DNA of 64,000 bases from Candidatus Eiseniibacteriota bacterium (GTDB taxonomy: Bacteria > Eisenbacteria > RBG-16-71-46): positions 3,424,001 through 3,488,000 of the forward strand of contig OY970178.1 in assembly GCA_963707915.1 (NCBI GenBank), in the 5' to 3' direction. This document shows, piece by piece, positions 1-64,000 of the stretch. The notes under the pieces were generated by a model. It ran no database searches. It was not told the origin of the DNA and saw only the letters and a list, made by a program, of their open reading frames with translations. Made by a program: the position numbers and the translations under genes. The stretch's first letter is position 1. Each line of letters begins with the position of its first letter.

Positions 1-376
1 GCTCGGGCGGGACGTCGGCCGACACGCCGGTGATCGAGCCGCCCATGAGGTCGAAGTGCTCGTAGTTGGGCACCACGCAGAAGACCAGCGGGACGCGGGG
101 CAGACGGTCGCGGGCGAAGAGAGCGGCCTTGAGGCCGACCGCCACCACCACGGCGGGGCGCGCGAGCTCGATGCGGCGCTGCAGCACCTCCGGTTCGCGC
201 TCGTCGAGCATGAACGCCGCGACCGGGTCCGTGCAGGCCGCCCTGAACGCGGCGGTGGCCTGCTCGTACGGCGCCAGCGGACCGCTCTCGATCAGCGCCA
301 CGGTCGCGGCGCGGCCGGCGGCCGGCGCTCCGAGGCACAGGGCGGCGAGCAGGGCCGCCGCCCGCCACGCGCGCAT
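1..376 (-). CDS. ABC-type substrate-binding (ABC_sub_bind-like) periplasmic protein, runs off the window edge; an alternative in-frame GTG start lies at 520
   Basis: Manual translation: MRAWRAAALLAALCLGAPAAGRAATVALIESGPLAPYEQATAAF...PAVVVAVGLKAA...PLVFCVVPN...ITGVSADVPPE. Signal peptide and typical motifs; not in the ORF track because it is partial. Confidence 0.7.
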   Translation of the reverse strand, partial: MRAWRAAALLAALCLGAPAAGRAATVALIESGPLAPYEQATAAFRAACTDPVAAFMLDEREPEVLQRRIELARPAVVVAVGLKAALFARDRLPRVPLVFCVVPNYEHFDLMGGSITGVSADVPPE

Positions 377-516
377 CCCGGCCCGGCCGACGAGCGCGCT
401 CGCCCCGGCCTGGACCTCCGCCGGACGGGTGCGGCACGGCGACCGCGCGGGCCCCGGAAGACCGGGCCCCGCGGGCGCCGGCACCGGGCCGGGCCGCGGA
501 CGCGAGGGGCGGACGT

Positions 517-930
517 TCACCGCGGGCCGGGCACGAGGTAGGTGAGGCCGACGAAGAAGGTTCGGGAGTCTTGCATGATCTGGTCCTGGAGATGCTCCTT
601 CGATCCCGGGTCGCCGTAACGTGCGTCGAACAGGTTGCGGACCTCGAGCCCGGTCGTGAGTCCCGGCGCCAGGCGCAGGCCGAGCCGGGCGTCGCCGAGC
701 GTCTGGTAGCCCATCGCACGGATCTCGGCGGCCGGGATCACCGTCACCGAGGAGGGCGTCTCCGAGAGCGGCAACGGACGCTTGCTGACCCCGGTGACCA
801 TCTGCTCGCGCAGGAGGGAGAAAGCCGCGTCGTCGGGCTCCGCCGCCGAAGCGGGAACTCGCGACAGGGACGCGAGCAGCGCCCCGGCGAGCAGCGCCTG
901 CAGGAGGGCCCGTCCGCGGGGCAGGCTCAT
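517..930 (-). pseudogene. Internally deleted TonB-dependent receptor paralog (signal peptide and plug start fused directly to the barrel C-terminus)
   Basis: MSLPRGRALLQ...SETPSSVTVIPAAEIRAMGYQTLGDA|RLGLRL...RNLFDARYGDPG...RTFFVGLTY. ATG overlaps the upstream gene's TGA. Confidence 0.8.
687..900. repeat. About 214-bp near-identical direct repeat of 2689-2902 (5' ends of the two receptor paralogs)
   Basis: Direct comparison at offset 2002 shows only a few substitutions. Confidence 0.9.
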
Positions 931-2926
931 CGGGGCTCCGACGCGCGGAAGGAGAACGTGACGAAGAGACTGCGCGGGTCCTGGGCGATCAGGTCCTGCG
1001 GTGTCTCGACCCATCCCGGATCGCTGTACCGCGCGTCGAACAGGTTGCGAGCCTCGATCCCGACCGTGACGCCGCGCACGAGCCGTCGCGACACGCGCGC
1101 GTCGCACGAGAGGGTCGCGGTGGTGCGCAGGTCGTTCCCCGCGATCCGCGGCGAGAGGTAGCGCAGGCCCGCACCCAGGGCCGTCCGGCCGTCGCGCCCG
1201 GTGTGGAAGGCGAGCAGGTGCGCGTTCCAGCGCGGCGAGTTCGTGATCTCCGCGCCTGTGCGGCTGTCCTCGCTCCGCTGCCAGGCCACCGCCACCCGCG
1301 CGTGGGTCCCGGCCCCGGGGGTGACGCGCACGCCGGCCTCGAGACCGCGGCAGCGCACGCGCTGCTGGTTCCCGTAGTTCGACGCTCCGGACTCGTCCAA
1401 CTGCACGAGGTCGATGAGGTCCCGGATGCGGCTGGCGTAGGCGGTGAGGAAGGTCCGATGGGGCCCGATCTCGTGCTCGAGGGTCCCCTCGACGGTGAAG
1501 ATCCGCTCGGGAGTGAGCCGGCCGCCGGCCAGGGCGGGGCCCATGGCGTAGGACTCGGTCTCCCTGGCGAAGGGGCACGGAACGCGGAACCGCCCAGCAG
1601 CTTGAGCCGGGTGGCCGGCGCCATGGTCCACACCAGGTCGGCCCGCGGACTGACGACGGCCCGGTAGCGCGAGTCGTTGTCGAGACGCGCGCCCGCCGTG
1701 AGGATCAGCCGTCGGCCGAGGCGCGCCTCGTCCTGCAGGTAGAGGGCCAGTGCGCCCCCGGTGAGGCTCCGGTCGTAGTACAGCTCGTAGGGGGCGACGT
1801 CGTAGTTCAACAGGCGCCCGCTCACCATGCGCTGGGCTTCCAGGCCGAGCGTGAGCGTCTGCATGGTCGCGATCGACCAGATGGCACGGCCCTCGGCGCC
1901 CACCACGTCCGCGTTCCCGAAGTCCAGGTTCACGAGCGGCTCGGACCCCGGTTCGGAGAGGGAGACGAACCGGGCGCGGGTGCGCGACCCGTCCCAGTAG
2001 GCGCGGCCCGACAACTCGAGCGCGGGGGTCGTGCGCCGCGTGGCGGAGAGCTCGACGAAGTCGTGCCCGTCCCAGGCCGGGGAGGAGTTGTCGCTGACCG
2101 GCATCGTGTAGGAGGCGGGCATCTGGGCCTTCTGGCGCTCGTTGAACTTGACGACGAGCCGGACGGGTCCCCAGTCCGCGTCCCCGAAGAAGGCCAGGGC
2201 GCGCTCGTGGTCGCGGGCCACGGCCAGGCCGGGGTACTCGACGCCATCGATCGAAGCGGGCAGGGCGAGCTCGCGGCCCCGGGCCTCGAGCCACGAGACG
2301 CTCGCTCGCCACTCCGCGCGGCCCGGTCGTGCCGAGGCGATCGAGGCGTGCGTGCGCCACTCGTTGGCGCCGCCGGCGCGCACGTCCACCCGCGTGCCGG
2401 GATCGCTGCGGGGCTGGCGGGTCACGACGTTCACCACCGCCAGCACGGCGTAGCTGCCGTAGAGCGCCGAGCCCGGGCCGCGCGCGATCTCGATCCGCTC
2501 GACCTCCTCCATGTCGAGTCCCAGCTCGGGCCCGATCAGCGCGTCGCCGTAGACGCTGCCGTTCATCGTGTGGCCGTTGATGGTGAGCAGGAGCTTGTTG
2601 TTGAAGTCGCCCGGACGCTGCAGCCCCCGCACGCCGACGTTGGTGTAGGTCCGGTCGTAGGTGACGAACACCCCCCGGACCCAGCGCAGGGCGTCGCCGA
2701 GCGTCTGGTAGCCCATGGCACGGATCTCGGCGGCCGGGATCACCGTCACCGAGGAGGGCGTCTCCGAGAGCGGCAACGGACGCTTGCTGACCCCGGTGAC
2801 CATCTGCTCGCGCAGGAGGGAGAAGGCCGCGTCGTCGGGCTCTGCCGCCGAAGCGGGAACTCGTGACAGGGACGCGAGCAGCGCCCCGGCGAGGAGCGCC
2901 TGGAAGATGGTTCGTCTGTGGGACAC
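927..2926 (-). pseudogene. TonB-dependent receptor, frameshifted near 1567 (pseudogene or sequencing error)
   Basis: Plug motifs (TPSSVTVI, VERIEIARGPGSALYG) and FRAPS lie in the 989..3004 frame; the barrel end (RNLFDARY...RSLFVTFSFR) lies in the 927..3011 frame. GTG start with GGAGG RBS. Confidence 0.85.
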
Positions 2927-3264
2927 GTCCCGACCTCCGTGTCGATGTCGGTGGGGGATTCCTTTGCCTGCTCCCAGGGAGCACCGGGGCCACGTCGAAG
3001 TCATCGGCCACCGGCGCCCCGGGGCTTAGGCTGGAGTGCCGGTTCGAGCGGGCCGAGCAGGAGGCAGGACCGCCGCGGGCTACCCGTGCCTCGCACCCGA
3101 CCTGCCTGGGCGGGATGCCCCGACGCTGGGGCCTCGCCCCGTGCTCTCCAGCGCCATTTCACCACGGGCGGGAGCGCGGCCGTCGTGCCGGCGGGTGCGC
3201 GCTGGCCGCGCAGTCCGCTCCTGCGCAGCGACTTGCGTGCGCGGTGCCGCCGCCGCGGGCGGTG

Positions 3265-3279
3265 TGGCCCGGCCCTTGC
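3265..3279 (+). promoter_or_regulatory. Putative sigma54 (-24/-12) promoter of the flp/tad operon
   Basis: TGGCCC-GGCCC-TTGC, with GG-N10-GC spacing, about 160 bp upstream of flp. Confidence 0.6.
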
Positions 3280-3440
3280 GAATCCCCTAATCGGAACGTG
3301 CCTCCGAGGCCGGGACCCGCAAGGCGAAAATCCCGGTAGGACACGCCCTCGGCACCGACGATAACGGAGACAGCCGAGATTGCCCGCTCCGGCCCCAGGC
3401 CGGGAACTGTTGCCCTCGCATGCAGAGGAGTCAGACCAAC

Positions 3441-3614
3441 ATGATGAACGCCATCCGCAATTTCGTTCGTGACGAGCAGGGCGAAGACCTGATCGAGTAC
3501 GGCCTCCTCGCCGCGTTCGTGGCTGCCGTCGCCGTCGCCGTGCTGAGCAATGGCGGCCTGCGCGCCGCGCTGAGCGAGGTCTTCGCGCGGGTGATCGCCG
3601 ACCTGGCGATCTAG
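3441..3614 (+). CDS. flp: Flp/Fap family type IVb pilin
   Basis: MMNAIRNFVRDEQG|EDLIEYGLLAAF: Flp motif with hydrophobic helix; GAGGAG RBS. Confidence 0.93.
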   Translation: MMNAIRNFVRDEQGEDLIEYGLLAAFVAAVAVAVLSNGGLRAALSEVFARVIADLAI

Positions 3615-3660
3615 TCGCCTCCGGGTCAGACGCAGGGATGCTTCGTCAGGCAACGGTTCG

Positions 3661-3694
3661 GCCCGGGGGGCGGCCTTGAAGCGGCCCCCCGGGC
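3661..3694 (+). terminator. GC-rich hairpin after flp (terminator or mRNA-stabilising stem)
   Basis: gcccggggggc...gccccccgggc, 11-bp stem; no clear U tract. Confidence 0.45.
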
Positions 3695-3806
3695 GCGGTA
3701 TTCCGCCCGCGGCCAAGTGCCGTCGCCCGGGTCCCGCGCCGCGGGACGCCGGCCCGCTCGCGGCGCCGCGCGGTTCGTATCGTCCCGGTGCACGGAGGCC
3801 CCGGTC

Positions 3807-4325
3807 GTGAACGCCCCACTCTGGGTCTCGATCCCCGTCGTGCTGTTCATCCTCCTGGCCGCGCGCGAGGACCTGCGGACTCGACGGATCCCGAACCTCA
3901 TCACCGGGCCCGCGTTCCTGCTCGGGCTGGCGGTCCACCTGGTGATGGGGGGGCCAGCGGGCCTGCTCGGCGCCCTGTTCGCCGGCGTGCTCGCCGGCGC
4001 GATCCTGCTTCCCGGCTGGTTCATGAAGTTCATGGGGGCCGGCGACGTCAAGCTCATGGCGGCCATCGGCGCGTGGCTCGGGGCGCCCGGGCTGGCGCTC
4101 TACGCCGCCCTCTTCTCGCTGATCGCCGGGGGGATCATCTCGGTCGTCGCGGCGGCGCGGCTGGGCATCCTGTCGCGGACCGTCCGCAACGCCGCACGGC
4201 TCCTCCCGCGGGTGGTCGCCGCGAGCGGCCCGGCCGGGGCCCCGCTGGAGACCTCGGGGGTGCGCGTTCCCAAGGCCCTGGCCTTCCTGGCCGGGACGCT
4301 TTTGTCCTTATGGTCGAGGACCTGA
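3807..4325 (+). CDS. cpaA: A24 prepilin peptidase CpaA/TadV
   Basis: EDLRTRRIPN and MGAGDVKLMAAIGAWLG motifs. Confidence 0.92.
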   Translation: MNAPLWVSIPVVLFILLAAREDLRTRRIPNLITGPAFLLGLAVHLVMGGPAGLLGALFAGVLAGAILLPGWFMKFMGAGDVKLMAAIGAWLGAPGLALYAALFSLIAGGIISVVAAARLGILSRTVRNAARLLPRVVAASGPAGAPLETSGVRVPKALAFLAGTLLSLWSRT

Positions 4326-4552
4326 CGGCCGATAGAGGGGCATAACGCCCAGAGCCCGCCAGGCGGGTTCGGGGCCGGAGTGGAGGGCGTCCCGGCAGGC
4401 GCGCCCGCCCGTCCGGTCCGCGACAAGGATGACGCAGCGATCAGGCTCGGCCCGTGGGATGCCCCGCCTCCAGCGACGGACGGCCTCCACTCCCACACTC
4501 GATGACACAGGCGCACTCGCGCGCGTGGACTGAGGAAGGAAGGGACAAGAAC

Positions 4553-5416
4553 GTGACCGCGAACAAGGGACAGGCATTCATGGGGCTGGCCGTCGTCCTC
4601 GGTCTGGCGGCCGCCGTCGTGGGCTACTTCGGCCTCAGCGCGGTGTCCACCCAGGCCCGGCGCGCGACCATGGGCGAGACGCAGGACGTCGTCGTCACCT
4701 CCGGCGACGTCACCTACGGCGAGAAGCTCGAGAAGAGCATGCTGCGCACGGTGCGCTATCCGCGCGAATCCGTTCCCGCGGGGGCCTTCTCGACGGTGGA
4801 CTCGGTCGTCGGGCAGACCACCAAGATCTTCATGACCGCCAAGGAACCGGTGACGGCCATCAAGCTCTCCTCGCTCGGCGGCGGCCTCTCGATGCTGGTG
4901 CGCCCGGGGATGCGCGCGGCCTCCGTCGAGGTCAACCAGGTCTCCGGCGTGTCGGGCTTCATCCTCCCCGGCGACCGCGTGGACATGCTGGTCACGGTCG
5001 AGAAGGTGGCGAACCCCGAGGACGCCTACACCCAGACGATCCTGCAGGACATCGAGGTGCTGGCTGCGGGCATGAAGACCACGACCCAGGACAACAAGCC
5101 GCTCGCCGTGCAGGCGGTTACGCTGCTGGTGGATCCCAAGGGCGCCGAGGTCATGGCGCACGCGCAGCGGCAGGGCTCGATCACGCTGGTGCTGCGCGCC
5201 CGCGACGACAACGCCCAGGTCTCCAAGACCACGCCGATCCGCACCGCGGACCTGCGCGGGAAGCCGGCGGTCGCGGCCCGCGTGGCCCGGGCGGCCGAGC
5301 CGGTGGTGCGCGTGGTCGAGCGCAAGCCGGCGGAGCCGCAGAAGGTGACCATCATCCGTCGCACGAGCAAGTCGGAGGAATCCCTCCCGGGCGACAGCGC
5401 GAACGCGAAGCGGTAG
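4553..5416 (+). CDS. cpaB: Flp pilus assembly protein CpaB/RcpC
   Basis: SAF domain plus PGMRAASV..GVSGFILPGDRVD..ILQDIEVLA..VTLLV. Confidence 0.93.
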   Translation: MTANKGQAFMGLAVVLGLAAAVVGYFGLSAVSTQARRATMGETQDVVVTSGDVTYGEKLEKSMLRTVRYPRESVPAGAFSTVDSVVGQTTKIFMTAKEPVTAIKLSSLGGGLSMLVRPGMRAASVEVNQVSGVSGFILPGDRVDMLVTVEKVANPEDAYTQTILQDIEVLAAGMKTTTQDNKPLAVQAVTLLVDPKGAEVMAHAQRQGSITLVLRARDDNAQVSKTTPIRTADLRGKPAVAARVARAAEPVVRVVERKPAEPQKVTIIRRTSKSEESLPGDSANAKR

Positions 5417-5461
5417 GACGGACCCGTCACTGCTCTCCACCGAATCGAGGAGGCACGTCTG

Positions 5462-6583
5462 ATGTCACTCGCCCATCCCAGGGACGCGATGCGAGGTGCC
5501 GTTCTGGCGGCCCTCTTGATGCTGGTCCCGGCGGCCGCCCTGTCCGCCGACGCGACCGAGAAGCTGCGGATCCCCGTCGGGCACGCGCAGGTCGTGCCGT
5601 CGCTCGACGACGTCCGCACCGTGGCGATCGCCGAGCCCGACATCGCGGACGCCGCGGTCGGCTCCGCGCGGACCGTGATCGTGACCGCGAAGTCGGCCGG
5701 CTCGACCAACCTGGTGGTCTACACCGACGGCGGCCGCTACCGGATCTTCGAGATCGAGGTCTTCGTGCCCAACCAGGAGAAGCAGGTCCTCCTGCGCTGC
5801 ACGGTGGCCGAGATGACCGATGCGGCGCTGAAGGAGCTCGGCTTCGACTTCTACGGCACCGGCAGCACCGCCAATCGCCTGGACGGGACGCTCGGCGGCG
5901 GGCTCTACACCACCAAGGTGGAGCCGCCCACGTACCCGCTGCTGCCCGAGCCCAAGCCGGGCGATATCGTGACCGTGCCCAACGCGAGCGGATTGCTCAA
6001 GTACGCCAGGAACGGCGCGGGCCTGAGCCTCCAGATGGAGTGGAAGGCGCTCGAGGAGCGGGGCGACATCCGCATGCTGGCGAACCCCTCGCTGCTGGCG
6101 AGCAGCGGGGAGAAGGCCGCGTTCCTGGCCGGCGGCGAGTTCGCCTACCAGATCATCTCGGGCTCCGGCTCGGGGGCGGCCCCGGCGATCGCCTTCAAGG
6201 AGTACGGCGTGCGCGTGGAGTTCACCCCGTTCGTCCAGGAGGACGGGAGCATCCGGCTGAAGGTGGCCCCCGAGGTCAGCGAGCCCGACTGGTCGCGCTC
6301 GGTCTTCGGCGTGCCGCCGCTCAACAGCCGCAAGGCCTCCACCACGGTGACGCTGCAGGCCGGCGAGTACCTGGTCATCGGCGGGCTCAAGCAGACCGTC
6401 AAGAACAAGCTCGTCCGCAAGGTGCCCGTGCTGGGGCACCTCCCGCTGCTCGGCGCCCTGTTCACCTATTCGCGGGACGAAGTCTCCAACAAGGAGCTCG
6501 TCATCACCGTCTCGCCGGAACTGGTCGCGGCCGGGGGCGCCGCGCCCGCGTTGCCCACCGACAAGCCCGACGCCACCCGGTAG
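5462..6583 (+). CDS. cpaC: Tad secretin CpaC/RcpA
   Basis: N-terminal VAIAEPDIADA; secretin motifs AFLAGGEF, FKEYGV, VPVLGHLPLLGALF. Confidence 0.92.
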   Translation: MSLAHPRDAMRGAVLAALLMLVPAAALSADATEKLRIPVGHAQVVPSLDDVRTVAIAEPDIADAAVGSARTVIVTAKSAGSTNLVVYTDGGRYRIFEIEVFVPNQEKQVLLRCTVAEMTDAALKELGFDFYGTGSTANRLDGTLGGGLYTTKVEPPTYPLLPEPKPGDIVTVPNASGLLKYARNGAGLSLQMEWKALEERGDIRMLANPSLLASSGEKAAFLAGGEFAYQIISGSGSGAAPAIAFKEYGVRVEFTPFVQEDGSIRLKVAPEVSEPDWSRSVFGVPPLNSRKASTTVTLQAGEYLVIGGLKQTVKNKLVRKVPVLGHLPLLGALFTYSRDEVSNKELVITVSPELVAAGGAAPALPTDKPDATR

Positions 6584-6787
6584 GAGCTGGCCGCCATGGC
6601 ACGTCGTCCGCCCGAGCCGGCAGACCGGGAGCGGGGCATCGTTCCCGGCCGGGGCCCGGCCCGCGCGGGCGGGGTCCCGGAGAGCCGATCCCCCGACGAT
6701 CACGACCTGCCGGCCGCCCCCGGGGGCGGCGCGGCACGAACCGCGCGAATGCCGCGACGGACCCGCTAGCATCCAGGGAAGGAACGC

Positions 6788-7999
6788 ATGTCCACGCCCA
6801 TCACCGTCGTCCTGGTCCATCGCAACGAGATGGAGCGCACCGCGCTGAAGACCGCTCTCGAGGCGCTGCCCGGCGTGCAGATCGGGGGCGAGCGCGCGGA
6901 ACTCCGCGCCGGGCTCGCGCTGGCCCACCAGGTGCGGCCCACCATCCTCGTGCTCGAGCTGGCGGTCCCGGTGGACGACACGCTCGGCGCGGTCGCGCAG
7001 TACAAGCTGGACCACCCCGACGTCGCGATCTTCCTCTCCTCCGAGCTGCTCGATCCCGACACCCTGCTGCGCGCGATGCGGGCGGGGGTCTCCGAGGTGC
7101 TGCGCCGTCCGTTGGACCGCGGCGCCATCGGGCAGGCGGTCGAGCGCGTGGCCGCGATGAGCGCGCGCGCCAAGGGCGGCGGGATCGCCCGCCACGTGTT
7201 CACCGTGTTCGCCAGCAAGGGCGGACAGGGAGTGAGCACGATCGCCAGCAACGTCGCGCTCAGCATCCGCCACGCCGCCCGGCGCGAGGTGGCCCTGGTG
7301 GACTTCGACTACCAGTCCGGCGACGTGGCCTTCATGCTGGGGCTCAACCCCAAGCGCTCGCTGGGCGACGTCATCGCCGCCCCGCGCATCGAGGCGACCA
7401 CGCTGCAGGACGCGCTGGCGAAGCACGAGAGCGGCGTGTTCGTGCTGGCCCAGCCCGAGCACCTCGATCGCGTCGACGGGCTCACCGCCAACCAGGTCGG
7501 CGGCGTGCTGGAGATCCTCGGCTCCACCTTCGACGTGGTGGTGGTGGACGCCCCGCACGTCATCAACGAGATCACGCTCGAGGTCTTCGACCGCTCCAGC
7601 ACCATCCTGCTCACGATCGAGCCCAGCGTGTCCTCGGTGCGGGCCGCGCGGCGTTCGCTCGAGATCTTCCACAAGCTGAACTACCTGACGATCCCCGATC
7701 GCGTGCGCCTGGTGCTGAACCGCCGCACCGAGCAGGAGTCGATCACCCCGGCCCAGCTCGAGGACACGCTCGGGCTGCCGGTGTTCGCCAGCGTCGCGAA
7801 CGACTACGCGGTCGTGAACCAGGCGATCAACATGGGCAAGCCGCTGTGCGGCGGCCCGGTGCCCGAAGGCCGCGCGGGCCGCGACCTCGCGAATCTCGCC
7901 CGGCTGCTCGTGCCGGTCGACGAGTCCGCCCAACCAGTGCCCACCGAAGAGGCCCCACCTCGGCGGTCCGGCGGGTCACGCTTCTTCCGAAGGGGGTAG
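6788..7999 (+). CDS. cpaE: CpaE/TadZ (receiver-like plus MinD-like ATPase)
   Basis: LRAMRAGVSE; deviant Walker A KGGQGVST; VALVDFD. Confidence 0.9.
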   Translation: MSTPITVVLVHRNEMERTALKTALEALPGVQIGGERAELRAGLALAHQVRPTILVLELAVPVDDTLGAVAQYKLDHPDVAIFLSSELLDPDTLLRAMRAGVSEVLRRPLDRGAIGQAVERVAAMSARAKGGGIARHVFTVFASKGGQGVSTIASNVALSIRHAARREVALVDFDYQSGDVAFMLGLNPKRSLGDVIAAPRIEATTLQDALAKHESGVFVLAQPEHLDRVDGLTANQVGGVLEILGSTFDVVVVDAPHVINEITLEVFDRSSTILLTIEPSVSSVRAARRSLEIFHKLNYLTIPDRVRLVLNRRTEQESITPAQLEDTLGLPVFASVANDYAVVNQAINMGKPLCGGPVPEGRAGRDLANLARLLVPVDESAQPVPTEEAPPRRSGGSRFFRRG

Positions 8000-8005
8000 G
8001 TCATC

Positions 8006-9381
<1,376 letters not shown>

Positions 9382-9385
<4 letters not shown>

Positions 9386-10347
9386 ACCTGGTCCTGCTCT
9401 TCAGCTTCCTGCTGTTCCTGGCCGTGACGCTGGCGGTGATCGGCGTCAGCGTCCACCGCAGCGGCGCGACCGAGCGCGCGCTCGACCGCCGGCTGCGCGG
9501 CCTGGCGGCCGCCCCCGAGCGCGTCCTGCCGCGGGTCGAGGTGGAGCGCGACAGCCGCTACAGCGTCGTGCCCTGGCTCGACCGGCTGCTGCGCGGCTTC
9601 AACCTCGGCGAACGGCTGGAGCTGATGCTCTACCAGTCGGGGGTGAACCTGAAGGCGGGCGTGCTGGTGCTGCTCGTCGCGGTCTTCGCGCTGGGCGGCT
9701 ACATCGTCGGCCTGGCCGTGACCGGCAGGATCCTGCCCGGGCTGCTGACGATGGCGGTCGCGGGCCCGCTGCCCTACTTCTACGTGGTCCTGCGCAAGGG
9801 ACAGCGCATGCAGGCCTTCGCCCACGAGTTCCCCGACGCGCTCGACCTGCTGGTGAGCGCGCTGCGCGCGGGGCTCTCGTTCTCGGCGGCCATGCAGATG
9901 GTGTCCGAGGAATCGCCCGAGCCCATCCGCAGCGAGTTCGGCGTCACGGTCGAGGAACAGGCGCTGGGCCTGGACTTCCGCGAGGCGCTGGTGAACCTGA
10001 CCCGGCGCGTGGACTCGCTCGACCTGCGCTTCTTCGCGACCGCCGTCATCCTGCAGCGGGAGACCGGCGGCAATCTCGCCGAGATCCTGGAGAACACCGC
10101 GCGGCTCATCCGCGACCGCTTCCGGGTGCTGGGCGACATCCAGACCTTCACCGCGCAGGGGCGGCTCACCGGCGCGATCCTCGTGCTCCTGCCGCTCGCG
10201 ATGGCGCTCTACACCTACGCGATCAACCCCGACTACTTCAAGCCGATGCTCGAGTCGGGTGGCGGCCGCACCGGCCTGGTGGCGGCCGGCGGCATGCAGC
10301 TGATCGGCATGTTCGTGATCCACAAGATCGTCTCGATCAAGGTATAG
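9382..10347 (+). CDS. tadB: TadB inner-membrane platform protein
   Basis: FPDALDLLVSALRAG, QRETGGNLAEIL; ATG overlaps the cpaF stop. Confidence 0.93.
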
Positions 10348-10349
10348 CC

Positions 10350-11264
10350 ATGTTCCTCCTGATCTTCTCGGTGCTGATCTTCGCCGCCATCGCCCTCGGG
10401 GCGTACGCGGCCTACGTGGACTCGGTGACCAACCGCAGCCCGGTGGCCGTGCGGCTGCGCGAGCTGCGCTCGCAGCGGACCGGCGGGGTCGTGAACTACG
10501 GCGACCGGCCGCCGGCGCTGCTCAAGCTCGTGGCGCAGCTCGGCGGCTTCATGCCCGCGCAGGACGGGCGCGACGCCCTGCGCACGGGGCTCGTCCGCGC
10601 GGGCTTCCGCCGCCGCGAGGCGGTGCTCGCCCTGCTGGGCTCCAAGATCGTCCTCGCCGTCGGCGTGCCGCTGCTCTGGCTGGTGGTCGCGTATTCGACC
10701 GGGCAGCCGGGCGGCCGCGTGTTCCTCGGCGCCGTCCTGGGCGCCGTGCTCGGCTTCTACCTGCCCACACTGTTCATCGCGTACCGGCAGTCCGCGCGGC
10801 ACGACACGGTGCTCACCTCGCTGCCCGACGCGCTCGACCTGCTGGTCATCTGCGTCGAGGCGGGGCTCGGGATCTCGGCCGCGCTCCAGCGGGTGGCGGT
10901 GGAGATGCGCATCGCGAGCCCGGTGCTGGCCGCGGAGCTCGTCCTAGTGAACCAGGAGATGCAGACCGGCGTCTCGCGCACGGACGCCCTGCGGAACCTG
11001 GCGGAGCGCACCGGCGTCGACGAGGTGTACTCGCTGGTGGCGATGCTCATCCAGACCGACCGCCTCGGCACCAGCGTGGGACAGGCGCTCCGGGCCCACG
11101 CCGACTCGATGCGCACCAAGCGGCGCCAGCGGGCGGAGCAGCTGGCCCGGAAGGCGACCGTGAAGCTGGCGTTCCCGCTCGTGCTCCTGATCTTCCCGGC
11201 CCTGCTGCTCGTGCTGCTGGGCCCGGCAGCGATCCAGTTGATGCGGGCGTTGACCGCTTCGTAG
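10350..11264 (+). CDS. tadC: TadC inner-membrane platform protein
   Basis: LPDALDLLVICVEAGLG, KLAFPLVLLIFPA. Confidence 0.94.
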   Translation: MFLLIFSVLIFAAIALGAYAAYVDSVTNRSPVAVRLRELRSQRTGGVVNYGDRPPALLKLVAQLGGFMPAQDGRDALRTGLVRAGFRRREAVLALLGSKIVLAVGVPLLWLVVAYSTGQPGGRVFLGAVLGAVLGFYLPTLFIAYRQSARHDTVLTSLPDALDLLVICVEAGLGISAALQRVAVEMRIASPVLAAELVLVNQEMQTGVSRTDALRNLAERTGVDEVYSLVAMLIQTDRLGTSVGQALRAHADSMRTKRRQRAEQLARKATVKLAFPLVLLIFPALLLVLLGPAAIQLMRALTAS

Positions 11265-11309
11265 GCAGTCCAGTCCCGGTAGATCCAGCCAGGAAGGGAG
11301 GGAAGCGCC

Positions 11310-11411
11310 ATGTCGTCCATGATGTCGTACGTCCTCTTCGGTGTCGCGGTCGTCCTGCTCGTGCTCTGGGTGATGCGCCGCTCCGCGAACACGCGTTCCA
11401 GGGGGCGCTGA
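11310..11411 (+). CDS. 33-aa single-pass membrane microprotein
   Basis: MSSMMSYVLFGVAVVLLVLWVMRRSANTRSRGR; strong AGGAAGGGAGGG RBS and GC3-rich codons. Confidence 0.65.
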   Translation: MSSMMSYVLFGVAVVLLVLWVMRRSANTRSRGR

Positions 11412-11489
11412 AGCCCCTGCCCCGGGGGCCCGCCGGCCGCGGGCCCGGTGCTGGCCGTCCACCGCCCGGCAGGCTAGAGTGCCGGGGCG

Positions 11490-12896
11490 ATGACGTCCCG
11501 CCCGAGGTCCCTGCGCGGCCTGCCGGCCGTCGAGATGCTGCTGAGCCACCCCGCGCTGGCCGCGGCCGGGGCGGACGTCCCGCGCCTGCTCCTGGTGGAA
11601 TCCGTGCGGGCCGAGCTCGCCCGGGAGCGCGCGCGTCTCCGTTCGGGGCCGGTCGAGCCCGCGGCCGCCGACGTGCTCGCCGCGCGCGCCGTCCGCCGCG
11701 CCCGCGAGGCCTGCCGCCCGCTGCTGCGGCGCGTGCTGAACGCCACCGGCGTGGTCCTGCACACCAACCTGGGCCGCGCCCCCCTGGCCCCCGCCGCGCA
11801 AGCCGCCGTCGCCACCGTCGCCGGCGGCTACAGCTCGCTGGAATACGACCTCGCATCCGGGCGGCGCGGCGACCGCGGCGCCGGGATCGAACGCTGGCTC
11901 ACGCGCCTCACCGGGGCGGAGGCGGCGCTGGTCGTCAACAACGGGGCCGCGGCCGTGCTGCTGGCGCTCTCGGCGCTGGCGGCGGGCCGCAAGGTCCTGG
12001 TCTCGCGCGGGGAGCTGGTCGAGATTGGCGGCTCCTTCCGCATTCCCGAGATCCTCGAGCGGAGCGGCGCCACGCTGGTCGAGGTCGGGACCACCAACCG
12101 CACGCACCTGCGCGACTACGAGCGCGCGCTCGAGCGCGAGGCCGGCGTGGCCGTCGTGCTGCGCGTCCATCCGAGCAACTTCCGGGTCGAGGGCTTCACC
12201 GCCCGGCCCGCGCTCGCGGAGCTGGCCGCCCTGGCCCGCCGGCGCCGGGTGGCGCTGGTCGAGGACCTGGGCAGCGGGGCGCTCGTCGACCTGGCGGCCT
12301 TCGGGCTCGAGCACGAGCCGACGGCGGGGGAGAGCCTCGCGGCCGGCTGCGACGTGGTCACGTGCTCCGGGGACAAGCTGCTGGGCGGCTCGCAGGCCGG
12401 GCTCGTGCTGGGGAAGCGGAAGTGGCTCGCCCGGCTGAAGCAGGACCCGCTGGCCCGCGCGCTGCGGCTGGACAAGCTCGCGCTGGCCGCGCTCGAGGCC
12501 ACGCTGCCGCTCTACGCCGATCCCGCCGGCGCGGCCCGCATGGTGCCGGTGCTGGCGATGCTGCGGCAGGGGCCCGCGGAACTCGAGGCCCGCGCCCGCC
12601 GCCTCGCGGCCGCACTTTCGGCACGGATCCCGGGGCTGCGGACGTCGGTCGCCCGGGGCTGGGGCGAGGTGGGCGGAGGCGCGCTGCCGACCCAGCGGCT
12701 GCCCGGCTGGGTGGTCGAGGTCGAGCAGGAGGGGCGCGACCCGCGCGAACTCGAGGCGCGCGCGCGCGCCGCCGAGCCGCCCGTGATCGGCACGCTGCGC
12801 GCGGGCCGCTGGCGGCTCGATCCGCGCACCCTCACCGAGGCCGAGTCGGACGAGGTGGTCGAGGCGCTGGCGCGGGCATTCGCCCCCGGCACCTGA
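11490..12896 (+). CDS. selA: L-seryl-tRNA(Sec) selenium transferase
   Basis: NATGVVLHTNLGRAPL, SRGELVEIGGSFRIP, SGDKLLGG. Confidence 0.96.
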   Translation: MTSRPRSLRGLPAVEMLLSHPALAAAGADVPRLLLVESVRAELARERARLRSGPVEPAAADVLAARAVRRAREACRPLLRRVLNATGVVLHTNLGRAPLAPAAQAAVATVAGGYSSLEYDLASGRRGDRGAGIERWLTRLTGAEAALVVNNGAAAVLLALSALAAGRKVLVSRGELVEIGGSFRIPEILERSGATLVEVGTTNRTHLRDYERALEREAGVAVVLRVHPSNFRVEGFTARPALAELAALARRRRVALVEDLGSGALVDLAAFGLEHEPTAGESLAAGCDVVTCSGDKLLGGSQAGLVLGKRKWLARLKQDPLARALRLDKLALAALEATLPLYADPAGAARMVPVLAMLRQGPAELEARARRLAAALSARIPGLRTSVARGWGEVGGGALPTQRLPGWVVEVEQEGRDPRELEARARAAEPPVIGTLRAGRWRLDPRTLTEAESDEVVEALARAFAPGT

Positions 12897-12997
12897 GCCG
12901 CCGCGGCCGGGGCGCGTTCCCGCTCCGGGCCCCGCGGCCGCGCCGGCGGCGGGCGACCTCGTGCCCGCGGACGCCCGGGATCCGCCGCGGGAATCTG

Positions 12998-13026
12998 TTG
13001 ACCCCCGCGCCGCGCCCCCGTAATCT
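12998..13026 (+). promoter_or_regulatory. Putative sigma70 promoter for smc-ftsY
   Basis: TTGACC-N17-TAATCT. Confidence 0.6.
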
Positions 13027-13172
13027 CCGTCGCTGCGGGTCGCCGGCCCAGCCCGGCGCCCCCTGAGACAGCGCTCACGCAGCCTGCTTCCCACCGAAGT
13101 CTCGGACACGTTCGCACTCGGTCCCGCCCCGGCCGCCTGCCCCCGGGGGGGCCGAGCGAGAGGGGAACAAGG

Positions 13173-16100
13173 ATGTTTCTGCACCGGCTCGAGATCCAGG
13201 GTTTCAAGTCGTTCGTCGACAAGACCGAGTTGCTGTTCGGCGAGGGCATGACCGGCGTCATCGGGCCCAACGGCTGCGGCAAGACCAACGTCTCGGACGC
13301 CATCCGCTGGGTGATGGGCGAGCAGAGCGCCAAGCAGCTGCGCGGCGACTCGATGGAAGACGTGATCTTCAACGGCTGCCCGTCGCGCAAGCCGCTCGGC
13401 ATGGCCGAGGTGCACCTCACCTTCAAGAACGACCGGGGCATCCTGCCGGTCGAGTTCTCCGAGGTCACGGTCTCCCGGCGCGTGTTCCGCTCGGGCGTGA
13501 GCGAGTACTCCCTCAACAAGGCCCCGTGCCGGCTCAAGGACATCCGCGACCTGTTCTCCGACACCGGCATGGGCAGCCACGCCTACTCGGTGATCGAGCG
13601 CGCCATGGTGGACCACGTGCTGTCGGACAGTTCGGGGCATCGCCGCTTCCTGTTCGAGGAGGCCTCCGGCATCACCAAGTACAAGGCGCGCAAGAAGGAG
13701 GCGCTCAACAAGCTCGACGCCACCGAGACCGACCTGGTGCGGCTCAACGACATCGTCTTCGAGCTCGAGCGCGAGCTGCGCTCGCTCGCCCGCCAGGTGG
13801 GCAAGGCCCGGCGCTTCCAGCGCTGGCGCGACGAGATCCGCGACCTCGACCTGACGCTCACCGCGGGCCACGTCGAGGCCCTGAAGCGGAAGGAGGCCGA
13901 GGCGAAGGAGCAGTGGGAGGAGGAGTCGGTGAGGCGCGTGGGCGTGACCACCGCCCTCGACGGGCTCGAGGCCACGCTCAACGACCGCAAGCTCGTCCTG
14001 CTCGAGCTCGAGCGCGAGCTCTCGACCTCGCAGGGCGGCCTGCGCGACCGCGAGGAGGCGCGCACGCAGGCCGAGCACCAGGTCGTGCTGTTGCGCGAGC
14101 GGGGGTCGGGGCTGCGCGGCCGGGCCGACGAGGCGGTGACCGAGGCGCGCGCCCTGCGCGAGCGGCTCGACGAGGTGATCGCCCGCGAGGCCGAGGCCGC
14201 CGCGCACCTGGCGGCCCTGCGCACCGAGCGCGACGCGGCGCAGGCGGCGGTCGAGTCCAGCCGGCAGGCGCTGGGTGCGGTCGAGACCGAGCTGCGCGAG
14301 CGGCGCGAGGTCGCCAGCCAGCGCAAGCAGTTGTCGCTCGACCTGTTCTCCACCGAGGCCGACAAGCGCGGCACGCTCGAGAACCTGCGCGCCCGGCGGC
14401 TGTCGCTCACCGAGCGGCGGGACGCGGCGGCGGCGCGGTGCGACGAGCTCGAGGCGCGGGTGGCCGAGTTGGCCCGGCTGGCGGCCGAGCGCAGCGCCAC
14501 GCGCACCGGGCTCGAGGCCGAGCGGGAGGCGGCGCGCACCGCGCTGGCGGCGGTGGACGAGCAGATCCGCGCGGTCGCGGCCGGCCTCGAGGAGGCCGGG
14601 GCCCGGCTGGCGGACCTGCGACAGCAGTCGGCCGCGGCCGAGTCGCGGCTCGAGACGCTGCTGGACCTCAAGCGGAACTTCGACGGCGTCTCGGAGGGTG
14701 TGAAGGCCCTGCTGACCGGGGACCGCCGCTCGGCCGGCACGCTGGGCATGATCTCCGACGTGCTCGAGGTGCCGGCGCGCTACCTCGACGCGCTCGAGGC
14801 CTCGCTGGGCGAAGCGGCCGCCTTCGTGCTGGTCGCCGACCACGCCGCGCTCGACGCGGCGCTCGGTCACCTGCGCGGGCTGGAGAGCGGGCGGGCCACG
14901 CTGGTGGACCTGGCGGGCATCAGCCCCGGGACGCTGCACGACGTGCCGGTGGGTGAGGGCGTGGTGGGCCGGGCCTCGGACCTGGTGCGCTGCGAGGAGC
15001 GCTTCCGCGCGCTGGTCGAGCGCCTGCTCGGCGCGGTCGTGGTGGTCGAGGACCGCGCCAGCGCGGCGCGGCTGGCCGGGCATTCCGAGGCGGGGCTGCG
15101 CTTCGTGAGCCTGGACGGCGAGGTCTGGGAACGCGGGCGGGTGCGTGCCGGGTCGGCGCGCAACCTGAGCGGGCTGCTGCACCGCGAGAACGAGATCCGC
15201 GAGCTGACCGGCGAGCTGGCCGAGCGCCGGCTCGCGCTCGAGGCGCTGGAGCACGAGCGCGGCGCGCTGGAGGCGGGCCGCCAGGAGACGCTGGTCCGGC
15301 GCGAGGCGGCGGCGGCCGCGCTCGAGCAGGCCCGCACGGCGCTCGAGGCGCTGGAGCGCGAGCTCGAGGCCGGCGAGCGGGAGAGCCGCTGGGCCGGCGG
15401 CGAGGCCGGCGAGCGCCGCCGCGAGATCGAGCTGCACGAGGCCGAGCGGGACACGCTCGAGCGGGCCCTGGCCGAGGCCGAGGCCGACCTGGCCGACTAC
15501 CAGCTGCAGGTCGAGAGCGCGCGGGCGCAGCTCGCGGACCTCGACGGGACGCTGCGCGGGCTCGAGACCCGCCGCGAGGAGGCGGCCTCCGCCGCGCGCG
15601 CCGCGGGGGAGCGGCTGCTGCAGCTGGCGCGCGACCAGGGGGAGTGGGAGAGCCAGTGGGCACGCGCCGAGCAGACCCGGCGCGAGCTGGAGGCCGGCAT
15701 CGAGGCGCGCGAGCGCGAGGACCGCGAGGCGCGCGCGAAGGTGGCCGAGATCGAGGCCGAGGTCGCCGGGCTGGCGGCCGGGCTGACCGGGCTGCTGGAG
15801 TCGGAGTCCACCCAGCGCGAGCGCGTGGTCGAGCTGCAGAAGCGCTTCGCGGCCCGGAAGCAGGAGGTGCAGGCCGGCGAGGAGGATGCCCGCCAGCTGC
15901 GCTTCCAGCAGGCCGAGCTGAGCGAACTGATGCACCAGGTCGAGCTGGACCGGGTGCAGACCCACGCCGAGCTGGAGCGCACCTTCGAGCGCCTGCACAC
16001 CGAGTACGACCTGGAGGTGGCCGCCTGGGAGCCGGCGCCGCCGCCCGAGGGCTTCGATGCCGACGACGGCCGCCGCCGGCTCGAGGAGATGCGCGCGCGC

Positions 16101-16760
16101 TACCGCGCGCTCGGCCCGGTCAACCTGCTGGCGGTGGACGAGTACGCGAAGAAGAAGGAGCGCTGGCAGTTCCTCACGCAGCAGCGTGCCGACCTGACCA
16201 GCGCGAAGGCCCAGCTGCTCGAGGCCATCGAGAAGATCAACGTCACCGCGAGCGAGATGTTCCGCGAGACCTTCGCGAAGGTGCAGGGCCACTTCCGCGA
16301 CGTCTTCGGCACGCTGTTCGACGGCGGCGATTCGGAGCTGCGCATGGTGGGCGACGATCCGCTCGAGTGCGAGATCGAGATCGTGGCCAAGCCGCGCGGC
16401 AAGCACCTGCAGAGCATCAGCCTGATGTCGGGGGGCGAGCGCGCGCTCACCGCGATCGCCCTGTTGTTCGCGCTCTACCTGGTGAAGCCCTCGCCCTTCT
16501 GCCTGCTGGACGAGGTGGACGCGCCGCTCGACGACGCCAACGTGGACCGCTTCATCAAGATGCTTCAGCGCTTCAGCGACAAGACGCAGTTCGTGGTCAT
16601 CACGCACAACAAGCGGACCATGGAGTCCGCGCGCTGCCTCTACGGCGTGACCATGGAGGAGCTGGGCGTCTCGAAGCTCGTCTCCGTGCGTTTCGACGGC
16701 CAGCCCCGCAGCGGGGACCGGAACGGCAACGAGCTGGCGGGCGTGGCCGCGGAGAAGTGA
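13173..16760 (+). CDS. smc: Chromosome segregation protein SMC
   Basis: GFKSF, GPNGCGKTN, coiled coils, hinge, MSGGE, LLDEVDAPLD. Confidence 0.98.
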   Translation: MFLHRLEIQGFKSFVDKTELLFGEGMTGVIGPNGCGKTNVSDAIRWVMGEQSAKQLRGDSMEDVIFNGCPSRKPLGMAEVHLTFKNDRGILPVEFSEVTVSRRVFRSGVSEYSLNKAPCRLKDIRDLFSDTGMGSHAYSVIERAMVDHVLSDSSGHRRFLFEEASGITKYKARKKEALNKLDATETDLVRLNDIVFELERELRSLARQVGKARRFQRWRDEIRDLDLTLTAGHVEALKRKEAEAKEQWEEESVRRVGVTTALDGLEATLNDRKLVLLELERELSTSQGGLRDREEARTQAEHQVVLLRERGSGLRGRADEAVTEARALRERLDEVIAREAEAAAHLAALRTERDAAQAAVESSRQALGAVETELRERREVASQRKQLSLDLFSTEADKRGTLENLRARRLSLTERRDAAAARCDELEARVAELARLAAERSATRTGLEAEREAARTALAAVDEQIRAVAAGLEEAGARLADLRQQSAAAESRLETLLDLKRNFDGVSEGVKALLTGDRRSAGTLGMISDVLEVPARYLDALEASLGEAAAFVLVADHAALDAALGHLRGLESGRATLVDLAGISPGTLHDVPVGEGVVGRASDLVRCEERFRALVERLLGAVVVVEDRASAARLAGHSEAGLRFVSLDGEVWERGRVRAGSARNLSGLLHRENEIRELTGELAERRLALEALEHERGALEAGRQETLVRREAAAAALEQARTALEALERELEAGERESRWAGGEAGERRREIELHEAERDTLERALAEAEADLADYQLQVESARAQLADLDGTLRGLETRREEAASAARAAGERLLQLARDQGEWESQWARAEQTRRELEAGIEAREREDREARAKVAEIEAEVAGLAAGLTGLLESESTQRERVVELQKRFAARKQEVQAGEEDARQLRFQQAELSELMHQVELDRVQTHAELERTFERLHTEYDLEVAAWEPAPPPEGFDADDGRRRLEEMRARYRALGPVNLLAVDEYAKKKERWQFLTQQRADLTSAKAQLLEAIEKINVTASEMFRETFAKVQGHFRDVFGTLFDGGDSELRMVGDDPLECEIEIVAKPRGKHLQSISLMSGGERALTAIALLFALYLVKPSPFCLLDEVDAPLDDANVDRFIKMLQRFSDKTQFVVITHNKRTMESARCLYGVTMEELGVSKLVSVRFDGQPRSGDRNGNELAGVAAEK

Positions 16761-16797
16761 GCGCGCCGCCGCGGCCGGCCGTGCGGCGCCCGACGCC

Positions 16798-17709
16798 ATG
16801 AGCCTGTTCTCGCGATTCCGCGCCGGGCTCGCGCGCACGCGCGAACGCCTGGTCGAGCAGGTGGGCGGGCTGCTCCAGCGCCGCGGCGCCGTGGACGCGG
16901 CCGCCCTGGCGAGCCTCGAGGAGGCCCTGCTCGCCGCCGACGTCGGCCCGGCGACCACCGAGCGGCTGATCGCCCGCGCCCAGGAAGCGCTCCAGCGCTC
17001 GCCCGAGCTCGACCTGCGGGGCGCCCTCGAGCAGGCGGCGGCGGCGCTGCTCGGGGCCGGCGCGGCCCCCGGCGCGCGTTTCGAGCCCGCGGGCGGCAGG
17101 CCCTGGGTGGCGCTGCTGGTCGGCGTGAACGGGGTGGGCAAGACCACGCTCGCCGGCAAGCTCGCCGCCCGCTTCGCGCGCGAGTCGCGCCCGACCCTGC
17201 TGGTGGCGGCCGACACCTTCCGCGCTGCGGCCACCGAGCAGCTCGAGGTCTGGGCCGGGCGGGCGGGCGTCGAGCTGGTGCGGGCACGCTCCGGCTCGGA
17301 CCCGGCGGCGGTGGTGCACGACGCCCTGAGCGCGGCCGTGTCGCGGGGCACGGAGGTCGTGCTGGTGGACACCGCGGGCCGGCTGCACACCAAGCACAAC
17401 CTGATGAACGAGCTGGAGAAGATCGGGCGCGTCTGCGCGCGCGTCGTCCCCGGCGCGCCGCACCACGTCCTGCTGGTGCTCGACGCCACGCTGGGCCAGA
17501 ACGGCCTGCAGCAGGCGCGCGAGTTCCAGCGCGCGCTGCCGATAACCAGCCTGGCGCTCACCAAGCTCGATGGGACCGCCCGCGGCGGCGCCGTGCTCGC
17601 CATCGTGGACCAGTTGGGGCTCCCGGTCAGCGTGGTCGGGATCGGCGAGGGGCTGGACGACTGGGAGCCGTTCGACCCCGCGGCCTTCGCCCGCGGCCTG
17701 TTCGAGTAA
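16798..17709 (+). CDS. ftsY: SRP receptor FtsY
   Basis: GVNGVGKTT, DTFRAAA, DTAGRL, TKLDGTARGG. Confidence 0.97.
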   Translation: MSLFSRFRAGLARTRERLVEQVGGLLQRRGAVDAAALASLEEALLAADVGPATTERLIARAQEALQRSPELDLRGALEQAAAALLGAGAAPGARFEPAGGRPWVALLVGVNGVGKTTLAGKLAARFARESRPTLLVAADTFRAAATEQLEVWAGRAGVELVRARSGSDPAAVVHDALSAAVSRGTEVVLVDTAGRLHTKHNLMNELEKIGRVCARVVPGAPHHVLLVLDATLGQNGLQQAREFQRALPITSLALTKLDGTARGGAVLAIVDQLGLPVSVVGIGEGLDDWEPFDPAAFARGLFE

Positions 17710-17730
17710 CCCGTCTCCGGAGGGACCCGG

Positions 17731-19218
17731 ATGCCGATCACCAGCGAACAGCTCACGCCGCTGCAGCGGCGCCTGGTGCCGAGCCTCACCGACGTGCTGT
17801 TCGCGGGGCTCGCCGCCGGGCAGTTCCACCGCGCCATGTTCGCCGACGGTGACTCGGGCTGGCACCTCTGGGCGGGCTTCGACGTGCTGGTCCACGGTCC
17901 GCGGGCCATCCCCGACACGCTCTCGTTCACCCGTGCGGGCGTGCCCTGGCGGAACATCGAGTGGCTGGCCGACGCGATCATCGCGCTGTGCTACCGGCAC
18001 GCCGGGTACTTCGGCGTGACCGTGCTCATGGGCCTGGTGTTCGCGGTGGTCTGCACCTGGCTGTACCGCATCCTGCTGCGCGAGACCGGTCACGTGCCGG
18101 CCTCGGCGCTGACCATGGGCCTGGCCGGGGTCGTGTTGCTCCTGCAGTTGCTGGCGCGGCCGCTGGTGTTCTCGTTCCTGCTGGTGCTGGCCGCCTGGGA
18201 ACTGGTGCGGGTGGCGGGGCGCGAGCGGCTCGCCCTGTGGCTGCTCCCGCCGCTCACCGTGCTGTGGGCCAACCTGCACCCCACCGCCTTCCTGGCGCCG
18301 GCGCTCGCCGGCTTCGGCTGGCTCACCCGGGGCCGGGACCGCCGGCTCGCGCTCGCCGCGCTGCTCTCGCTGGCCGCGCTCGGCGCCACGCCGTGGGGAT
18401 TCGGCTGGCTGCGCGATATCGCCCCGGCCGGGGAGAACCTCGCGCTGCTGGGTCGCATCGACGAGTGGCAGACCCCGCGATTCAGCGACCCGCGCTTCGC
18501 CTTCGTGCTGGCCTACCTGCTGCTGGCGGTGGGAGCGCGGCGCTGGGGCCCGCGGCTGGCGTGGAGCGAGGCGCTGATGGGCATGGCCTGCCTGGCCGGG
18601 ACGCTGTTCGCGGCGCGACTCGGGCCCATCGCGGCGATCCTCTGGGCGCCCTTCCTCGCGCGCGACCTGGCCTGCTGGTCGCGCGAACGCGGTGGCTGGG
18701 TCTTCGGGCGGCTGTGGCGTGCCGCGCAGGACACGCTGGCGCCCTTCGAGCGGGTCTTCCGGCCGGGGCTCTGGCCCGCACTGGTCTGCGTGCTCGCCCT
18801 GGTCCTGGCGCCGCGCCTGTCGCGCGTCTTTCCCGAGGGTGCGGGCGACTTCCGCGTGGATTCGTTCCCGCACCGGGCCCTGGCCGCGGCCGACCGCCTC
18901 GGGCTCGGGCCGCGCGTGTTCAATAGCTACGCCTGGGGCGGCTTCGTCTCGTGGACCCGCGTCGGGCGCTACCGGGTCTTTATCGACGGCCGCGCCTGCT
19001 TCTTCGGCAGCGGTACGCTGGCCGACTACTTCGCGGTCCTCGAACTGCGCCCGGGCTGGCAGGAGGCGATTGCGCGGGCGCGGGCGGACTGGATCCTGGT
19101 GCCGAAGGAGGCGCCGCTGGTGGAAGCGGCCCCGCTCACCGGTCGCTGGCGCGTGGCCTACCGGGACTCCATGGCCGCGATCCTCACGCCGGTCGCTCTG
19201 CCCGCTCCCGCGCGCTGA
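17731..19218 (+). CDS. Polytopic membrane protein, possibly a GT-C-fold glycosyltransferase
   Basis: DGDSGWHLWAG, EWL, LWANLH, FNSYAWGGF, VFIDGR motifs; many TM helices. Confidence 0.6.
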   Translation: MPITSEQLTPLQRRLVPSLTDVLFAGLAAGQFHRAMFADGDSGWHLWAGFDVLVHGPRAIPDTLSFTRAGVPWRNIEWLADAIIALCYRHAGYFGVTVLMGLVFAVVCTWLYRILLRETGHVPASALTMGLAGVVLLLQLLARPLVFSFLLVLAAWELVRVAGRERLALWLLPPLTVLWANLHPTAFLAPALAGFGWLTRGRDRRLALAALLSLAALGATPWGFGWLRDIAPAGENLALLGRIDEWQTPRFSDPRFAFVLAYLLLAVGARRWGPRLAWSEALMGMACLAGTLFAARLGPIAAILWAPFLARDLACWSRERGGWVFGRLWRAAQDTLAPFERVFRPGLWPALVCVLALVLAPRLSRVFPEGAGDFRVDSFPHRALAAADRLGLGPRVFNSYAWGGFVSWTRVGRYRVFIDGRACFFGSGTLADYFAVLELRPGWQEAIARARADWILVPKEAPLVEAAPLTGRWRVAYRDSMAAILTPVALPAPAR

Positions 19219-19239
19219 GGCGCGGGAGCGGGCCGGGGC

Positions 19240-20148
19240 TCAGCGGGTCGGACGGCCGGGCTTCGCCGCGGGGGCCTTCGGCCCGGGCGCCGGGGCGGCG
19301 CGCTGGGCGGCGAGGGAGCGGCGGAACTCCTTGGGGACGAGCGTGGCCTCGACGCCCCCGGTCCCGTAGTCCCCCAGCTCCATCACCGTGCTCGTACGGT
19401 CGATGAGCCGCAGCGGGCTCGATGCCTGGGAGTGGCCGGTGAGCCAGGTGCGGCTCGAGTTCGAGAACTCGATCTCCTCGCGCGCCTTGCCCGTGACCGG
19501 CACCTGCGGGGTCTGCCAGGACACGCGCACGTCGCGGGTCTCGGTGTAGCGGGAGCTGTCGGCGCTCTGCGAAGTGGTCGTGGTGCCCTTCTCGTTGCGC
19601 ACCTTGAGGCAGAACAGGGCGCCCCGGGCGAACTGGAGCGTATCGACCCCGAGCGTGTCCACCAGCGTGGTGAGGCCCGGCTTGGCCGGCGTGCGGGTCT
19701 TGATCGCTCCCCGCCCGCGCCGCATCGTCTGTTGCAGCGGCTGGCCGTTCTCGTCGAGCTCCGCGATCCGCTTGCGCTGGTAGAGCAGGATGTTCTTCAG
19801 CGGCAGGCTGTCCTCGAAGATGGACATCGACATCAGGGTGGCGGCGGACGTCGTGGCCCCCTTGGGCCACTGCGTCGTGGTCTCGACCCAGAAGCACTCC
19901 TCGCCCCACCACTCCTCTTCTCCCGCGATCATCACGGTCGCGGTGTAGTCGTCGGTGACAACTCCGTCCCGGCGTGCGACCACGTGGTACCTGGCCCACG
20001 ATCCGACCTGGAGGACGGACCGGCCGTGGGCGTAGTCCACCTCGCCGATGGCGTCGAACAACTGGCCGCTCTGCGCGGCCGCCGATCGCGCGGTGAGGGC
20101 GAGGAGCGCTGCGGCGAGGAAGCCGACCAGAACGCGGGAACGACTCAT
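19240..20148 (-). CDS. Secreted hypothetical protein
   Basis: Signal peptide ending AAA-Q; beta-rich Thr/Val mature part; host-like codons. Confidence 0.75.
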   Translation of the reverse strand: MSRSRVLVGFLAAALLALTARSAAAQSGQLFDAIGEVDYAHGRSVLQVGSWARYHVVARRDGVVTDDYTATVMIAGEEEWWGEECFWVETTTQWPKGATTSAATLMSMSIFEDSLPLKNILLYQRKRIAELDENGQPLQQTMRRGRGAIKTRTPAKPGLTTLVDTLGVDTLQFARGALFCLKVRNEKGTTTTSQSADSSRYTETRDVRVSWQTPQVPVTGKAREEIEFSNSSRTWLTGHSQASSPLRLIDRTSTVMELGDYGTGGVEATLVPKEFRRSLAAQRAAPAPGPKAPAAKPGRPTR

Positions 20149-20280
20149 GCAATGGGTCTCCGGTGACGGGTGATCCGGCGCCCGCGGCCCCGCCCGGTTT
20201 CACCCGGCGTCCCCGCAGGCAAGATGGCCCCCATTATCCACGACCCGGCCCGGCCGCCCAAGCGGGCCGCCAGGAGACCG

Positions 20281-20985
20281 ATGTCCGCGAGCCAGCCCGC
20301 GCCGCACGCGCCCGACGAGCCCGGACGGCCCCTGCGGCCCCCGCGGGGCCTGCGGCCCCGGGAGAAGCTGCGCGCCCGCGGGCCGTCCGCGCTGGCCGAC
20401 GCCGAGCTGCTCGCGCTGGTGCTGGGATCGGGCACGGCCGGACGCAGCGCGCTGCGCATCGGGCGTCACCTGGCCCGCCGCAGCCCGCAGGAGCTGGGCG
20501 CCTGGTCGAGCGCGCGCTGGCTGCTCGTGCCCGGCGTCGGTCCCGCGCACGCGGCCGCGCTGGCGGCGGCCTTCGAGCTGGGACGCCGGGCGGCCGAGGG
20601 AGCGCCCGGCGGCGCGGCGATCCGCGGCCCCGAGGACGTGCTCGCCCAGGTGCGCGACCTGCCGCGCGCGCGCAAGGAGCACTTCGTCGTGTTGCTGCTC
20701 AACGCGCGCCACGAGATGCAGTGCCGCGAGGTGGTCTCGATCGGCAGCCTCAACGCGTCCATCGTGCACCCCCGCGAAGTGTTCCAGCCCGCCATCCTGC
20801 ACTCGGCCGCCGCCGTGGTGCTGGTGCACAACCATCCCAGCGGCGACCCGGAGCCCAGCGAGGAGGACCTGAGCATCACCCGGCGGCTGGTGCAGGTGGG
20901 GGAGGTGGTCGGCATCGCGGTGCTCGACCACGTCATCGTGGCGATGCGCGGCCTGGTGAGCCTGCGCGCCCGGCAACTGCTCTGA
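20281..20985 (+). CDS. radC: RadC (JAB/MPN) family protein
   Basis: PREKL, ELLALVLGSG, VHPREVF, HNHPSGDPEPS..D, LDHVIV. Confidence 0.95.
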   Translation: MSASQPAPHAPDEPGRPLRPPRGLRPREKLRARGPSALADAELLALVLGSGTAGRSALRIGRHLARRSPQELGAWSSARWLLVPGVGPAHAAALAAAFELGRRAAEGAPGGAAIRGPEDVLAQVRDLPRARKEHFVVLLLNARHEMQCREVVSIGSLNASIVHPREVFQPAILHSAAAVVLVHNHPSGDPEPSEEDLSITRRLVQVGEVVGIAVLDHVIVAMRGLVSLRARQLL

Positions 20986-21129
20986 AGCCGGCTCCACGCG
21001 GCCGTCTCCTCGCGCCGCGGCCCGCGGCGTCCCGGACGACCGGTGGCGCCGTCGCTCGTGCCGTGTCGCGTGTTCGCGGGACGCCGGGCGCCGCTTGCCG
21101 GGGCGCCTGCGACGGGCCATGCTCCGGGC

Positions 21130-21549
21130 ATGGCAGAAGGCCACGGCACGTTCGACCACACCGGCGACCTGGGTCTCGAGGTCCGGGCCCCGAGCGCCGC
21201 GCGGCTCTTCGCCCTGGCGGCCGAGGCCCTGATGGCGCTGGTCGCGGACGCGCGCGGGGCCCCGCCCGACCTGGAGCGGGCCGTGCGCATCACCGGGGAC
21301 GACCCCGAGGACCTGCTGGTGCACTGGCTCAACACCGTGCTGCTGGAGTCCGAACTGGCGAAGGTGGTATGGACCAGCGCGGAGGTGCGCGTGCTGACGC
21401 CGACCGCGCTCGAGGCGACACTGCGCGGCTCGCGATTCGACCCCGCGCGCCAGACCTTCCTGCGCGAGGTCAAGGCCGTCTCCCTGCACGCGCTCGAGCT
21501 GGACCTGCACGAGCCGGACTGCCGCTGTCGCCTGGTGCTCGACCTCTGA
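21130..21549 (+). CDS. Archease
   Basis: FDHTGDLG...EVKAVSLH...LVLDL. Confidence 0.9.
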   Translation: MAEGHGTFDHTGDLGLEVRAPSAARLFALAAEALMALVADARGAPPDLERAVRITGDDPEDLLVHWLNTVLLESELAKVVWTSAEVRVLTPTALEATLRGSRFDPARQTFLREVKAVSLHALELDLHEPDCRCRLVLDL

Positions 21550-21736
21550 GCGCGCTCCATCGTGGCCCCCAATTCGGCAACGGGCGCGGCGTCGGTCTGG
21601 GCGGCCCCGCACCCTGGCGCGAATCGTCGGCGTTTTCGAAGACGGCTCTGGAGTCTGAGACCAGGCATGCCAGCCTTTCCGAGGGATGTGGCCACCTGTC
21701 CGACATCGGCGAGGACGTGCGGTTTGGCCTTGCGTC

Positions 21737-21748
21737 GGGGGGGGGGGG
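21737..21748. repeat. G12 homopolymer upstream of the large secreted gene
   Basis: ttgcgtc-G12-tatgtgctact. Confidence 0.85.
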
Positions 21749-21887
21749 TATGTGCTACTCGTCCAGAGGTCCTTGATCGCGAGCACGGAGAAGCACGTAC
21801 GTCGCGGGGCGGCTGATTCGGCCGCCGTAGCACGTGGGCCGTCTTCGATGCTCGACAGGTCAGGGACCTTCCTCGGAGGCCGCGCAC

Positions 21888-24800
21888 ATGTCCCACCGTT
21901 TCCTGCCTGCCCTGGCAGGCATGCTGGTCTTTGCTGCCCTCGTCCCCTCTACTGCCTCCGCCGGCAACAACGCCGGCGGTCGGGCGTTCCTCAGCTGGGA
22001 CCGCGCAGGTATGGATTCCGTGCTCACCGAGGTTCCAGTGGCGCCCTTCCCTCTGTTCCTGAACCTGCGCGACGCTCCCGACGTGCACGCGCTTGCGGCG
22101 CGGATCATCTGGACCACGAACACCGAGGGCGCCCCGCCGTGCTACATGCTCGTTTCGGCGAGCGCGCCCGACGCGGCTCCGGCCCCAGACAGCCTGGGTG
22201 GTTGGGCCTTTGACTCGCGTCCCGGCCAGGACTTCAACGGTGACACGACCTACACCTGGACCATAGCCTTCGACGCCAACGACAGTTCGAAGGACCGCAT
22301 CGAGTACCGGGTCAGCGGAGCATCGTGCGCCGACACGGCGCACGCCGAGTTCCTGGCGGCGAGGGTGATGGTGATGGATGCCCTCGGCCGCATCGACACA
22401 CTGATTGTGACTGGGGGAGTCCGGATCGCACCACGGATCATCGACCTTGCGGTTGAGCAGGTCTCACCGAGGCGGGTCCCCGTGCGGCAGGCCACGGACC
22501 TCTCGATCATCGGTCGTGGCTTCGAGCCGGGCTCGCGCGTCTTCCTGCAACGTGGCGGCCAGCGCATCGAGGCGAGCCACGTGGTCGTGTCGGATCTGAC
22601 CGAACTCATGGCGCGGGTAGTGTCGCCCTTCTCCGGCGATGATTCGCTCGACCTGGTCGTCGAGCACCCGGTGGGCGTGGAAGCGAGCTTGCCTTCGAGC
22701 CTGCGGTCGACCGGCGCCGAACAGGACTCCTTCTATCGCCCCACGAATGACGACTTCGCGTTCACGCAGATCCCGCTGCGCGCGACGACAAGGGAGCAGA
22801 ATGAGTACCTGCAGGATCCGGTTACGCATCTCGAGTGGCCCGGTTGGCTGGACGGACCGAAACTGCGGGTAATCCGTGCGCCGGGTGATACCGTCGCGAT
22901 CATGCTGAGCCAGCCTTACAACGGAATCGGGCTACAGTCGAACCACTACGAGGCCTCATCATGGGTCCGCCTGCACCTGGACCCACCCCGGCTGGCGACG
23001 TCACTCGCAACGCTCGTCACGTCGGGAAAGACGTTCAAGCACGAGTCGGTGGACTTCCAGGACGGCGGCAAGCCGATCCTGCGCGTGCAGGTCAACTACG
23101 TGGACGGGGACTCGCACGTCACGCAGCTCGTCATCGGGACCAATGTGCGGAACTGGATATCGGGGCAGATGTTCTGCGGCGGTCAAGTGCGTCCTTTCTA
23201 CGACACGCCCCCCGCCGACCCGCTCGGGTCCTGTGCCCAGATCTACTCCGGTCCCGGTCAGACGGGCAGTCCGCCGCCGACAGTCCACTATGACCTGCAG
23301 GAAATCCCGCTCCCGGCATCGAAACGTGCCAAGCGCATCGAGTCGGTCGAGTTCCTAGCTGAGCCGGTCTACCATGTCTGCGGCAACTACTACGATGGCA
23401 CTAGCGGGATCTTCGGACTCGCGGTATGGCCTGAGTTCAAGGCCACTGACGCCGAAGGCGACACGGTCTCGCGACTGAGCCAGAACACGAACCAATCCCA
23501 CGGCGGCTACCTGTTCGGTAGCGAGGCGGTCGGGACGAGACGAACGACAGACGACACGGCGTGCCAAGTCGCCTCGGCGGCGATGAACTACTCGTTCCTC
23601 GGGGTGCCCTGCGCAGTGGACAGCTTGAACAACTTTCTGAGGCGCAGCCGCGGCTACTTCCCTGAGGACGTCGCCTTCGTCTCCAGGGTCTCGACCTCGG
23701 GCGACACGATCGAATTCAGAGGACCCGCTCTGGCCGACAGAATCAACTGGAAGCAGGACCATACCTTCCTCGTCGAGCGCGGAAGGTACGTCCACCCGAT
23801 CGCCACCTTCAGGATCTTGCCCGGAGAGCCCCGCCGGGCCGTTGTTGAAACGCGGCACGATCTCTCCTCCGCGGTCGCGGTCGGAGACACGGGACGGGTC
23901 TACTGGAGCATGAATCCCACAAGGGCCGATCGCTTCACACGGGACGCGAGCGGCCAGCCTCGCCTGCGCACGGTTGAGATCCCCGGTTCCCCAAGTCTCG
24001 CGGCGAAAGTGGAGAGCCTGCTGGTGCGTGGTATCCCGGTTCAGGTGAACACGCATGGGCACATGGTCGTGGCCGATGGCTGGGTGCCTTCGTTCCGCCC
24101 GGATACAACGGCTCGCGGTACCTATGCGATCCAGGATCCACTCGATCGCAGGAACTACCGGCGGCTGATCCAAGGGAAGTACCGGAACGAGTTCAAGCTA
24201 GCGCGCTACGTTGTCGCGGTCGGGGGTGGCCCGGGTCCGAACGCCCTCGCCGGGCTGAACGAGGCGGGAGACGAGCATGGCCTATCGATCGTCGTGGGCC
24301 ATGCAAGCAACGTGACGATCACGGACCCGATGGGTAGGAGCATCGCTCGCGACCCGGGGACAGGCCTCTACTCGAGCAGCATCCCGGACGCGTGGGTGAT
24401 CGATGACATCGTCGCCGATCACGATGTGGATGACGGGCTCGATGGCCCGCCGGTGATGCATCAGTTTCACCTGCCCGCTGCCGTCGATGGCCACTACACC
24501 GTCCGCGTTGATTCCGACGGCGGCATGGCCGTCTCCGTGGCCGCATTCGACACCGGTGGCGTTGTTGCCGCCACGGCTGCAATGGACACATCGCAGGCGC
24601 CGAGTGGGAACAGCTACGATGTGACGTACTCGGCCGCCACGTCATCGGTCGCGATCGCATGGCTCGGGCCAATCGCGGTGGAGGTCCGTTCCCCGGTGGA
24701 GCCTCGGTTCCGGGTGCTGCGCAACCCGACCAGCGGTCCCGTTCAGTTCGAGATTCGATCTGCCGAAGACACAGAGGCGGACCATCTCGAAGTATTCGAC

Positions 24801-24962
24801 CTTTGCGGCAGGCGAGTGGCCGCGCTCGACATCGGATCAGCGAGCCTGCGCGGCAGCGTCGTCACCTGGGACTGGCGAGGCGCTGGATGCCGCGCGGGGG
24901 TCTACTTCGCACTCCAGCGGTCCCGCGCCCGCGGCGTCGTGCGGTTTGTTGTACTGCGATAG
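21888..24962 (+). CDS. Large secreted multidomain protein: Ig/IPT-like domain, C39-like papain-fold peptidase, beta domain, C-terminal FlgD/T9SS-like sorting domain
   Basis: Signal peptide; TACQVASAAM (Cys, ~23562), GHMVVADG (His, ~24060), YAIQDP (Asp); C-terminal NPTSG...EVFDLCGRRVA...WDWRG...AGVYF...RFVVLR. Codon usage is less GC3-biased than the host. Confidence 0.75.
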   Translation: MSHRFLPALAGMLVFAALVPSTASAGNNAGGRAFLSWDRAGMDSVLTEVPVAPFPLFLNLRDAPDVHALAARIIWTTNTEGAPPCYMLVSASAPDAAPAPDSLGGWAFDSRPGQDFNGDTTYTWTIAFDANDSSKDRIEYRVSGASCADTAHAEFLAARVMVMDALGRIDTLIVTGGVRIAPRIIDLAVEQVSPRRVPVRQATDLSIIGRGFEPGSRVFLQRGGQRIEASHVVVSDLTELMARVVSPFSGDDSLDLVVEHPVGVEASLPSSLRSTGAEQDSFYRPTNDDFAFTQIPLRATTREQNEYLQDPVTHLEWPGWLDGPKLRVIRAPGDTVAIMLSQPYNGIGLQSNHYEASSWVRLHLDPPRLATSLATLVTSGKTFKHESVDFQDGGKPILRVQVNYVDGDSHVTQLVIGTNVRNWISGQMFCGGQVRPFYDTPPADPLGSCAQIYSGPGQTGSPPPTVHYDLQEIPLPASKRAKRIESVEFLAEPVYHVCGNYYDGTSGIFGLAVWPEFKATDAEGDTVSRLSQNTNQSHGGYLFGSEAVGTRRTTDDTACQVASAAMNYSFLGVPCAVDSLNNFLRRSRGYFPEDVAFVSRVSTSGDTIEFRGPALADRINWKQDHTFLVERGRYVHPIATFRILPGEPRRAVVETRHDLSSAVAVGDTGRVYWSMNPTRADRFTRDASGQPRLRTVEIPGSPSLAAKVESLLVRGIPVQVNTHGHMVVADGWVPSFRPDTTARGTYAIQDPLDRRNYRRLIQGKYRNEFKLARYVVAVGGGPGPNALAGLNEAGDEHGLSIVVGHASNVTITDPMGRSIARDPGTGLYSSSIPDAWVIDDIVADHDVDDGLDGPPVMHQFHLPAAVDGHYTVRVDSDGGMAVSVAAFDTGGVVAATAAMDTSQAPSGNSYDVTYSAATSSVAIAWLGPIAVEVRSPVEPRFRVLRNPTSGPVQFEIRSAEDTEADHLEVFDLCGRRVAALDIGSASLRGSVVTWDWRGAGCRAGVYFALQRSRARGVVRFVVLR

Positions 24963-24981
24963 AGGGAGACGGAGGGCGACT

Positions 24982-25632
24982 ATGGGGAAGGGTTGTTGGG
25001 TACCGCTCTTGGTGCTGTTCTGGGCGCTGCTCGGTGGGTGTGCGGCGTCCAGCCCGCAAGCCCTCCGACCGTATTCGGTGCTCTCGGAGGTCAGGATCGA
25101 TGTCTGGGGAGGGGACACGCACCACGTAGGAGTCGTACTCGTGGACAGGACGGGCAGACGCTGTGGATGGGAGGCTGGCGCGGTTCTCCAGGACCTGTTC
25201 TGGGATTGCACGTACGACAACGCGGAGCCGGGCATCCCAGATGAGTTTCCACCCATGGACGACACGATTGGGACGTTGAGGTCGCTGGCCTGGGACGACT
25301 CTGCAACCACGGGTGAGTCGGGGTTGATGGCCTCCGAACAGCCGCCGATATCTAGCAGTTTCGTCATTGCGGCGCATGAGAATGGCACCGGCTTACTCAC
25401 CGCGGGCAAGTGTGAGCTGTGGGTTGTTCCGATCCAGACAGGCCCGGTGACCTTTCAGATTCGCGCCAAGCGCGGCTCGCCGCAACACTGTGGTAGCGCC
25501 GAATTCGTGGATTCGCTGCAATCTGGATTCCGCTACCGCTACTGCGCCGCGTGGAAGTCAACGGCCGACAGTTGCAGTGTCCGGATCAGCCTGGCGGCGC
25601 GTGAGAAGGTCGGGGAGAACTCCAAGAAGTAG
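24982..25632 (+). CDS. Hypothetical lipoprotein
   Basis: Lipobox LLGG|C; GGAGGG RBS; Cys-rich; VVLVDRTGRRCG motif. Confidence 0.75.
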   Translation: MGKGCWVPLLVLFWALLGGCAASSPQALRPYSVLSEVRIDVWGGDTHHVGVVLVDRTGRRCGWEAGAVLQDLFWDCTYDNAEPGIPDEFPPMDDTIGTLRSLAWDDSATTGESGLMASEQPPISSSFVIAAHENGTGLLTAGKCELWVVPIQTGPVTFQIRAKRGSPQHCGSAEFVDSLQSGFRYRYCAAWKSTADSCSVRISLAAREKVGENSKK

Positions 25633-25713
25633 CACTACAGTCCGGACAAGCTCCGTGCCTCGTGCGCCCGGTACTGCAACGCCTCCGCCAACGCGCGCAC
25701 GCTGATTGATCCG

Positions 25714-26595
25714 CTACCCGCCACTGGAGCAGCCGGGCACGCTCAAAGCGAGTTCCTCGGGCGCCTCGGCTCCTTCGACCTCGGCACGATACTCCGCCGG
25801 GGTCCGCTGCCCCAAGCTCCCGTGGGGCCGTCGGTTGTTGTACTCCTCCCGCCAGGCGTCGAGCGACACCCGGGCGTCGATGACAGACAGAAAGTAGTGT
25901 TGCGATAAGCACTCACGCCTCAGCTGGGCGTTGAAGCTCTCGATGAAGGGGTTGTCGGTCGGCTTGCCCGGACGGCTGAAGTCCAGCCGCACGTGATTGA
26001 CGTAGGCCCAGTGGTCGAACGCCTTCGAGGTGAACTCCGTCCCGTTGTCCACGTGAATCACCGCCGGCAACCCGCGCCGTACACCTTCGCGCGTCAGCAC
26101 CCGGGCGACCTCGGCGCCGCCGAATGAGCCGCTGACCTCGAGGGCCACGCACTCGCGGGTGAACGTGTCGAGCACCGTCAGCACCCGCAGCTTCCGGCCA
26201 TCCGCCAGCGCATCGCTCACGAAGTCCATCGCCCAGAGCTGGTTGGTCCCGGTGGCCGTGAGTGTCTCTTGCCGGCGCACCGCACTGCGGCGCCGCTTGG
26301 GCCGTTTCGACCGCAGACAGAGCCCTTCTTCCCGATATAGCCGGTACGTCCGCTTGGCGTTCACCTTCCAGCCTTCCCGACGCAGCAACACCTGCACGCG
26401 GCGATACCCGTAGCTCACCCGGGTCGTCGCGATCTCCTTGATCCTCTGGCGCAGCGGGGTCTGATCCGGCCGGACCGGGCGGTACAGCATCGAGGACATT
26501 GCCGTTCCCGAGGCGCGGCAGGCCTTGCGCAAGCTCACGCGGTAGGCCTCCTGCATCCAGCGGGTCACGGCGCGGCGCTCGACCGGCCTTACCAC
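25714..26595 (-). CDS. IS3 transposase OrfB (DDE)
   Basis: YGYRR, WAMDF, DNGTEF, PGKPTDNPFIESFN. Confidence 0.95.
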   Translation of the reverse strand: MVRPVERRAVTRWMQEAYRVSLRKACRASGTAMSSMLYRPVRPDQTPLRQRIKEIATTRVSYGYRRVQVLLRREGWKVNAKRTYRLYREEGLCLRSKRPKRRRSAVRRQETLTATGTNQLWAMDFVSDALADGRKLRVLTVLDTFTRECVALEVSGSFGGAEVARVLTREGVRRGLPAVIHVDNGTEFTSKAFDHWAYVNHVRLDFSRPGKPTDNPFIESFNAQLRRECLSQHYFLSVIDARVSLDAWREEYNNRRPHGSLGQRTPAEYRAEVEGAEAPEELALSVPGCSSGG

Positions 26596-26855
26596 TTTTT
26601 TCGGAGCGCCTCCTGCAGCATCGTCCGGTCCAGCGTCAGGTCCGCGACGACGGCCTTGAGGCGTCGGTTCTCGTCCCGCAGCTGCCGCAGCTCCCGCAGC
26701 TCCGGTGAGGAGATCCCACCGAACTTCTTCTTCCAGCGGTAGAACGTGGTCTCGGTGATGCCCAGCTCCCGGCAGACCTCCCCGACCACCACCCCGCCCT
26801 CGACCCGCTTCAGGGCCTGGGCAATCTGCTCGACCGTGAACTTGCTGGTCTTCAT
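26589..26855 (-). CDS. IS3 transposase OrfA (HTH)
   Basis: VCRELGITETTFYRWKKKF; A6G frameshift motif at its end. Confidence 0.95.
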   Translation of the reverse strand: MKTSKFTVEQIAQALKRVEGGVVVGEVCRELGITETTFYRWKKKFGGISSPELRELRQLRDENRRLKAVVADLTLDRTMLQEALRKKW

Positions 26856-27335
26856 CCTGGGTCCTCCTCCTTGCGGTTCAGGAGGCCCCGAGGTTAGCTC
26901 ATTGCGACAGTCCCGCTGCTCCAGGAAACGGGGAGCGGATCATGATGCACTCACCGCCCGCGAGGTCGGCGATCGTGCGCGCCACGCGCATGGCGCGATG
27001 CACAGCGCGCGCGCTCATGCCCCCACGGTCCACGGCGTCGGCGACGAGCCGTCGCCCGGCCTGATCCAGCGCGCAGCACTCATCGAGCCGCGACGGCGGC
27101 AGCAGCGCGTTCAGGCAGCCGCGCTCGCGCTGACGCGCCCGCGCCGCGAGCACACGCGCCCGAACCACGGCGCTCGACTCGCCCGCCGACGCCGCCTGCA
27201 GCTCGCGCGAGGTGAGCGCCGGCACCTCGACCTGCAGGTCGAGCCGGTCCAGCACCGGCCCGCTCACCCGGGCGTGGTAGTGCGCGATGTCGGTCGGCGT
27301 GCAGCGACAGCCGCGTTTCGGGTGCCCGAGCCACC

Positions 27336-27353
27336 CGCAACGGCACCGTTGCG
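27336..27353. other. Putative att/crossover site (8-bp inverted repeat around CA)
   Basis: cgcaacgg-CA-ccgttgcg, exactly where homology to comM stops; the partner CA is at 30220-30221. Confidence 0.7.
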
Positions 27354-27794
27354 TTGCCTTTCTGCAACCTCCGCCTCCGTGGGCGCCGACCGCGAGTAAT
27401 CCCAAGGGGTTATCCGCAGGAGCCTCGGACGCTTGGTCAGCAGATCCGCCGGCGGAGGATAGACCTGGGGCTGACGCAACGAACCCTCGCTGAGCGGCTG
27501 GGCTGCTGCTTGGAGACGGTGGCGGGATGGGAGCAGGACGAGAGCGTGCCCCTGGCCCGGCGCTGGCCGGCGATCGAATCCGCCCTCGGCCCCGGGCTCG
27601 TTCCGGAACGGGACGGCCTCCCGGGGCGGGTCCTGGCCGCCCGGCTCCGGCTGGGGCTCACGCAGGAGGCCTTGGCGAAGCTCGCGGGCGTGGACCTCAG
27701 GACTGTTCGCAACGTGGAGCGGGGCGTCGGGATTCCCCGTCCTTGCACCTTGGCGGGGATGGCCGCCGCCCTCGAAGTGGACCTCCGTGCCTGA
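27354..27794 (+). CDS. Tandem XRE-family helix-turn-helix protein
   Basis: TLGQQIRRRRIDLGLTQRTLAERLG...WE and RVLAARLRLGLTQEALAKLAGVD...VERG; TTG start uncertain. Confidence 0.82.
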   Translation: MPFCNLRLRGRRPRVIPRGYPQEPRTLGQQIRRRRIDLGLTQRTLAERLGCCLETVAGWEQDESVPLARRWPAIESALGPGLVPERDGLPGRVLAARLRLGLTQEALAKLAGVDLRTVRNVERGVGIPRPCTLAGMAAALEVDLRA

Positions 27795-27945
27795 GACCGG
27801 GTTCGCCCACACCCATGGCTGGGGAGGATGTGGCGGGCGCCCTGCCATTCGATATCGGTGATCCGCTCCCCGTTTCCTGGAGCAGCGGGACTGTCGCAAT
27901 GAGCTAACCTCGGGGCCTCCTGAACCGCAAGGAGGAGGACCCAGG

Positions 27946-28212
27946 ATGAAGACCAGCAAGTTCACGGTCGAGCAGATTGCCCAGGCCCTGAAGCGGGTCG
28001 AGGGCGGGGTGGTGGTCGGGGAGGTCTGCCGGGAGCTGGGCATCACCGAGACCACGTTCTACCGCTGGAAGAAGAAGTTCGGTGGGATCTCCTCACCGGA
28101 GCTGCGGGAGCTGCGGCAGCTGCGGGACGAGAACCGACGCCTCAAGGCCGTCGTCGCGGACCTGACGCTGGACCGGACGATGCTGCAGGAGGCGCTCCGA
28201 AAAAAGTGGTAA
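27946..28212 (+). CDS. IS3 transposase OrfA
   Basis: Identical protein to 26589..26855. Confidence 0.95.
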   Translation: MKTSKFTVEQIAQALKRVEGGVVVGEVCRELGITETTFYRWKKKFGGISSPELRELRQLRDENRRLKAVVADLTLDRTMLQEALRKKW

Positions 28213-29087
28213 GGCCGGTCGAGCGCCGCGCCGTGACCCGCTGGATGCACGAGGCCTACCGCGTCAGCTTGCGCAAGGCCTGCCGCGCCTCGGGAACGGC
28301 AATGTCCTCGATGCTGTACCGCCCGGTCCGGCCGGATCAGACCCCGCTGCGCCAGAGGATCAAGGAGATCGCGACGACCCGGGTGAGCTACGGGTATCGC
28401 CGCGTGCAGGTGTTGCTGCGTCGGGAAGGCTGGAAGGTGAACGCCAAGCGGACGTACCGGCTATATCGGGAAGAAGGGCTCTGTCTGCGGTCGAAACGGC
28501 CCAAGCGGCGCCGCAGTGCGGTGCGCCGGCAAGAGACACTCACGGCCACCGGGACCAACCAGCTCTGGGCGATGGACTTCGTGAGCGATGCGCTGGCGGA
28601 TGGCCGGAAGCTGCGGGTGCTGACGGTGCTCGACACGTTCACCCGCGAGTGCGTGGCCCTCGAGGTCAGCGGCTCATTCGGCGGCGCCGAGGTCGCCCGG
28701 GTGCTGACGCGCGAAGGTGTACGGCGCGGGTTGCCGGCGGTGATTCACGTGGACAACGGGACGGAGTTCACCTCGAAGGCGTTCGACCACTGGGCCTACG
28801 TCAATCACGTGCGGCTGGACTTCAGCCGTCCGGGCAAGCCGACCGACAACCCCTTCATCGAGAGCTTCAACGCCCAGCTGAGGCGTGAGTGCTTATCGCA
28901 ACACTACTTTCTGTCTGTCATCGACGCCCGGGTGTCGCTCGACGCCTGGCGGGAGGAGTACAACAACCGACGGCCCCACGGGAGCTTGGGGCAGCGGACC
29001 CCGGCGGAGTATCGTGCCGAGGTCGAAGGAGCCGAGGCGCCCGAGGAACTCGCTTTGAGCGTGCCCGGCTGCTCCAGTGGCGGGTAG
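28206..29087 (+). CDS. IS3 transposase OrfB
   Basis: Differs from copy 1 by one Q/H substitution. Confidence 0.95.
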   Translation: MVRPVERRAVTRWMHEAYRVSLRKACRASGTAMSSMLYRPVRPDQTPLRQRIKEIATTRVSYGYRRVQVLLRREGWKVNAKRTYRLYREEGLCLRSKRPKRRRSAVRRQETLTATGTNQLWAMDFVSDALADGRKLRVLTVLDTFTRECVALEVSGSFGGAEVARVLTREGVRRGLPAVIHVDNGTEFTSKAFDHWAYVNHVRLDFSRPGKPTDNPFIESFNAQLRRECLSQHYFLSVIDARVSLDAWREEYNNRRPHGSLGQRTPAEYRAEVEGAEAPEELALSVPGCSSGG

Positions 29088-29094
29088 CGGATCA

Positions 29095-29209
29095 CCCGCA
29101 GCGGCTGGCCTCTTGATCTGTACCAGCGTTGGGGGCTACGTCAATCAGGCTGGCAACGGAGAACGTCGCGATCACGCGGCGCGTGGTCGTGCTTGGCGGG
29201 AGGCACTGA
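29095..29209 (+). pseudogene. 3' remnant of a gene ending in a FlgD/T9SS-like sorting tail
   Basis: ...IRLATENVAITRRVVVLGGRH*, whose TGA (29207-29209) overlaps the next ATG. Confidence 0.5.
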
Positions 29210-29730
29210 TGAGGCTTCTCGGCGTTATGGCGATTGTGGTTGCGGGGTGCGCCCTGGTGGGCTCGAGCACGGCGGGTTCGGCAGGGAAGCGGAGCACTGC
29301 AACTGACCGGCTCTACATCGTCGTGCATGGTGGCGCGCACGTGGTCCTCACCGACGCGAGGGGGAGGACGTCAGGTGACTGTGATACCACGGGAGTCCGC
29401 ATCCCCGCTTGCGAGTATAGAACGGACGTGGCGTTGTTTGCTCCTCGTGCGACGGAGAAGCGAATGGTCATGTTCATCCTCGGGCCTCCTTCCCCTGGGC
29501 GTTACCGGCTCGGTGCTGAGGTAGCGGACAGCGGTGGGGTCTTCGTCGAGTGTGCGTGGCAGAGTGCAGGGGGTGGCGGGACGTCGGCTGGCGGTCTCCC
29601 TGCTGAAATCGGTACGCACGGTGTCTGGAGCATCCAGTGGGTCCAGGGCAGTCATGGGAAGCCCTCCACGCTGCAGTCGCGACGGATTGAGCCCCCGGAC
29701 ACCTCCGGGGCGACGTCGCCTAGGCGCTGA
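29209..29730 (+). CDS. Small secreted or lipoprotein-like hypothetical protein
   Basis: MRLLGVMAIVVAGC signal; HVVLTDARGRTSG motif; GGGAGG RBS. Confidence 0.72.
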   Translation: MRLLGVMAIVVAGCALVGSSTAGSAGKRSTATDRLYIVVHGGAHVVLTDARGRTSGDCDTTGVRIPACEYRTDVALFAPRATEKRMVMFILGPPSPGRYRLGAEVADSGGVFVECAWQSAGGGGTSAGGLPAEIGTHGVWSIQWVQGSHGKPSTLQSRRIEPPDTSGATSPRR

Positions 29731-29732
29731 CT

Positions 29733-31262
29733 TCACGACGTCCTTCCCGGATGAGTGCCGGCTATGAGTCTCCCCTCGTACGCCCGGTACTGCAACGCCT
29801 CTGCCAGCGCGCGCACGATGATGCGCTCCTCGCCTGCCAGGTCCGCGATGGTCCGCGCCACGCGCATGGCGCGGTGCACGGCGCGTGCGCTCATGCCGCC
29901 GCGGTCCACGGCATCGGCGACGAGCCGTCGTCCGGCCTGATCCAGCGCGCAGCACTCATCGAGCCGCGACGGCGGCAGCAGCGCGTTCAGGCAGCCGCGC
30001 TCGCGCTGACGCGCCCGCGCCGCGAGCACCCGTGCCCGCACCGTCGCGCTCGACTCGCCCGATGTTGCCGCCTGCAGCTCGAGCGCCGTCAGCGCTGGCA
30101 CCTCGATCTGTATATCAATCCTGTCCAACACCGGCCCGCTCACCCGCGCGTGGTGCTGTGCGATCTCGGTCGGCGTGCACCGACAGCCCCGTCGCGGATG
30201 CCCGAGCCAACCGCAGCGGCAGGGGTTCATCGCCGCGACCAGCAGGACGCTCGCCGGGAACTCGCTGGCGCCGCTGGCGCGCACGATGGTGACCGTGCCG
30301 TTCTCGAGCGGCTGGCGCAGCGCGTCCAGCAGTCCGCGCGCGAACTCGGAGAGTTCGTCGAGGAACAGCACGCCGTGGTGGGCGAGCGAGATCTCGCCGG
30401 GGCGCGGCGGCGAGCCGCCACCCACCAGCCCGGCGGAGGAGACCGTGTGGTGCGGGGCGCGGTAGGGGCGGCGGGTCATCAGCCCGCGCCCGGGGCGGCG
30501 CAGCCCGGCGGCCGAGTGCAGTCGCGTGACCACCAGCGCCTCCTCGGGCTCGAGCGGCGGGAGGATGCCGGGCAGCCGTCTCGCGAGCATGGACTTGCCG
30601 GCGCCGGGCGGGCCGACGTAGAGCAGGTGGTGTCCGCCCGCGGCGGCGATCTCGAGTGCGCGGCGCGCCACCGCCTGGCCGCGCACGTCGCAGAGATCCT
30701 CGCTCCTCGCGGGCTCCGGATCGGGCGGCGCCGGGGCCTGGCAGGGCCGCTCCGCTCCGCGCAGCCAGTCGATCGCCTCCTGCAGGGTGTCCACGGCGTG
30801 CACGGCCAGCCCTTCGACGAGGGCGGCCTCCGGGGCGCAGCCGGAGGCGCACAGCAGGGTCGTCACGCCCGCGCGCCACAGCGCCTCGGCCAGTGGCAGG
30901 GTGCCGCGCACGCCGCGCAGGCGGCCGTCGAGTGCCAGTTCGCCCAGCGCGGCCGCGCCGTCGAGCCGCTCACGCGGGGCCTGCCCGGTGGCGACCAGCA
31001 CGCCCACGGCGACGGCGAGGTCGGTCGACGAGCCCTCCTTGCGGCGCTCGGCGGGGGCGAGGTTCACGGTGACCTTGCGGTCGGGCAACTGGAAGCCGGC
31101 GTTGCGCAGCGCGGGCCAGACCCGGTCGCGCGCCTCGCGGCCGGTGGCGTCGGGCAGGCCCACGAGGACGAAGCCGGGCAGGCCGGGCCCGACGTCCACC
31201 TCGCACTCGACCGGGAGCGCCTCCAGCCCCCACAGGGCGGCGGTCCGCACGCGGCTCAGCAT
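29733..31262 (-). CDS. comM: ComM/YifB Mg-chelatase-family AAA+ ATPase
   Basis: VGLPD, VNLAPA, GPPGAGKSMLA, PGEISLAHHGVLFLDE, AAMNPCRCG, ARTIADL. Confidence 0.96.
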   Translation of the reverse strand: MLSRVRTAALWGLEALPVECEVDVGPGLPGFVLVGLPDATGREARDRVWPALRNAGFQLPDRKVTVNLAPAERRKEGSSTDLAVAVGVLVATGQAPRERLDGAAALGELALDGRLRGVRGTLPLAEALWRAGVTTLLCASGCAPEAALVEGLAVHAVDTLQEAIDWLRGAERPCQAPAPPDPEPARSEDLCDVRGQAVARRALEIAAAGGHHLLYVGPPGAGKSMLARRLPGILPPLEPEEALVVTRLHSAAGLRRPGRGLMTRRPYRAPHHTVSSAGLVGGGSPPRPGEISLAHHGVLFLDELSEFARGLLDALRQPLENGTVTIVRASGASEFPASVLLVAAMNPCRCGWLGHPRRGCRCTPTEIAQHHARVSGPVLDRIDIQIEVPALTALELQAATSGESSATVRARVLAARARQRERGCLNALLPPSRLDECCALDQAGRRLVADAVDRGGMSARAVHRAMRVARTIADLAGEERIIVRALAEALQYRAYEGRLIAGTHPGRTS

Positions 31263-31436
31263 GGGAATGGCTCCGCGGGGGCGGGCGGTAGGGGGACGCT
31301 CGCAGCTATGCAAACGGCGGGCCCGTTCGAGCCTGCGCCGCACCCCGCGTCGGCGGGCGGTGCTGCCCGCCTTCGTCCGCCCCGCCCGTCCGCCGGCCCG
31401 CGGACGTCCGGGGCGGATCTGCGCCCTGCTGCGGGC

Positions 31437-32021
31437 CTACGTCCCGGTGACCGCGCTCTTCACCAGCGCCATCATCTCGTCGAACGGGAGCCGCTGGCCG
31501 AGCAGGGCCATGCGCACCACGCCCTGGCGGTCGATCAGCACGAACCCCGGCCGCACCTGCCGCATGCGGGAGTCGTACAGCCCGTAGACCTGGCTGATCT
31601 CCCCGGTGACGTCCGAGAGCAGGACGATCGGCAGGTTCTCGCGCTCGGCGTGGGACTTCAGGACGTGCGCCTTGTCGGCGCAGATGCCGTAGGGCTTCAC
31701 GCCCAGCCGGCGCAGGTCGGGCTCGATCTCCTTCAGGGGCGTCAGGTCCGCGCGGCGGTCGGCGAAGACCAGCAGGATCCAGTAGCCCTTGAGGTGCGAG
31801 AGGCGCACCGGCCGCCCCTGCGAACCGTCGAGCTCGAAACCGGGCGCCGGTTCACCCACGTAGACCTGGCTCAGGATGTGGCTCTCCTGCGCGGTGGGGG
31901 AGACCGGGCTCTGGGGCCCGGCGGGGGTCGCCACGGGGGTCCTGGCCTTGCTCGTCTCGTCGGCGCGCGTCGCGCCCGCCAGCGCCAGCAGCATCACCAC
32001 TGCGAGGAGTGAACGTCTCAT
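31437..32021 (-). CDS. Exported AhpC/TSA-redoxin-fold protein lacking the catalytic Cys motif
   Basis: VGEPAPGFEL...LSHLKG.WILLVF...LLSD..GEISQVYG...FVLIDRQGVVR. Confidence 0.75.
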   Translation of the reverse strand: MRRSLLAVVMLLALAGATRADETSKARTPVATPAGPQSPVSPTAQESHILSQVYVGEPAPGFELDGSQGRPVRLSHLKGYWILLVFADRRADLTPLKEIEPDLRRLGVKPYGICADKAHVLKSHAERENLPIVLLSDVTGEISQVYGLYDSRMRQVRPGFVLIDRQGVVRMALLGQRLPFDEMMALVKSAVTGT

Positions 32022-32070
32022 GGCCCCACCTCCCGGTTCGGGTACGAGCTCCGACGCTTCGTCATCTCTC

Positions 32071-33075
32071 CTATGATATCGGCAGTCGCGTGGCCTTCAC
32101 CGAGTCCCGAACGGCGCGAAGGTTCTCCGCCGGGGTGCCCGGCGGAATCGAGCATCCCGGGGCGGCGAGCCAGCGGCGCCCTCCGGTCTCGGCCAGCGCA
32201 GCGGCATATTCCGCGAGCACGGCCCCCGGGCCGGAGGCCTGCAGGGCACCGTCCTGCGAGATCCCGCCCATCACCGCGGGCGCGATCTGCCCCAGCGCCT
32301 CGCGCAGTGTCGGGTTGGTCGGGTCGGTCGTGGCCCACGAGCAGGCCGCCACCGGGTAGTCGGCGAACTCGAACAGCAGGTTCCGGCGCTTGCACACGTG
32401 CAGGACGTTGAACGGAGCGTCCGCCGCCGCGGCCAGCACGCGCAAGTCGAAGGGGCGCGCCCAGGCCCGGTGCTGCGCGGGCGTGAGCAGGTCGGCGGAG
32501 CCCCAGTCCACGGTGGCGAAGTAGATGCCGTCGGCGCCGGCGCGAAGCAATTCGCGCACGAAGGGCGCGTAGGTGGTCGTCACCGCCTCGAGCGCCCCGC
32601 GCACGAGGTCGGGATGCGAGTCGAGGTGCGCGCGCAACTCCTCGGGGGTCTCGACCATCTCGCCCAGCACGGCGAGTGGCGTGAAGACCGTCTCGATGAG
32701 GGGCACGTCGGCCGGGAGCGCCCGGCGCAGCAGGCGCACCGCCTCGACCTGCTCACCCAGCGCGCCCGCGGCAGGCGGCTGCGGGGTGATGCGCGCCCAG
32801 TCCTCCGGCGCGTGCACCGGCCACGCCTCGAGGGCGGGCTTCACGTCCGGCACGCCCGGGTAGCGGTAGCGCACGCCCCAGGGCTCGACGTGGTAGTGCT
32901 TCCGCGGGTTGAGCTTCACCCAGTCCCAGCGGTACTCGCGCCAGGACTCGAGCGTCGCCTCGACCAGGTCGGCCGCGCTGCTCTCGCGGTGGTAGAAGTG
33001 GCCCCAGAAGGAGACCGGTGGCCGGTCCACGGCGCGGCCCTCGAGGGCCGCCAGGACCCGTTCGCGAGACGTCAT
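32071..33075 (-). CDS. Uroporphyrinogen decarboxylase-family protein
   Basis: MTSRERV...DRPPVSFW, AGADGI, LHVC, APGCSIP. Confidence 0.85.
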   Translation of the reverse strand: MTSRERVLAALEGRAVDRPPVSFWGHFYHRESSAADLVEATLESWREYRWDWVKLNPRKHYHVEPWGVRYRYPGVPDVKPALEAWPVHAPEDWARITPQPPAAGALGEQVEAVRLLRRALPADVPLIETVFTPLAVLGEMVETPEELRAHLDSHPDLVRGALEAVTTTYAPFVRELLRAGADGIYFATVDWGSADLLTPAQHRAWARPFDLRVLAAAADAPFNVLHVCKRRNLLFEFADYPVAACSWATTDPTNPTLREALGQIAPAVMGGISQDGALQASGPGAVLAEYAAALAETGGRRWLAAPGCSIPPGTPAENLRAVRDSVKATRLPIS

Positions 33076-33267
33076 CCAGCCCCCCCACGATGGCCTGGCC
33101 CGAGGCGCGGTTGGACGGCCCGCCCGGCGAGGCCCGGCGGAATGGCTCGGGGCGCGCCCCGACGCCACTCCTCGCTGTCACTCTAGACCCGGGACGGGGA
33201 CGCGACAAGGGCCGGGCGCCGATTCGGGCACTTTGCGCCGCGGGGGTCCAACCCGTAGCGTTGCAAC

Positions 33268-33873
33268 ATGCGAGGAGATCGAGGCGCGCGCAGCCGAGTC
33301 GGGGTGGCCGGTGTCCTTCTTCCGCTCGCGCTGCTGCTCTCCGGTGGCTGCGCCCGCGACCCGGAGCCCGCGGCCTCGCGTGCCGCTGCCGCCCCGCTCG
33401 CGGTGAACGTCTACGCGGACACCGGCCGCGGTGGCCCGCTCGACGTGCGTCCCCCCGCCGCCCGCGTCTGGCTGCAGAGCGTCACGCCGGCGCGCCTGCC
33501 GGCGCCCTCGCCCGAGCTGCCCGAGGCGCCGCCCGACAGCCAGCCGCCGTCGGACGAGGCGCCGCCCGGGCTCGCGGTGAACCCGGGGCTCCAGCCGCCG
33601 GTGCTGCGCGTGCCCGGGACGCTGACCCTGCCGCCCGGCTGGAGCGGCCCGCGGGCGAGCGTGGACCTGGACGTGCGCGTGGACGAATCGGGCCGCGTGA
33701 CCGACGCGCTCCCGGTCGCGGCGGACCGCGACTCGGCCGCGCTCGACGGCGGGCTGGCCGCGGCGGCGCGCCGCTGCGCGCTCGGGATGCGCTTCTACCC
33801 GGCGCTGCGGGCCGGGCGGGCCGTGCCGGTGTGGTGCCGGCAGCGCTTCGACTTCGCGGGGGCGCGACGATGA
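33268..33873 (+). CDS. TonB C-terminal domain (lipo)protein
   Basis: LSGGC lipobox, Pro-rich linker, VRVDESGRVTD...RFYPA...AVPVW. Confidence 0.7.
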   Translation: MRGDRGARSRVGVAGVLLPLALLLSGGCARDPEPAASRAAAAPLAVNVYADTGRGGPLDVRPPAARVWLQSVTPARLPAPSPELPEAPPDSQPPSDEAPPGLAVNPGLQPPVLRVPGTLTLPPGWSGPRASVDLDVRVDESGRVTDALPVAADRDSAALDGGLAAAARRCALGMRFYPALRAGRAVPVWCRQRFDFAGARR

Positions 33874-35720
33874 GCCGTCGCCGCGCTCCCTGGCTTGGCC
33901 CGGCGTTCGCCCTGGGCGCGGTGGCGGCGCTGGCCGCGATCGTGCTCGCGCTCTCGGGCCAGGGCTGCGACCTGCTCGATCCCTCGCGGCGCCTGGTGCG
34001 GGAGAGCATCCGCGAGCAGCTCACCGCCCGCCGCAGCGCGCGGCGTTGGTTCCGGCGCTCGCCCGAGCGCGCGCTGGTCGGCAACTACGACATCGCCCCG
34101 ATGGTGGTGCGCTTCTACGAGCGCCGCGGGTTCAACGCCGCGTGGAGCGCGCGGCGGAGCCTGGAGGCCGAGGCCCTGCGACTGGCCGACGCGCTGGACG
34201 CCGCTCCGCGCGAGGGCCTCGAGTCCGGGGACGCCCAGGCCGGCGAGGTGCGCGCGCGCATCGCGGCCCTGGTCTCCGCCCGCGGCCCGCTCGGTCGCCG
34301 GCCCGAGCCGCGCCTGCTGGCCGACACCGACATCCTGCTGACGCGCTCGTTCCTCAAGCACGCCGCGCACCTGCACACCGGGCTCGTCGACCCGACGCGG
34401 CTGCCCGCGGACTGGCACCTGGGCCCGCGGCGCGCGGACCTGGTGGAGGTGCTCGAGCAGGCGCTCGCCACGCGCGACGTGGCCGGCGCGCTCGCGCGCC
34501 TCGAGCCGGCGCAGCCGGGCTACGCGGCGCTGCGCGGGTTGCTCGAGCGCTACCGCGGAATCGCCCGCGCGGGCGGGTGGCCGGTCGTGCCGCCCGGCGC
34601 GCCGCTGCGGCGCGGGAGCGCGGGCGAGCGCGTGCGCGTCCTGCGGGCGCGGCTGGCCGCCGAGGGCGATCTCGACCGCGCCCGCGCGGGCGGCGCCACG
34701 TTCGATGCCGCGCTGGCGGCGGCCGTCCGGCGCTTCCAGGCGCGCCACGGGCTCGACACCACCGGGGTGGTGGGCGAGCGCGACCGGGTGGAACTGGCGG
34801 TGCCGGTGGCGGCGCGCATCCGGCAGATCGCGCTCAACCTGGAACGCTGGCGGTGGCTGCCCGCCAGCCTCGGCGGGCGCCACCTGCTGGTGAACATCCC
34901 CGGCTTCACGCTCGAGGCGCGCGAGGGGGACCGCGCCGTGCTGACCATGCGCGTCATCGTCGGCAGGGAGATGAGCCGCACGCCGATGTTCAGCGACTCG
35001 ATCACTTACCTGGTCTTCAACCCGGTGTGGGAGCTGCCGGTCGAGATCGCGAAGAACGAGGTGCTGCCCGCGATCCAGAAGGACCCCGAGTACCTGGCGA
35101 AGAACCACCTGCGCCTCTACGAGCGGCACGGCCGCCGCCCGCGCGAGGTGGACCCCGCGCAGGTGGACTGGAGCAAGGTCACGCCGGAGGAGTTCGGCTT
35201 CGCGGTCAAGCAGGACCCCGGGCCCGAGAACTCGATCGGCCACGTGAAGTTCATGTGCCCGAACCAGTTCGCGGTCTACCTGCACGACACGCCGGCCGGG
35301 CGCCTGTTCACGGCGACCGAGCGCGATTACAGCCACGGCTGCGTGCGCGTCGAGCGACCGCTCGAACTGGCGCTGTACCTGCTGCGCGGCAAGGCCGGCT
35401 GGGACTCGGTGCGGATCGCGGCCGCGTTCGACACGCTGCGGAACAAGGTGGTGCAGCTGCCAGAGCCGGTGCCGGTCCACATCCTCTACTGGACGACCTG
35501 GGTGGACGACCACGGCGTGGCCCAGTTCCGGCGCGATGTCTACGCCGTGGACAGCCTGCTCGCCGACGCGTTCAGCCACGCGCGCCGCCGGCCCGCGGCC
35601 ACGCTCGAATGGGCGCGGATCCGCCCGCCGGACTCGGCGGGCGCGGTGCCACGCCCGCGCGCCGGCCCGCTGTCGGGACCGGGGAACGCGGCGCTTCCCG
35701 CCGGACCGGCTCGCCGTTGA
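33870..35720 (+). CDS. L,D-transpeptidase (YcbB/LdtD-like) with peptidoglycan-binding domain
   Basis: AVRRFQARHGL, VNIPGF, VYLHDTP, SHGCVRV. Confidence 0.93.
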   Translation: MSRRRAPWLGPAFALGAVAALAAIVLALSGQGCDLLDPSRRLVRESIREQLTARRSARRWFRRSPERALVGNYDIAPMVVRFYERRGFNAAWSARRSLEAEALRLADALDAAPREGLESGDAQAGEVRARIAALVSARGPLGRRPEPRLLADTDILLTRSFLKHAAHLHTGLVDPTRLPADWHLGPRRADLVEVLEQALATRDVAGALARLEPAQPGYAALRGLLERYRGIARAGGWPVVPPGAPLRRGSAGERVRVLRARLAAEGDLDRARAGGATFDAALAAAVRRFQARHGLDTTGVVGERDRVELAVPVAARIRQIALNLERWRWLPASLGGRHLLVNIPGFTLEAREGDRAVLTMRVIVGREMSRTPMFSDSITYLVFNPVWELPVEIAKNEVLPAIQKDPEYLAKNHLRLYERHGRRPREVDPAQVDWSKVTPEEFGFAVKQDPGPENSIGHVKFMCPNQFAVYLHDTPAGRLFTATERDYSHGCVRVERPLELALYLLRGKAGWDSVRIAAAFDTLRNKVVQLPEPVPVHILYWTTWVDDHGVAQFRRDVYAVDSLLADAFSHARRRPAATLEWARIRPPDSAGAVPRPRAGPLSGPGNAALPAGPARR

Positions 35721-35755
35721 CCCCCTCGCGGCAGCGGTGTAGCGTGCCGCGCCGT

Positions 35756-36757
35756 ATGCCCACGCCTCCCTTCGACGTCGCGGCCCTCGAGGCCATCGTC
35801 GCGCGTTTCGCCGGGCGCCGCATCGCCGTGCTGGGCGACTGCATGCTGGACCGCTACCTGTGGGGCCGGGTCGAGCGCATCTCGCCCGAGGCCCCCGTGC
35901 CGGTGGTCGAGGTCGAGCGCGAGAGCAGCACGCTGGGCGGCGCGGGCAACGTCGCCGCCAACCTGCGCGCGCTCGGCGCTGCGCCCCTGCTGCTCGGAGT
36001 GGTGGGCGAGGACGACGACGGGCGGCGGTTGCGCGAGGCCTTCGCCGCGCGCGGGCTCGACCTCGGCGGCGTGGTGACGGACGCCGCGCGGCCCACCACG
36101 GTCAAGACCCGCATCGTCGCCCACGCCCAGCAGGTGGTGCGCGCCGACCGCGAGTCCCGTGCCGACCTCTCGGGCGCGGCGCTCGCGCGCCTGCTCGAGG
36201 TCGTCGAGCGCGAGGTGCCCGGCTGCGAGGGGCTGGTGGTGAGCGACTACGGCAAGGGCGTGATCCACCCCGGCACCCTCGCGCCCGCCCTGGCCGCCGC
36301 GGGGCGCGCGGGCTGCGCGGTGAGCGTGGACCCCAAGGAGAGCCACATCGACGCCTACCGCGGGGTGAGCATCCTGACGCCCAACCAGCTCGAGGCCGGC
36401 TGGGTGCAGGGCCGCCGCGTGACCGACGAGGCGAGCCTGATGGCGGTGGGCTGGGGGCTCCAGCGGCGGCTCGACGCCGCGGCCGTGCTGGTGACGCGGG
36501 GCGCGGACGGCATGAGCCTGTTCGAGCGCGGCGGCCGCTACACCCACCTGCCGACCGTGGCGCGCGAGGTCTACGACGTGACCGGCGCGGGCGACACGGT
36601 GGTGAGCGTCGTGGCCCTGGCGCTGGCGGCCGGGGCCGGCTTCCCCGAGGCCTGCCTGCTCGCCAACCACGCCGCCGGCGTCGTCATCCGCGAGGTCGGC
36701 ACGGCGTCCTGCACGCGGGAGCAGTTGCTCGCCTCGATCGCGGGCGCGGGGTCGTGA
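35756..36757 (+). CDS. rfaE1: Heptose-7-phosphate kinase (RfaE1/HldA)
   Basis: RISPEAPVPV, GGAGNVA, SDYGKG, DVTGAGDT. Confidence 0.93.
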   Translation: MPTPPFDVAALEAIVARFAGRRIAVLGDCMLDRYLWGRVERISPEAPVPVVEVERESSTLGGAGNVAANLRALGAAPLLLGVVGEDDDGRRLREAFAARGLDLGGVVTDAARPTTVKTRIVAHAQQVVRADRESRADLSGAALARLLEVVEREVPGCEGLVVSDYGKGVIHPGTLAPALAAAGRAGCAVSVDPKESHIDAYRGVSILTPNQLEAGWVQGRRVTDEASLMAVGWGLQRRLDAAAVLVTRGADGMSLFERGGRYTHLPTVAREVYDVTGAGDTVVSVVALALAAGAGFPEACLLANHAAGVVIREVGTASCTREQLLASIAGAGS

Positions 36758-37245
36758 GCGCGGACGGCCCGCTGGCCGACGAGGCCCGGCGCGCGCTGGC
36801 CGCGTGGCGCGCGGCGGGCGACCGCGTGGTCTTCACCAACGGCGTCTTCGACCTGCTGCACCGCGGCCACGCCGAGTACCTCGCGGCGGCCCGCGCGCTG
36901 GGGGACCGGCTCGTGGTCGGGGTCAACTCCGACGCCTCGGTGCGGCGCCTGAAGGGCCCGGCCCGGCCCATCGTGGCGGCCGCGGACCGCGCTGCCCTGC
37001 TCGAGGCGCTCGCCTGCGTGGACCTCGCGGCGGTCTTCGACGAGGACACGCCCGCGCGCCTGATCGAGGCGGTGCGTCCCGACGTGCTGGTGAAGGGGGG
37101 CGACTGGGCGGTGGAGCGGATCGTCGGCCGCGAGTTCGTCGAGTCGTACGGCGGCCGGGTGCTCAGCCTGCCGCTGCGCCAGGGCTGCGGCACCTCCGTG
37201 CTGGTCGAGCGCATCCGCGCCGGGCGGAGCGCGCTGGAGCCGTGA
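36754..37245 (+). CDS. rfaE2: Heptose-1-phosphate adenylyltransferase (RfaE2/HldC)
   Basis: VFTNGVFDLLHRGH, NSDASVRRLKG, LVKGGDW. Confidence 0.93.
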   Translation: MSADGPLADEARRALAAWRAAGDRVVFTNGVFDLLHRGHAEYLAAARALGDRLVVGVNSDASVRRLKGPARPIVAAADRAALLEALACVDLAAVFDEDTPARLIEAVRPDVLVKGGDWAVERIVGREFVESYGGRVLSLPLRQGCGTSVLVERIRAGRSALEP

Positions 37246-37324
37246 GCGCCGCGCGGAGGGCGCCCGGCCCGGCCCCGGCCGGCCGGCCCGCCGCGCGGGG
37301 CACCCGCTCGAGCCGGGCCCGCCG

Positions 37325-38092
37325 GTGAGCGCGCCGACCGCCACCGGCGCGCCCGCGAAGCGCGCCATCGTCGTCGGCGCGTCTTCGGGCATCGGCCGCG
37401 CACTCGCGCTGCGGCTGGCCCGCGAGGGCTACGTCGTCGGCCTCACCGCCCGGCGCCTGCCCCTGCTGATGGAGTTGCAGGCGGAGATCGGGCGCCGCGG
37501 CCCCGGCTCCGCCGCGTGCCCGGTCAGGCAGATGGACGTCTCGGACACCGCCCGGGCGAGGGCGCAGTTGGAGGAGCTCATCGCGGAGCTGGGCGGCGTG
37601 GACCTGGTGGTGGTCAACGCCGGGACGGGGCACGTCAACCCCGGGCTCGACTGGGGACCCGAGGCGGAGACCATCGGGGTGAACGTGCTGGGCTTCGCCG
37701 CCATGGCCAACGTCGCCTACCGCCACTTCGTCGGACGCGGCGCCGGGCACCTGGTCGGCATCTCGTCGATCGCCGCCCTGCGCGGCAGCGGGGTGGCGCC
37801 GGCCTACAACGCCTCGAAGGCGTTCGTGTCGACCTACCTCGACGGGCTGCGTCACCAGCTGGCCCGGCTCCGCTCGCCGGTCGCGGTCACGGATGTCCAG
37901 CCCGGGTTCGTGCGCACCGCGATGGCGCAGGGGCCGCACGTCTTCTGGGCGGCCTCGCCGGAGAAGGCGGCGGAGCAGATCTGGCAGGCCATCCGCCGTC
38001 GCCGCAAGCGGGTGATCGTCACCCGCCGCTGGCGGCTGATCGCCTGGCTGATGAGGATCGTGCCCGACGCGGTGTACCACCGCCTCGGGTGA
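37325..38092 (+). CDS. SDR oxidoreductase
   Basis: GASSGIG, NAG, YNASK. Confidence 0.9.
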   Translation: MSAPTATGAPAKRAIVVGASSGIGRALALRLAREGYVVGLTARRLPLLMELQAEIGRRGPGSAACPVRQMDVSDTARARAQLEELIAELGGVDLVVVNAGTGHVNPGLDWGPEAETIGVNVLGFAAMANVAYRHFVGRGAGHLVGISSIAALRGSGVAPAYNASKAFVSTYLDGLRHQLARLRSPVAVTDVQPGFVRTAMAQGPHVFWAASPEKAAEQIWQAIRRRRKRVIVTRRWRLIAWLMRIVPDAVYHRLG

Positions 38093-38235
38093 GGCGGTCC
38101 GCCGCGTCGCTTGCTTTGCGCCCGCCATCCGGTTAGCGTATCCCGTCCTTTTCTGGGGGTGCCCTCCGTGGGGCGCTCCCCTTCCCCGTGTCCGCAGTAC
38201 GGAACGGGTCCCTCGGCCGAGACGGGATCCACGCC

Positions 38236-39720
38236 ATGGCGCAGACGTTCCAGAACCACATCGGTGGGCGCTGGGTACCGGCGCGTTCGGGCCGGACCTT
38301 CGCCAACTCGAACCCCGCCACCGGCGAGGTCCTGGGCGAGTTCCCGCTCTCCGGCCCCGAGGACGTCAACGACGCGGTCGAGGCGGCGGCGCGGGCCTAC
38401 TCCGCGTGGCGGCTCACGCCCGCCCCGCGGCGGGCCGAGATCCTGTTCCGGGCCGGCGAGATCATGCGTGCGCGCAAGCCGGAGCTGGCCCGTGCGATGA
38501 CCCGCGAGATGGGCAAGGTGCTGGCCGAGGCCGGCGGGGACGTGCAGGAAGGCATCGATATGGCCTTCCACGCGGCGGGCGAGGGGCGGCGCCTGCACGG
38601 CGTCACCACGCCGAGCGAGATGCACGACAAGTGGGCGATGTCGGTGCGCGTGCCGATCGGCGTGACCGGCGTCATCACCCCCTGGAACTTCCCGCTCGCC
38701 ATCCCGGCCTGGAAGCTGATGCCCGCGCTGGTGGCGGGCAACACCGCGGTCTTCAAGCCGGCGACCGACACCCCGGAGATGGCCTGGCACCTGGCGGGCA
38801 TCCTCGAGCAGGCCGGGCTGCCGGCGGGCGTGCTGAACCTGGTCTTCGGCGGCGGCGCGCAGGTCGGCGACCCGCTGGTGGCCGACCCGCGCGTGCCGGC
38901 CGTCTCGTTCACCGGCTCGACCGAGGTCGGGCTCGGCATCTCGCAGCGCGCCGGGGCGCTGGGCAAGCGCGTGGCGCTCGAGATGGGCGGCAAGAACGCG
39001 GTGATCGTGATGGACGACGCCGACCTGGCGCTGGCGACCGAGGCGATCCTGTGGAGCGCCTTCGGCACGACCGGCCAGCGCTGCACCGCGTGCAGCCGCG
39101 TGCTGGCGCACGAGCGCGTGCACGACGAGCTGGTGCAGCGGCTGGCGGACGGCGCGCGCGGCCTCCGGCTGGGCGACGGCCTCGATCCCGCGACCCAGGT
39201 CGGGCCGCTGGTCAACCGCGCGCAGGTCGAGCGCGTCGAGCGCTACGTCCGGGTCGGCTTCGACGGGGGCGCGAAGCTGGTGGCGGGCGGCGTGCCGGCC
39301 GCCGAGGGGGCGCTGGCGAAGGGGTTCTTCTACCGGCCCACGGTGTTCGCCGGCGTGCGCCCCGACGCGCGCATCGCGGTCGAGGAGATCTTCGGCCCGG
39401 TGCTGTCCGTGGTGCAGGTCAAGGACTTCGCGGAGGCCGTGCAGGTCAACAACGCCTCGCGTTTCGGTCTCTCGTCGTCCATCTTCACGCGCGACGTGAA
39501 TCGCGCCTTCGCCGCGATGCGCGACCTCGACACCGGCATCGTCTACGTGAACCACGGCACGACCGGGGCGGAGATCCACCTGCCGTTCGGGGGCATGCGC
39601 GGCACGGGCAACGGACACCGCGAGGCCGGGCACACGCTGCTCGACCCGTTCACCGAGTGGAAGAGCATCTACGTGGACTTCAGCGGTCGGCTGCAGCGGG
39701 CGCAGATCGACATCGATTAG
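38236..39720 (+). CDS. Aldehyde dehydrogenase
   Basis: ITPWNFP, FTGST, EMGGKN, GQRCT, EEIFGPV. Confidence 0.95.
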   Translation: MAQTFQNHIGGRWVPARSGRTFANSNPATGEVLGEFPLSGPEDVNDAVEAAARAYSAWRLTPAPRRAEILFRAGEIMRARKPELARAMTREMGKVLAEAGGDVQEGIDMAFHAAGEGRRLHGVTTPSEMHDKWAMSVRVPIGVTGVITPWNFPLAIPAWKLMPALVAGNTAVFKPATDTPEMAWHLAGILEQAGLPAGVLNLVFGGGAQVGDPLVADPRVPAVSFTGSTEVGLGISQRAGALGKRVALEMGGKNAVIVMDDADLALATEAILWSAFGTTGQRCTACSRVLAHERVHDELVQRLADGARGLRLGDGLDPATQVGPLVNRAQVERVERYVRVGFDGGAKLVAGGVPAAEGALAKGFFYRPTVFAGVRPDARIAVEEIFGPVLSVVQVKDFAEAVQVNNASRFGLSSSIFTRDVNRAFAAMRDLDTGIVYVNHGTTGAEIHLPFGGMRGTGNGHREAGHTLLDPFTEWKSIYVDFSGRLQRAQIDID

Positions 39721-39789
39721 GCACCGAGCCACAGGCGGGTCGCGCGCAGCGGGCCCGGGACCGACAACGCCCACCACACGGGGGCCGAG

Positions 39790-40935
39790 ATGAACCTTCA
39801 CGAGTACCAGGCCAAGGAACTGTTCGCGCGCTACGGGCTGCCGGTGCTGCCGGGGCAGGTGGCGACCACGCCCGAGGAGGCCGGCGACATCGCGGCCTCG
39901 CTGGGCGGCACGGTGGTGATCAAGGCGCAGGTGCTGGTGGGCGGGCGCGGCAAGGCCGGCGGCGTGAAGCTGGCGCACTCGCCCGGCGAGGCGATCGAGA
40001 AGGCCCGCGACATCCTGGCGCTCACCATCAAGGGCCTGCCGGTGCGCAAGGTCCTGGTGACCCGGGCCGCCGACATCGCGCGCGAGCTGTACCTTTCCAT
40101 CCTGCTCGACCGCAGCCGCAAACTGCCGCTGGTCATGCTCTCGGCCGAGGGTGGCGTGGACATCGAGGAGGTCGCGCGCACCGCGCCGGAGAAGATCATC
40201 AAGTGGCCGCTCCCGCTCGACGGTCCGCGGCCCTACCAGGCGCGCGCCCTGTTCAAGCCGCTGCTGAAGGACGGCCGGCAGGTCCAGCAGGCGGCCGAAA
40301 TCCTGATGAAGCTCTGGCGAGTCTGGTCCGACGGTGACTGCCAGCTGGCCGAGATCAACCCGCTCGCGGTCACCCCCGAGGGCAAGGTCCTGGCGCTCGA
40401 CGCCAAGGTCTCGCTCGACGACAACGCCGACATCCGCCACCGCGACTGGGAGAACTGGCGCGACCCGGCCGACGAGACGCCCGGGCAGCGGCTGGCGCGC
40501 GAGAAGGGGCTCTCGTACGTCAAGCTGGACGGCGACATCGGCTGCGTGGTGAACGGCGCCGGGCTGGCGATGGCGACGATGGACCTGATCAAGCACTACG
40601 GCGGCGAGCCGGCCAACTTCCTCGACATCGGTGGCTCCTCGAGCCCCGAGAAGGTGACCGCCGCGCTGCGCATCATCACGGGCGAGCCGAAGTCGCGGGT
40701 CCGCGCCATCCTCTTCAACATCTTCGGCGGCATCACCCGCTGCGACGACGTGGCGAACGGCATCGTGCGTTCGCTGCAGGAGTCGCCGCTCGGCGTGCCG
40801 CTGGTGATCCGGCTCACCGGCACCAACGACGAGGTGGCCCGCAAGATCCTCGCGGACAACGGCCTGTCGGCCACCACCAGCATGGACGAAGGCGTGCGCA
40901 CCGTGATCGCCCGGGCGCAGGAGGTGACGGCGTGA
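39790..40935 (+). CDS. sucC: Succinyl-CoA ligase beta subunit
   Basis: [28 protein letters not shown]. Confidence 0.97.
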
Positions 40936-42020
40936 GCATCCTGATCGACAAGAGCACCCGCCTGGTCGTGCAGGGCATCACCGGACGCGACGGTGCGTTC
41001 CACACGCGGCAGATGCTGGACTACGGGACCCGGGTGGTGGCGGGCAGCACGCCGGGCAAGGGGGGCGAGGTCGTCCACGGCGTGCCGGTCTTCGACAGCG
41101 TGGCCGAGGCGGTCGCCGCCACGAAGGCCAACGCCTCGGTGATCTACGTGCCGTCGGCGTTCGCGGCCGACGCCATCTTCGAGGCCGCCGACGCGGGCGT
41201 GGGCCTCATCGTCTGCATCACCGAGGGCCTGCCGGTGCGCGACGCGCTGGCGGCCTGGCACCACGTGGCGGACCTGCGCGAGCGGGGCACCAACGGCAAG
41301 CCGCGGCTGCTGGGCCCCAACTGCCCCGGGCTGATCAGCCCCGGGCTGAGCAAGGTGGGCATCCTGCCCGGCCGCATCACGCGGCCCGGGCCGGTCGGCG
41401 TGATCTCGCGCAGCGGGACGCTGACCTACGAGGTCGTCCAGCAGCTCACCCACGCCGGTCTCGGCCAGACCACCTGCCTGGGGATCGGCGGTGACCCGGT
41501 CATCGGCACCAACTTCATCGACGCGCTGACGCTCTTCGAGGCCGACCCGAAGACCGAGGCCATCGTCCTGATCGGGGAGATCGGCGGCACCGACGAGGAG
41601 GAGGCGGCGCTGTTCATCAAGCGCCGCGTGAGCAAGCCGGTGGTGGCCTTCATCGCCGGGCAGACCGCGCCTCCGGGCAAGCGCATGGGGCACGCCGGGG
41701 CGATCATCGCCGGCGGCACCGGCACCGCGGCCGAGAAGATGGCGGCCTTCGCGGCGGTGGGCGTGCCGGTGGCGCGGATCCCCTCGGAGATCCCCGGCCT
41801 GATCGCCGGGGCACTGGGTCGCAGGCGTTCGCACGGGGCACGGGTGACGCCGGGCCGGGCGGGCCGGAAGGCGGCAGCCCCGGCGAGGAAGCCGGCGCGC
41901 AAGGCGAAGTCCGCGGGCGTGCGCGGCAAGGCCGCGGCACGTCCCGCACGCAAGCCCGTGCCGGCGGCACGGAAGAAGGCGTCCCTCGGCAAGGGGGCGC
42001 GGAGCCGTCGGTCGCGCTGA
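40932..42020 (+). CDS. sucD: Succinyl-CoA ligase alpha subunit with a basic C-terminal tail
   Basis: VQGITG, GPNCPG, RMGHAGA. Confidence 0.97.
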
Positions 42021-42079
42021 ACCACCGAACACGACCCCGGGCGCGGCACGAAGGCCCGGGTCTACCCAAGGAGTCGAAA

Positions 42080-42502
42080 TTGGCGCTCGAACGCACCCTC
42101 TTCATCGTCAAGCCGGACGCGGTCCGGCGGAACCTCATCGGCCGGATCCTCGCGCACGTCGAGGCGCAGGACTTCCACGTCGCCGAGGCCCGGCTGGCCC
42201 GGCTCACGCGCGAAGAGGCCCAGACCTTCTACGCGGAGCACCTCGGCAAGCCGTTCTTCAACGACCTGGTGGAGTACATGACCTCCGGTCCCGTGCTGCT
42301 GGTCTGCCTGGAGCGGGAGGGGGCCGTAGCCGAGCTGCGGCAGGTGGTGGGGGCGACGGACCCGGCGCAGGCGGCCCCCGGCACGGTGCGGAATCTGTTC
42401 GGTGAGAGCAAACAGTCCAACTCGGTTCATGCCTCGGACAGCCCGGCCAGCTCCGAGCGCGAGGTGAGGTTCTTCTTCGGGACCGCGGCCCTGGTCCGGT
42501 GA
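42080..42502 (+). CDS. ndk: Nucleoside diphosphate kinase
   Basis: ERTLFIVKPD, GATDP, NSVHASDS. Confidence 0.96.
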   Translation: MALERTLFIVKPDAVRRNLIGRILAHVEAQDFHVAEARLARLTREEAQTFYAEHLGKPFFNDLVEYMTSGPVLLVCLEREGAVAELRQVVGATDPAQAAPGTVRNLFGESKQSNSVHASDSPASSEREVRFFFGTAALVR

Positions 42503-42668
42503 AGGATCGGTCACTGGGTCGGGCCGGGCGCCCCGGCGCCCGGCCCGGCACTCCCCAAGTCCCACCGGGGCAGCGTCCTGGCCGGGCCCGAAAGCCGGGT
42601 GGACGCGGCTCTCGGGCCTGTGCTAACTTCCCCGTGTTCCACACCCCGCTTCGGCGGGTTTGTCTTGT

Positions 42669-43148
42669 ATGTCCAGATTTGCCATAGATCTCGGCTCGCT
42701 CTCGCCGGGCCTGACCCGCGTCGAGCTCGAGGCTGCGGCCCAGGAACTCGACCTGCCGACCGACGGTTGGGCAGGCCCGGTCCGGGGCGTGTTCGAAGTC
42801 GAGAAGTCGGGCGAGAAGATGACGGTCCGCGGCTCGGTGGCCGCGACCGCGCGGCTCGGGTGCGTGCGTTGCCTGGCGGAGTTCGACCTGCCGGTCCAGG
42901 CGACGTTGGAAGTCTTCGCGGAACGTTCCGGCGGCAGCCGGAAGCACGGCCGCGACGAGGAAGCGCTCGAACGCGACGACTACATGAAGTTCCATGACGG
43001 GCGGACGCTCGACCTGCGCGAAGACGCGCGCGAGCTGCTGCTGCTGGAGCTCCCGATGGTCCCGCATTGCCGGGAGGACTGCCGGGGGCTGTGTCCGAGG
43101 TGCGGCGCGGACTTGAACGCGGGGCCCTGCGGGTGCCCGCGCGCGTGA
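42669..43148 (+). CDS. yceD: YceD/DUF177 protein
   Basis: CVRCL, CREDCRGLCPRCGADLN; located before rpmF. Confidence 0.9.
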   Translation: MSRFAIDLGSLSPGLTRVELEAAAQELDLPTDGWAGPVRGVFEVEKSGEKMTVRGSVAATARLGCVRCLAEFDLPVQATLEVFAERSGGSRKHGRDEEALERDDYMKFHDGRTLDLREDARELLLLELPMVPHCREDCRGLCPRCGADLNAGPCGCPRA

Positions 43149-43187
43149 GCCGGCTCCGGACGGTTTGATCGAGGAGGAAGAAACGCC

Positions 43188-43370
43188 ATGGCGGTACCCA
43201 AGCGGAGACATTCCAGCACCCGCGGAAAGAAGCGCCGCACGAACTGGAAGCTCAAGCAGCCGGGGCTCAACACCTGCGGCCACTGCAGCTCTCCCAAGCA
43301 GCCGCACCGGATCTGTCCGAACTGCGGCTGGTACGACGGCGAAGAGATCGTCACGCCGCGCGAGGACTAG
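43188..43370 (+). CDS. rpmF: 50S ribosomal protein L32
   Basis: MAVPKRRHS...PHRICPNCGWY. Confidence 0.96.
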   Translation: MAVPKRRHSSTRGKKRRTNWKLKQPGLNTCGHCSSPKQPHRICPNCGWYDGEEIVTPRED

Positions 43371-43388
43371 GGGCATTCCGGGACCCGC

Positions 43389-44417
43389 ATGATGGCGGAC
43401 TCGGTCCCCCACATCGGTATCGATGCCATGGGAGGTGACCACGGCCCTCAGGCTGTGGTCGATGGCGTCGTGCTCGCCCAGCGCCAGATGCCGGGCCGTT
43501 TCCGCGTCACCCTGGTGGGCGACGAGCCCGAGATCCGCGCCGCGCTCGGCCATGCCCACCCGGGCCTGCCCATCGAGGTGGTGCACGCGGCCGAGCGCAT
43601 CGAGATGTCCGAGAAGGCGGCGAGCGCGGCCCGGCGCAAGAGCGGTTCCTCGCTCGGCGTGCTGACCCAGCTCCACAAGGACGGCAAGGTGGACGCCATC
43701 TTCAGCGCCGGGAACACGGGCGCGCTGGTGGCCACCTCGCTGCTCGGCCTGGGCCGCATCGAGTCGGTCTCGCGCCCGGCGCTGGCCGCGCTCATGCCCA
43801 ACCCGATCGGCGGCACGGTGGTGCTCGACGTGGGGGCCAACTCCGACTGCAAGCCCTCGTGGCTGGTCCAGTTCGCCCACATGGGCTCGGTCTACGCGCG
43901 CTACCTGATGGGCCGCAAGGAGCCGCGGGTCGGGCTGCTCTCGATCGGCGAAGAGGACACCAAGGGCAATTCCCTGGTGCTGGAGACGTTGCCGCTGCTG
44001 CGTCGCGCCCGGCACCTGAACTTCGTCGGCAACGTCGAGGGGCGCGACGTCCTCCAGGGAACCTGCGACGTCGTGGTGACGGACGGCTTCACCGGCAACG
44101 TGGTGCTGAAGACCGCCGAGGGCGTGGCGACCATGCTGGGGCACAAGGTGAAGGACGAGCTCAAGCGGGACCTGCTCGCGCGCGTCGGGGCCCTGTTCCT
44201 GCTGCCCGCGCTCAAGCGCGTCAAGGCCGAGGTGGACTGGGAGGAATACGGCGCCGCGCCCCTGCTCGGGGTGAACGGGGTCTGCTTCGTCGGGCACGGC
44301 TCGAGCGGGCCGCGGGCCGTCTGCAGCGCGATCCGCACCCTGGGCCGGTTCGTGGAGCTGCAGGTGAACGATCGCATTCGCGAGGAGATCGAGGCGGACC
44401 ATGACTCGGCGGCCTGA
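43389..44417 (+). CDS. plsX: Phosphate acyltransferase PlsX
   Basis: IDAMGGD, SAGNTGA, DGFTGNVVLK. Confidence 0.96.
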   Translation: MMADSVPHIGIDAMGGDHGPQAVVDGVVLAQRQMPGRFRVTLVGDEPEIRAALGHAHPGLPIEVVHAAERIEMSEKAASAARRKSGSSLGVLTQLHKDGKVDAIFSAGNTGALVATSLLGLGRIESVSRPALAALMPNPIGGTVVLDVGANSDCKPSWLVQFAHMGSVYARYLMGRKEPRVGLLSIGEEDTKGNSLVLETLPLLRRARHLNFVGNVEGRDVLQGTCDVVVTDGFTGNVVLKTAEGVATMLGHKVKDELKRDLLARVGALFLLPALKRVKAEVDWEEYGAAPLLGVNGVCFVGHGSSGPRAVCSAIRTLGRFVELQVNDRIREEIEADHDSAA

Positions 44418-44465
44418 CGCGGTGCGCGGCGCCACGCCCGTGGGCGCGGCGGACGGGAGGGCCTC

Positions 44466-45422
44466 GTGAGGCTGGCGTTCCTGTTCCCGGGCCAGGGGGC
44501 CCAGGCGGTCGGCATGGGCAAGGCCCTCGCCGAGGCCTTCCCCGCGGCCCGCGAGGTCTTCGCCGAGGCCGACGAGGCGCTGGGCTTCCGGCTCTCCGAG
44601 ATCTGCTGGGAGGGCCCGGCCGAGCGCCTCAAGGAGACGCGCTTCACCCAGCCGGCGCTGCTCACGCACAGCGTGGCGGCCTGGCGCCTGGCGGACCAGG
44701 CGGGCCTGCGGCCCGAGTGGACCGCGGGGCACAGCCTGGGCGAGTACTCGGCCTGCGTGGCCGCCGGGGCGCTCGGATTCCGCGACGCCGTGCGGCTCGT
44801 TCACCTGCGCGGCACGTTGATGTTCGAGGCCGGGCAGCGGCGGCCGGGGACCATGGCGGCGCTGCTGGGCGTGGACCGCGAGGTGGCGGAGCGCATCTGC
44901 AGCGCGGCGGCGGCGCACGGCATCGCGGTGCCGGCGAATCTCAACGCCCCGGGACAGGTCGTGATCTCGGGGGAGCGTCCCGCGGTCGAGGAGGCCGTGC
45001 GGATCGCCCCCGGGCTCGGTGCCAAGCGCGCCGTGATGCTCGAGGTGAGCGGCGCGTTCCACTCGCCGCTGATGGAGTCGGCGGCCCACGGCCTGGCCGA
45101 GGCGCTCGACGCGACGGCGTTCCGCGAGCCCCGCTGTCCGGTGGTGGCCAACGTCTCGGCCGCCGCGCTGACGCGGGCGGACGAGATCCGTGATGCCCTG
45201 AAGCGCCAGGTGCTGGGGGCGGTGCGCTGGGAGGATTCCATGCGCCACCTGCTCGCGGCGGGCGCCGAGGGGTTCGTGGAGCTCGGCACCGGCCGCGTGC
45301 TGCGCGGGCTGTTGCGGAGCATCGAGAAGGCCGCAGCATCCTGGAACATCGAGGACCCCGCGACGCTCGAAGCCACGCTGGGCGAGTTGGGCGTGCCGCG
45401 CGCGGTCCCGGAGGGCGCCTGA
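44466..45422 (+). CDS. fabD: ACP S-malonyltransferase
   Basis: FPGQGAQ, GHSLGEY, AFHS. Confidence 0.96.
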
Positions 45423-46204
45423 TGGAACCGAACGTGGAGCGGACCGTGGCCGGTGAGGGGCGCGAGCTGGCGGGCCAGGTCGCCTTCGTGACCGGTGGCG
45501 CGGCGGGGATCGGGCTGGCGATCGCGAGGACGCTGGGGGCGCGGGGTGCGTGCCTGGCGCTCTTCGATCGCGATGCGGCCGCCGTGACGACCGCCGCCGA
45601 GGAGCTGCGCTCGCTGGGGATCGAGGCGCGCGCGCAGGCGGTGGACGTGGCCGACGCCGCTGCGGTGGAGGCCTCGTTCCAGGGGGCGGCCGAGGCCTGC
45701 GGCCGCGTGGACATCCTGGTGAACAACGCCGGGATCACGCGCGACGGGCTGCTCGTCCGGATGACGGACGAACAGTGGGACCAGGTGCTGGCGGTGAACC
45801 TCAAGGGCGCCTTCAACGGGTGCCGCGCGGTCGCGCGGCCCATGATGAAGGCGCGCTACGGCCGCATCGTGAACATCTCGTCCGTGGTGGGGCTGATGGG
45901 CAACAGCGGGCAGGCCAACTACGCGGCCTCCAAGGCCGGGTTGCTGGGACTGAGCCGCTCGCTGGCCCGCGAGCTGGCGTCGCGGGGCATCACGGTGAAC
46001 GCGGTCTGCCCGGGCTTCATCGAGACCCGGATGACGGCGAGCCTGCCCGAGACGGCGCGCGCGGAGCTGCAGGCCCGCATCCCGCTCGGGCGTCTGGGCC
46101 AGCCGGAGGACGTGGCGGAGGTCGTGGCGTTCCTGGCCTCGCCGCGCGCCGGCTACGTGACCGGCCAGACGTGGGCGGTGGATGGTGGGATGGTGATGGA
46201 GTAG
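45422..46204 (+). CDS. fabG: 3-oxoacyl-ACP reductase
   Basis: [17 protein letters not shown]. Confidence 0.96.
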
Positions 46205-46287
46205 CCGCCGGCGCGGGGTTACCCACGCGGGGCGTGGGTCCGCCCGGATGGTCTTGGGATGGACAACCCAGTCAGGAGGTATCGACC

Positions 46288-46530
46288 GTGGCAGCATTCT
46301 CGGAAGACCGCGTGAAGGAGATCATCGCCAAGGAGCTGGAAGTCGGAGTCCAGCAGCTGGCCCCCGAGGCGAAGTTCATCGAGGACCTGGGCGCCGACTC
46401 CCTGGACATCGTCGAGCTGGTGATGGCCCTGGAGGAGGAGTTCGGGCTGGACATCCCGGACGAGGACGCCGAGAAGATGAAGACGGTCGGCGATGCGATG
46501 AACTACCTGAAGGCCCACGCGACCGCCTAA
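46288..46530 (+). CDS. acpP: Acyl carrier protein
   Basis: [23 protein letters not shown] start with AGGAGG RBS. Confidence 0.96.
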
Positions 46531-47755
46531 CGGACGGCGGACGGCCGGACGCCGGCAGGAATGGCCGTGCCCCCGCCGCGGGGGGCGGCCAGGGCTGGTG
46601 ACCCGGGACGCGAAAAGGATGTGACATGGCAGATCATGAGCGCCGCGTGATGGTCACGGGTGTCGGCGTGGTGTCGCCGCTCGGAAACGACGTCGAAATG
46701 CTCTGGGCGAACCTCCTGGCGGGAGTGTCGGGCGCTGGCCCCATCACCCGCTTCGATGCGTCGAACCTGGACACCCGCTTCGCCTGCGAGGTGAAGGACT
46801 TCTCGACCGAGGGCGTGCTGGACCGCAAGGACTCCAAGCGGATGGATCGCTTCGTGCAGTACGGAGTCGTGGCAGCCCACGGGGCCATGCAATGGGCGCG
46901 GCTGGACCCGGACGCGGTGGACCGCGACCGGGTCGGCGTCGTGATCGGTTCGGGCATCGGCGGGATGGAGACGTTCGAGACCCAGCACCGGAACCTGATC
47001 GAAAAGGGCCCCGGCCGGGTCAGTCCCTACTTCATCCCGATGATGATCTCGGACATGGCGGCCGGGCAGGTCTCGATCCGCTTCGGCCTCCGCGGCCCGA
47101 ACTTCGGCACGGTCTCGGCATGCGCCTCCGGGGCGCACGCGATCGGCGAGTCCCTCCGGCTCCTGCGCGCCGGGGACGCGGACGTGATGATCTGTGGTGG
47201 CGCGGAGTCCACCATCACACCCATGGCGATCGCCGGCTTCTGCTCGGCGCGCGCTCTCTCCACTCGAAACGACGACCCTCAACACGCCAGCCGCCCATTC
47301 GATCGTGATCGGGACGGCTTCGTGATCGGCGAAGGCGCCGGTGTGCTCGTACTCGAGACCGAGGCCCATGCCCGGCGCCGTGGTGCGCCGGTGTTGTGCG
47401 AACTCGGCGGCTACGGGGCCTCGGCGGACGCCTTCCACCTGACCGCACCTGCGGAAGATGGGAACGGCGCCGCGCGCGCCATGCGGCGCGCGCTCCAGGA
47501 CTCGGGCCTGGCTCCCGAAGACGTGGGCTACATCAACTCGCACGGTACTTCGACGCCCGCCGGTGACCCGGTCGAGGTGCAGGCCGTGAAGTCCGTCTTC
47601 GGTGAGCACGCCTATCGCCTGATGATGAACTCCACCAAGTCCATGACCGGGCACCTGCTGGGTGCCGCCGGAGGGCTCGAGGCGGTGATCACCGCCCTGG
47701 TGCTGGCGCGCGGGATCGTCCCACCTACGATCAACCTGGAAAACGCGGATCCCCG

Positions 47756-49519
<1,764 letters not shown>

Positions 49520-49535
49520 GCGACGCCGACAGAAA

Positions 49536-49573
49536 CACGGACGGGCGGCAGGGACTCCTGCCGCCCGTCCGTG
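49536..49573. terminator. 17-bp perfect hairpin after rnc, probably a bidirectional terminator
   Basis: cacggacgggcggcagg-gact-cctgccgcccgtccgtg; TTTCT follows on the minus strand. Confidence 0.75.
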
Positions 49574-49667
49574 CCTTCAGCGCCGGGCGATCTTCCGTTC
49601 CGGAAGACCTGGGGGATCCGGCCGCTCCCCGGGGGACATGGGGACCTGGCCGGGCCCGGCGCTCCGG

Positions 49668-49791
49668 AAATCAAGGAAGCGAGGGGCTTGCGCCCCCCGC
49701 TTCAAGACTGTCGCCACGCGCATTCAAGACAGGCCCCTCGGATCTTCCGTGTCCGTCATGTGGTGACGACAGAAACCATGCTTGTCTTCAC
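49668..49791 (-). ncRNA. Candidate sigma54-dependent small RNA (about 120 nt)
   Basis: Lies between a -24/-12 promoter and a GCAA-tetraloop hairpin (49676-49703); internal complementary segments. Confidence 0.55.
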
Positions 49792-49801
49792 GGTTGACCA
49801 A

Positions 49802-49818
49802 AGCACCCAGGATGCCAA
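49802..49818 (-). promoter_or_regulatory. sigma54 promoter
   Basis: Minus strand TTGGCATCCTGGGTGCT (GG-N10-GC). Confidence 0.7.
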
Positions 49819-49929
49819 CGTCGGAAATCGCGCGGATGAGATGTCTATATTGCTACAGGGCAAACACTTGGTGCGATACGTGCGGTGGCGATCCGCACCG
49901 GTTCGGAGGGGGATGAAGGCGGCTAGAAC

Positions 49930-50031
49930 GGGACATCATGTCGCACTTGATGGTCGTCATGCAGCAATCTATTGCGGTGCATCTAGTTGAATGAGCGCGA
50001 CAATGTGACGCTGATGGGGACAATATGTCCT
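49930..50031. promoter_or_regulatory. Three GACA-N3-TGWC palindromes, putative bEBP enhancer sites
   Basis: gggacatcatgtcgc 49930-49944; gcgacaatgtgacgc 49997-50011; gggacaatatgtcct 50017-50031. Confidence 0.6.
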
Positions 50032-51457
50032 AGTCAGTGCCTTCGTTGCGCCGTTGGCGCTCGGCTCGCCGGTGGAGGGTCCGGCGGGAGATCCCCAGGA
50101 TCTTGGCGGCCCGGGTCTGGTTTCCCTTCGCGTGGTCGAGCACGTGCTCGACGTAGCGCTCGATCATGGCCTCCAGCGGCGGGAGTCCGGATTCCAGGGC
50201 GGGGAACTCCGGCACCGGCTGGATACCGTGGAGCCTGGGTGGGAGGGACTCCGGCGTGATGAAGCCGTGCGTGGACATGAGCACCGCCCGTTCCAGCACG
50301 TTCTCCAGCTCGCGCACGTTGCCGGGCCAGGGGTAGGCCTTGAGCAGGCTGAAGGCCTCGGCGGACACGCGGGGCGACACCTTTCCGGTCTCGTGCTCGT
50401 AGTCGCGCAGGAAGTGCTCGACCAGCATCTCGACGTCATGCGCTCCGCGTTCCCGCAGCGGCGGCAGGGAGATCGAGACCACGTTCAGCCGGTAGAACAG
50501 GTCCTCGCGAAACAGCCCGCGCTGCACCATCTCGTCGAGGTTGCGGTGCGTGGCGCCGACGAGCCGCACGTCCACTTCGTGCTCCTCGTTCCCGCCCACC
50601 GGCTTGATGCGATGCTCCTGGATCACCCGTAGGAGCTTGGCCTGGAGCGGCTGCGAGAGGTCGCCGATCTCGTCGAGGAACAACGTGCCCCGGTGCGCCT
50701 CGTCGAAGAGCCCGCGTCGGGCGGTCATGGCCCCCGTGAACGCGCCCCGCACGTGGCCGAACATCTCGCTCTCCAGCAGGCCCTCGGGGATGGCCGAGAC
50801 GTTCACCGCGACGAAGCGCTCCGCGTGGCGCGGACTGCGCTTGTGGAGCATCCGCGCCACCAGTTCCTTGCCGGTGCCGCTCTCCCCCAGGATCAGCACG
50901 TTGGTCCGGCTCGGGGCGACGCGCTGCAGCACCTTGTAGACCTCGAGCATCTGCGGCGAGGAGCCGACGATCTCCCCGGTCGGGAGCCGCTTGCTGACCT
51001 CGCGCTGCAGGTGCCGCACCTCCTCGGCCATGCGCTTCTTCTCGATCGCGCGGCGCAGGAGGGCGCCCATGACCTCGAGCTGGGGGGGCTTCGCGAGGTA
51101 GTCGTAGGCGCCGCCTTTGATCGCCTCCATGGCGGTGTCGATGGTGCCCTTGCCGGTGATGAGCACGACCGGGATCTCGGGAGAGTCCGCCTGCACTTGC
51201 CGGAGCAGGTCGAGGCCGCTCCGCCCGGGGGTGCGGAAATCGAGGTCCGTGAGGACGACGTCGTAGGAATCCCGGAGGAGCTGGCCGGCGGCCTCGTCCA
51301 CGCTGGCGGCGATGGTGGGGGCATGACCGAGCGCCTCGGCCATGCGGGCGATGGCCTGTGCCACGTCCAGGTCGTCGTCCACGACGAGGATCCGGGCGGG
51401 CGGCTGGCCGGCGACGGGGGCCGTCGGTTCCGGCGGGATGGAGTCGTTCGCGCTCAC
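50030..51457 (-). CDS. sigma54-dependent NtrC/AtoC-family response regulator
   Basis: Receiver domain, GESGTGKE, GAFTGA, WPGNVRELEN, Fis-type HTH. Confidence 0.96.
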   Translation of the reverse strand: MSANDSIPPEPTAPVAGQPPARILVVDDDLDVAQAIARMAEALGHAPTIAASVDEAAGQLLRDSYDVVLTDLDFRTPGRSGLDLLRQVQADSPEIPVVLITGKGTIDTAMEAIKGGAYDYLAKPPQLEVMGALLRRAIEKKRMAEEVRHLQREVSKRLPTGEIVGSSPQMLEVYKVLQRVAPSRTNVLILGESGTGKELVARMLHKRSPRHAERFVAVNVSAIPEGLLESEMFGHVRGAFTGAMTARRGLFDEAHRGTLFLDEIGDLSQPLQAKLLRVIQEHRIKPVGGNEEHEVDVRLVGATHRNLDEMVQRGLFREDLFYRLNVVSISLPPLRERGAHDVEMLVEHFLRDYEHETGKVSPRVSAEAFSLLKAYPWPGNVRELENVLERAVLMSTHGFITPESLPPRLHGIQPVPEFPALESGLPPLEAMIERYVEHVLDHAKGNQTRAAKILGISRRTLHRRAERQRRNEGTD

Positions 51458-51572
51458 GGGGCCCCATGATGCGCGTGAGCCTTCCGTCGCGCAAACCGCG
51501 GGGGCGGCGCGGGCCCCGCGGCGGCTTCCGCGCTGGCCGCCACGGCGCGGCGCGTGCTAGGCTCGGGTGGTG

Positions 51573-53300
51573 ATGTCATCCGTCGCACGCGTCCTCAGCC
51601 TCATCCTCCTCGCGGCCGCGACGGCGGGGCTGCCCGTCCGGGCGGCCGGATTCCCTGCCGTCCCCGGCCCGGACGCTGCCCGGCCCGGCGACCGATCCGG
51701 AACCGCGGCCCCGGCCCCGGACGCCGCGGGGGCGCTCGACCACTATCTCTCCGGCCTGCTGTTGGAAGAACGCGGGATCGAGGCGGACGCGCTCGAGGAG
51801 TACCTGCAGGCGCTCCGCCTGGATCCGGGGCGGCCCGGGATCGAGCTCCGGGTGAGCGAGATCGCGGGTCGGCTCGGACAGTCGGAGCGCTCGCTCGAAT
51901 ATGCCCGGCTCGTGCTCGAACACGATCCCGGCGATGCGCGCGCCGCCTGGCTGCAGGGCAGCGCGCTGTTCAACCTGGGACGGCCCCAGGAGGCGCTGGA
52001 GGCGCTCCGCGCCGCCGTGGCCGCCGATTCGCAGCAGGTGGACTACTGGAGGACGCTGGCCCGCGTCGCCGACCTGCTCGACCAGCCCGACCTGGCGGCC
52101 CGGGGGTGGCGCCACGCCGTCGCGCTCGACGCGGACGACGGGGAGGCCTGGTTCCAGCTGGCCGCGATCGAGACGCGCTGGGGCCACTTCGTGCTCGCCG
52201 ACTCCCTCCTGAGCGAGGCGGTGGCGATCAACCCGGTGCGGCCGGGCGCGCTCTTCCTCGCCGGCTGGATCCAGGACGGCCTCGGGCACCCGACGGAGGC
52301 CATGCGACTCTACCGTCAGCACCTGGAGCTCCATCCTGCCGACCAGGTCACCCGGCGCCGCCTGGTGCGCCTGCTGGTGGGCGCGGGGCGGTACGCCGAG
52401 GCCTACGACGAGGTTCGAGTCGTGCGACGGGCGGAGCCCGACGATATCGAGGCGATCGGCGTCGAGGCCGACCTGGCGCTGCGCCTCGGCCACGCCGACC
52501 GGGCCGGCGAGCTGCTGGACGAGTTGGTGGCGTCCGACCCGGCCGACCCGGCCCGCGTGGCGCAGGTGGCCGGCATCCTCACGCGGCGCGGTCGCGAACG
52601 CCAGGCCCTGGCGCTGGTGGAGGACTGGAGCCGGGGCCACGCCGCCGACTACCGCGGCCTGATGCTCCTGGCCCAGATGCGCGCAGAGACCGGCGACACC
52701 GCCGGGGCCGAAGCGGTGGCGCGGCGCGCCGTCGAGATCGTCCCGGACTCGCTGGCGCCGCGCTTCCTGCTGGGGGGGCTGATGCAGGCGCGCGGCCGGT
52801 TCGCCGCGGCCGAATCCCTGTGGGCGGACCTGGTGCTCCGGGGACGGGCTCCGGCGCGGGCGGGGCTGCAACTGGCCTATTGCCGCGAACGGATGGGCGA
52901 CGTGGACGGCGCGGTGCGCGCGGTCCGCGAGGTGCTTGCCCGCGAGCCCGGGAGCAGCGAGGCGCTCAATTCCCTGGGGTACCTCCTCGCCGATCACGGG
53001 CGCGACCTGGCCGAGGCGGAGGACCTGGTTCGAAGGGCCCTGGCGCAGGAGCCGGACAACGGCGCCTACCTGGATTCGAGGGGTTGGGTCTACTATCGGC
53101 TCGGCCGGCTGGCGGAGGCGCGAGCGGACCTCGAACGGGCGGCCGAGTTGACCGACGGGGACCCGGTGGTCTGCGAGCACCTGGGTGACGTCTACAAGGA
53201 CTTGAACCTCACCGACTTGGCGAGGGAGCAGTACGCGCGGAGCCTGAGCCGGGACCCGGGCAACGCCCGGCTCCGGGACAAGCTGTCCAGGTTGCGCTGA
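51573..53300 (+). CDS. Exported TPR protein
   Basis: Signal peptide; TPRs; ALNSLGYLLAD...YLDSRGWVYYRLG...EHLGD. Confidence 0.9.
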   Translation: MSSVARVLSLILLAAATAGLPVRAAGFPAVPGPDAARPGDRSGTAAPAPDAAGALDHYLSGLLLEERGIEADALEEYLQALRLDPGRPGIELRVSEIAGRLGQSERSLEYARLVLEHDPGDARAAWLQGSALFNLGRPQEALEALRAAVAADSQQVDYWRTLARVADLLDQPDLAARGWRHAVALDADDGEAWFQLAAIETRWGHFVLADSLLSEAVAINPVRPGALFLAGWIQDGLGHPTEAMRLYRQHLELHPADQVTRRRLVRLLVGAGRYAEAYDEVRVVRRAEPDDIEAIGVEADLALRLGHADRAGELLDELVASDPADPARVAQVAGILTRRGRERQALALVEDWSRGHAADYRGLMLLAQMRAETGDTAGAEAVARRAVEIVPDSLAPRFLLGGLMQARGRFAAAESLWADLVLRGRAPARAGLQLAYCRERMGDVDGAVRAVREVLAREPGSSEALNSLGYLLADHGRDLAEAEDLVRRALAQEPDNGAYLDSRGWVYYRLGRLAEARADLERAAELTDGDPVVCEHLGDVYKDLNLTDLAREQYARSLSRDPGNARLRDKLSRLR

Positions 53301-53353
53301 CCACACGGAACCCCAATCCACGGGCGGGGTAGTAACGATGGGCGAGGAGCCTG

Positions 53354-53977
53354 TTGCCGACTGACCGAGACGCATCGGCGCCTCCGATCCTGAGCCTCTC
53401 GGACGAGGATCTCATGGACCGGGTGGCGGTGGACGACCAGAGAGCGTTCCCTGAGCTCGTGCGTCGTTTCCAGGGCCGGGTCACCAATCTGGTGAGCCGG
53501 GTCCTGAACGATCGGGAATGCGCCGACGACCTGGCGCAGGAAGTCTTCGTGCGGGTGTTCGTGCACCGCCGAAACTACCGGCACGGGTCGAAGTTCTCGA
53601 CCTGGGTCTTCACGATCGCCGCCAACCTCGCGAAGAACGAGATCCGGCGGCGGGTCCGCAGACGCAACTGGTTCAGCCTGGATGCGCTGGAAGAGACGTT
53701 GAAGGACCGTGCGATCCAGCTCGCGGATACCACGGAAGGTCGGGAGACGACGCTCGAGCGGGAGCAACTCCAGGACGCCGTGGGGCGGGCGATCGCGACG
53801 GTGCCGGAGAAGTACCGGCTGGCCCTGGTCCTGAGGGACATCGAGGGCCTGCCTTACGAGGAGATCGCACAGGTGCTGGGAATCCCGGGCGGGACGGTGC
53901 GCTCGCGCATCAACCGCGCCCGGGGCATGCTCAAGCACAAGCTTCAACCGCTGCTCGCGAAAGCAGGAGACCCATGA
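53354..53977 (+). CDS. ECF sigma factor
   Basis: DLAQEVF, KFSTWVFTIAAN, YEEIA...GTVRSRINRAR. Confidence 0.94.
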   Translation: MPTDRDASAPPILSLSDEDLMDRVAVDDQRAFPELVRRFQGRVTNLVSRVLNDRECADDLAQEVFVRVFVHRRNYRHGSKFSTWVFTIAANLAKNEIRRRVRRRNWFSLDALEETLKDRAIQLADTTEGRETTLEREQLQDAVGRAIATVPEKYRLALVLRDIEGLPYEEIAQVLGIPGGTVRSRINRARGMLKHKLQPLLAKAGDP

Positions 53978-54549
53978 TCTGCAAACGGGCCCGGCACCTC
54001 TTCGGGGCCTGCTGGGATGACGAGCTCACGCAGGCCGAGCGGGACGGGCTCGAGAGCCACCTCGCCTCGTGCCCGGCGTGCCGTGCGGAGTACGACGATT
54101 TCTCCCGCACCCTCGAGCTGGCGGCCTCGCTTCCCAGGATCGACGCCTCCGCCGACTTCGCGGACCGGGTGCTGGCGCGCGCGCGCCGCGCCACGACCGC
54201 GCCGGACCTCGTCCGTGGGACCGGCGCGCGCTGGGTGCCCGCCGCCGTGGCGGCCGCGGCGGCCGTGCTGGTCATCGCCGCCGTGCTGGTCGGGCCGAAC
54301 CTCCGCTGGAAGTCGCCGGCCTCGAGCCAGGCCCCGCGGGTCGTCGAGATCAACGGGCCGCGGGAGCCGCGCTTCGCACCGCAGGCCGACCTGGAGCCGG
54401 GGGCTCGCCGTCCGGAGGCCCGCCGGGGGGACGATGAGAGCCTGTTCGATCCGGACAAGAACGTCGAGTTCGTGCTCGGCTCGGTCGAGGTGGGTGGCGG
54501 CCGGGTCAAGCGGGACCCCGAGGGACAGCAACCGATCATCACCTTCTAA
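53974..54549 (+). CDS. zf-HC2 membrane anti-sigma factor
   Basis: MIC...HLASCPAC followed by a TM helix. Confidence 0.9.
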   Translation: MICKRARHLFGACWDDELTQAERDGLESHLASCPACRAEYDDFSRTLELAASLPRIDASADFADRVLARARRATTAPDLVRGTGARWVPAAVAAAAAVLVIAAVLVGPNLRWKSPASSQAPRVVEINGPREPRFAPQADLEPGARRPEARRGDDESLFDPDKNVEFVLGSVEVGGGRVKRDPEGQQPIITF

Positions 54550-54567
54550 GCGAAGGCATCCGCCGGG

Positions 54568-55701
54568 ATGACGAAAAGAGGCTATCGCGCGGGGCGCCGG
54601 GCGGCCTGGCTGGCCGGCATTTTGGTGTTGCTCCTCGCCCCCTCTGCCCGCCCCCAGGCTGCGCCGTCCGCTCCGCCCGATGGCGTCGAAGCGATCGCAA
54701 ACCAGGCCGCGCGCAGTGTGGTCACGGTCTCCGCCCAGCGCACCGAGCCCCGCAGCCGGCCCCGCCCCGCGCGTTCCGCTCCCCGCGTGTACACCTCGGT
54801 CGGCTCGGGCGTGGCGGTGGAGGAGAACGTCATCCTCACCACCGCGAGCGTCGTGCTGGGCTCCGAGCGCATCGTCGTGCGCACCGCCAACGGCCTCGAG
54901 GCGGAAGCGCAACTGGCCGGCATGGACCTCATCTTCAACGTGGCCATGCTCCGGGTGCCGGACCTGCAGATCCCGTGGCTCAAGCCCGCCGCGGTCCCGG
55001 CCCAGCTCGGCGACCGGGTGATCGTGGTGGGGACCTCCTACCGGGCCCAGTCCACGCAGTCTGTCGGCATGGTCGAGTTCGTCTACCGGGAGCCGCGCAC
55101 TTCGCTCCTGCAGCTCACCAACATCGTCTACCCCGGCAACAGCGGGGGGGCGGCGCTCAATCCCCGGGGCGAGCTGGTGGGGATCGTGCAGGGCGAACTC
55201 GGCGCGCCCGACCCCGGCATCGGCGGGACCGCCGACCGCCGGCCGGGCGGGAGCAGCATCGTGATGCCCATCCGGCAGGTGTGGCCCGTCTACGAGAGCC
55301 TCAAGCGGGACGGGCGCATGCACCACGGCTACCTGGGCGTCAGCACGCGGGCGGAAGCGGTGCGCAGCGAGATCGACAGCGCGGTGGTGGCGCTAGGCGC
55401 CAGGGTCGAGAGCGTGCAGGCCGGCGGTCCGGCGGAGCGCGTGGGGCTCAGGCCCCGGGACCTCATCGTGGGCTTCGAGAGCGAGCGGGTCGAGTACCCC
55501 GAGCAACTGGCGCGCTGGGTGGCCGAGACCCCCCCCGGCACGGCCGTGACCCTGGTCTGGGTCCATGGCGACGAGCGGCGCTCCGGACGCGTGGCCCTGG
55601 CCGAATCGCGCGATTCGCTCCCGGCCTGGGCGCTGGGCGGCTTGCGCGGGTCCCCGAAGCCGAGCCCGGCACCCGCCGCGGGCGGCAGCCGGCGGCGTTG
55701 A
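54568..55701 (+). CDS. HtrA/DegP-like trypsin-PDZ protein with a degenerate catalytic triad
   Basis: GSGV, PGNSGG, HGYLGV and PDZ present; His and Asp motifs altered. Confidence 0.85.
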   Translation: MTKRGYRAGRRAAWLAGILVLLLAPSARPQAAPSAPPDGVEAIANQAARSVVTVSAQRTEPRSRPRPARSAPRVYTSVGSGVAVEENVILTTASVVLGSERIVVRTANGLEAEAQLAGMDLIFNVAMLRVPDLQIPWLKPAAVPAQLGDRVIVVGTSYRAQSTQSVGMVEFVYREPRTSLLQLTNIVYPGNSGGAALNPRGELVGIVQGELGAPDPGIGGTADRRPGGSSIVMPIRQVWPVYESLKRDGRMHHGYLGVSTRAEAVRSEIDSAVVALGARVESVQAGGPAERVGLRPRDLIVGFESERVEYPEQLARWVAETPPGTAVTLVWVHGDERRSGRVALAESRDSLPAWALGGLRGSPKPSPAPAAGGSRRR

Positions 55702-55789
55702 AGTCGCGGCGCTGGCCCCGGCCGCTGCGGTCGCCGCAGGCTCCCCGCGGCCCTTCGCGCCCGCCGGATTGAGCCCTATACTGCGCGGC

Positions 55790-56893
55790 ATGGCTGACCT
55801 GCTGTTGCGCTACCCCGCCACCCGCGCCAGTTCGCGGGTGCGCATCGCGCGTGGCGGGCTCGACCGGCTCGGCGCGTTCGTGCGCGCAGCCATCGGCGCC
55901 AGGCGCGTCGTGGTGGTGAGCGATGCCCGGGTGGCGCGGCTCTACGGAGCGCGGGCCCTGCGCTCGTTGCGGGCCGCCGGGTGCGCGGCCGACCTGTTGC
56001 GGGTGCCGCCCGGGGAGGGCTCGAAGAGCCTCCCGCGCCTCGCCCTGCTGTGGGAGCGTTGCGCGGCGCTCGGGCTCGAGCGTGCCGACGCCGTGGTCGC
56101 CCTCGGTGGTGGCGTCACCGGCGACCTCGCCGGGTTCCTCGCCGCCACCTGGCTGCGGGGCGTGCCCTGGGTGGGCGTGCCGACCTCGCTCCTCGCGCAG
56201 GTGGACAGCAGCGTGGGGGGCAAGACCGCGGTGAACCTGCCGGCCGGGAAGAACCTCGTGGGGGCCTTCCATCAGCCGGCAGGCGTGCTGGTGGATCCGG
56301 ATGTCCTGGGAACGCTGCCCGTCCGCCATCGCCGGGCGGGCCTCGCCGAGGTGGTGAAGTTGGGGCTCGCGGTGGATGCGCCGCTCTTCGCCTGGCTCGA
56401 ACGCAACGCCGAGGCCCTCGCGGCCGGCGACCCGGGGACGCTCGCCGGGGCCGTCACCCGCGCAATCCGGGCCAAGGCCCGCGTCGTGCTCGCCGACGAG
56501 CGGGAGCGCGCCGGCGGGCCCCGCACCGCCCTCAACCTCGGGCACACGACCGGCCACGCGCTCGAAGTGGTGACCGGGTACCGCGTGCTCCTGCATGGGG
56601 AGGCGGTGGCGCTGGGGCTGCGTGTGGCCACGGCGCTGTCGGCGAGCGTGGCGGGGTTGCGCCTCGAGGACCGGGTCCGCGTGGAGGTGCTGCTCGACCT
56701 GTTCGGGCTGCCCTGGAAGGTCCCGCCGGTCCCGGTGGGACGCCTGCTGGCTGCCATGCGGTCCGACAAGAAGCGTTCGGGGCGGATGACCCGGTGGGTA
56801 TTGACGCCCCGGATGGGCCATGCTAGCGTCCCGCGCTTGGTTTCCGGGCGGCTGGTGCGTGTCGCCCTGCTGGAGGCCGGAGCCGTGGGATGA
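55790..56893 (+). CDS. aroB: 3-dehydroquinate synthase
   Basis: GGGVTGDLAGF, VDSSVGGKT, LNLGHT, HGEAV. Confidence 0.96.
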   Translation: MADLLLRYPATRASSRVRIARGGLDRLGAFVRAAIGARRVVVVSDARVARLYGARALRSLRAAGCAADLLRVPPGEGSKSLPRLALLWERCAALGLERADAVVALGGGVTGDLAGFLAATWLRGVPWVGVPTSLLAQVDSSVGGKTAVNLPAGKNLVGAFHQPAGVLVDPDVLGTLPVRHRRAGLAEVVKLGLAVDAPLFAWLERNAEALAAGDPGTLAGAVTRAIRAKARVVLADERERAGGPRTALNLGHTTGHALEVVTGYRVLLHGEAVALGLRVATALSASVAGLRLEDRVRVEVLLDLFGLPWKVPPVPVGRLLAAMRSDKKRSGRMTRWVLTPRMGHASVPRLVSGRLVRVALLEAGAVG

Positions 56894-57348
56894 GCCCCAA
56901 AGTGAAGCGAATCCTCGTTCTGCACGGACCGAACCTCAACGCGCTGGGGACACGGGAGCCGGCGGTCTATGGCCGGGCGACCCTGGATGACATCCGCGGC
57001 CTCCTCGAGACCCTCGCCCGGCAGCTGGGGTGCGAGGTCGAGTGCCGGCAGAGCAACCACGAGGGTGTGCTGATCGACGCTCTTCACTCGGCGAAAGGCA
57101 GCGCGGACGGGGTGCTCCTCAACCCGGGCGGGCTGACCCACACGAGCGTTTCGCTGAGGGACGCGGTGCTGGCGGCCGGGATCCCCGTGGTCGAGGTTCA
57201 CCTGAGCAATCCCTACGCTCGCGAGACGTTTCGGCACACTTCATTGATCTCCGGGGCCGCCGTCGGGGTGGTCCAGGGTTTCGGCCCAGCGGGCTACGAA
57301 CTGGCACTGCGCGGGCTGATGGGAGTCCTCTCCCGTGACCAAGCCTAA
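56890..57348 (+). CDS. aroQ: Type II 3-dehydroquinate dehydratase
   Basis: HGPNLN.LG.REP, QSNHEG, EVHLSN. Confidence 0.96.
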   Translation: MSPKVKRILVLHGPNLNALGTREPAVYGRATLDDIRGLLETLARQLGCEVECRQSNHEGVLIDALHSAKGSADGVLLNPGGLTHTSVSLRDAVLAAGIPVVEVHLSNPYARETFRHTSLISGAAVGVVQGFGPAGYELALRGLMGVLSRDQA

Positions 57349-57442
57349 CCGTTTGCGTGGCAAGGCCAAGAAGACGAGTCCGCCTCCGGCGGACAAAGCC
57401 GTGAAGCCGGCCCCCCCGGGGACCGATAACGCCGGTGGTGCC

Positions 57443-57916
57443 ATGCTGGGTGTGGTGGGGTTGACCGAACTCCGTCAGCTCATCCGCCTCGTGCAGCGCA
57501 CCGGCATCGGCGAACTCGAGGTCAGCTCCGGGGACCGGACGGTGCGCATCGCCGCCCATTCCCAGCTCCCGGTGAACGTGGGTCTCTCCTCCGCGGCGGC
57601 TTTCGCCCCCGCGCTGGAGCGGCCGGCGCCAACCGCGGCAGTGACGGCGCCGTCCGCCCCGCTGTTGACCGATAACCTCGCCGCGATCACGTCCCCCATG
57701 GTCGGGACCTTCTACCGGGCTCCGGCCCCGGACGCGGATCCGTACGTCGAGCTGGGCGACATCGTCGAGGTGGGGCAGACCGTCTGCATCATCGAGGCGA
57801 TGAAGCTCATGAACGAGATCGAATCCGAGCACCGGGGACGAGTGGTGAAGATCCTGGTCGAGAACGCCCAGCCGGTCGAGTTCGGGCAGAAGCTGTTCCT
57901 GATCGAGCCCGCGTGA
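57443..57916 (+). CDS. accB: Biotin carboxyl carrier protein (alternative start at 57335)
   Basis: SPMVGTFY, EAMKLMNEI. Confidence 0.94.
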   Translation: MLGVVGLTELRQLIRLVQRTGIGELEVSSGDRTVRIAAHSQLPVNVGLSSAAAFAPALERPAPTAAVTAPSAPLLTDNLAAITSPMVGTFYRAPAPDADPYVELGDIVEVGQTVCIIEAMKLMNEIESEHRGRVVKILVENAQPVEFGQKLFLIEPA

Positions 57917-57947
57917 GCCCGGACCGGGCGCACGAAGGGTGCCGTCC

Positions 57948-59147
57948 ATGAACATCCGCACCGTGCTCGAGAAGATGATCGCGGCCCACGCCAGCGACCT
58001 GCACCTGAAGGCCGGGACCGCGCCCGTGGTGCGCGTGGACGGCGTCCTCTACACCCTCGAGGAGAGCTCGCCGTCGGCGCCCGAGCTGCGCGACGTGGTG
58101 GACCAGTTGCTCAACGACGAGCAGCGGCTCTACTTCTCGACCCACAGCGAGATCGACTTCGCCTTCGGGGTCTCGGGCCTGGCCCGCTTCCGCGCCAATT
58201 GCTTCATGCAGCGCGGCACGCCGGCGCTGGCGCTGCGCCACGTGCCGGTCGAGGTGCCGAGCATCGAGGACCTGACGCTGCCCCCGATCGTGCGCGAGCT
58301 GGCGTTCCAGCCGCGCGGGCTGGTGCTGGTCACCGGGCGCACCGGCTCGGGCAAGTCCACGACGCTGGCCGCCATGATCGACGCCGTCAACCGGGTCACG
58401 ACCCGCAACATCATCACCATCGAGGACCCGATCGAGTTCCTGCACCGCGACCGCCTGTCCTTCATCCACCAGCGCGAGGTGGGCCTGGACACGCGCTCGT
58501 TCCACGACGGCCTCAAGTACGTGCTGCGCCAGGACCCCGACATCATCCTGGTCGGCGAGATCCGCGACCTGGAGACGATGAGCACCACGTTGATGGCCGC
58601 GGACACCGGGCACCTGGTGCTCTCGACCCTGCACACCACGGACGTCGTGCAGACGCTGCAGCGGATCATCTCCTTCTACCCGCCGCACCAGCACGACGAA
58701 CTGCGCCTGTCCATGGCCTCGAACCTGCGGGCGGTGATCTCCCAGCGCCTCATCCCGCGGCGCGACGGGGCTGGCCGCGTGCCGGCGATCGAGGTCATGA
58801 CCGGCACGCCGACGGTGCGCGAGTACATCATGAACCCGGACAAGACCCCGCTGCTCCGCGCGCTGATCGCGGAAGGCATGACCCAGTACGGGATGCAGAC
58901 CTTCGACCAGTCCATCATGGGCCTGCTGCGCGAAGGGTTGATCAGCGAGGAAGAAGCGCTCAAGAACGCGAACAACCCGAACGAGCTGGCGCTCAAGCTC
59001 AAGGGCATCGACGCCTCGTCCGACCGCACGTGGCAGCCGGTCCAGGGGACCGGGACCTCGCCCGGGGCGGGCGGGGGGGGCGCCAGCGGCGAGGGCGCCG
59101 CGCGCGGCGCCGTGGCCGTCCCACCCAACGAGGGGTTCCTGAACTGA
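57948..59147 (+). CDS. pilT: PilT/PilU-family retraction ATPase
   Basis: [45 protein letters not shown]. Confidence 0.92.
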
Positions 59148-60532
59148 TGTTCCGCAAGGTCCTGGTGGCGAATCGGGGAGAGATCGCGCTGCGCATCATC
59201 CGCGCCTGCCGCGAGCTCCGGATCTCGACGGTGGCGGTCTTCAGCACGGCCGACCGCGACAGCCTGCACGTGCGGCTGGCGGACGAGTCGGTGTGCATCG
59301 GACCGCCCCCGCCCGTGCAGTCCTACAACCACATCGCGCGGCTGATCTCGGCGGCCGAGATCGCGGGCGCCGACGCCATCCACCCGGGCTACGGATTCCT
59401 CGCCGAGAACGCGCACTTCGCCGACGTCTGCGAGTCCTGCGGCTTCACCTTCATCGGCCCGACCGCCGAGATGATCCGCCGGATGGGGGACAAGATCGAG
59501 GCGCGCCGCACCATGAAGGATGCCGGCCTGCCGGTCGTGCCGGGCAGCGAGGGTGCGGTCCCCGACGTCGAGGAGGCGATCTCCCTGGCGCGCGACATCG
59601 GTTTCCCGGTCATCATCAAGGCCGCGGCGGGCGGTGGCGGACGGGGCATGCGCGTGGCGTGGGACGAGAAGCAGTTGCGCCTGGGCTTCGGGGTCGCGCA
59701 GGCGGAGGCGGGCGCGGCCTTCAGCAACAACGTGGTCTACCTGGAGAAGTACATCGCCCGTCCGCGCCACATCGAGTTCCAGTTGTTCGGCGACACCCAC
59801 GGCAACCTGGTCCACCTGGGCGAGCGCGAGTGCTCGGTGCAGCGGAACCACCAGAAGCTCATCGAGGAGGCGCCGAGCCCGCTCCTGACGGAGGAGCAGC
59901 GCCGGACCATCGGCGCGCTGGCCGTGCGCGGCGCCCGGTCCATCGGCTACCGGGGCGCGGGCACCATGGAGTTCCTGTTCGACCAGGACGGCACCTACCA
60001 CTTCATGGAGATGAACACGCGCATCCAGGTCGAACACCCGGTCACCGAGGAGGTGACCGGCCTGGACCTGGTGAAGGAGCAGATCCTGGTGGCGGCGGGC
60101 GAGAAGCTCTCGATCCGGCAGGAGGACGTGCGCTGGGAGGGGCACGCCTTCGAGTGCCGCATCAACGCGGAAGACCACGAGCACGGCTTCCGGCCGAGCC
60201 CCGGCGCGATCACCTACTTCTACCGCCCCGGCGGACCCGGCCTGCGCATGGACAGCCACGTCTACGCCGGCTACACCGTGCCGCCGTTCTACGACTCGAT
60301 GATCGGCAAGCTCATCGCGCGCGGGAAGGACCGACCCGAGGCGCTGCGCCGCATGGAGATCGCGCTCGAGGAGCTGATCGTGGAGGGCATCAAGACCACG
60401 ATCCCCTTCCATCTCCTCGCGGTCCGCGACCCGGCGTTCCAGCGGGGCGACCTCGACACGCACTTCGTCGAGCGGCTGCTCGGGCCGGCGCTCGCGCCCG
60501 CGCGGGCCGCCGCCGCCGCCGCCGCGGGCTAG
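59147..60532 (+). CDS. accC: Biotin carboxylase
   Basis: [34 protein letters not shown]. Confidence 0.97.
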
Positions 60533-60548
60533 CCCGCCGCACCGCATC

Positions 60549-61238
60549 GTGCCGGCGCAGGTCGCCGTCCTGCTCACCCCCGGGGACGGGACCGTGCCCG
60601 CGGGGGCCACCGCCGTGGTGGTGGACGTGCTGCGCGCCACCACCGTCCTCACGATGGCGCGCCTGCACGGGGCGCGCGCGATCCTCGCCGCCGGCACGCC
60701 CGGGGACGCCCTGGCGCTGCGCGCCCGGTTCCCCGGCGCCCTGCTGTGCGGCGAGCGCGACGGGCGCCGGATCGAGGGCTTCGACCTCGGCAACTCGCCC
60801 TTCGAGTACGGCCCGGAGACCGTCGGCGGCCGTACGCTGGTCTTCGCCTCCACGAACGGCTCGCAGGCGCTGCTCGCCGCGGGCCCCGCGCGGCGGCGGG
60901 TGCTCGGCGCCTTCGTCAACGCGAGCGCGGTGCTCGAAGCGGTGGCCGCGGACCGGCGCGTCGCCGTCGTGTGCGCGGGCAAGCTGGGCGGCTACGCGCT
61001 CGAGGACGCCGCCCTCGCCGGCTGGCTGGTGGAGCGGCTGGCCGCGCGCGGCGCGCTCGTCCGTGGCGCCGCGGCGGCGTTCGCGCGCCGCATCGCCCCG
61101 CGCGACGCGGCCGAGGTGCGCGCGCTGGTGCAGGGCTCCGCGCACGGGCGCACCCTGCGTGCCATGGGCGCGGGGTACGCGCGCGACGTGGAGTTCTGCG
61201 CCGGGCTCGACACGATCGCGCGGGCGTTCGAGGCCTGA
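60549..61238 (+). CDS. comB: 2-phosphosulfolactate phosphatase family protein
   Basis: VDVLRATT, GER.G..IEGFDLGNSP, STNG, ED. Confidence 0.9.
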   Translation: MPAQVAVLLTPGDGTVPAGATAVVVDVLRATTVLTMARLHGARAILAAGTPGDALALRARFPGALLCGERDGRRIEGFDLGNSPFEYGPETVGGRTLVFASTNGSQALLAAGPARRRVLGAFVNASAVLEAVAADRRVAVVCAGKLGGYALEDAALAGWLVERLAARGALVRGAAAAFARRIAPRDAAEVRALVQGSAHGRTLRAMGAGYARDVEFCAGLDTIARAFEA

Positions 61239-61274
61239 GCCGGGGCGGGGGAGGCGCCCGGCCCCCCGCCCCGC

Positions 61275-62354
61275 CTACCGGCCCTGGGCCCGGGTCATCA
61301 TGACGGCGCCCACCGCGCCGAAGACCAGGTCCCCCAGCCAGCCGGCCAGGTACGGGTTCAGCACGCCGGCGTGCCCCAGCGCCTGCCCGGTGCGCAGCAG
61401 GGCGTAGTAGCAGAAGGAGATGACGATCGAGAGCCCGAAGCCGAGCGCGGCGCTCTGCAGCCGCAGGCGCGTGGCCACTGGTGCGCCGATCAACACCACG
61501 ATCAGGTTGACCAGCGGGAAGGCCAGCTTCACCTGCAGGTCCACCAGGTAGTTCGCCACGCGTGCCCCGCTGGCGTGCAGCTTCTGCACGTAGGACCACA
61601 ACTCGAAGAAGTTCATCTCGGCGGGGTTGCGGGTCTCCTTGGCGAAGTCGGCCGGCTGCTCTTCGATCCCGTTCACCGCCATGCGGTCGAAGGCCTTCAC
61701 CCGCTCCCGGTTGTCCCGGAACTCCCGCAGGAAGCCCGAGGAGAACACCCAGCGCTTCCCGTCCCAGCTGGCCTCGGCGGCGTCGAGGCGCCGCACCAGG
61801 GCCCCGGCGCGAAACTCCTGGAGCGAGACCTCGTGCATGCGCTTCTCGCCCACCAGATACAGCCGCATGTAGAAGATGCGGCCGCCCTCGCCCAGGTACG
61901 TGACGTCGGCCCGCTCGGTCACCGGCTCGCGCCGCATGCCCTGGAGCTCCTGGTCGTAGATCTCGTCCCGCTGCCGGTTCGTCTCCAGCACGACGGATTC
62001 GCCCAGCGCGAGCGAGAGCAGCGTGGCCGCCACCGACACCGCCAGCACCGGCGCGAGGATGCCCATCAGCGAGCGCCCGGAGGTGAGCATCGCGGTCAGC
62101 TCGCCGAACTTGTTGAGCTGGCCCAGCGAGAGGAAGGTGGCCATCAACAGCGCGATCGGGAGCACCTGCACCAGCCACTCGGGCAGGCGGTAGAGGTAGT
62201 ACCGCGCGATCAGCGAGAAGGCGGCGTGGTGGTCGAGGAACACGTCGATCTTCTCGAAGACGTCCACCACCATGAAGATGGCGAGGATGCCGACCAGCCC
62301 GAGGGCGAGGTAGCCGGCGAACTCCCGGAGCAGGTAGCGGTCGAGCAATCTCAC
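61275..62354 (-). CDS. lptG: LPS export permease LptG
   Basis: RLLDRYLLREF, GELTAM..SG, KLAFP; follows lptF. Confidence 0.88.
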   Translation of the reverse strand: MRLLDRYLLREFAGYLALGLVGILAIFMVVDVFEKIDVFLDHHAAFSLIARYYLYRLPEWLVQVLPIALLMATFLSLGQLNKFGELTAMLTSGRSLMGILAPVLAVSVAATLLSLALGESVVLETNRQRDEIYDQELQGMRREPVTERADVTYLGEGGRIFYMRLYLVGEKRMHEVSLQEFRAGALVRRLDAAEASWDGKRWVFSSGFLREFRDNRERVKAFDRMAVNGIEEQPADFAKETRNPAEMNFFELWSYVQKLHASGARVANYLVDLQVKLAFPLVNLIVVLIGAPVATRLRLQSAALGFGLSIVISFCYYALLRTGQALGHAGVLNPYLAGWLGDLVFGAVGAVMMTRAQGR

Positions 62355-63781
62355 GCGGAGGGCCCCCCTGCGGCCGGGGCCACGGGCAGCGCAACCCGGG
62401 GGCCGCGCCGATCCCGCTCGCCGCCCGGCCGGGCGGGGGCCCGGGGCCGCCAGACCTCGATCGCCCGCAGCGTGGCCAGCACGCCCCACGTCCCGAGCAC
62501 CAGGTTCGGGAGCCACATGGCCAGCCAGGGCGGCAGCAGCAGCCGGTTGGCCAGGTCCTCGCCGCCGATCAGGCACAGGTAGTAGAAGAGGAAGAACGCC
62601 ACCGAGACGAAGGCCACCGCGGGGCCCGCGCGCCGCACCCGCATGCCGAGGGGCGCCCCGATGAAGACGAACACCACGCAGGCCGCCGGCATCGAGAACT
62701 TCTTGTGGATCTCGACCGACAGCGAACCGGCCCGCTGCCCGAGCGCCTCGCGTTCCAGCCGCCAGAGGTCCAGCTCGATGCGCACCTGGGGGCGTTCCCG
62801 CTGCACGCGCTCGAGGGCCGGGCTGCCGCCGAACAGCCCCCGCAGGTTGGTGGCCACCCGCGCCGACCACGAGAGCCCGGCGGGGATCACCCGCTCGAGA
62901 TCGCGGGCGGTGAGACCGTAGGCGGCGAAGTGCTCCAGGTGGTCCGCGGTCGAGCGCCGGTCCTGCTCGATCACCTGTTCGCGCTCCTGCGCGAGCTGGC
63001 TGACGCTCATCTCGCGGTCGCTGCGCGCCTCCCGCACGCTGCGCTCCAGGATGGCGCCCGCGCCCTGGATGTGGATGATGTGGGTCTTGAAGACCATGCG
63101 CCGGTATTTCCGGGGGCCGCCCTCGTCGGCCGGGATCTCGTGGATCTCCCCGTCCTTCAGCTCGAGCACCGCGGTCCGGCCGTCGGGGGTGTACGTCAGG
63201 AAGCCGCGCCGGGCCAGGATGAGGTTCGGCGGCCCGCCGGCGTTCATCTGGTAGATGGTCACGCCCCGCATCTCGTTGGTGCGCCCGTTCACCGACTTGA
63301 CCAGCAGGTTGTAGCCCGGGAAGTCGGTGATGAAGACGCCCTCCTGGAGCTTCACCGTGGGGCGCATGCGGCCGATATCGATGAGCAGGTTGGCGAAGGC
63401 GTGGTTGGATTCGGGCATCACCCGGTCGTTGAAGAGGGTCAGGCCCCCCGCCACCAGGGTGGCTGCGAGCGTCGGGCCGACCAGGATGGCGGCCAGGTTG
63501 ACGCCGCTGGCGCGGAGTGCGGTGATCTCGTTGTCCTGGGAGAGGCGGCCGAAGGTCATCAGCACGGCCACCAGGACCCCGCAGGGCACCGACAACGGTA
63601 CGATGTAGCCCAGGGAGAGCAGGAAGAGCTGGAGGACCGCAGGAGCGGGCACGCCCCGGTTGATGATCAGGTCCAGGTAATCGCGGAGGATGCCCGCTTC
63701 CAGCAGGAAGGTGACCACCCCGAAGCCCAGCAGTAATGGAACCAAGTGCTGCTTCAGGATGTACCAGTGGAGGATACGCAT
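62351..63781 (-). CDS. lptF: LPS export permease LptF
   Basis: MRILHWYILK, FGRLSQDNEITALRASG, EIHKKFSMP. Confidence 0.88.
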   Translation of the reverse strand: MRILHWYILKQHLVPLLLGFGVVTFLLEAGILRDYLDLIINRGVPAPAVLQLFLLSLGYIVPLSVPCGVLVAVLMTFGRLSQDNEITALRASGVNLAAILVGPTLAATLVAGGLTLFNDRVMPESNHAFANLLIDIGRMRPTVKLQEGVFITDFPGYNLLVKSVNGRTNEMRGVTIYQMNAGGPPNLILARRGFLTYTPDGRTAVLELKDGEIHEIPADEGGPRKYRRMVFKTHIIHIQGAGAILERSVREARSDREMSVSQLAQEREQVIEQDRRSTADHLEHFAAYGLTARDLERVIPAGLSWSARVATNLRGLFGGSPALERVQRERPQVRIELDLWRLEREALGQRAGSLSVEIHKKFSMPAACVVFVFIGAPLGMRVRRAGPAVAFVSVAFFLFYYLCLIGGEDLANRLLLPPWLAMWLPNLVLGTWGVLATLRAIEVWRPRAPARPGGERDRRGPRVALPVAPAAGGPSA

Positions 63782-63917
63782 GGCTGCGCAGCCTACCTCA
63801 TGAGTCGGGACGGGAGCGACGCATTTCCTTCGGGCGCCTTTGACCGGCAGGGAGTCCCCTGCTAGGGTCGTCCGTTGCGCCTCCGCCTATGGAGGCGCAG
63901 CCGTTTAGGTTGCCCGC

Positions 63918-64000
63918 ATGCTGACTGCCCTTCCGGCTCTCCTGCTGCTCATCGGGTTTCCCCACTTCGGGTTGAAGCCCAGCCGCACCGCGTCCCCTGC
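63918..64000 (+). CDS. Start of a probable exported protein (partial)
   Basis: MLTALPALLLLIGF..., divergent from lptF. Confidence 0.35.
   Translation, partial: MLTALPALLLLIGFPHFGLKPSRTASP

Follow-up and report, generated by a model that had tools for sequence, protein, structure and literature searches.

A probable large serine recombinase attachment site within comM in the Eisenbacteria, and a recombinase gene that appears to be split by integration

Introduction

The natural-transformation helicase gene comM is a favoured landing site for mobile DNA. Insertion at a conserved gene is well known from the SCC and pseudo-SCC islands at rlmH (orfX) of staphylococci, which are moved by the Ccr large serine recombinases. 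These units lie in tandem at the 3' part of the gene and leave it intact, many of them are recombinase-less and presumed to be mobilised in trans, their repeats measure about 15–20 bp, and the Ccr genes are not split by integration. The comM units described here, which we know from sequence alone, resemble SCC units in lying in tandem, in keeping the gene whole and in having no recombinase of their own, but they carry about 470 bp of the gene end, and the large serine recombinase (LSR) gene of their family appears to be split by integration.

According to Durrant et al. (2022, PMC10083194), 12.4% of predicted site-specific LSRs target Mg-chelatase/ATP-dependent-protease homologs, and LSR targets are enriched in competence genes. 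The sr1WO recombinases of phage WO integrate in the Mg-chelatase gene of Wolbachia, and the sr1WO prophage has HTH_XRE genes at the end away from the recombinase (PMC9203015). The statement of an earlier note on the present DNA, that some LSRs target comM, is thus in print in these two reports, and an LSR attachment (att) site in comM is for that reason of a known kind. As described in those reports, the Mg-chelatase elements share with ours an LSR, a target in comM/Mg-chelatase coding sequence and gene parts that flank the element; XRE-type HTH genes opposite the recombinase end are a further likeness to phage WO, the comparison being one of gene content. Unlike the elements described there, ours have the HTH in frame with the LSR across attP, and most copies are LSR-less units with a replacement comM 3' end.

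The ssrA islands of Dehalococcoides, which use the serine integrase DsiB, lie in tandem, each bounded by a gene 3'-end repeat; a serine recombinase of about 540 aa sits beside the att site with its open reading frame (ORF) overlapping the repeat, and the authors suggest that its gene is perhaps fully functional only on the circle (PMC3146451). The comM system is like these islands in its tandem arrangement bounded by gene-end repeats and in the integrase ORF that overlaps the site. It is unlike them in that their target is ssrA, their repeat is 20 bp and 16 islands keep the integration module, and the portions of that report that describe the islands mention no HTH tail. The 'suicidal' tyrosine integrases of SSV type, found in archaeal viruses and plasmids, also have attP inside the ORF and a gene that integration splits in two; according to the relevant portions of these sources, they belong to the tyrosine class and their catalytic protein is disrupted (PMC7253208, PMC8371274). 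Unlike these, the comM LSR loses no more than a C-terminal HTH extension and retains an intact catalytic body and DNA-binding domains. Our literature search found no paper describing a serine recombinase whose ORF continues across attP and into an HTH domain, and none on LSR-less cassettes carrying a replacement comM end; in the portions of papers that it covered, split integrase genes turned up only for archaeal tyrosine enzymes.

Here we analyze a stretch of 64,000 nucleotides (the window) from a Candidatus Eiseniibacteriota genome (contig OY970178.1 of GCA_963707915.1, positions 3,424,001 to 3,488,000), together with related genomes of the same family, referred to below as G followed by a number.

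Results and discussion

A displaced comM 3' end and its junction

The window carries a full-length comM gene (29733..31343, minus strand) encoding a 536-aa Mg chelatase-like AAA ATPase of the YifB family, with the Pfam domains Mg_chelatase, ChlI and Mg_chelatase_C and a score of 520.9 bits against TIGR00368 (cut-off 362.4). The 3' end of this gene (copy A, 29733..30221, minus strand) is borne by an inserted unit and completes the full-length gene. A second, displaced 3' fragment (copy B, minus strand) starts at codon C371 and occupies 27345 down to 26943; it does not stop at 26942, and resumes past an IS3-family element at 25658..25706, where it is 91.8% identical to 29774–29822. BLASTN aligned 26942–27345 with 29818–30221 at 87.6% identity over 404 bp, an offset of 2876. 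The match stops at a CA dinucleotide (27344..27345 and 30220..30221), beyond which 7 of 19 columns agree. The two copies are 95–98% identical in a central block and 80–87% toward the junction side, and each is about 80–81% identical to comM genes of the same genus, neither being closer.

At 27344..27345, the CA (TG on the comM sense strand), which the end of homology marks as the probable crossover dinucleotide, is the center of a perfect 8-bp inverted repeat, cgcaacgg-CA-ccgttgcg (27336..27353, no strand assigned), as the earlier note had stated along with the offset; both the alignment and the sequence bear this out. Left of the CA lies the comM 3' side (the B' half-site), and right of it an element arm, ccgtt-GCGTTGCC, which reaches 27358. 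Directly beyond the repeat, an ORF with two HTH_3 domains by Pfam (27354..27794, plus strand) has its apparent start, a TTG at 27354, within the arm GCGTTGCC; in its frame, A 27345 is codon position 1. Perfect palindromes of the 8-2-8 type number 11 in the window against a mean of 4.8 in first-order Markov simulations, and the genome has 7.75 per 64 kb, so that the palindrome alone is of a common kind and not beyond chance. The site exceeds chance because the palindrome coincides with the homology boundary and the junction recurs in other genomes. There, the site is mostly an imperfect repeat whose conserved part is the element arm, GGCAACGC-N5, beside the dinucleotide, and the comM side is constrained by coding for C-x-C-G-W.

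The two ends of homology had been read as attL and attR. The junction at 27344 is indeed of attR type, but 30220 is no classical attL, because comM 5' is joined there to the unit-borne comM 3' end: the same dinucleotide lies inside intact comM (N-P|C-R-C-G, 30220..30221, no strand assigned), and the site looks like a regenerated attB.

Downstream of copy B lies older, low-G+C cargo (21834..25632, plus strand) that encodes a 1042-aa secreted protein and a lipoprotein; this older set, copy B included, ends at conserved archease and RadC genes. The G+C content falls from about 0.75 to about 0.65 across 21.5–29.7 kb. To the left of the older cargo and its 1042-aa gene, we found no tail or att arm and no third comM fragment. 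A paralogous stretch at C1:1618423–1618646 in the same genome is 74% identical to the start region of the 1042-aa gene (21834–24962). The product of this gene matched no Pfam or NCBIfam model, and the proteins at the same position in relatives carry FlgD_ig ends.

Recurrence of the junction at a fixed dinucleotide

A comM 3' protein query gave at least two matches per genome in 12 of 41 genomes (the window's own and 40 relatives). Relatives of the HTH ORF occur in 25 of 89 family genomes and 13 of 28 genera; among 35 matches, 27 have no internal stop codon. A search of genome contigs with the HTH protein gave generic XRE matches only, all of them in unrelated phyla.

The arm, GCGTTGCC-N5-CA, stands before the HTH ORF and is joined to the comM 3' codons C-x-C-G-W in 17 of 30 loci, drawn from many genera of the one family, with the ORF abutting comM codon C371. 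A script recovered 14 of these junctions, and three more that it mis-picked (L027, L044, L049) were read by eye. In the other 13 loci the ORF lacks a comM 3' junction; one is joined to comM 5', six to other DNA through the same CA, four are degenerate or offset, and two have no arm within the locus. Viewed from the comM side, 19 loci plus the window hold 30 C-x-C-G-W sites, nine of them in intact comM, 15 after the tail arm (GGCAACGC-N5), two after the 3' end of an LSR gene and four after short comM-like arms. All 30, including the 21 interrupted ones, begin at the same TG, and the breakpoint is therefore fixed. The earlier note had asked whether HTH homologs are preceded by the same comM-derived junction, and had held that breakpoints scattered in other genomes would speak against its reading; the 17 loci answer the first point in the affirmative, and the common TG settles the second in favor of a fixed site.

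At the four short-arm sites (L016 at 9048, L056 at 7942, L057 at 16061 and L068 at 3184), comM 3' fragments follow 10–13 nt that resemble the comM 5' arm (for instance gggcaatgaatccg), with unrelated DNA beyond; these may be arms of another element type at the same site. In L067 (G010:C148, 2950–2977) and L056 (G101:C63, 10845–10872), tail arms are joined via TG to non-comM DNA that resembles a half-site, aggat-GCGTCGCC and aggat-TCATTGCC, the one in G010 beside a high-G+C, core-like gene. Both joints are candidate secondary or pseudo-attachment sites.

Recombinase genes at the same dinucleotide

In five relatives (G046, G047, G080, G022 and G005), LSR genes with Resolvase and Recombinase domains end 20–30 nt from the dinucleotide, their orientation varying with the reading of the site as TG or CA. 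These genes support the assignment of the junction to a serine recombinase, made in the earlier note from the inverted repeat. In G046 (L064), a gene for a 533-aa Resolvase+Recombinase protein leads into GGCAACGC-aacct-TG and a comM 3' fragment. The LSRs of G047, G080 and G022 are orthologs of the G046 protein (67–71% identical) and are followed by the arm, CA and reverse-complemented comM 5'; G022 and G080 have the matching tail/comM-3' junction on another contig. G005, from the window's genus, encodes a 574-aa LSR (Resolvase, Recombinase and zinc-ribbon) directly before TG and a comM 3' fragment, and this protein is only about 23% identical to that of G046.

The G046 tail is joined to comM 5' through TG (...atgaacccg-TG-ggcca-GCGTTGCC), the mirror image of the other junctions. 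Combining the two arms of this element gives a symmetric attP, GGCAACGC-aacct-TG-ggcca-GCGTTGCC. The tail arm and the LSR arm both read GGCAACGC-N5 toward the dinucleotide, as inverted half-sites; the dinucleotide is common to all partner sites, and the 5 nt on each side vary between loci. A near-perfect GGCAACGC-N5-TG-N5-GCGTCGCC occurs in G010:C148, and 8 of 13 positions are shared by the element arm and the comM 5' arm, GGCGATGAACCCC. The attP predicted earlier, a joint of comM 3' with the HTH gene, was not borne out: the attP of the family consists instead of LSR arm, dinucleotide and HTH arm, as read in G046 and in the metagenome protein P0002 (below), and the comM-3'/HTH joint would serve as the site on a circle of the LSR-less unit, if such a circle exists.

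For phiC31 and Bxb1, the central dinucleotide alone sets the polarity of insertion. The one TG-type element here (G046) lies opposite to the three CA-type elements (G047, G080 and G022), orientations that, by analogy, fit a polarity set by the dinucleotide.

An HTH tail apparently cut off from the recombinase gene

The HTH ORF of the window is, on the sequence comparisons that follow, most simply read as an orphan tail, the C-terminal part of an LSR gene that was split. Fusions were sought as longer proteins that contain the HTH ORF, and two metagenome proteins, P0001 and P0002, were obtained. P0002 (461 aa, N-terminus cut) aligns over residues 1–299 with the G046 LSR (64% over 301 columns) and over residues 322–457 with the HTH ORF of the window (65% over 136 columns), and between these parts it encodes an arm, the dinucleotide and a second arm, that is, an intact attP. 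P0001 (263 aa, on a 1.3-kb contig) shows the same continuity from LSR to HTH. In integrated elements, flanking DNA supplies the last 22–156 nt of the LSR ORFs, beyond the dinucleotide. The codon phase at the dinucleotide is the same for LSR body and tail in all three genomes that hold both, its first base being codon position 3 in G046 and G080 and position 1 in G022.

The fused ORFs and the phase match thus indicate that the free element would encode an LSR with a tandem-HTH tail. The attP lies inside the recombinase ORF, and integration separates the two gene parts, so that the inserted element would have a tail-less LSR gene and an orphan tail at its two ends. A fusion protein, and a role for its tail, are presumed. 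An LSR ORF that continues across its own attP into an HTH region would be a simple physical means of switching the enzyme between its free and inserted forms.

Units that lack a recombinase

In relatives, short units of 5–7 kb consist of the tail, one or two large secreted-protein genes, often a lipoprotein gene, and a comM 3' end. Some of the secreted proteins have FlgD_ig and glycosyl-hydrolase-like domains. Next to comM 5', such a unit makes the gene complete and restores the target sequence. The site is therefore used in two ways, full elements splitting the gene and short units repairing it with an end of their own. In G022, for instance, a full element splits the gene, and one contig has the comM 5' part beside the LSR while another has the 3' part beside the tail. 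Stacking is evident in G071, where three tail/comM-3' units stand in a row before the full gene, in the window, which has two comM 3' copies, and in G046, where an LSR element occupies the restored site in front of an older unit and carries defence cargo (a ThsB-like TIR protein, a DNA methylase and a HATPase).

The claim that no integrase lies between the junctions held: there is no LSR in the unit of the window, nor in any of the relatives' short units. The single serine recombinase of the window's genome (C1:3353628–3355187) belongs to a different island at a distance of 96 kb; its identity to the comM-site family is about 22%, and neither of its ends shows a GGCAACGC arm. The large serine recombinase that was to be looked for genome-wide is thus present, but it belongs to another family than the comM-site LSRs, and the unit is therefore most likely immobile now. 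A strict palindrome scan of the same genome gave nothing convincing, and a genome-wide scan for the 8-mer arm is uninformative because the motif is common at 72% G+C. Among public sequencing runs, the best word share was 0.22; four runs covered mainly the IS and conserved comM parts, from other organisms.

Searched against the 88 other family genomes, the window's cargo DNA had no near-identical counterpart, the best match being 66% over 1.2 kb, and G004, which has the same archease/RadC flank, has cargo that is only 24–38% identical. We also considered whether the cargo could be a native neighbor of comM and rejected this, as genomes with an uninterrupted comM and no tail hold no cargo homologs downstream. 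G004 also shows, in L015 (G004:C4, 13227–16979), a second comM 5' piece (aa 18–81, 80% identical) about 4 kb upstream of the full gene, with a secreted-protein-like gene between the two; this looks like another insertion with duplication near the comM start.

IS elements and erosion of the unit in the window

Two copies of an IS3-family element, 99.8% identical and inverted relative to each other, flank copy B and the tail. Copy 1 (25707..26942, minus strand) is a simple insertion into copy B with a 4-bp duplication, TGAT. Copy 2 (27859..29094, plus strand) stands without a target duplication at the scar of a deletion within the unit: its flanks do not belong together, and it abuts a 49-bp stub (29095..29143, plus strand) whose sequence is that of the right end of a second IS type, present elsewhere in the genome in two full copies, so that DNA was lost beside it. 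An IS-adjacent deletion has cut the unit to 2.9 kb. To the earlier alternative of a non-autonomous or a deleted element, the answer is that the unit is both, since the relatives' 5–7 kb units are likewise without an LSR and the window shows a deletion. An inversion between the two IS copies was considered and rejected, the duplication at copy 1 being intact and comM continuing across it.

Between the stub and comM lies a lipoprotein-like gene (29209..29730, plus strand), convergent with comM, which matches no Pfam or NCBIfam family and is 31% identical to the gene at the same position in G005:C171. A third copy of the IS in the same genome (C1:451222–452500) directly precedes a repeat of the last ~45 bases of the IS, an arrangement of a copy inserted into, or beside, the end of another. 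For annotation, the yield of the window is that the 'HTH regulator' is, on this reading, a gene fragment and the second comM piece a displaced gene end; the locus is a decayed insertion hotspot and its copy a decayed, probably immobile member of the family.

A proposed course of events and its alternatives

We propose that crossover takes place at the comM dinucleotide between the codons for N-P and C-R-C-G. The free, autonomous element would have one long ORF composed of the LSR body, attP (GGCAACGC-N5-NN-N5-GCGTTGCC) and the tandem-HTH tail; integration at the comM TG would cut this ORF, placing LSR body and HTH tail at opposite ends of the element, in an orientation that would follow the polarity of the central dinucleotide. 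The window would keep the tail-side junction (tail arm, TG, copy B) and, upstream of it, an eroded LSR-less unit that ends in its own comM 3' copy. Because that copy completes comM and regenerates the target, units and elements could pile up in tandem. To this account as a whole, with 27344–27345 as an LSR crossover in comM, a split LSR-HTH gene and an eroded unit in the window, we assign a probability of roughly 0.8. The junction, its recurrence, the adjacency of LSR genes, the continuous fused ORFs and the IS damage can be read directly; catalysis by the LSR, expression of the fusion, and the origin and movement of the LSR-less units are the parts that we infer.

Two routes of movement can be envisaged for the units, an LSR acting in trans at the tail-arm/comM-3' site, or homologous recombination via the comM 3' repeat of about 470 bp. 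Homologous recombination alone (by a Campbell-type single crossover, by unequal sister exchange or through transformation) might account for both the movement and the multiplication of the units, the LSR junction being the passenger scar of one old insertion; we take this possibility seriously but hold it at somewhat less than an even chance. The central block of copies A and B is far closer than its flanks, comM 3' copies mostly cluster by genome (with 99–100% support in G021, G059, G076, G098 and G071), and the full gene and the fragment share the variable residue x of C-x-C-G in seven of the eight genomes that hold both (the window's, G004, G021, G059, G071, G076 and G098, the exception being G010). 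The first two of these patterns show homologous recombination or gene conversion and fit a route other than the LSR. Moreover, the cognate LSR is absent from the window's genome, and the unit site would be a P-arm/B'-arm hybrid, that is, attR-like, and for phiC31 and Bxb1 the integrase alone is not known to recombine such a hybrid with attB. Set against these points are foreign comM 3' fragments, that of G010 at 3266 falling within the clade of the window's genus and that of G046 at 15592 with G057, as well as the tail ORFs that stay open in 27 of 35 matches and the single architecture of all units (tail, one or two secreted-protein genes, comM 3'); a uniform plan, mostly intact tails and foreign fragments would favor mobilisation by an LSR in trans. 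An LSR event is in any case still needed for the first junction.

More tentatively still, and in our view unlikely, the tail arm and HTH tail could form a cis-acting handle of a gene-capture platform at comM on which cassettes accumulate as in an integron. LSR-HTH enzymes from free elements would then insert LSR-less cassettes that bring their own comM 3' end and carry, here, secreted-protein and lipoprotein genes; each insertion would regenerate the target, and the loss of the HTH tail at integration would also serve as a directionality switch between free and inserted state.

Two further explanations concern the junction itself, and we consider both very improbable. Inverted repeats around a short spacer and a duplicated gene 3' end are also typical of tyrosine-integrase islands, and the present site, with both features, could be that of a tyrosine recombinase (Xer-like or an integrase) whose inverted repeats are arms around a 6–8 bp overlap. 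Identity between partner sites is, however, limited to the dinucleotide, the flanking 5 nt being variable; serine recombinase genes sit on the junction in five genomes, while a PF00589 search of five genomes found no tyrosine recombinase within about 60 kb of mapped comM/tail loci; and both orientations occur, with TG or CA, as expected if the dinucleotide sets polarity. Scarcely credible, and the least probable of all, is a chance segmental duplication of the comM 3' end by the flanking IS copies with a coincidental palindrome. Two inverted IS copies do flank the fragment and the HTH ORF, and such palindromes are common, but copy 1 is a simple insertion with target duplication inside a pre-existing fragment, the comM copies are 12–16% diverged, and loci free of these IS elements show the same junction.

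Variant sites and recombinase layouts

The natural pair of TG/CA orientations and the half-sites of the family could be of use in designing recombinase tools, and relatives hold further variants of both site and layout. In L081 (G097:C205, about 2068–2113) and L083 (G014:C178, about 1115–1160, reverse strand), orthologs of the comM-site LSR (63–69% identical) are followed by an arm, GCAACGC-N5, then by GG instead of CA/TG, and then by GCATGGCC, which starts a different ORF (MATSL...). Judging by these sequences, the two may represent a sub-lineage with another central dinucleotide, and therefore with another target.

L075 (G005:C171, 3987–4652), from the window's genus, has a tail junction (CA) and, about 155 bp on, a divergent serine recombinase gene that is cut by sequence encoding the end of an IstB-like (IS21 helper) protein; this is another arrangement of att site and recombinase in that genus. 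Finally, G046 has a second LSR gene that is apparently split between the end of L071 (G046:C3) and L051 (G046:C20, 1–226). If this gene is real, the comM insertion of about 38 kb in G046 holds two LSR genes and may consist of nested or adjacent elements, one of which resembles the island around the LSR of the window's own genome (a RuvC-like gene).

Follow-up and report, generated by a model that had tools for sequence, protein, structure and literature searches.

In Vibrio (luxO and Qrr1) and in the Enterobacteria (GlrR/QseF and GlmY), a sigma-54-dependent sRNA encoded at or near the locus of a bEBP response regulator serves as a principal output of that regulator. The Qrr sRNAs depend on Hfq, measure about 100 nt and share a conserved seed at the 5′ end; GlmY acts as a RapZ decoy. 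CrcZ of the Pseudomonadaceae has a length of about 400 nt and several A-rich motifs. NrsZ of Pseudomonas aeruginosa is described as having an RpoN promoter, as NtrB/C-dependent, and as being processed to shorter forms (PMC4253122). CrcZ (grouped with CrcY and CrcX) is described as a separate sigma-N unit directly downstream of cbrB in cbrAB, a synteny conserved family-wide; CbrB activates it directly via several subsites, transcripts running on from the cbrB promoter contribute a basal level, and the RNA is an Hfq/Crc sponge (PMC8871633). Pxr of Myxococcus xanthus and other myxobacteria (pxrR/nla19-pxr) is placed directly downstream of a sigma-54 response-regulator gene; the intergenic region in front of it, about 260 nt long, contains a sigma-54 promoter and a region for enhancer binding (PMC5568312, PMC5684412). 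It is given as an RNA of about 108 nt with three predicted stem-loops and with long and short forms, from a myxobacterial lineage without hfq, and a loop in its first stem-loop is essential (PMC5568312, PMC5684412). Pxr has been called exclusive to myxobacteria (PMC5684412).

A comparable arrangement occurs in a 64,000 nt stretch of DNA (the window) from Candidatus Eisenbacteria (Eiseniibacteriota). The original prediction placed an unannotated sigma-54 sRNA gene directly after an NtrC-family gene on the minus strand, and this is borne out by a promoter present in 11/11 sequences, a fixed spacing, covarying helices, G-U pairs that fix the strand, and a predicted RNA with neither a conserved ORF nor an Rfam match. 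As a whole, the locus is best explained as the gene of a regulatory sRNA that is transcribed on its own from a sigma-54 promoter and activated by the bEBP, a reading to which we assign, from sequence evidence, a probability of about 0.6. The features are as follows (dots separate first and last positions).

50030..51457, minus strand: bEBP gene, an orphan NtrC-family response regulator of 475 aa (Pfam and motifs)
50019..50029, no strand: putative UAS palindrome 1, GACATATTGTC, abutting the bEBP stop codon (motif scan)
49999..50009, no strand: putative UAS palindrome 2, GTCACATTGTC (motif scan)
49932..49942, no strand: putative UAS palindrome 3, GACATGATGTC (motif scan)
49818..49931, minus strand: spacer from UAS to promoter, lower in G+C, sequence not conserved
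49861..49870, minus strand: claimed IHF-like site within the spacer, CAAGTGTTTG (plus strand CAAACACTTG)
49803..49817, minus strand: sigma-54 (−24/−12) promoter motif TGGCATCCTGGGTGC, with GG-N10-GC spacing
49666..49791, minus strand: predicted short sRNA of about 125 nt, comprising leader, P1, P2, P3 and tail (folding, covariance model)
49708..49772, minus strand: core rod, in which P1 encloses P2, with P1b (alignment covariation)
49732..49741, minus strand: invariant G-rich apical segment CCGAGGGGCC (alignment)
49666..49703, minus strand: P3, a 12-bp GC hairpin with a GCAA loop and the tail CUUGAUUUCC (terminator scan, covariation)
49580..49662, minus strand: 3′ domain of a putative long isoform (alignment, RNAalifold)
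49526..49573, minus strand: distal GC hairpin (49573–49536) with the tail UUUCUGUCGG, a predicted bidirectional terminator (folding, alignment)
47756..49519, plus strand: rnc (RNase III), convergent, with a long C-terminal tail (Pfam and NCBIfam)

The layout is that of Pxr, downstream of a sigma-54 regulator gene and with an own promoter and enhancer region. From the bEBP stop to the predicted start are about 240 nt; the RNA itself measures about 125 nt, has three helices and probably exists as two isoforms. The two differ in phylum and in the downstream neighbour, which is NADH dehydrogenase for Pxr and rnc here, and the single Myxococcales bEBP locus compared (48% identity) lacks the promoter motif and is not hit by the model. 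NrsZ shares the tail-to-tail intergenic placement after a bEBP gene; however, it consists of repeated modules and belongs to the classical NtrBC nitrogen system, whereas the regulator here is an orphan with no nearby kinase or nitrogen genes. Compared with CrcZ, the RNA is smaller and rich in G+C, and there is just one invariant G-rich tip. Set beside Qrr and GlmY, it matches no Rfam family and has no Hfq-type 3′ U-tail. Judged against the descriptions of Pxr, NrsZ and CrcZ, its nearest parallels, it would be a new RNA family of a known kind. The Pxr and NrsZ parallels had been missed earlier, as had the 3′ domain and second terminator (49526–49662).

The regulator carries the Pfam domains Response_reg, Sigma54_activat (1.3e-68), AAA_lid_14 and HTH_8, and its translation shows a GAFTGA loop and the Walker A sequence GESGTGKE. 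It is thus of NtrC type, with a REC domain, an AAA+ sigma-54 interaction domain containing GAFTGA, and a C-terminal Fis-type HTH. No NCBIfam equivalog cut-off was attained (the top model, AtoC, scored 438.7 bits against a cut-off of 714), so the protein cannot be assigned to AtoC, NtrC, PrsR, LuxO or GlrR. Among the ORF translations of the 64-kb window, there is no kinase gene near the bEBP gene and there are no nitrogen genes around it; rpoN was not seen within the window. The bEBP gene ends at 50032–50030 (minus strand). The convergent rnc gene, with its stop codon at 49517–49519, closes a plsX-fabD-fabG-acpP-fabF cluster.

The closest relatives of the window are loci in Candidatus Eisenbacteria MAGs (designated by L numbers), with bEBPs 57–87% identical. 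The RNA core was present in all 10 orthologous loci that have downstream DNA, in the same synteny, and the whole arrangement of palindromes, promoter and helices recurs in 10/10 of these with conserved spacing. Gene order across the orthologous loci runs from ECF sigma and TPR genes through the bEBP gene and the RNA to rnc and fabF, with rnc found downstream in 9/11 loci and fabF in 8/11; rnc was missed in L005 and L009, and fabF also in L004, because the contigs end there. The arrangement was found downstream of none of 25 more distant, non-orthologous bEBP genes, with 0/25 having a TGGCAY-N6-TGC promoter motif within 700 bp downstream. The comparison set comprises 11 sequences (window included) from one phylum, all in conserved synteny, so that shared ancestry inflates the apparent conservation, and the shuffle control described below ignores kinship. 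Model R1 scored 123.3 bits in the window and 55–126 bits in the 10 orthologous loci. Each Eisenbacteria locus carries one copy of the RNA (R1: window and 37 loci; R2, unfiltered: window and 10 loci), with the exception of L010, which has a weak second module with the same apical motif (R2 19.7 bits, E 0.018). The 120-nt 5′ extensions of L005, L006 and L011, which by eye could pass for degenerate copies, gave no R2 match at E ≤ 10 and were discarded. Relatives of the regulator are common in soil metagenomes, the 120 matches listed including at least 62 proteins whose identity is 60% or higher.

The predicted promoter, TGGCAT-N5-GTGC, is present at 49817–49803, and the pattern TGGCAY-N6-TGC is kept in 11/11 sequences. 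A sigma-54 consensus has been given as TGGCAC-N5-TTGCW (PMC4253122), and TGGCATCCTGGGTGC matches it closely, with GG at −24 and GC at −12. As the −12 GC lies at 49804–49803, the 5′ end of the RNA is predicted near 49791. Counted singly the pattern is unremarkable, with two matches in the window against 1.0 expected. The second match (61150–61164) has no palindromes near it and was treated as chance; by eye, it falls in the apparent 3′ end of a plus-strand gene, an ORF without a Pfam match.

The three GACA-N3-TGTC-type palindromes claimed for the DNA after the bEBP stop were found there, sites 1 and 2 being 20 bp apart. A site with at most two mismatches occurs at the place of palindrome 1 in 11/11 loci, and the distance from it to the promoter motif is 210–218 bp in all 11. 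Palindrome 2 follows site 1 by 18–21 bp (at most two mismatches) in 9/11 loci, L002 and L005 being without it, and palindrome 3 follows site 1 by 84–89 bp in 10/11, the exception being L010. Such clustered dyads, about 100–250 bp upstream of −24/−12 and conserved in position, are what is expected of bEBP enhancers, and these are predicted sites of that kind. Their assignment to the adjacent bEBP is putative, made by proximity alone; that this bEBP is the activator of the RNA is likely. Over the whole window the palindrome pattern is unremarkable when counted singly (13 matches at one mismatch or fewer, 18.5 expected), and 3 of the 13 cluster within 98 bp. A fourth exact palindrome (53277–53287) was set aside: it falls within the final codons of the TPR gene with no sigma-54 motif near, and is probably a coding coincidence. 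In some loci, the coding region extends into palindromes 1 and 2.

The spacer between palindrome 3 and the promoter has a G+C fraction of about 0.56, against about 0.70 in the flanks, and its identity to the orthologues is 0.48–0.59. An IHF-like site proposed within it did not hold up. It deviates from WATCAANNNNTTR at two positions, a match that 131 of 500 shuffles attain; in the other loci the best sites have one to three mismatches, at unrelated positions and on either strand. An IHF-assisted promoter was rejected, the site being no better than shuffles and unconserved in sequence or position.

The predicted short sRNA folds with −60.5 kcal/mol (z −3.85). P1 is formed by CUGUCGUCAC (49772–49763) and GUGGCGACAG (49717–49708), a pairing foreseen in the original prediction and confirmed by the alignment, in which 99.1% of its cells are paired; two pairs are changed on both sides, nine cells are U-G, and 5/10 pairs never vary. 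P2 joins 49754–49747 with 49733–49727 (93.5% of cells paired). Support for P1b, a 5-bp extension, is partial, as two of its five pairs covary and two are broken in four sequences; a 2-bp apical helix shows no variation across the alignment. P3 (GAAGCGGGGGGC-GCAA-GCCCCUCGCUUC, 49703–49676) is the expected 12-bp stem with a GCAA loop and one G-U pair, and the scan finds it terminator-like on the minus strand only. Across loci, double-sided changes affect 7/12 of its pairs, with 96.2% of cells paired. Taken together, the helices covary across the 11 related sequences: 31 pairs are predicted, 11 of them with double-sided changes, and standard pairs fill 96.7% of pair cells compared with 43.5–47.5% when the partners are slid. 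None of 500 shuffles attained the observed pairing values. U-G or G-U pairs occur in P1, P2 and P3, and model R2 scores 54–95 bits in the sense direction versus 9–17 bits antisense; these pairs and scores fix the RNA on the minus strand. A further helix, AAGAC/GUCUU, was not supported and was rejected because it sits in the leader, which is not conserved (identity to the window 0.15–0.56). The segment has the general marks of a structured non-coding RNA (compensatory changes, a strand signal and no conserved ORF), read from only 11 related sequences. That the locus is an expressed sigma-54-dependent non-coding RNA is very likely on this sequence evidence.

Slow intergenic divergence among close genomes, together with chance motifs, could in principle produce such an alignment without any function. 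The motifs, counted singly in the window, occur at chance frequency, and all compared sequences come from one phylum and a conserved synteny. Against this, where the bEBPs are 57–87% identical, the spacer and leader have decayed to 0.15–0.59 identity and the core has kept 0.64–0.97 (0.48–0.59 in the adjoining spacer); double-sided changes maintain the helices, and the distance of palindrome 1 to the promoter is fixed at 210–218 bp. We regard the absence of function as the least probable of the readings considered, and extremely so.

The promoter might also drive the mRNA of a small protein. The window has an ATG ORF of 48 codons (49577–49723, start at 49723), L001 has one of 48 codons in the same frame with the same stop, and GAGGGG could serve as a ribosome-binding site 10 nt upstream of the ATG. 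The alignment speaks against a peptide, however. The start codon position reads ATG in three, TTG in three, GTG in one, CTA in two and CCG in two of the 11 sequences, and read-through lengths are 21, 21, 42, 44, 48, 48, 74 and, in four sequences, at least 150 codons. Similarity is confined to the first 16 or so codons, which are exactly the P1/P3 RNA sequence, substitutions are compensatory pairs, indels of one base shift the frame of L008 and of the 3′ domain of L007, and the start codon is buried in P1b. A hidden peptide was rejected on start, frame and length, and is very improbable; the RNA of about 125 nt has no conserved ORF.

The best-conserved part of the regulatory RNA is its tip. All 10 positions of the apical segment CCGAGGGGCC are invariant in 11/11 sequences, and this segment is likely the business end of the RNA, proposed as its functional site, either a seed or a protein contact. 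The tip sequence GAGGGG resembles a Shine-Dalgarno sequence. Action by base-pairing through this segment is a tentative reading, at somewhat less than even odds. An RNAduplex target scan of the conserved 34 nt against the window gave 12,190 40-nt windows below −22 kcal/mol, and is uninformative because the DNA is 70% G+C; its best site, apart from the trivial antisense, lies at about 1440–1475 on the minus strand. A literature search with the invariant motif strings returned no matching paper.

Alternatively, the hairpin tip could be the binding site of a protein-sequestering RNA that titrates CsrA/RsmA, Hfq or an unknown factor. RNAs that sequester CsrA have many GGA motifs, mostly in hairpin loops, and Hfq-dependent sRNAs and sponges have a Rho-independent terminator, a U-rich tail, and A-rich or ARN motifs. 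A 10-nt invariant segment and a conserved CAYGGAR, both across 11 sequences, fit sequence-specific protein recognition, and the weak tandem module of L010 with the same motif recalls sponge RNAs, which often multiply their sites. A sponge RNA under sigma-54 control beside a bEBP gene also has a precedent in CrcZ (PMC8871633). The two ACGGA motifs of the original prediction are both present within 49756–49746, their GGAs 6 nt apart, but only one is conserved, as CAYGGAR in 11/11, which leaves a single conserved GGA and none of the repeated GGA-in-loop units of CsrA/RsmA sRNAs. Nor are there A-rich, CrcZ-like repeats; the sole ARN-like run lies in the unconserved leader, the P3 U-tails are poor for Hfq, and neither csrA nor hfq occurs in the roughly 65 ORF translations scanned in the 64-kb window. 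No Rfam 15 family reached its gathering score in the window or the 10 orthologous loci. A permissive search (E ≤ 10, this locus and L006) gave only hairpin-level hits, on the distal terminator or far below cut-offs, and no CsrB/Rsm/CrcZ match on the RNA body; the CsrC hit (19.7 bits, gathering score 279) lies on the distal terminator hairpin (49537–49573). The guess of a CsrA or Hfq sponge thus found no support in its GGA motif, A-rich motifs, U-tails or CsrB/Rsm matches, and a sequestering role in general is unlikely.

At its 3′ end, the short RNA closes with P3, which has the form of an intrinsic terminator (12 pairs and a tail with at least five T in eight bases, by the scan). The tail in the window, CUUGAUUUCC, is a weak U-tract, U-runs are absent in L001, L003, L004 and L007, and the tract is almost nil in L003 and L004; loci with the 3′ domain have the poorer U-tails. 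P3 is a terminator-like element and is probably leaky in the clade of the window. The 3′ domain can be aligned in the window, L001, L007 and L002, and partly in L003 and L004, and is absent in L005, L006, L008 and L011. Its parts are an outer stem (GCGCCGGGC paired to GCCCGGCGC), a hairpin whose loop is AUGUCCCCC (49639–49631), a C-rich linker (49617–49610) and a second hairpin (49609–49589). RNAalifold on the first four of these sequences gave 49 pairs, with double-sided changes in 10, and folding of the whole 271 nt yields a z of −8.48. Downstream, the distal hairpin and its tail UUUCUGUCGG form a predicted intrinsic terminator common to the RNA and the convergent rnc, with the better U-run on the minus strand; the stem GGGCGGC...GCCGCCC is kept in 6/6 aligned loci. 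By these signs a longer isoform probably exists in the clade of the window, running to the bidirectional terminator at 49536–49573, where it is predicted to stop without overlapping the rnc coding region.

From the bEBP stop to the RNA, the terminator scan found no terminator, so that bEBP transcripts running on may provide the RNA at a basal level, as with crcZ. The same gap would also suit a cis-acting element, either the 3′ UTR or terminator of the bEBP mRNA, or an insulator or antisense between bEBP and rnc (an RNase III substrate, or a regulator of the rnc 3′ end). The long irregular hairpin is similar to RNase III substrates, the tail-to-tail order with rnc is kept wherever sequence exists, and the distal terminator is common to both genes. 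A mere 3′ UTR is, however, hard to square with a promoter at a fixed distance from three palindromes in 11/11 sequences. It is the 10-nt apical sequence that is conserved best, rather than the stems alone, and the RNA is intact in L011 although about 1 kb of additional DNA lies between it and rnc. The long form would not reach into the rnc coding region. A cis role is distinctly unlikely.

For the independently transcribed sRNA, we infer transcription, the RNA ends, bEBP binding to the palindromes and the mode of action as follows. The neighbouring orphan bEBP, once phosphorylated, would bind the three GACA-N3-TGTC palindromes about 125–215 bp upstream and drive open-complex formation at TGGCAT-N5-GTGC (49817–49803), with a start near 49791 that would give an RNA of about 125 nt. 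A short variable leader would open this RNA, followed by a long irregular hairpin (P1, P1b, P2 and an internal loop rich in GA) presenting the invariant G-rich apical segment AUCCGAGGGGCC, and by the GC-rich terminator hairpin P3. In the clade of the window, read-through of the weak P3 U-tract would probably add 85 nt, a domain in which two C-rich stretches are single-stranded, and this long form, of about 265 nt, would terminate at the bidirectional terminator 49573–49536. The RNA would most likely act in trans as the post-transcriptional output of the regulator, its apical segment either base-pairing or serving as a protein-binding site.

A bolder reading makes the bEBP-sRNA cassette an ancient, phylum-wide unit whose orphan response regulator has the RNA as its chief or sole direct output, the G-rich tip being a decoy. 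The tip would then compete for a C-rich partner, which may be the CCCCC loops of its own long isoform (a self-gated RNA), or for an unknown RNA-binding protein. Carried further, this cassette would have a common ancestry with the myxobacterial pxrR-pxr cassette. We hold the decoy and cassette reading to be improbable. If Pxr ancestry were true, pairs of a sigma-54 response regulator and an sRNA would be a module transferable across phyla; concepts of RNA regulation are otherwise unchanged, unless the decoy reading is true.

For Candidatus Eisenbacteria, a phylum known only from metagenome-assembled genomes, the titles and abstract openings among the papers listed pointed to ecological or genomic surveys only, and the RNA described here would be the first regulatory RNA for it. 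The locus presents a complete testable circuit, with a regulator, predicted binding sites, a promoter, and a structured RNA with an invariant tip. It would also be an independent example, from beyond the Proteobacteria and Myxococcota, of an sRNA gene placed right after the stop codon of a sigma-54 activator gene, and as an additional example it supports a recurrent design over a lineage quirk. The covariance models could be used to annotate this RNA in soil metagenomes and metatranscriptomes.

The bEBP gene, which encodes an NtrC-family response regulator, is followed on the same strand by three palindromes, a sigma-54 promoter motif and a candidate small RNA, and then by the convergent gene for RNase III (rnc).

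Features of the bEBP-rnc region of the window
50030-51457, minus: bEBP ORF, 475 aa, stop codon TAG at 50032-50030
50029-50019, read on minus: palindrome site 1, GACATATTGTC, first element after the bEBP stop
50009-49999, read on minus: palindrome site 2, GTCACATTGTC
49942-49932, read on minus: palindrome site 3, GACATGATGTC
Between site 3 and the promoter motif, minus: stretch of lower G+C (about 0.56 vs about 0.70 in the flanks)
49817-49803, minus: sigma-54 motif TGGCATCCTGGGTGC, spacing GG-N10-GC
After the sigma-54 motif, minus: RNA body of about 125 nt, ending in the P3 hairpin
49703-49676, minus: P3 hairpin GAAGCGGGGGGC-GCAA-GCCCCUCGCUUC, then CUUGAUUUCC
49573-49536, beyond the 3′ domain of the RNA: long GC hairpin, common to rnc, with the better U-run, UUUCUGUCGG, on minus
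47756-49519, plus: rnc, convergent downstream neighbour, by Pfam and NCBIfam

Re-reading of the sequence showed the coordinates and motifs of the original prediction to be correct. Its placing of an NtrC-family gene upstream of the module agrees with the Pfam domains of the bEBP (Response_reg; Sigma54_activat, 1.3e-68; AAA_lid_14; HTH_8) and with the GAFTGA and Walker A (GESGTGKE) motifs, both visible in the translation. All NCBIfam equivalog models fall short of their cut-offs (the best, AtoC, has 438.7 bits vs 714), so the protein is an unclassified member of the family. Genes for a TPR protein, an ECF sigma factor, a zf-HC2 anti-sigma-like protein and an HtrA-like protease lie upstream, divergent from the bEBP gene, and rnc is the last gene of a plsX-fabD-fabG-acpP-fabF cluster. 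Among the approximately 65 ORF translations scanned within the 64-kb window there was no histidine kinase, rpoN, csrA or hfq.

The rnc ORF has features of its own. Its start at 47756 overlaps fabF (end 47873), and the true start is therefore probably later. Pfam domains stop near residue 324 of 587, leaving some 260 aa of C-terminal extension past the dsRBD, and the region 47756-49519 (plus strand), especially 48700-49100, combines a very high G+C content (0.80-0.84) with a strong AT skew. Conservation of the tail is partial: tblastn extends to residue 577 in one relative (L007) and only to about 326-356 in the others.

Counted within the window alone, the control motifs are not above chance: the palindrome pattern (≤1 mismatch) has 13 matches vs 18.5 expected, three of them within 98 bp here, and the sigma-54 pattern has two vs 1.0 expected. 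The case for the module rests on comparison. Scanning the bEBP query against one genome per species gave 37 loci, of which 11 (L001-L011), titled Candidatus Eisenbacteria (a candidate phylum) or uncultured bacterium, encode a bEBP 57-87% identical to that of the window; the remaining 26, from other phyla, are 32-48% identical. The gene order ECF sigma, TPR / bEBP / rnc, fabF is kept in all 11 as far as the contigs reach. One contig (L009) stops inside the bEBP gene, leaving ten loci with downstream DNA, or 11 sequences with the window.

All 11 sequences carry TGGCAY-N6-TGC and a palindrome (≤2 mismatches to GACANNNTGTC) at or over the bEBP stop. These two elements are 210-218 bp apart in every case, and 210-213 bp apart in ten. 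A second palindrome follows the first by 18-21 bp in nine (none in L002 and L005), and a third by 84-89 bp in ten (none in L010); with their flanks, the palindromes approximate GnGACA-N3-TGTCnC. In 25 more distant bEBP loci, which served as a negative control, the 700 bp downstream of the gene hold no sigma-54-like motif. A simple scan of 49300-50200 found no sigma-70-like promoter. Proximity and precedent point to the adjacent bEBP as the protein that would bind the palindromes. The IHF-like site proposed between the palindromes and the promoter did not hold up: the window copy has two mismatches, a level matched by 131 of 500 shuffles, those of the other loci have one to three at scattered positions, and the spacer from site 3 to the promoter is itself unconserved (identity to the window 0.48-0.59).

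Similar motifs occur elsewhere in the window. The only other TGGCAY-N6-TGC match, TGGCACGCAGGGTGC at 61150-61164 (minus strand), lies by eye within the apparent 3′ end of a plus-strand gene whose ORF matches nothing in Pfam; the motif has no GACA-N3-TGTC palindromes close by and is probably a chance occurrence. A fourth exact GACA-N3-TGTC palindrome, GACAAGCTGTC at 53277-53287, falls within the final codons of the TPR gene, roughly 70 bp ahead of the ECF sigma gene. There is no sigma-54 motif nearby, and L007 and L009 have a similar sequence in the same place; it could be a coding coincidence or a second site of the same regulator.

The RNA itself is conserved. The sequence CCGAGGGG(C/U)C is found on the bEBP strand downstream of the bEBP gene in 10/10 loci. 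A covariance model of the RNA (R1), searched against the window plus the 37 loci (358,397 bases in total), gave a single strong match in the window and likewise in each of the ten loci (55-126 bits); the next-best match scored 29 bits, and no locus outside Eisenbacteria did better than E 0.19. A second model (R2, P1-P2 alone) finds a single copy in the window and, with filters off, a weak second module in L010 at 5746-5816 (plus strand; 19.7 bits, E 0.018). This P1-P2 module carries CCGAGGGGUC and directly follows the first copy in tandem, and may reflect a duplication of the functional unit in that lineage. Identity to the window is 0.64-0.97 over a 68-nt core, vs 0.48-0.59 in the spacer and 0.15-0.56 in the leader before P1. 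In the core alignment (A1; 11 sequences, 123 columns, mean column identity 76%), 34 columns are invariant, among them all ten of CCGAGGGGCC.

Helices of the RNA predicted by RNAalifold
P1: 10 bp, CUGUCGUCAC with GUGGCGACAG
P2: GGACA-C-GG with CC-UGUCU, and a possible 2-bp tip
P3: 12 bp

The predicted fold has 31 pairs, 11 of them changed on both sides (seven of the 12 in P3, the majority, and two each in P1 and P2). Standard pairs fill 96.7% of pair cells, vs 43.5-47.5% when partners are slid by 1-3 columns, and none of 500 shuffles reached the observed values on any of five measures. The 2-bp tip and five of the P1 pairs are invariant, which makes them uninformative. Support for P1b, which lengthens P1 by 5 bp, is only partial: two of its pairs covary and two are broken in four sequences. 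Because the 11 sequences are a small and related sample, these statistics indicate consistency, not proof.

Several features agree with transcription from the minus strand. P1 has nine U-G cells and P2 a G-U pair in seven sequences; these mark the strand, as the other strand would have A-C mismatches. R2 scores 54-95 bits in the sense direction vs 9-17 for antisense over the same intervals, and the folding energy of the window RNA is -60.5 kcal/mol (z -3.85) for the minus strand vs -54.6 kcal/mol (z -2.96) for the plus strand. The promoter orientation and U-tails also favour minus, and a simple scan flagged P3 as terminator-like on that strand only.

The RNA segment holds no conserved ORF, in line with the original prediction. 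An ATG ORF of 48 codons starts at 49723 in the window and was rejected as a peptide gene, since its start, length and frame all differ from locus to locus. At the aligned position, the codon is ATG in three sequences, TTG in three, GTG in one, CTA in two and CCG in two; the frames run to 21, 21, 42, 44, 48, 48 and 74 codons, and to at least 150 in four sequences. Similarity is confined to the stretch forming P1 and P3, and L008 and the 3′ domain of L007 lose the frame through single-base indels.

Transcription is predicted to start near 49791, taking the GC at 49804-49803 as -13/-12, in agreement with the original prediction. P1 lies 20-31 nt from the promoter in seven loci; the gap widens to 46 nt in L010 and to 138-149 nt in L005, L006 and L011. 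These last three carry an extra, unrelated 5′ segment (~2650-2785, ~5640-5785 and ~5560-5705, respectively, plus strand), which is G+C-rich, alike in L006 and L011, and recognised by neither R1 nor R2. In the region ~5830-7700, L011 also has about 1 kb more DNA between the RNA and rnc than L006. This insert starts with an ORF that looks, by eye, like a zinc-finger transposase; the RNA is intact.

Past P3 lies a domain of 85 nt, which can be aligned well among the window, L001, L007 and L002, and in part with L003 and L004. It comprises an outer stem (GCGCCGGGC with GCCCGGCGC), a hairpin with a covarying stem and a 9-nt loop (AYGUCCCCC), a C-rich linker and a second hairpin. RNAalifold on the four well-aligned sequences gave 49 pairs, ten with double-sided changes, and the 271-nt fold has z -8.48. 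By hand count on the alignment, the tails following P3 have about 0-5 U per ten bases in the six loci with this domain, vs about 3-8 in L006, L011, L008 and L005, all without it. The weaker tails suggest partial read-through past P3, from which we infer that the RNA may come in two lengths in the window's clade, about 125 nt (short form) and about 265 nt (long form).

Other features of the window lie outside this locus, or adjoin it.

3291-9385 and 11478-12896, plus: Flp/Tad pilus cluster (Flp pilin, prepilin peptidase, RcpC/CpaB, secretin, ParA-like ATPase, T2SSE ATPase) and the selenocysteine synthase gene selA, which implies that the organism uses selenocysteine
25714-26939 (minus) and 27862-29087 (plus): two near-identical, inverted IS3-type transposase gene sets (HTH_Tnp_1 + rve; 25714-29087) flanking a small HTH_3 gene (27216-27794), with the look of a composite transposon
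53354-55701, plus: ECF sigma factor, zf-HC2 anti-sigma-like protein and HtrA-like protease (Trypsin_2 + PDZ), adjoining the bEBP locus and suggesting an envelope-stress-type module; the ECF sigma factor is 80-98% identical across loci, far above the bEBP (57-87%)

No Rfam 15 family matches the window or the ten loci at the gathering score, and scans with relaxed thresholds yielded nothing beyond hairpin-level noise on the distal terminator and matches far below cut-offs. The invariant motif was not printed in any of the papers searched, and the portions of the Eisenbacteria literature that turned up were ecological or genomic surveys only. The sRNA family is previously undescribed.

The suggestion that the RNA is a CsrA or Hfq sponge has little support. 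It has only one conserved GGA (CAYGGAR, 11/11 sequences) and no repeated motifs, its U-tails are weak, and its body matches no Rfam sponge family. A target scan of the window was uninformative overall; its best non-self duplex was at ~1440-1475, where the plus strand resembles the conserved RNA core (GGAAGAUCCGAGGGGCC...) at about 18 of 20 positions, and R2 has no match there.

The layout is that of known sRNAs under sigma-54 control beside a bEBP gene. Two papers (PMC5568312, PMC5684412) describe Pxr as a 108-nt RNA with three stem-loops and long and short forms, encoded downstream of the sigma-54 response regulator gene nla19/pxrR beyond an enhancer region and promoter of about 260 nt, and confined to myxobacteria, which are without hfq. 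CrcZ is a separate sigma-N unit downstream of cbrB, to which read-through from the cbrB promoter adds (PMC8871633). Of the sigma-54 sRNA module first proposed, the RNA, predicted promoter and palindromes stand, the IHF site falls away and the sponge role has little in its favour. Comparative sequence evidence marks the gene as a real, conserved sRNA family whose predicted sigma-54 control region is complete. Because of the shared layout, the RNA is read as the output of the adjacent regulator, in which the invariant apical CCGAGGGGCC, more strictly kept than any stem, would likely be the contact for a target RNA or protein.
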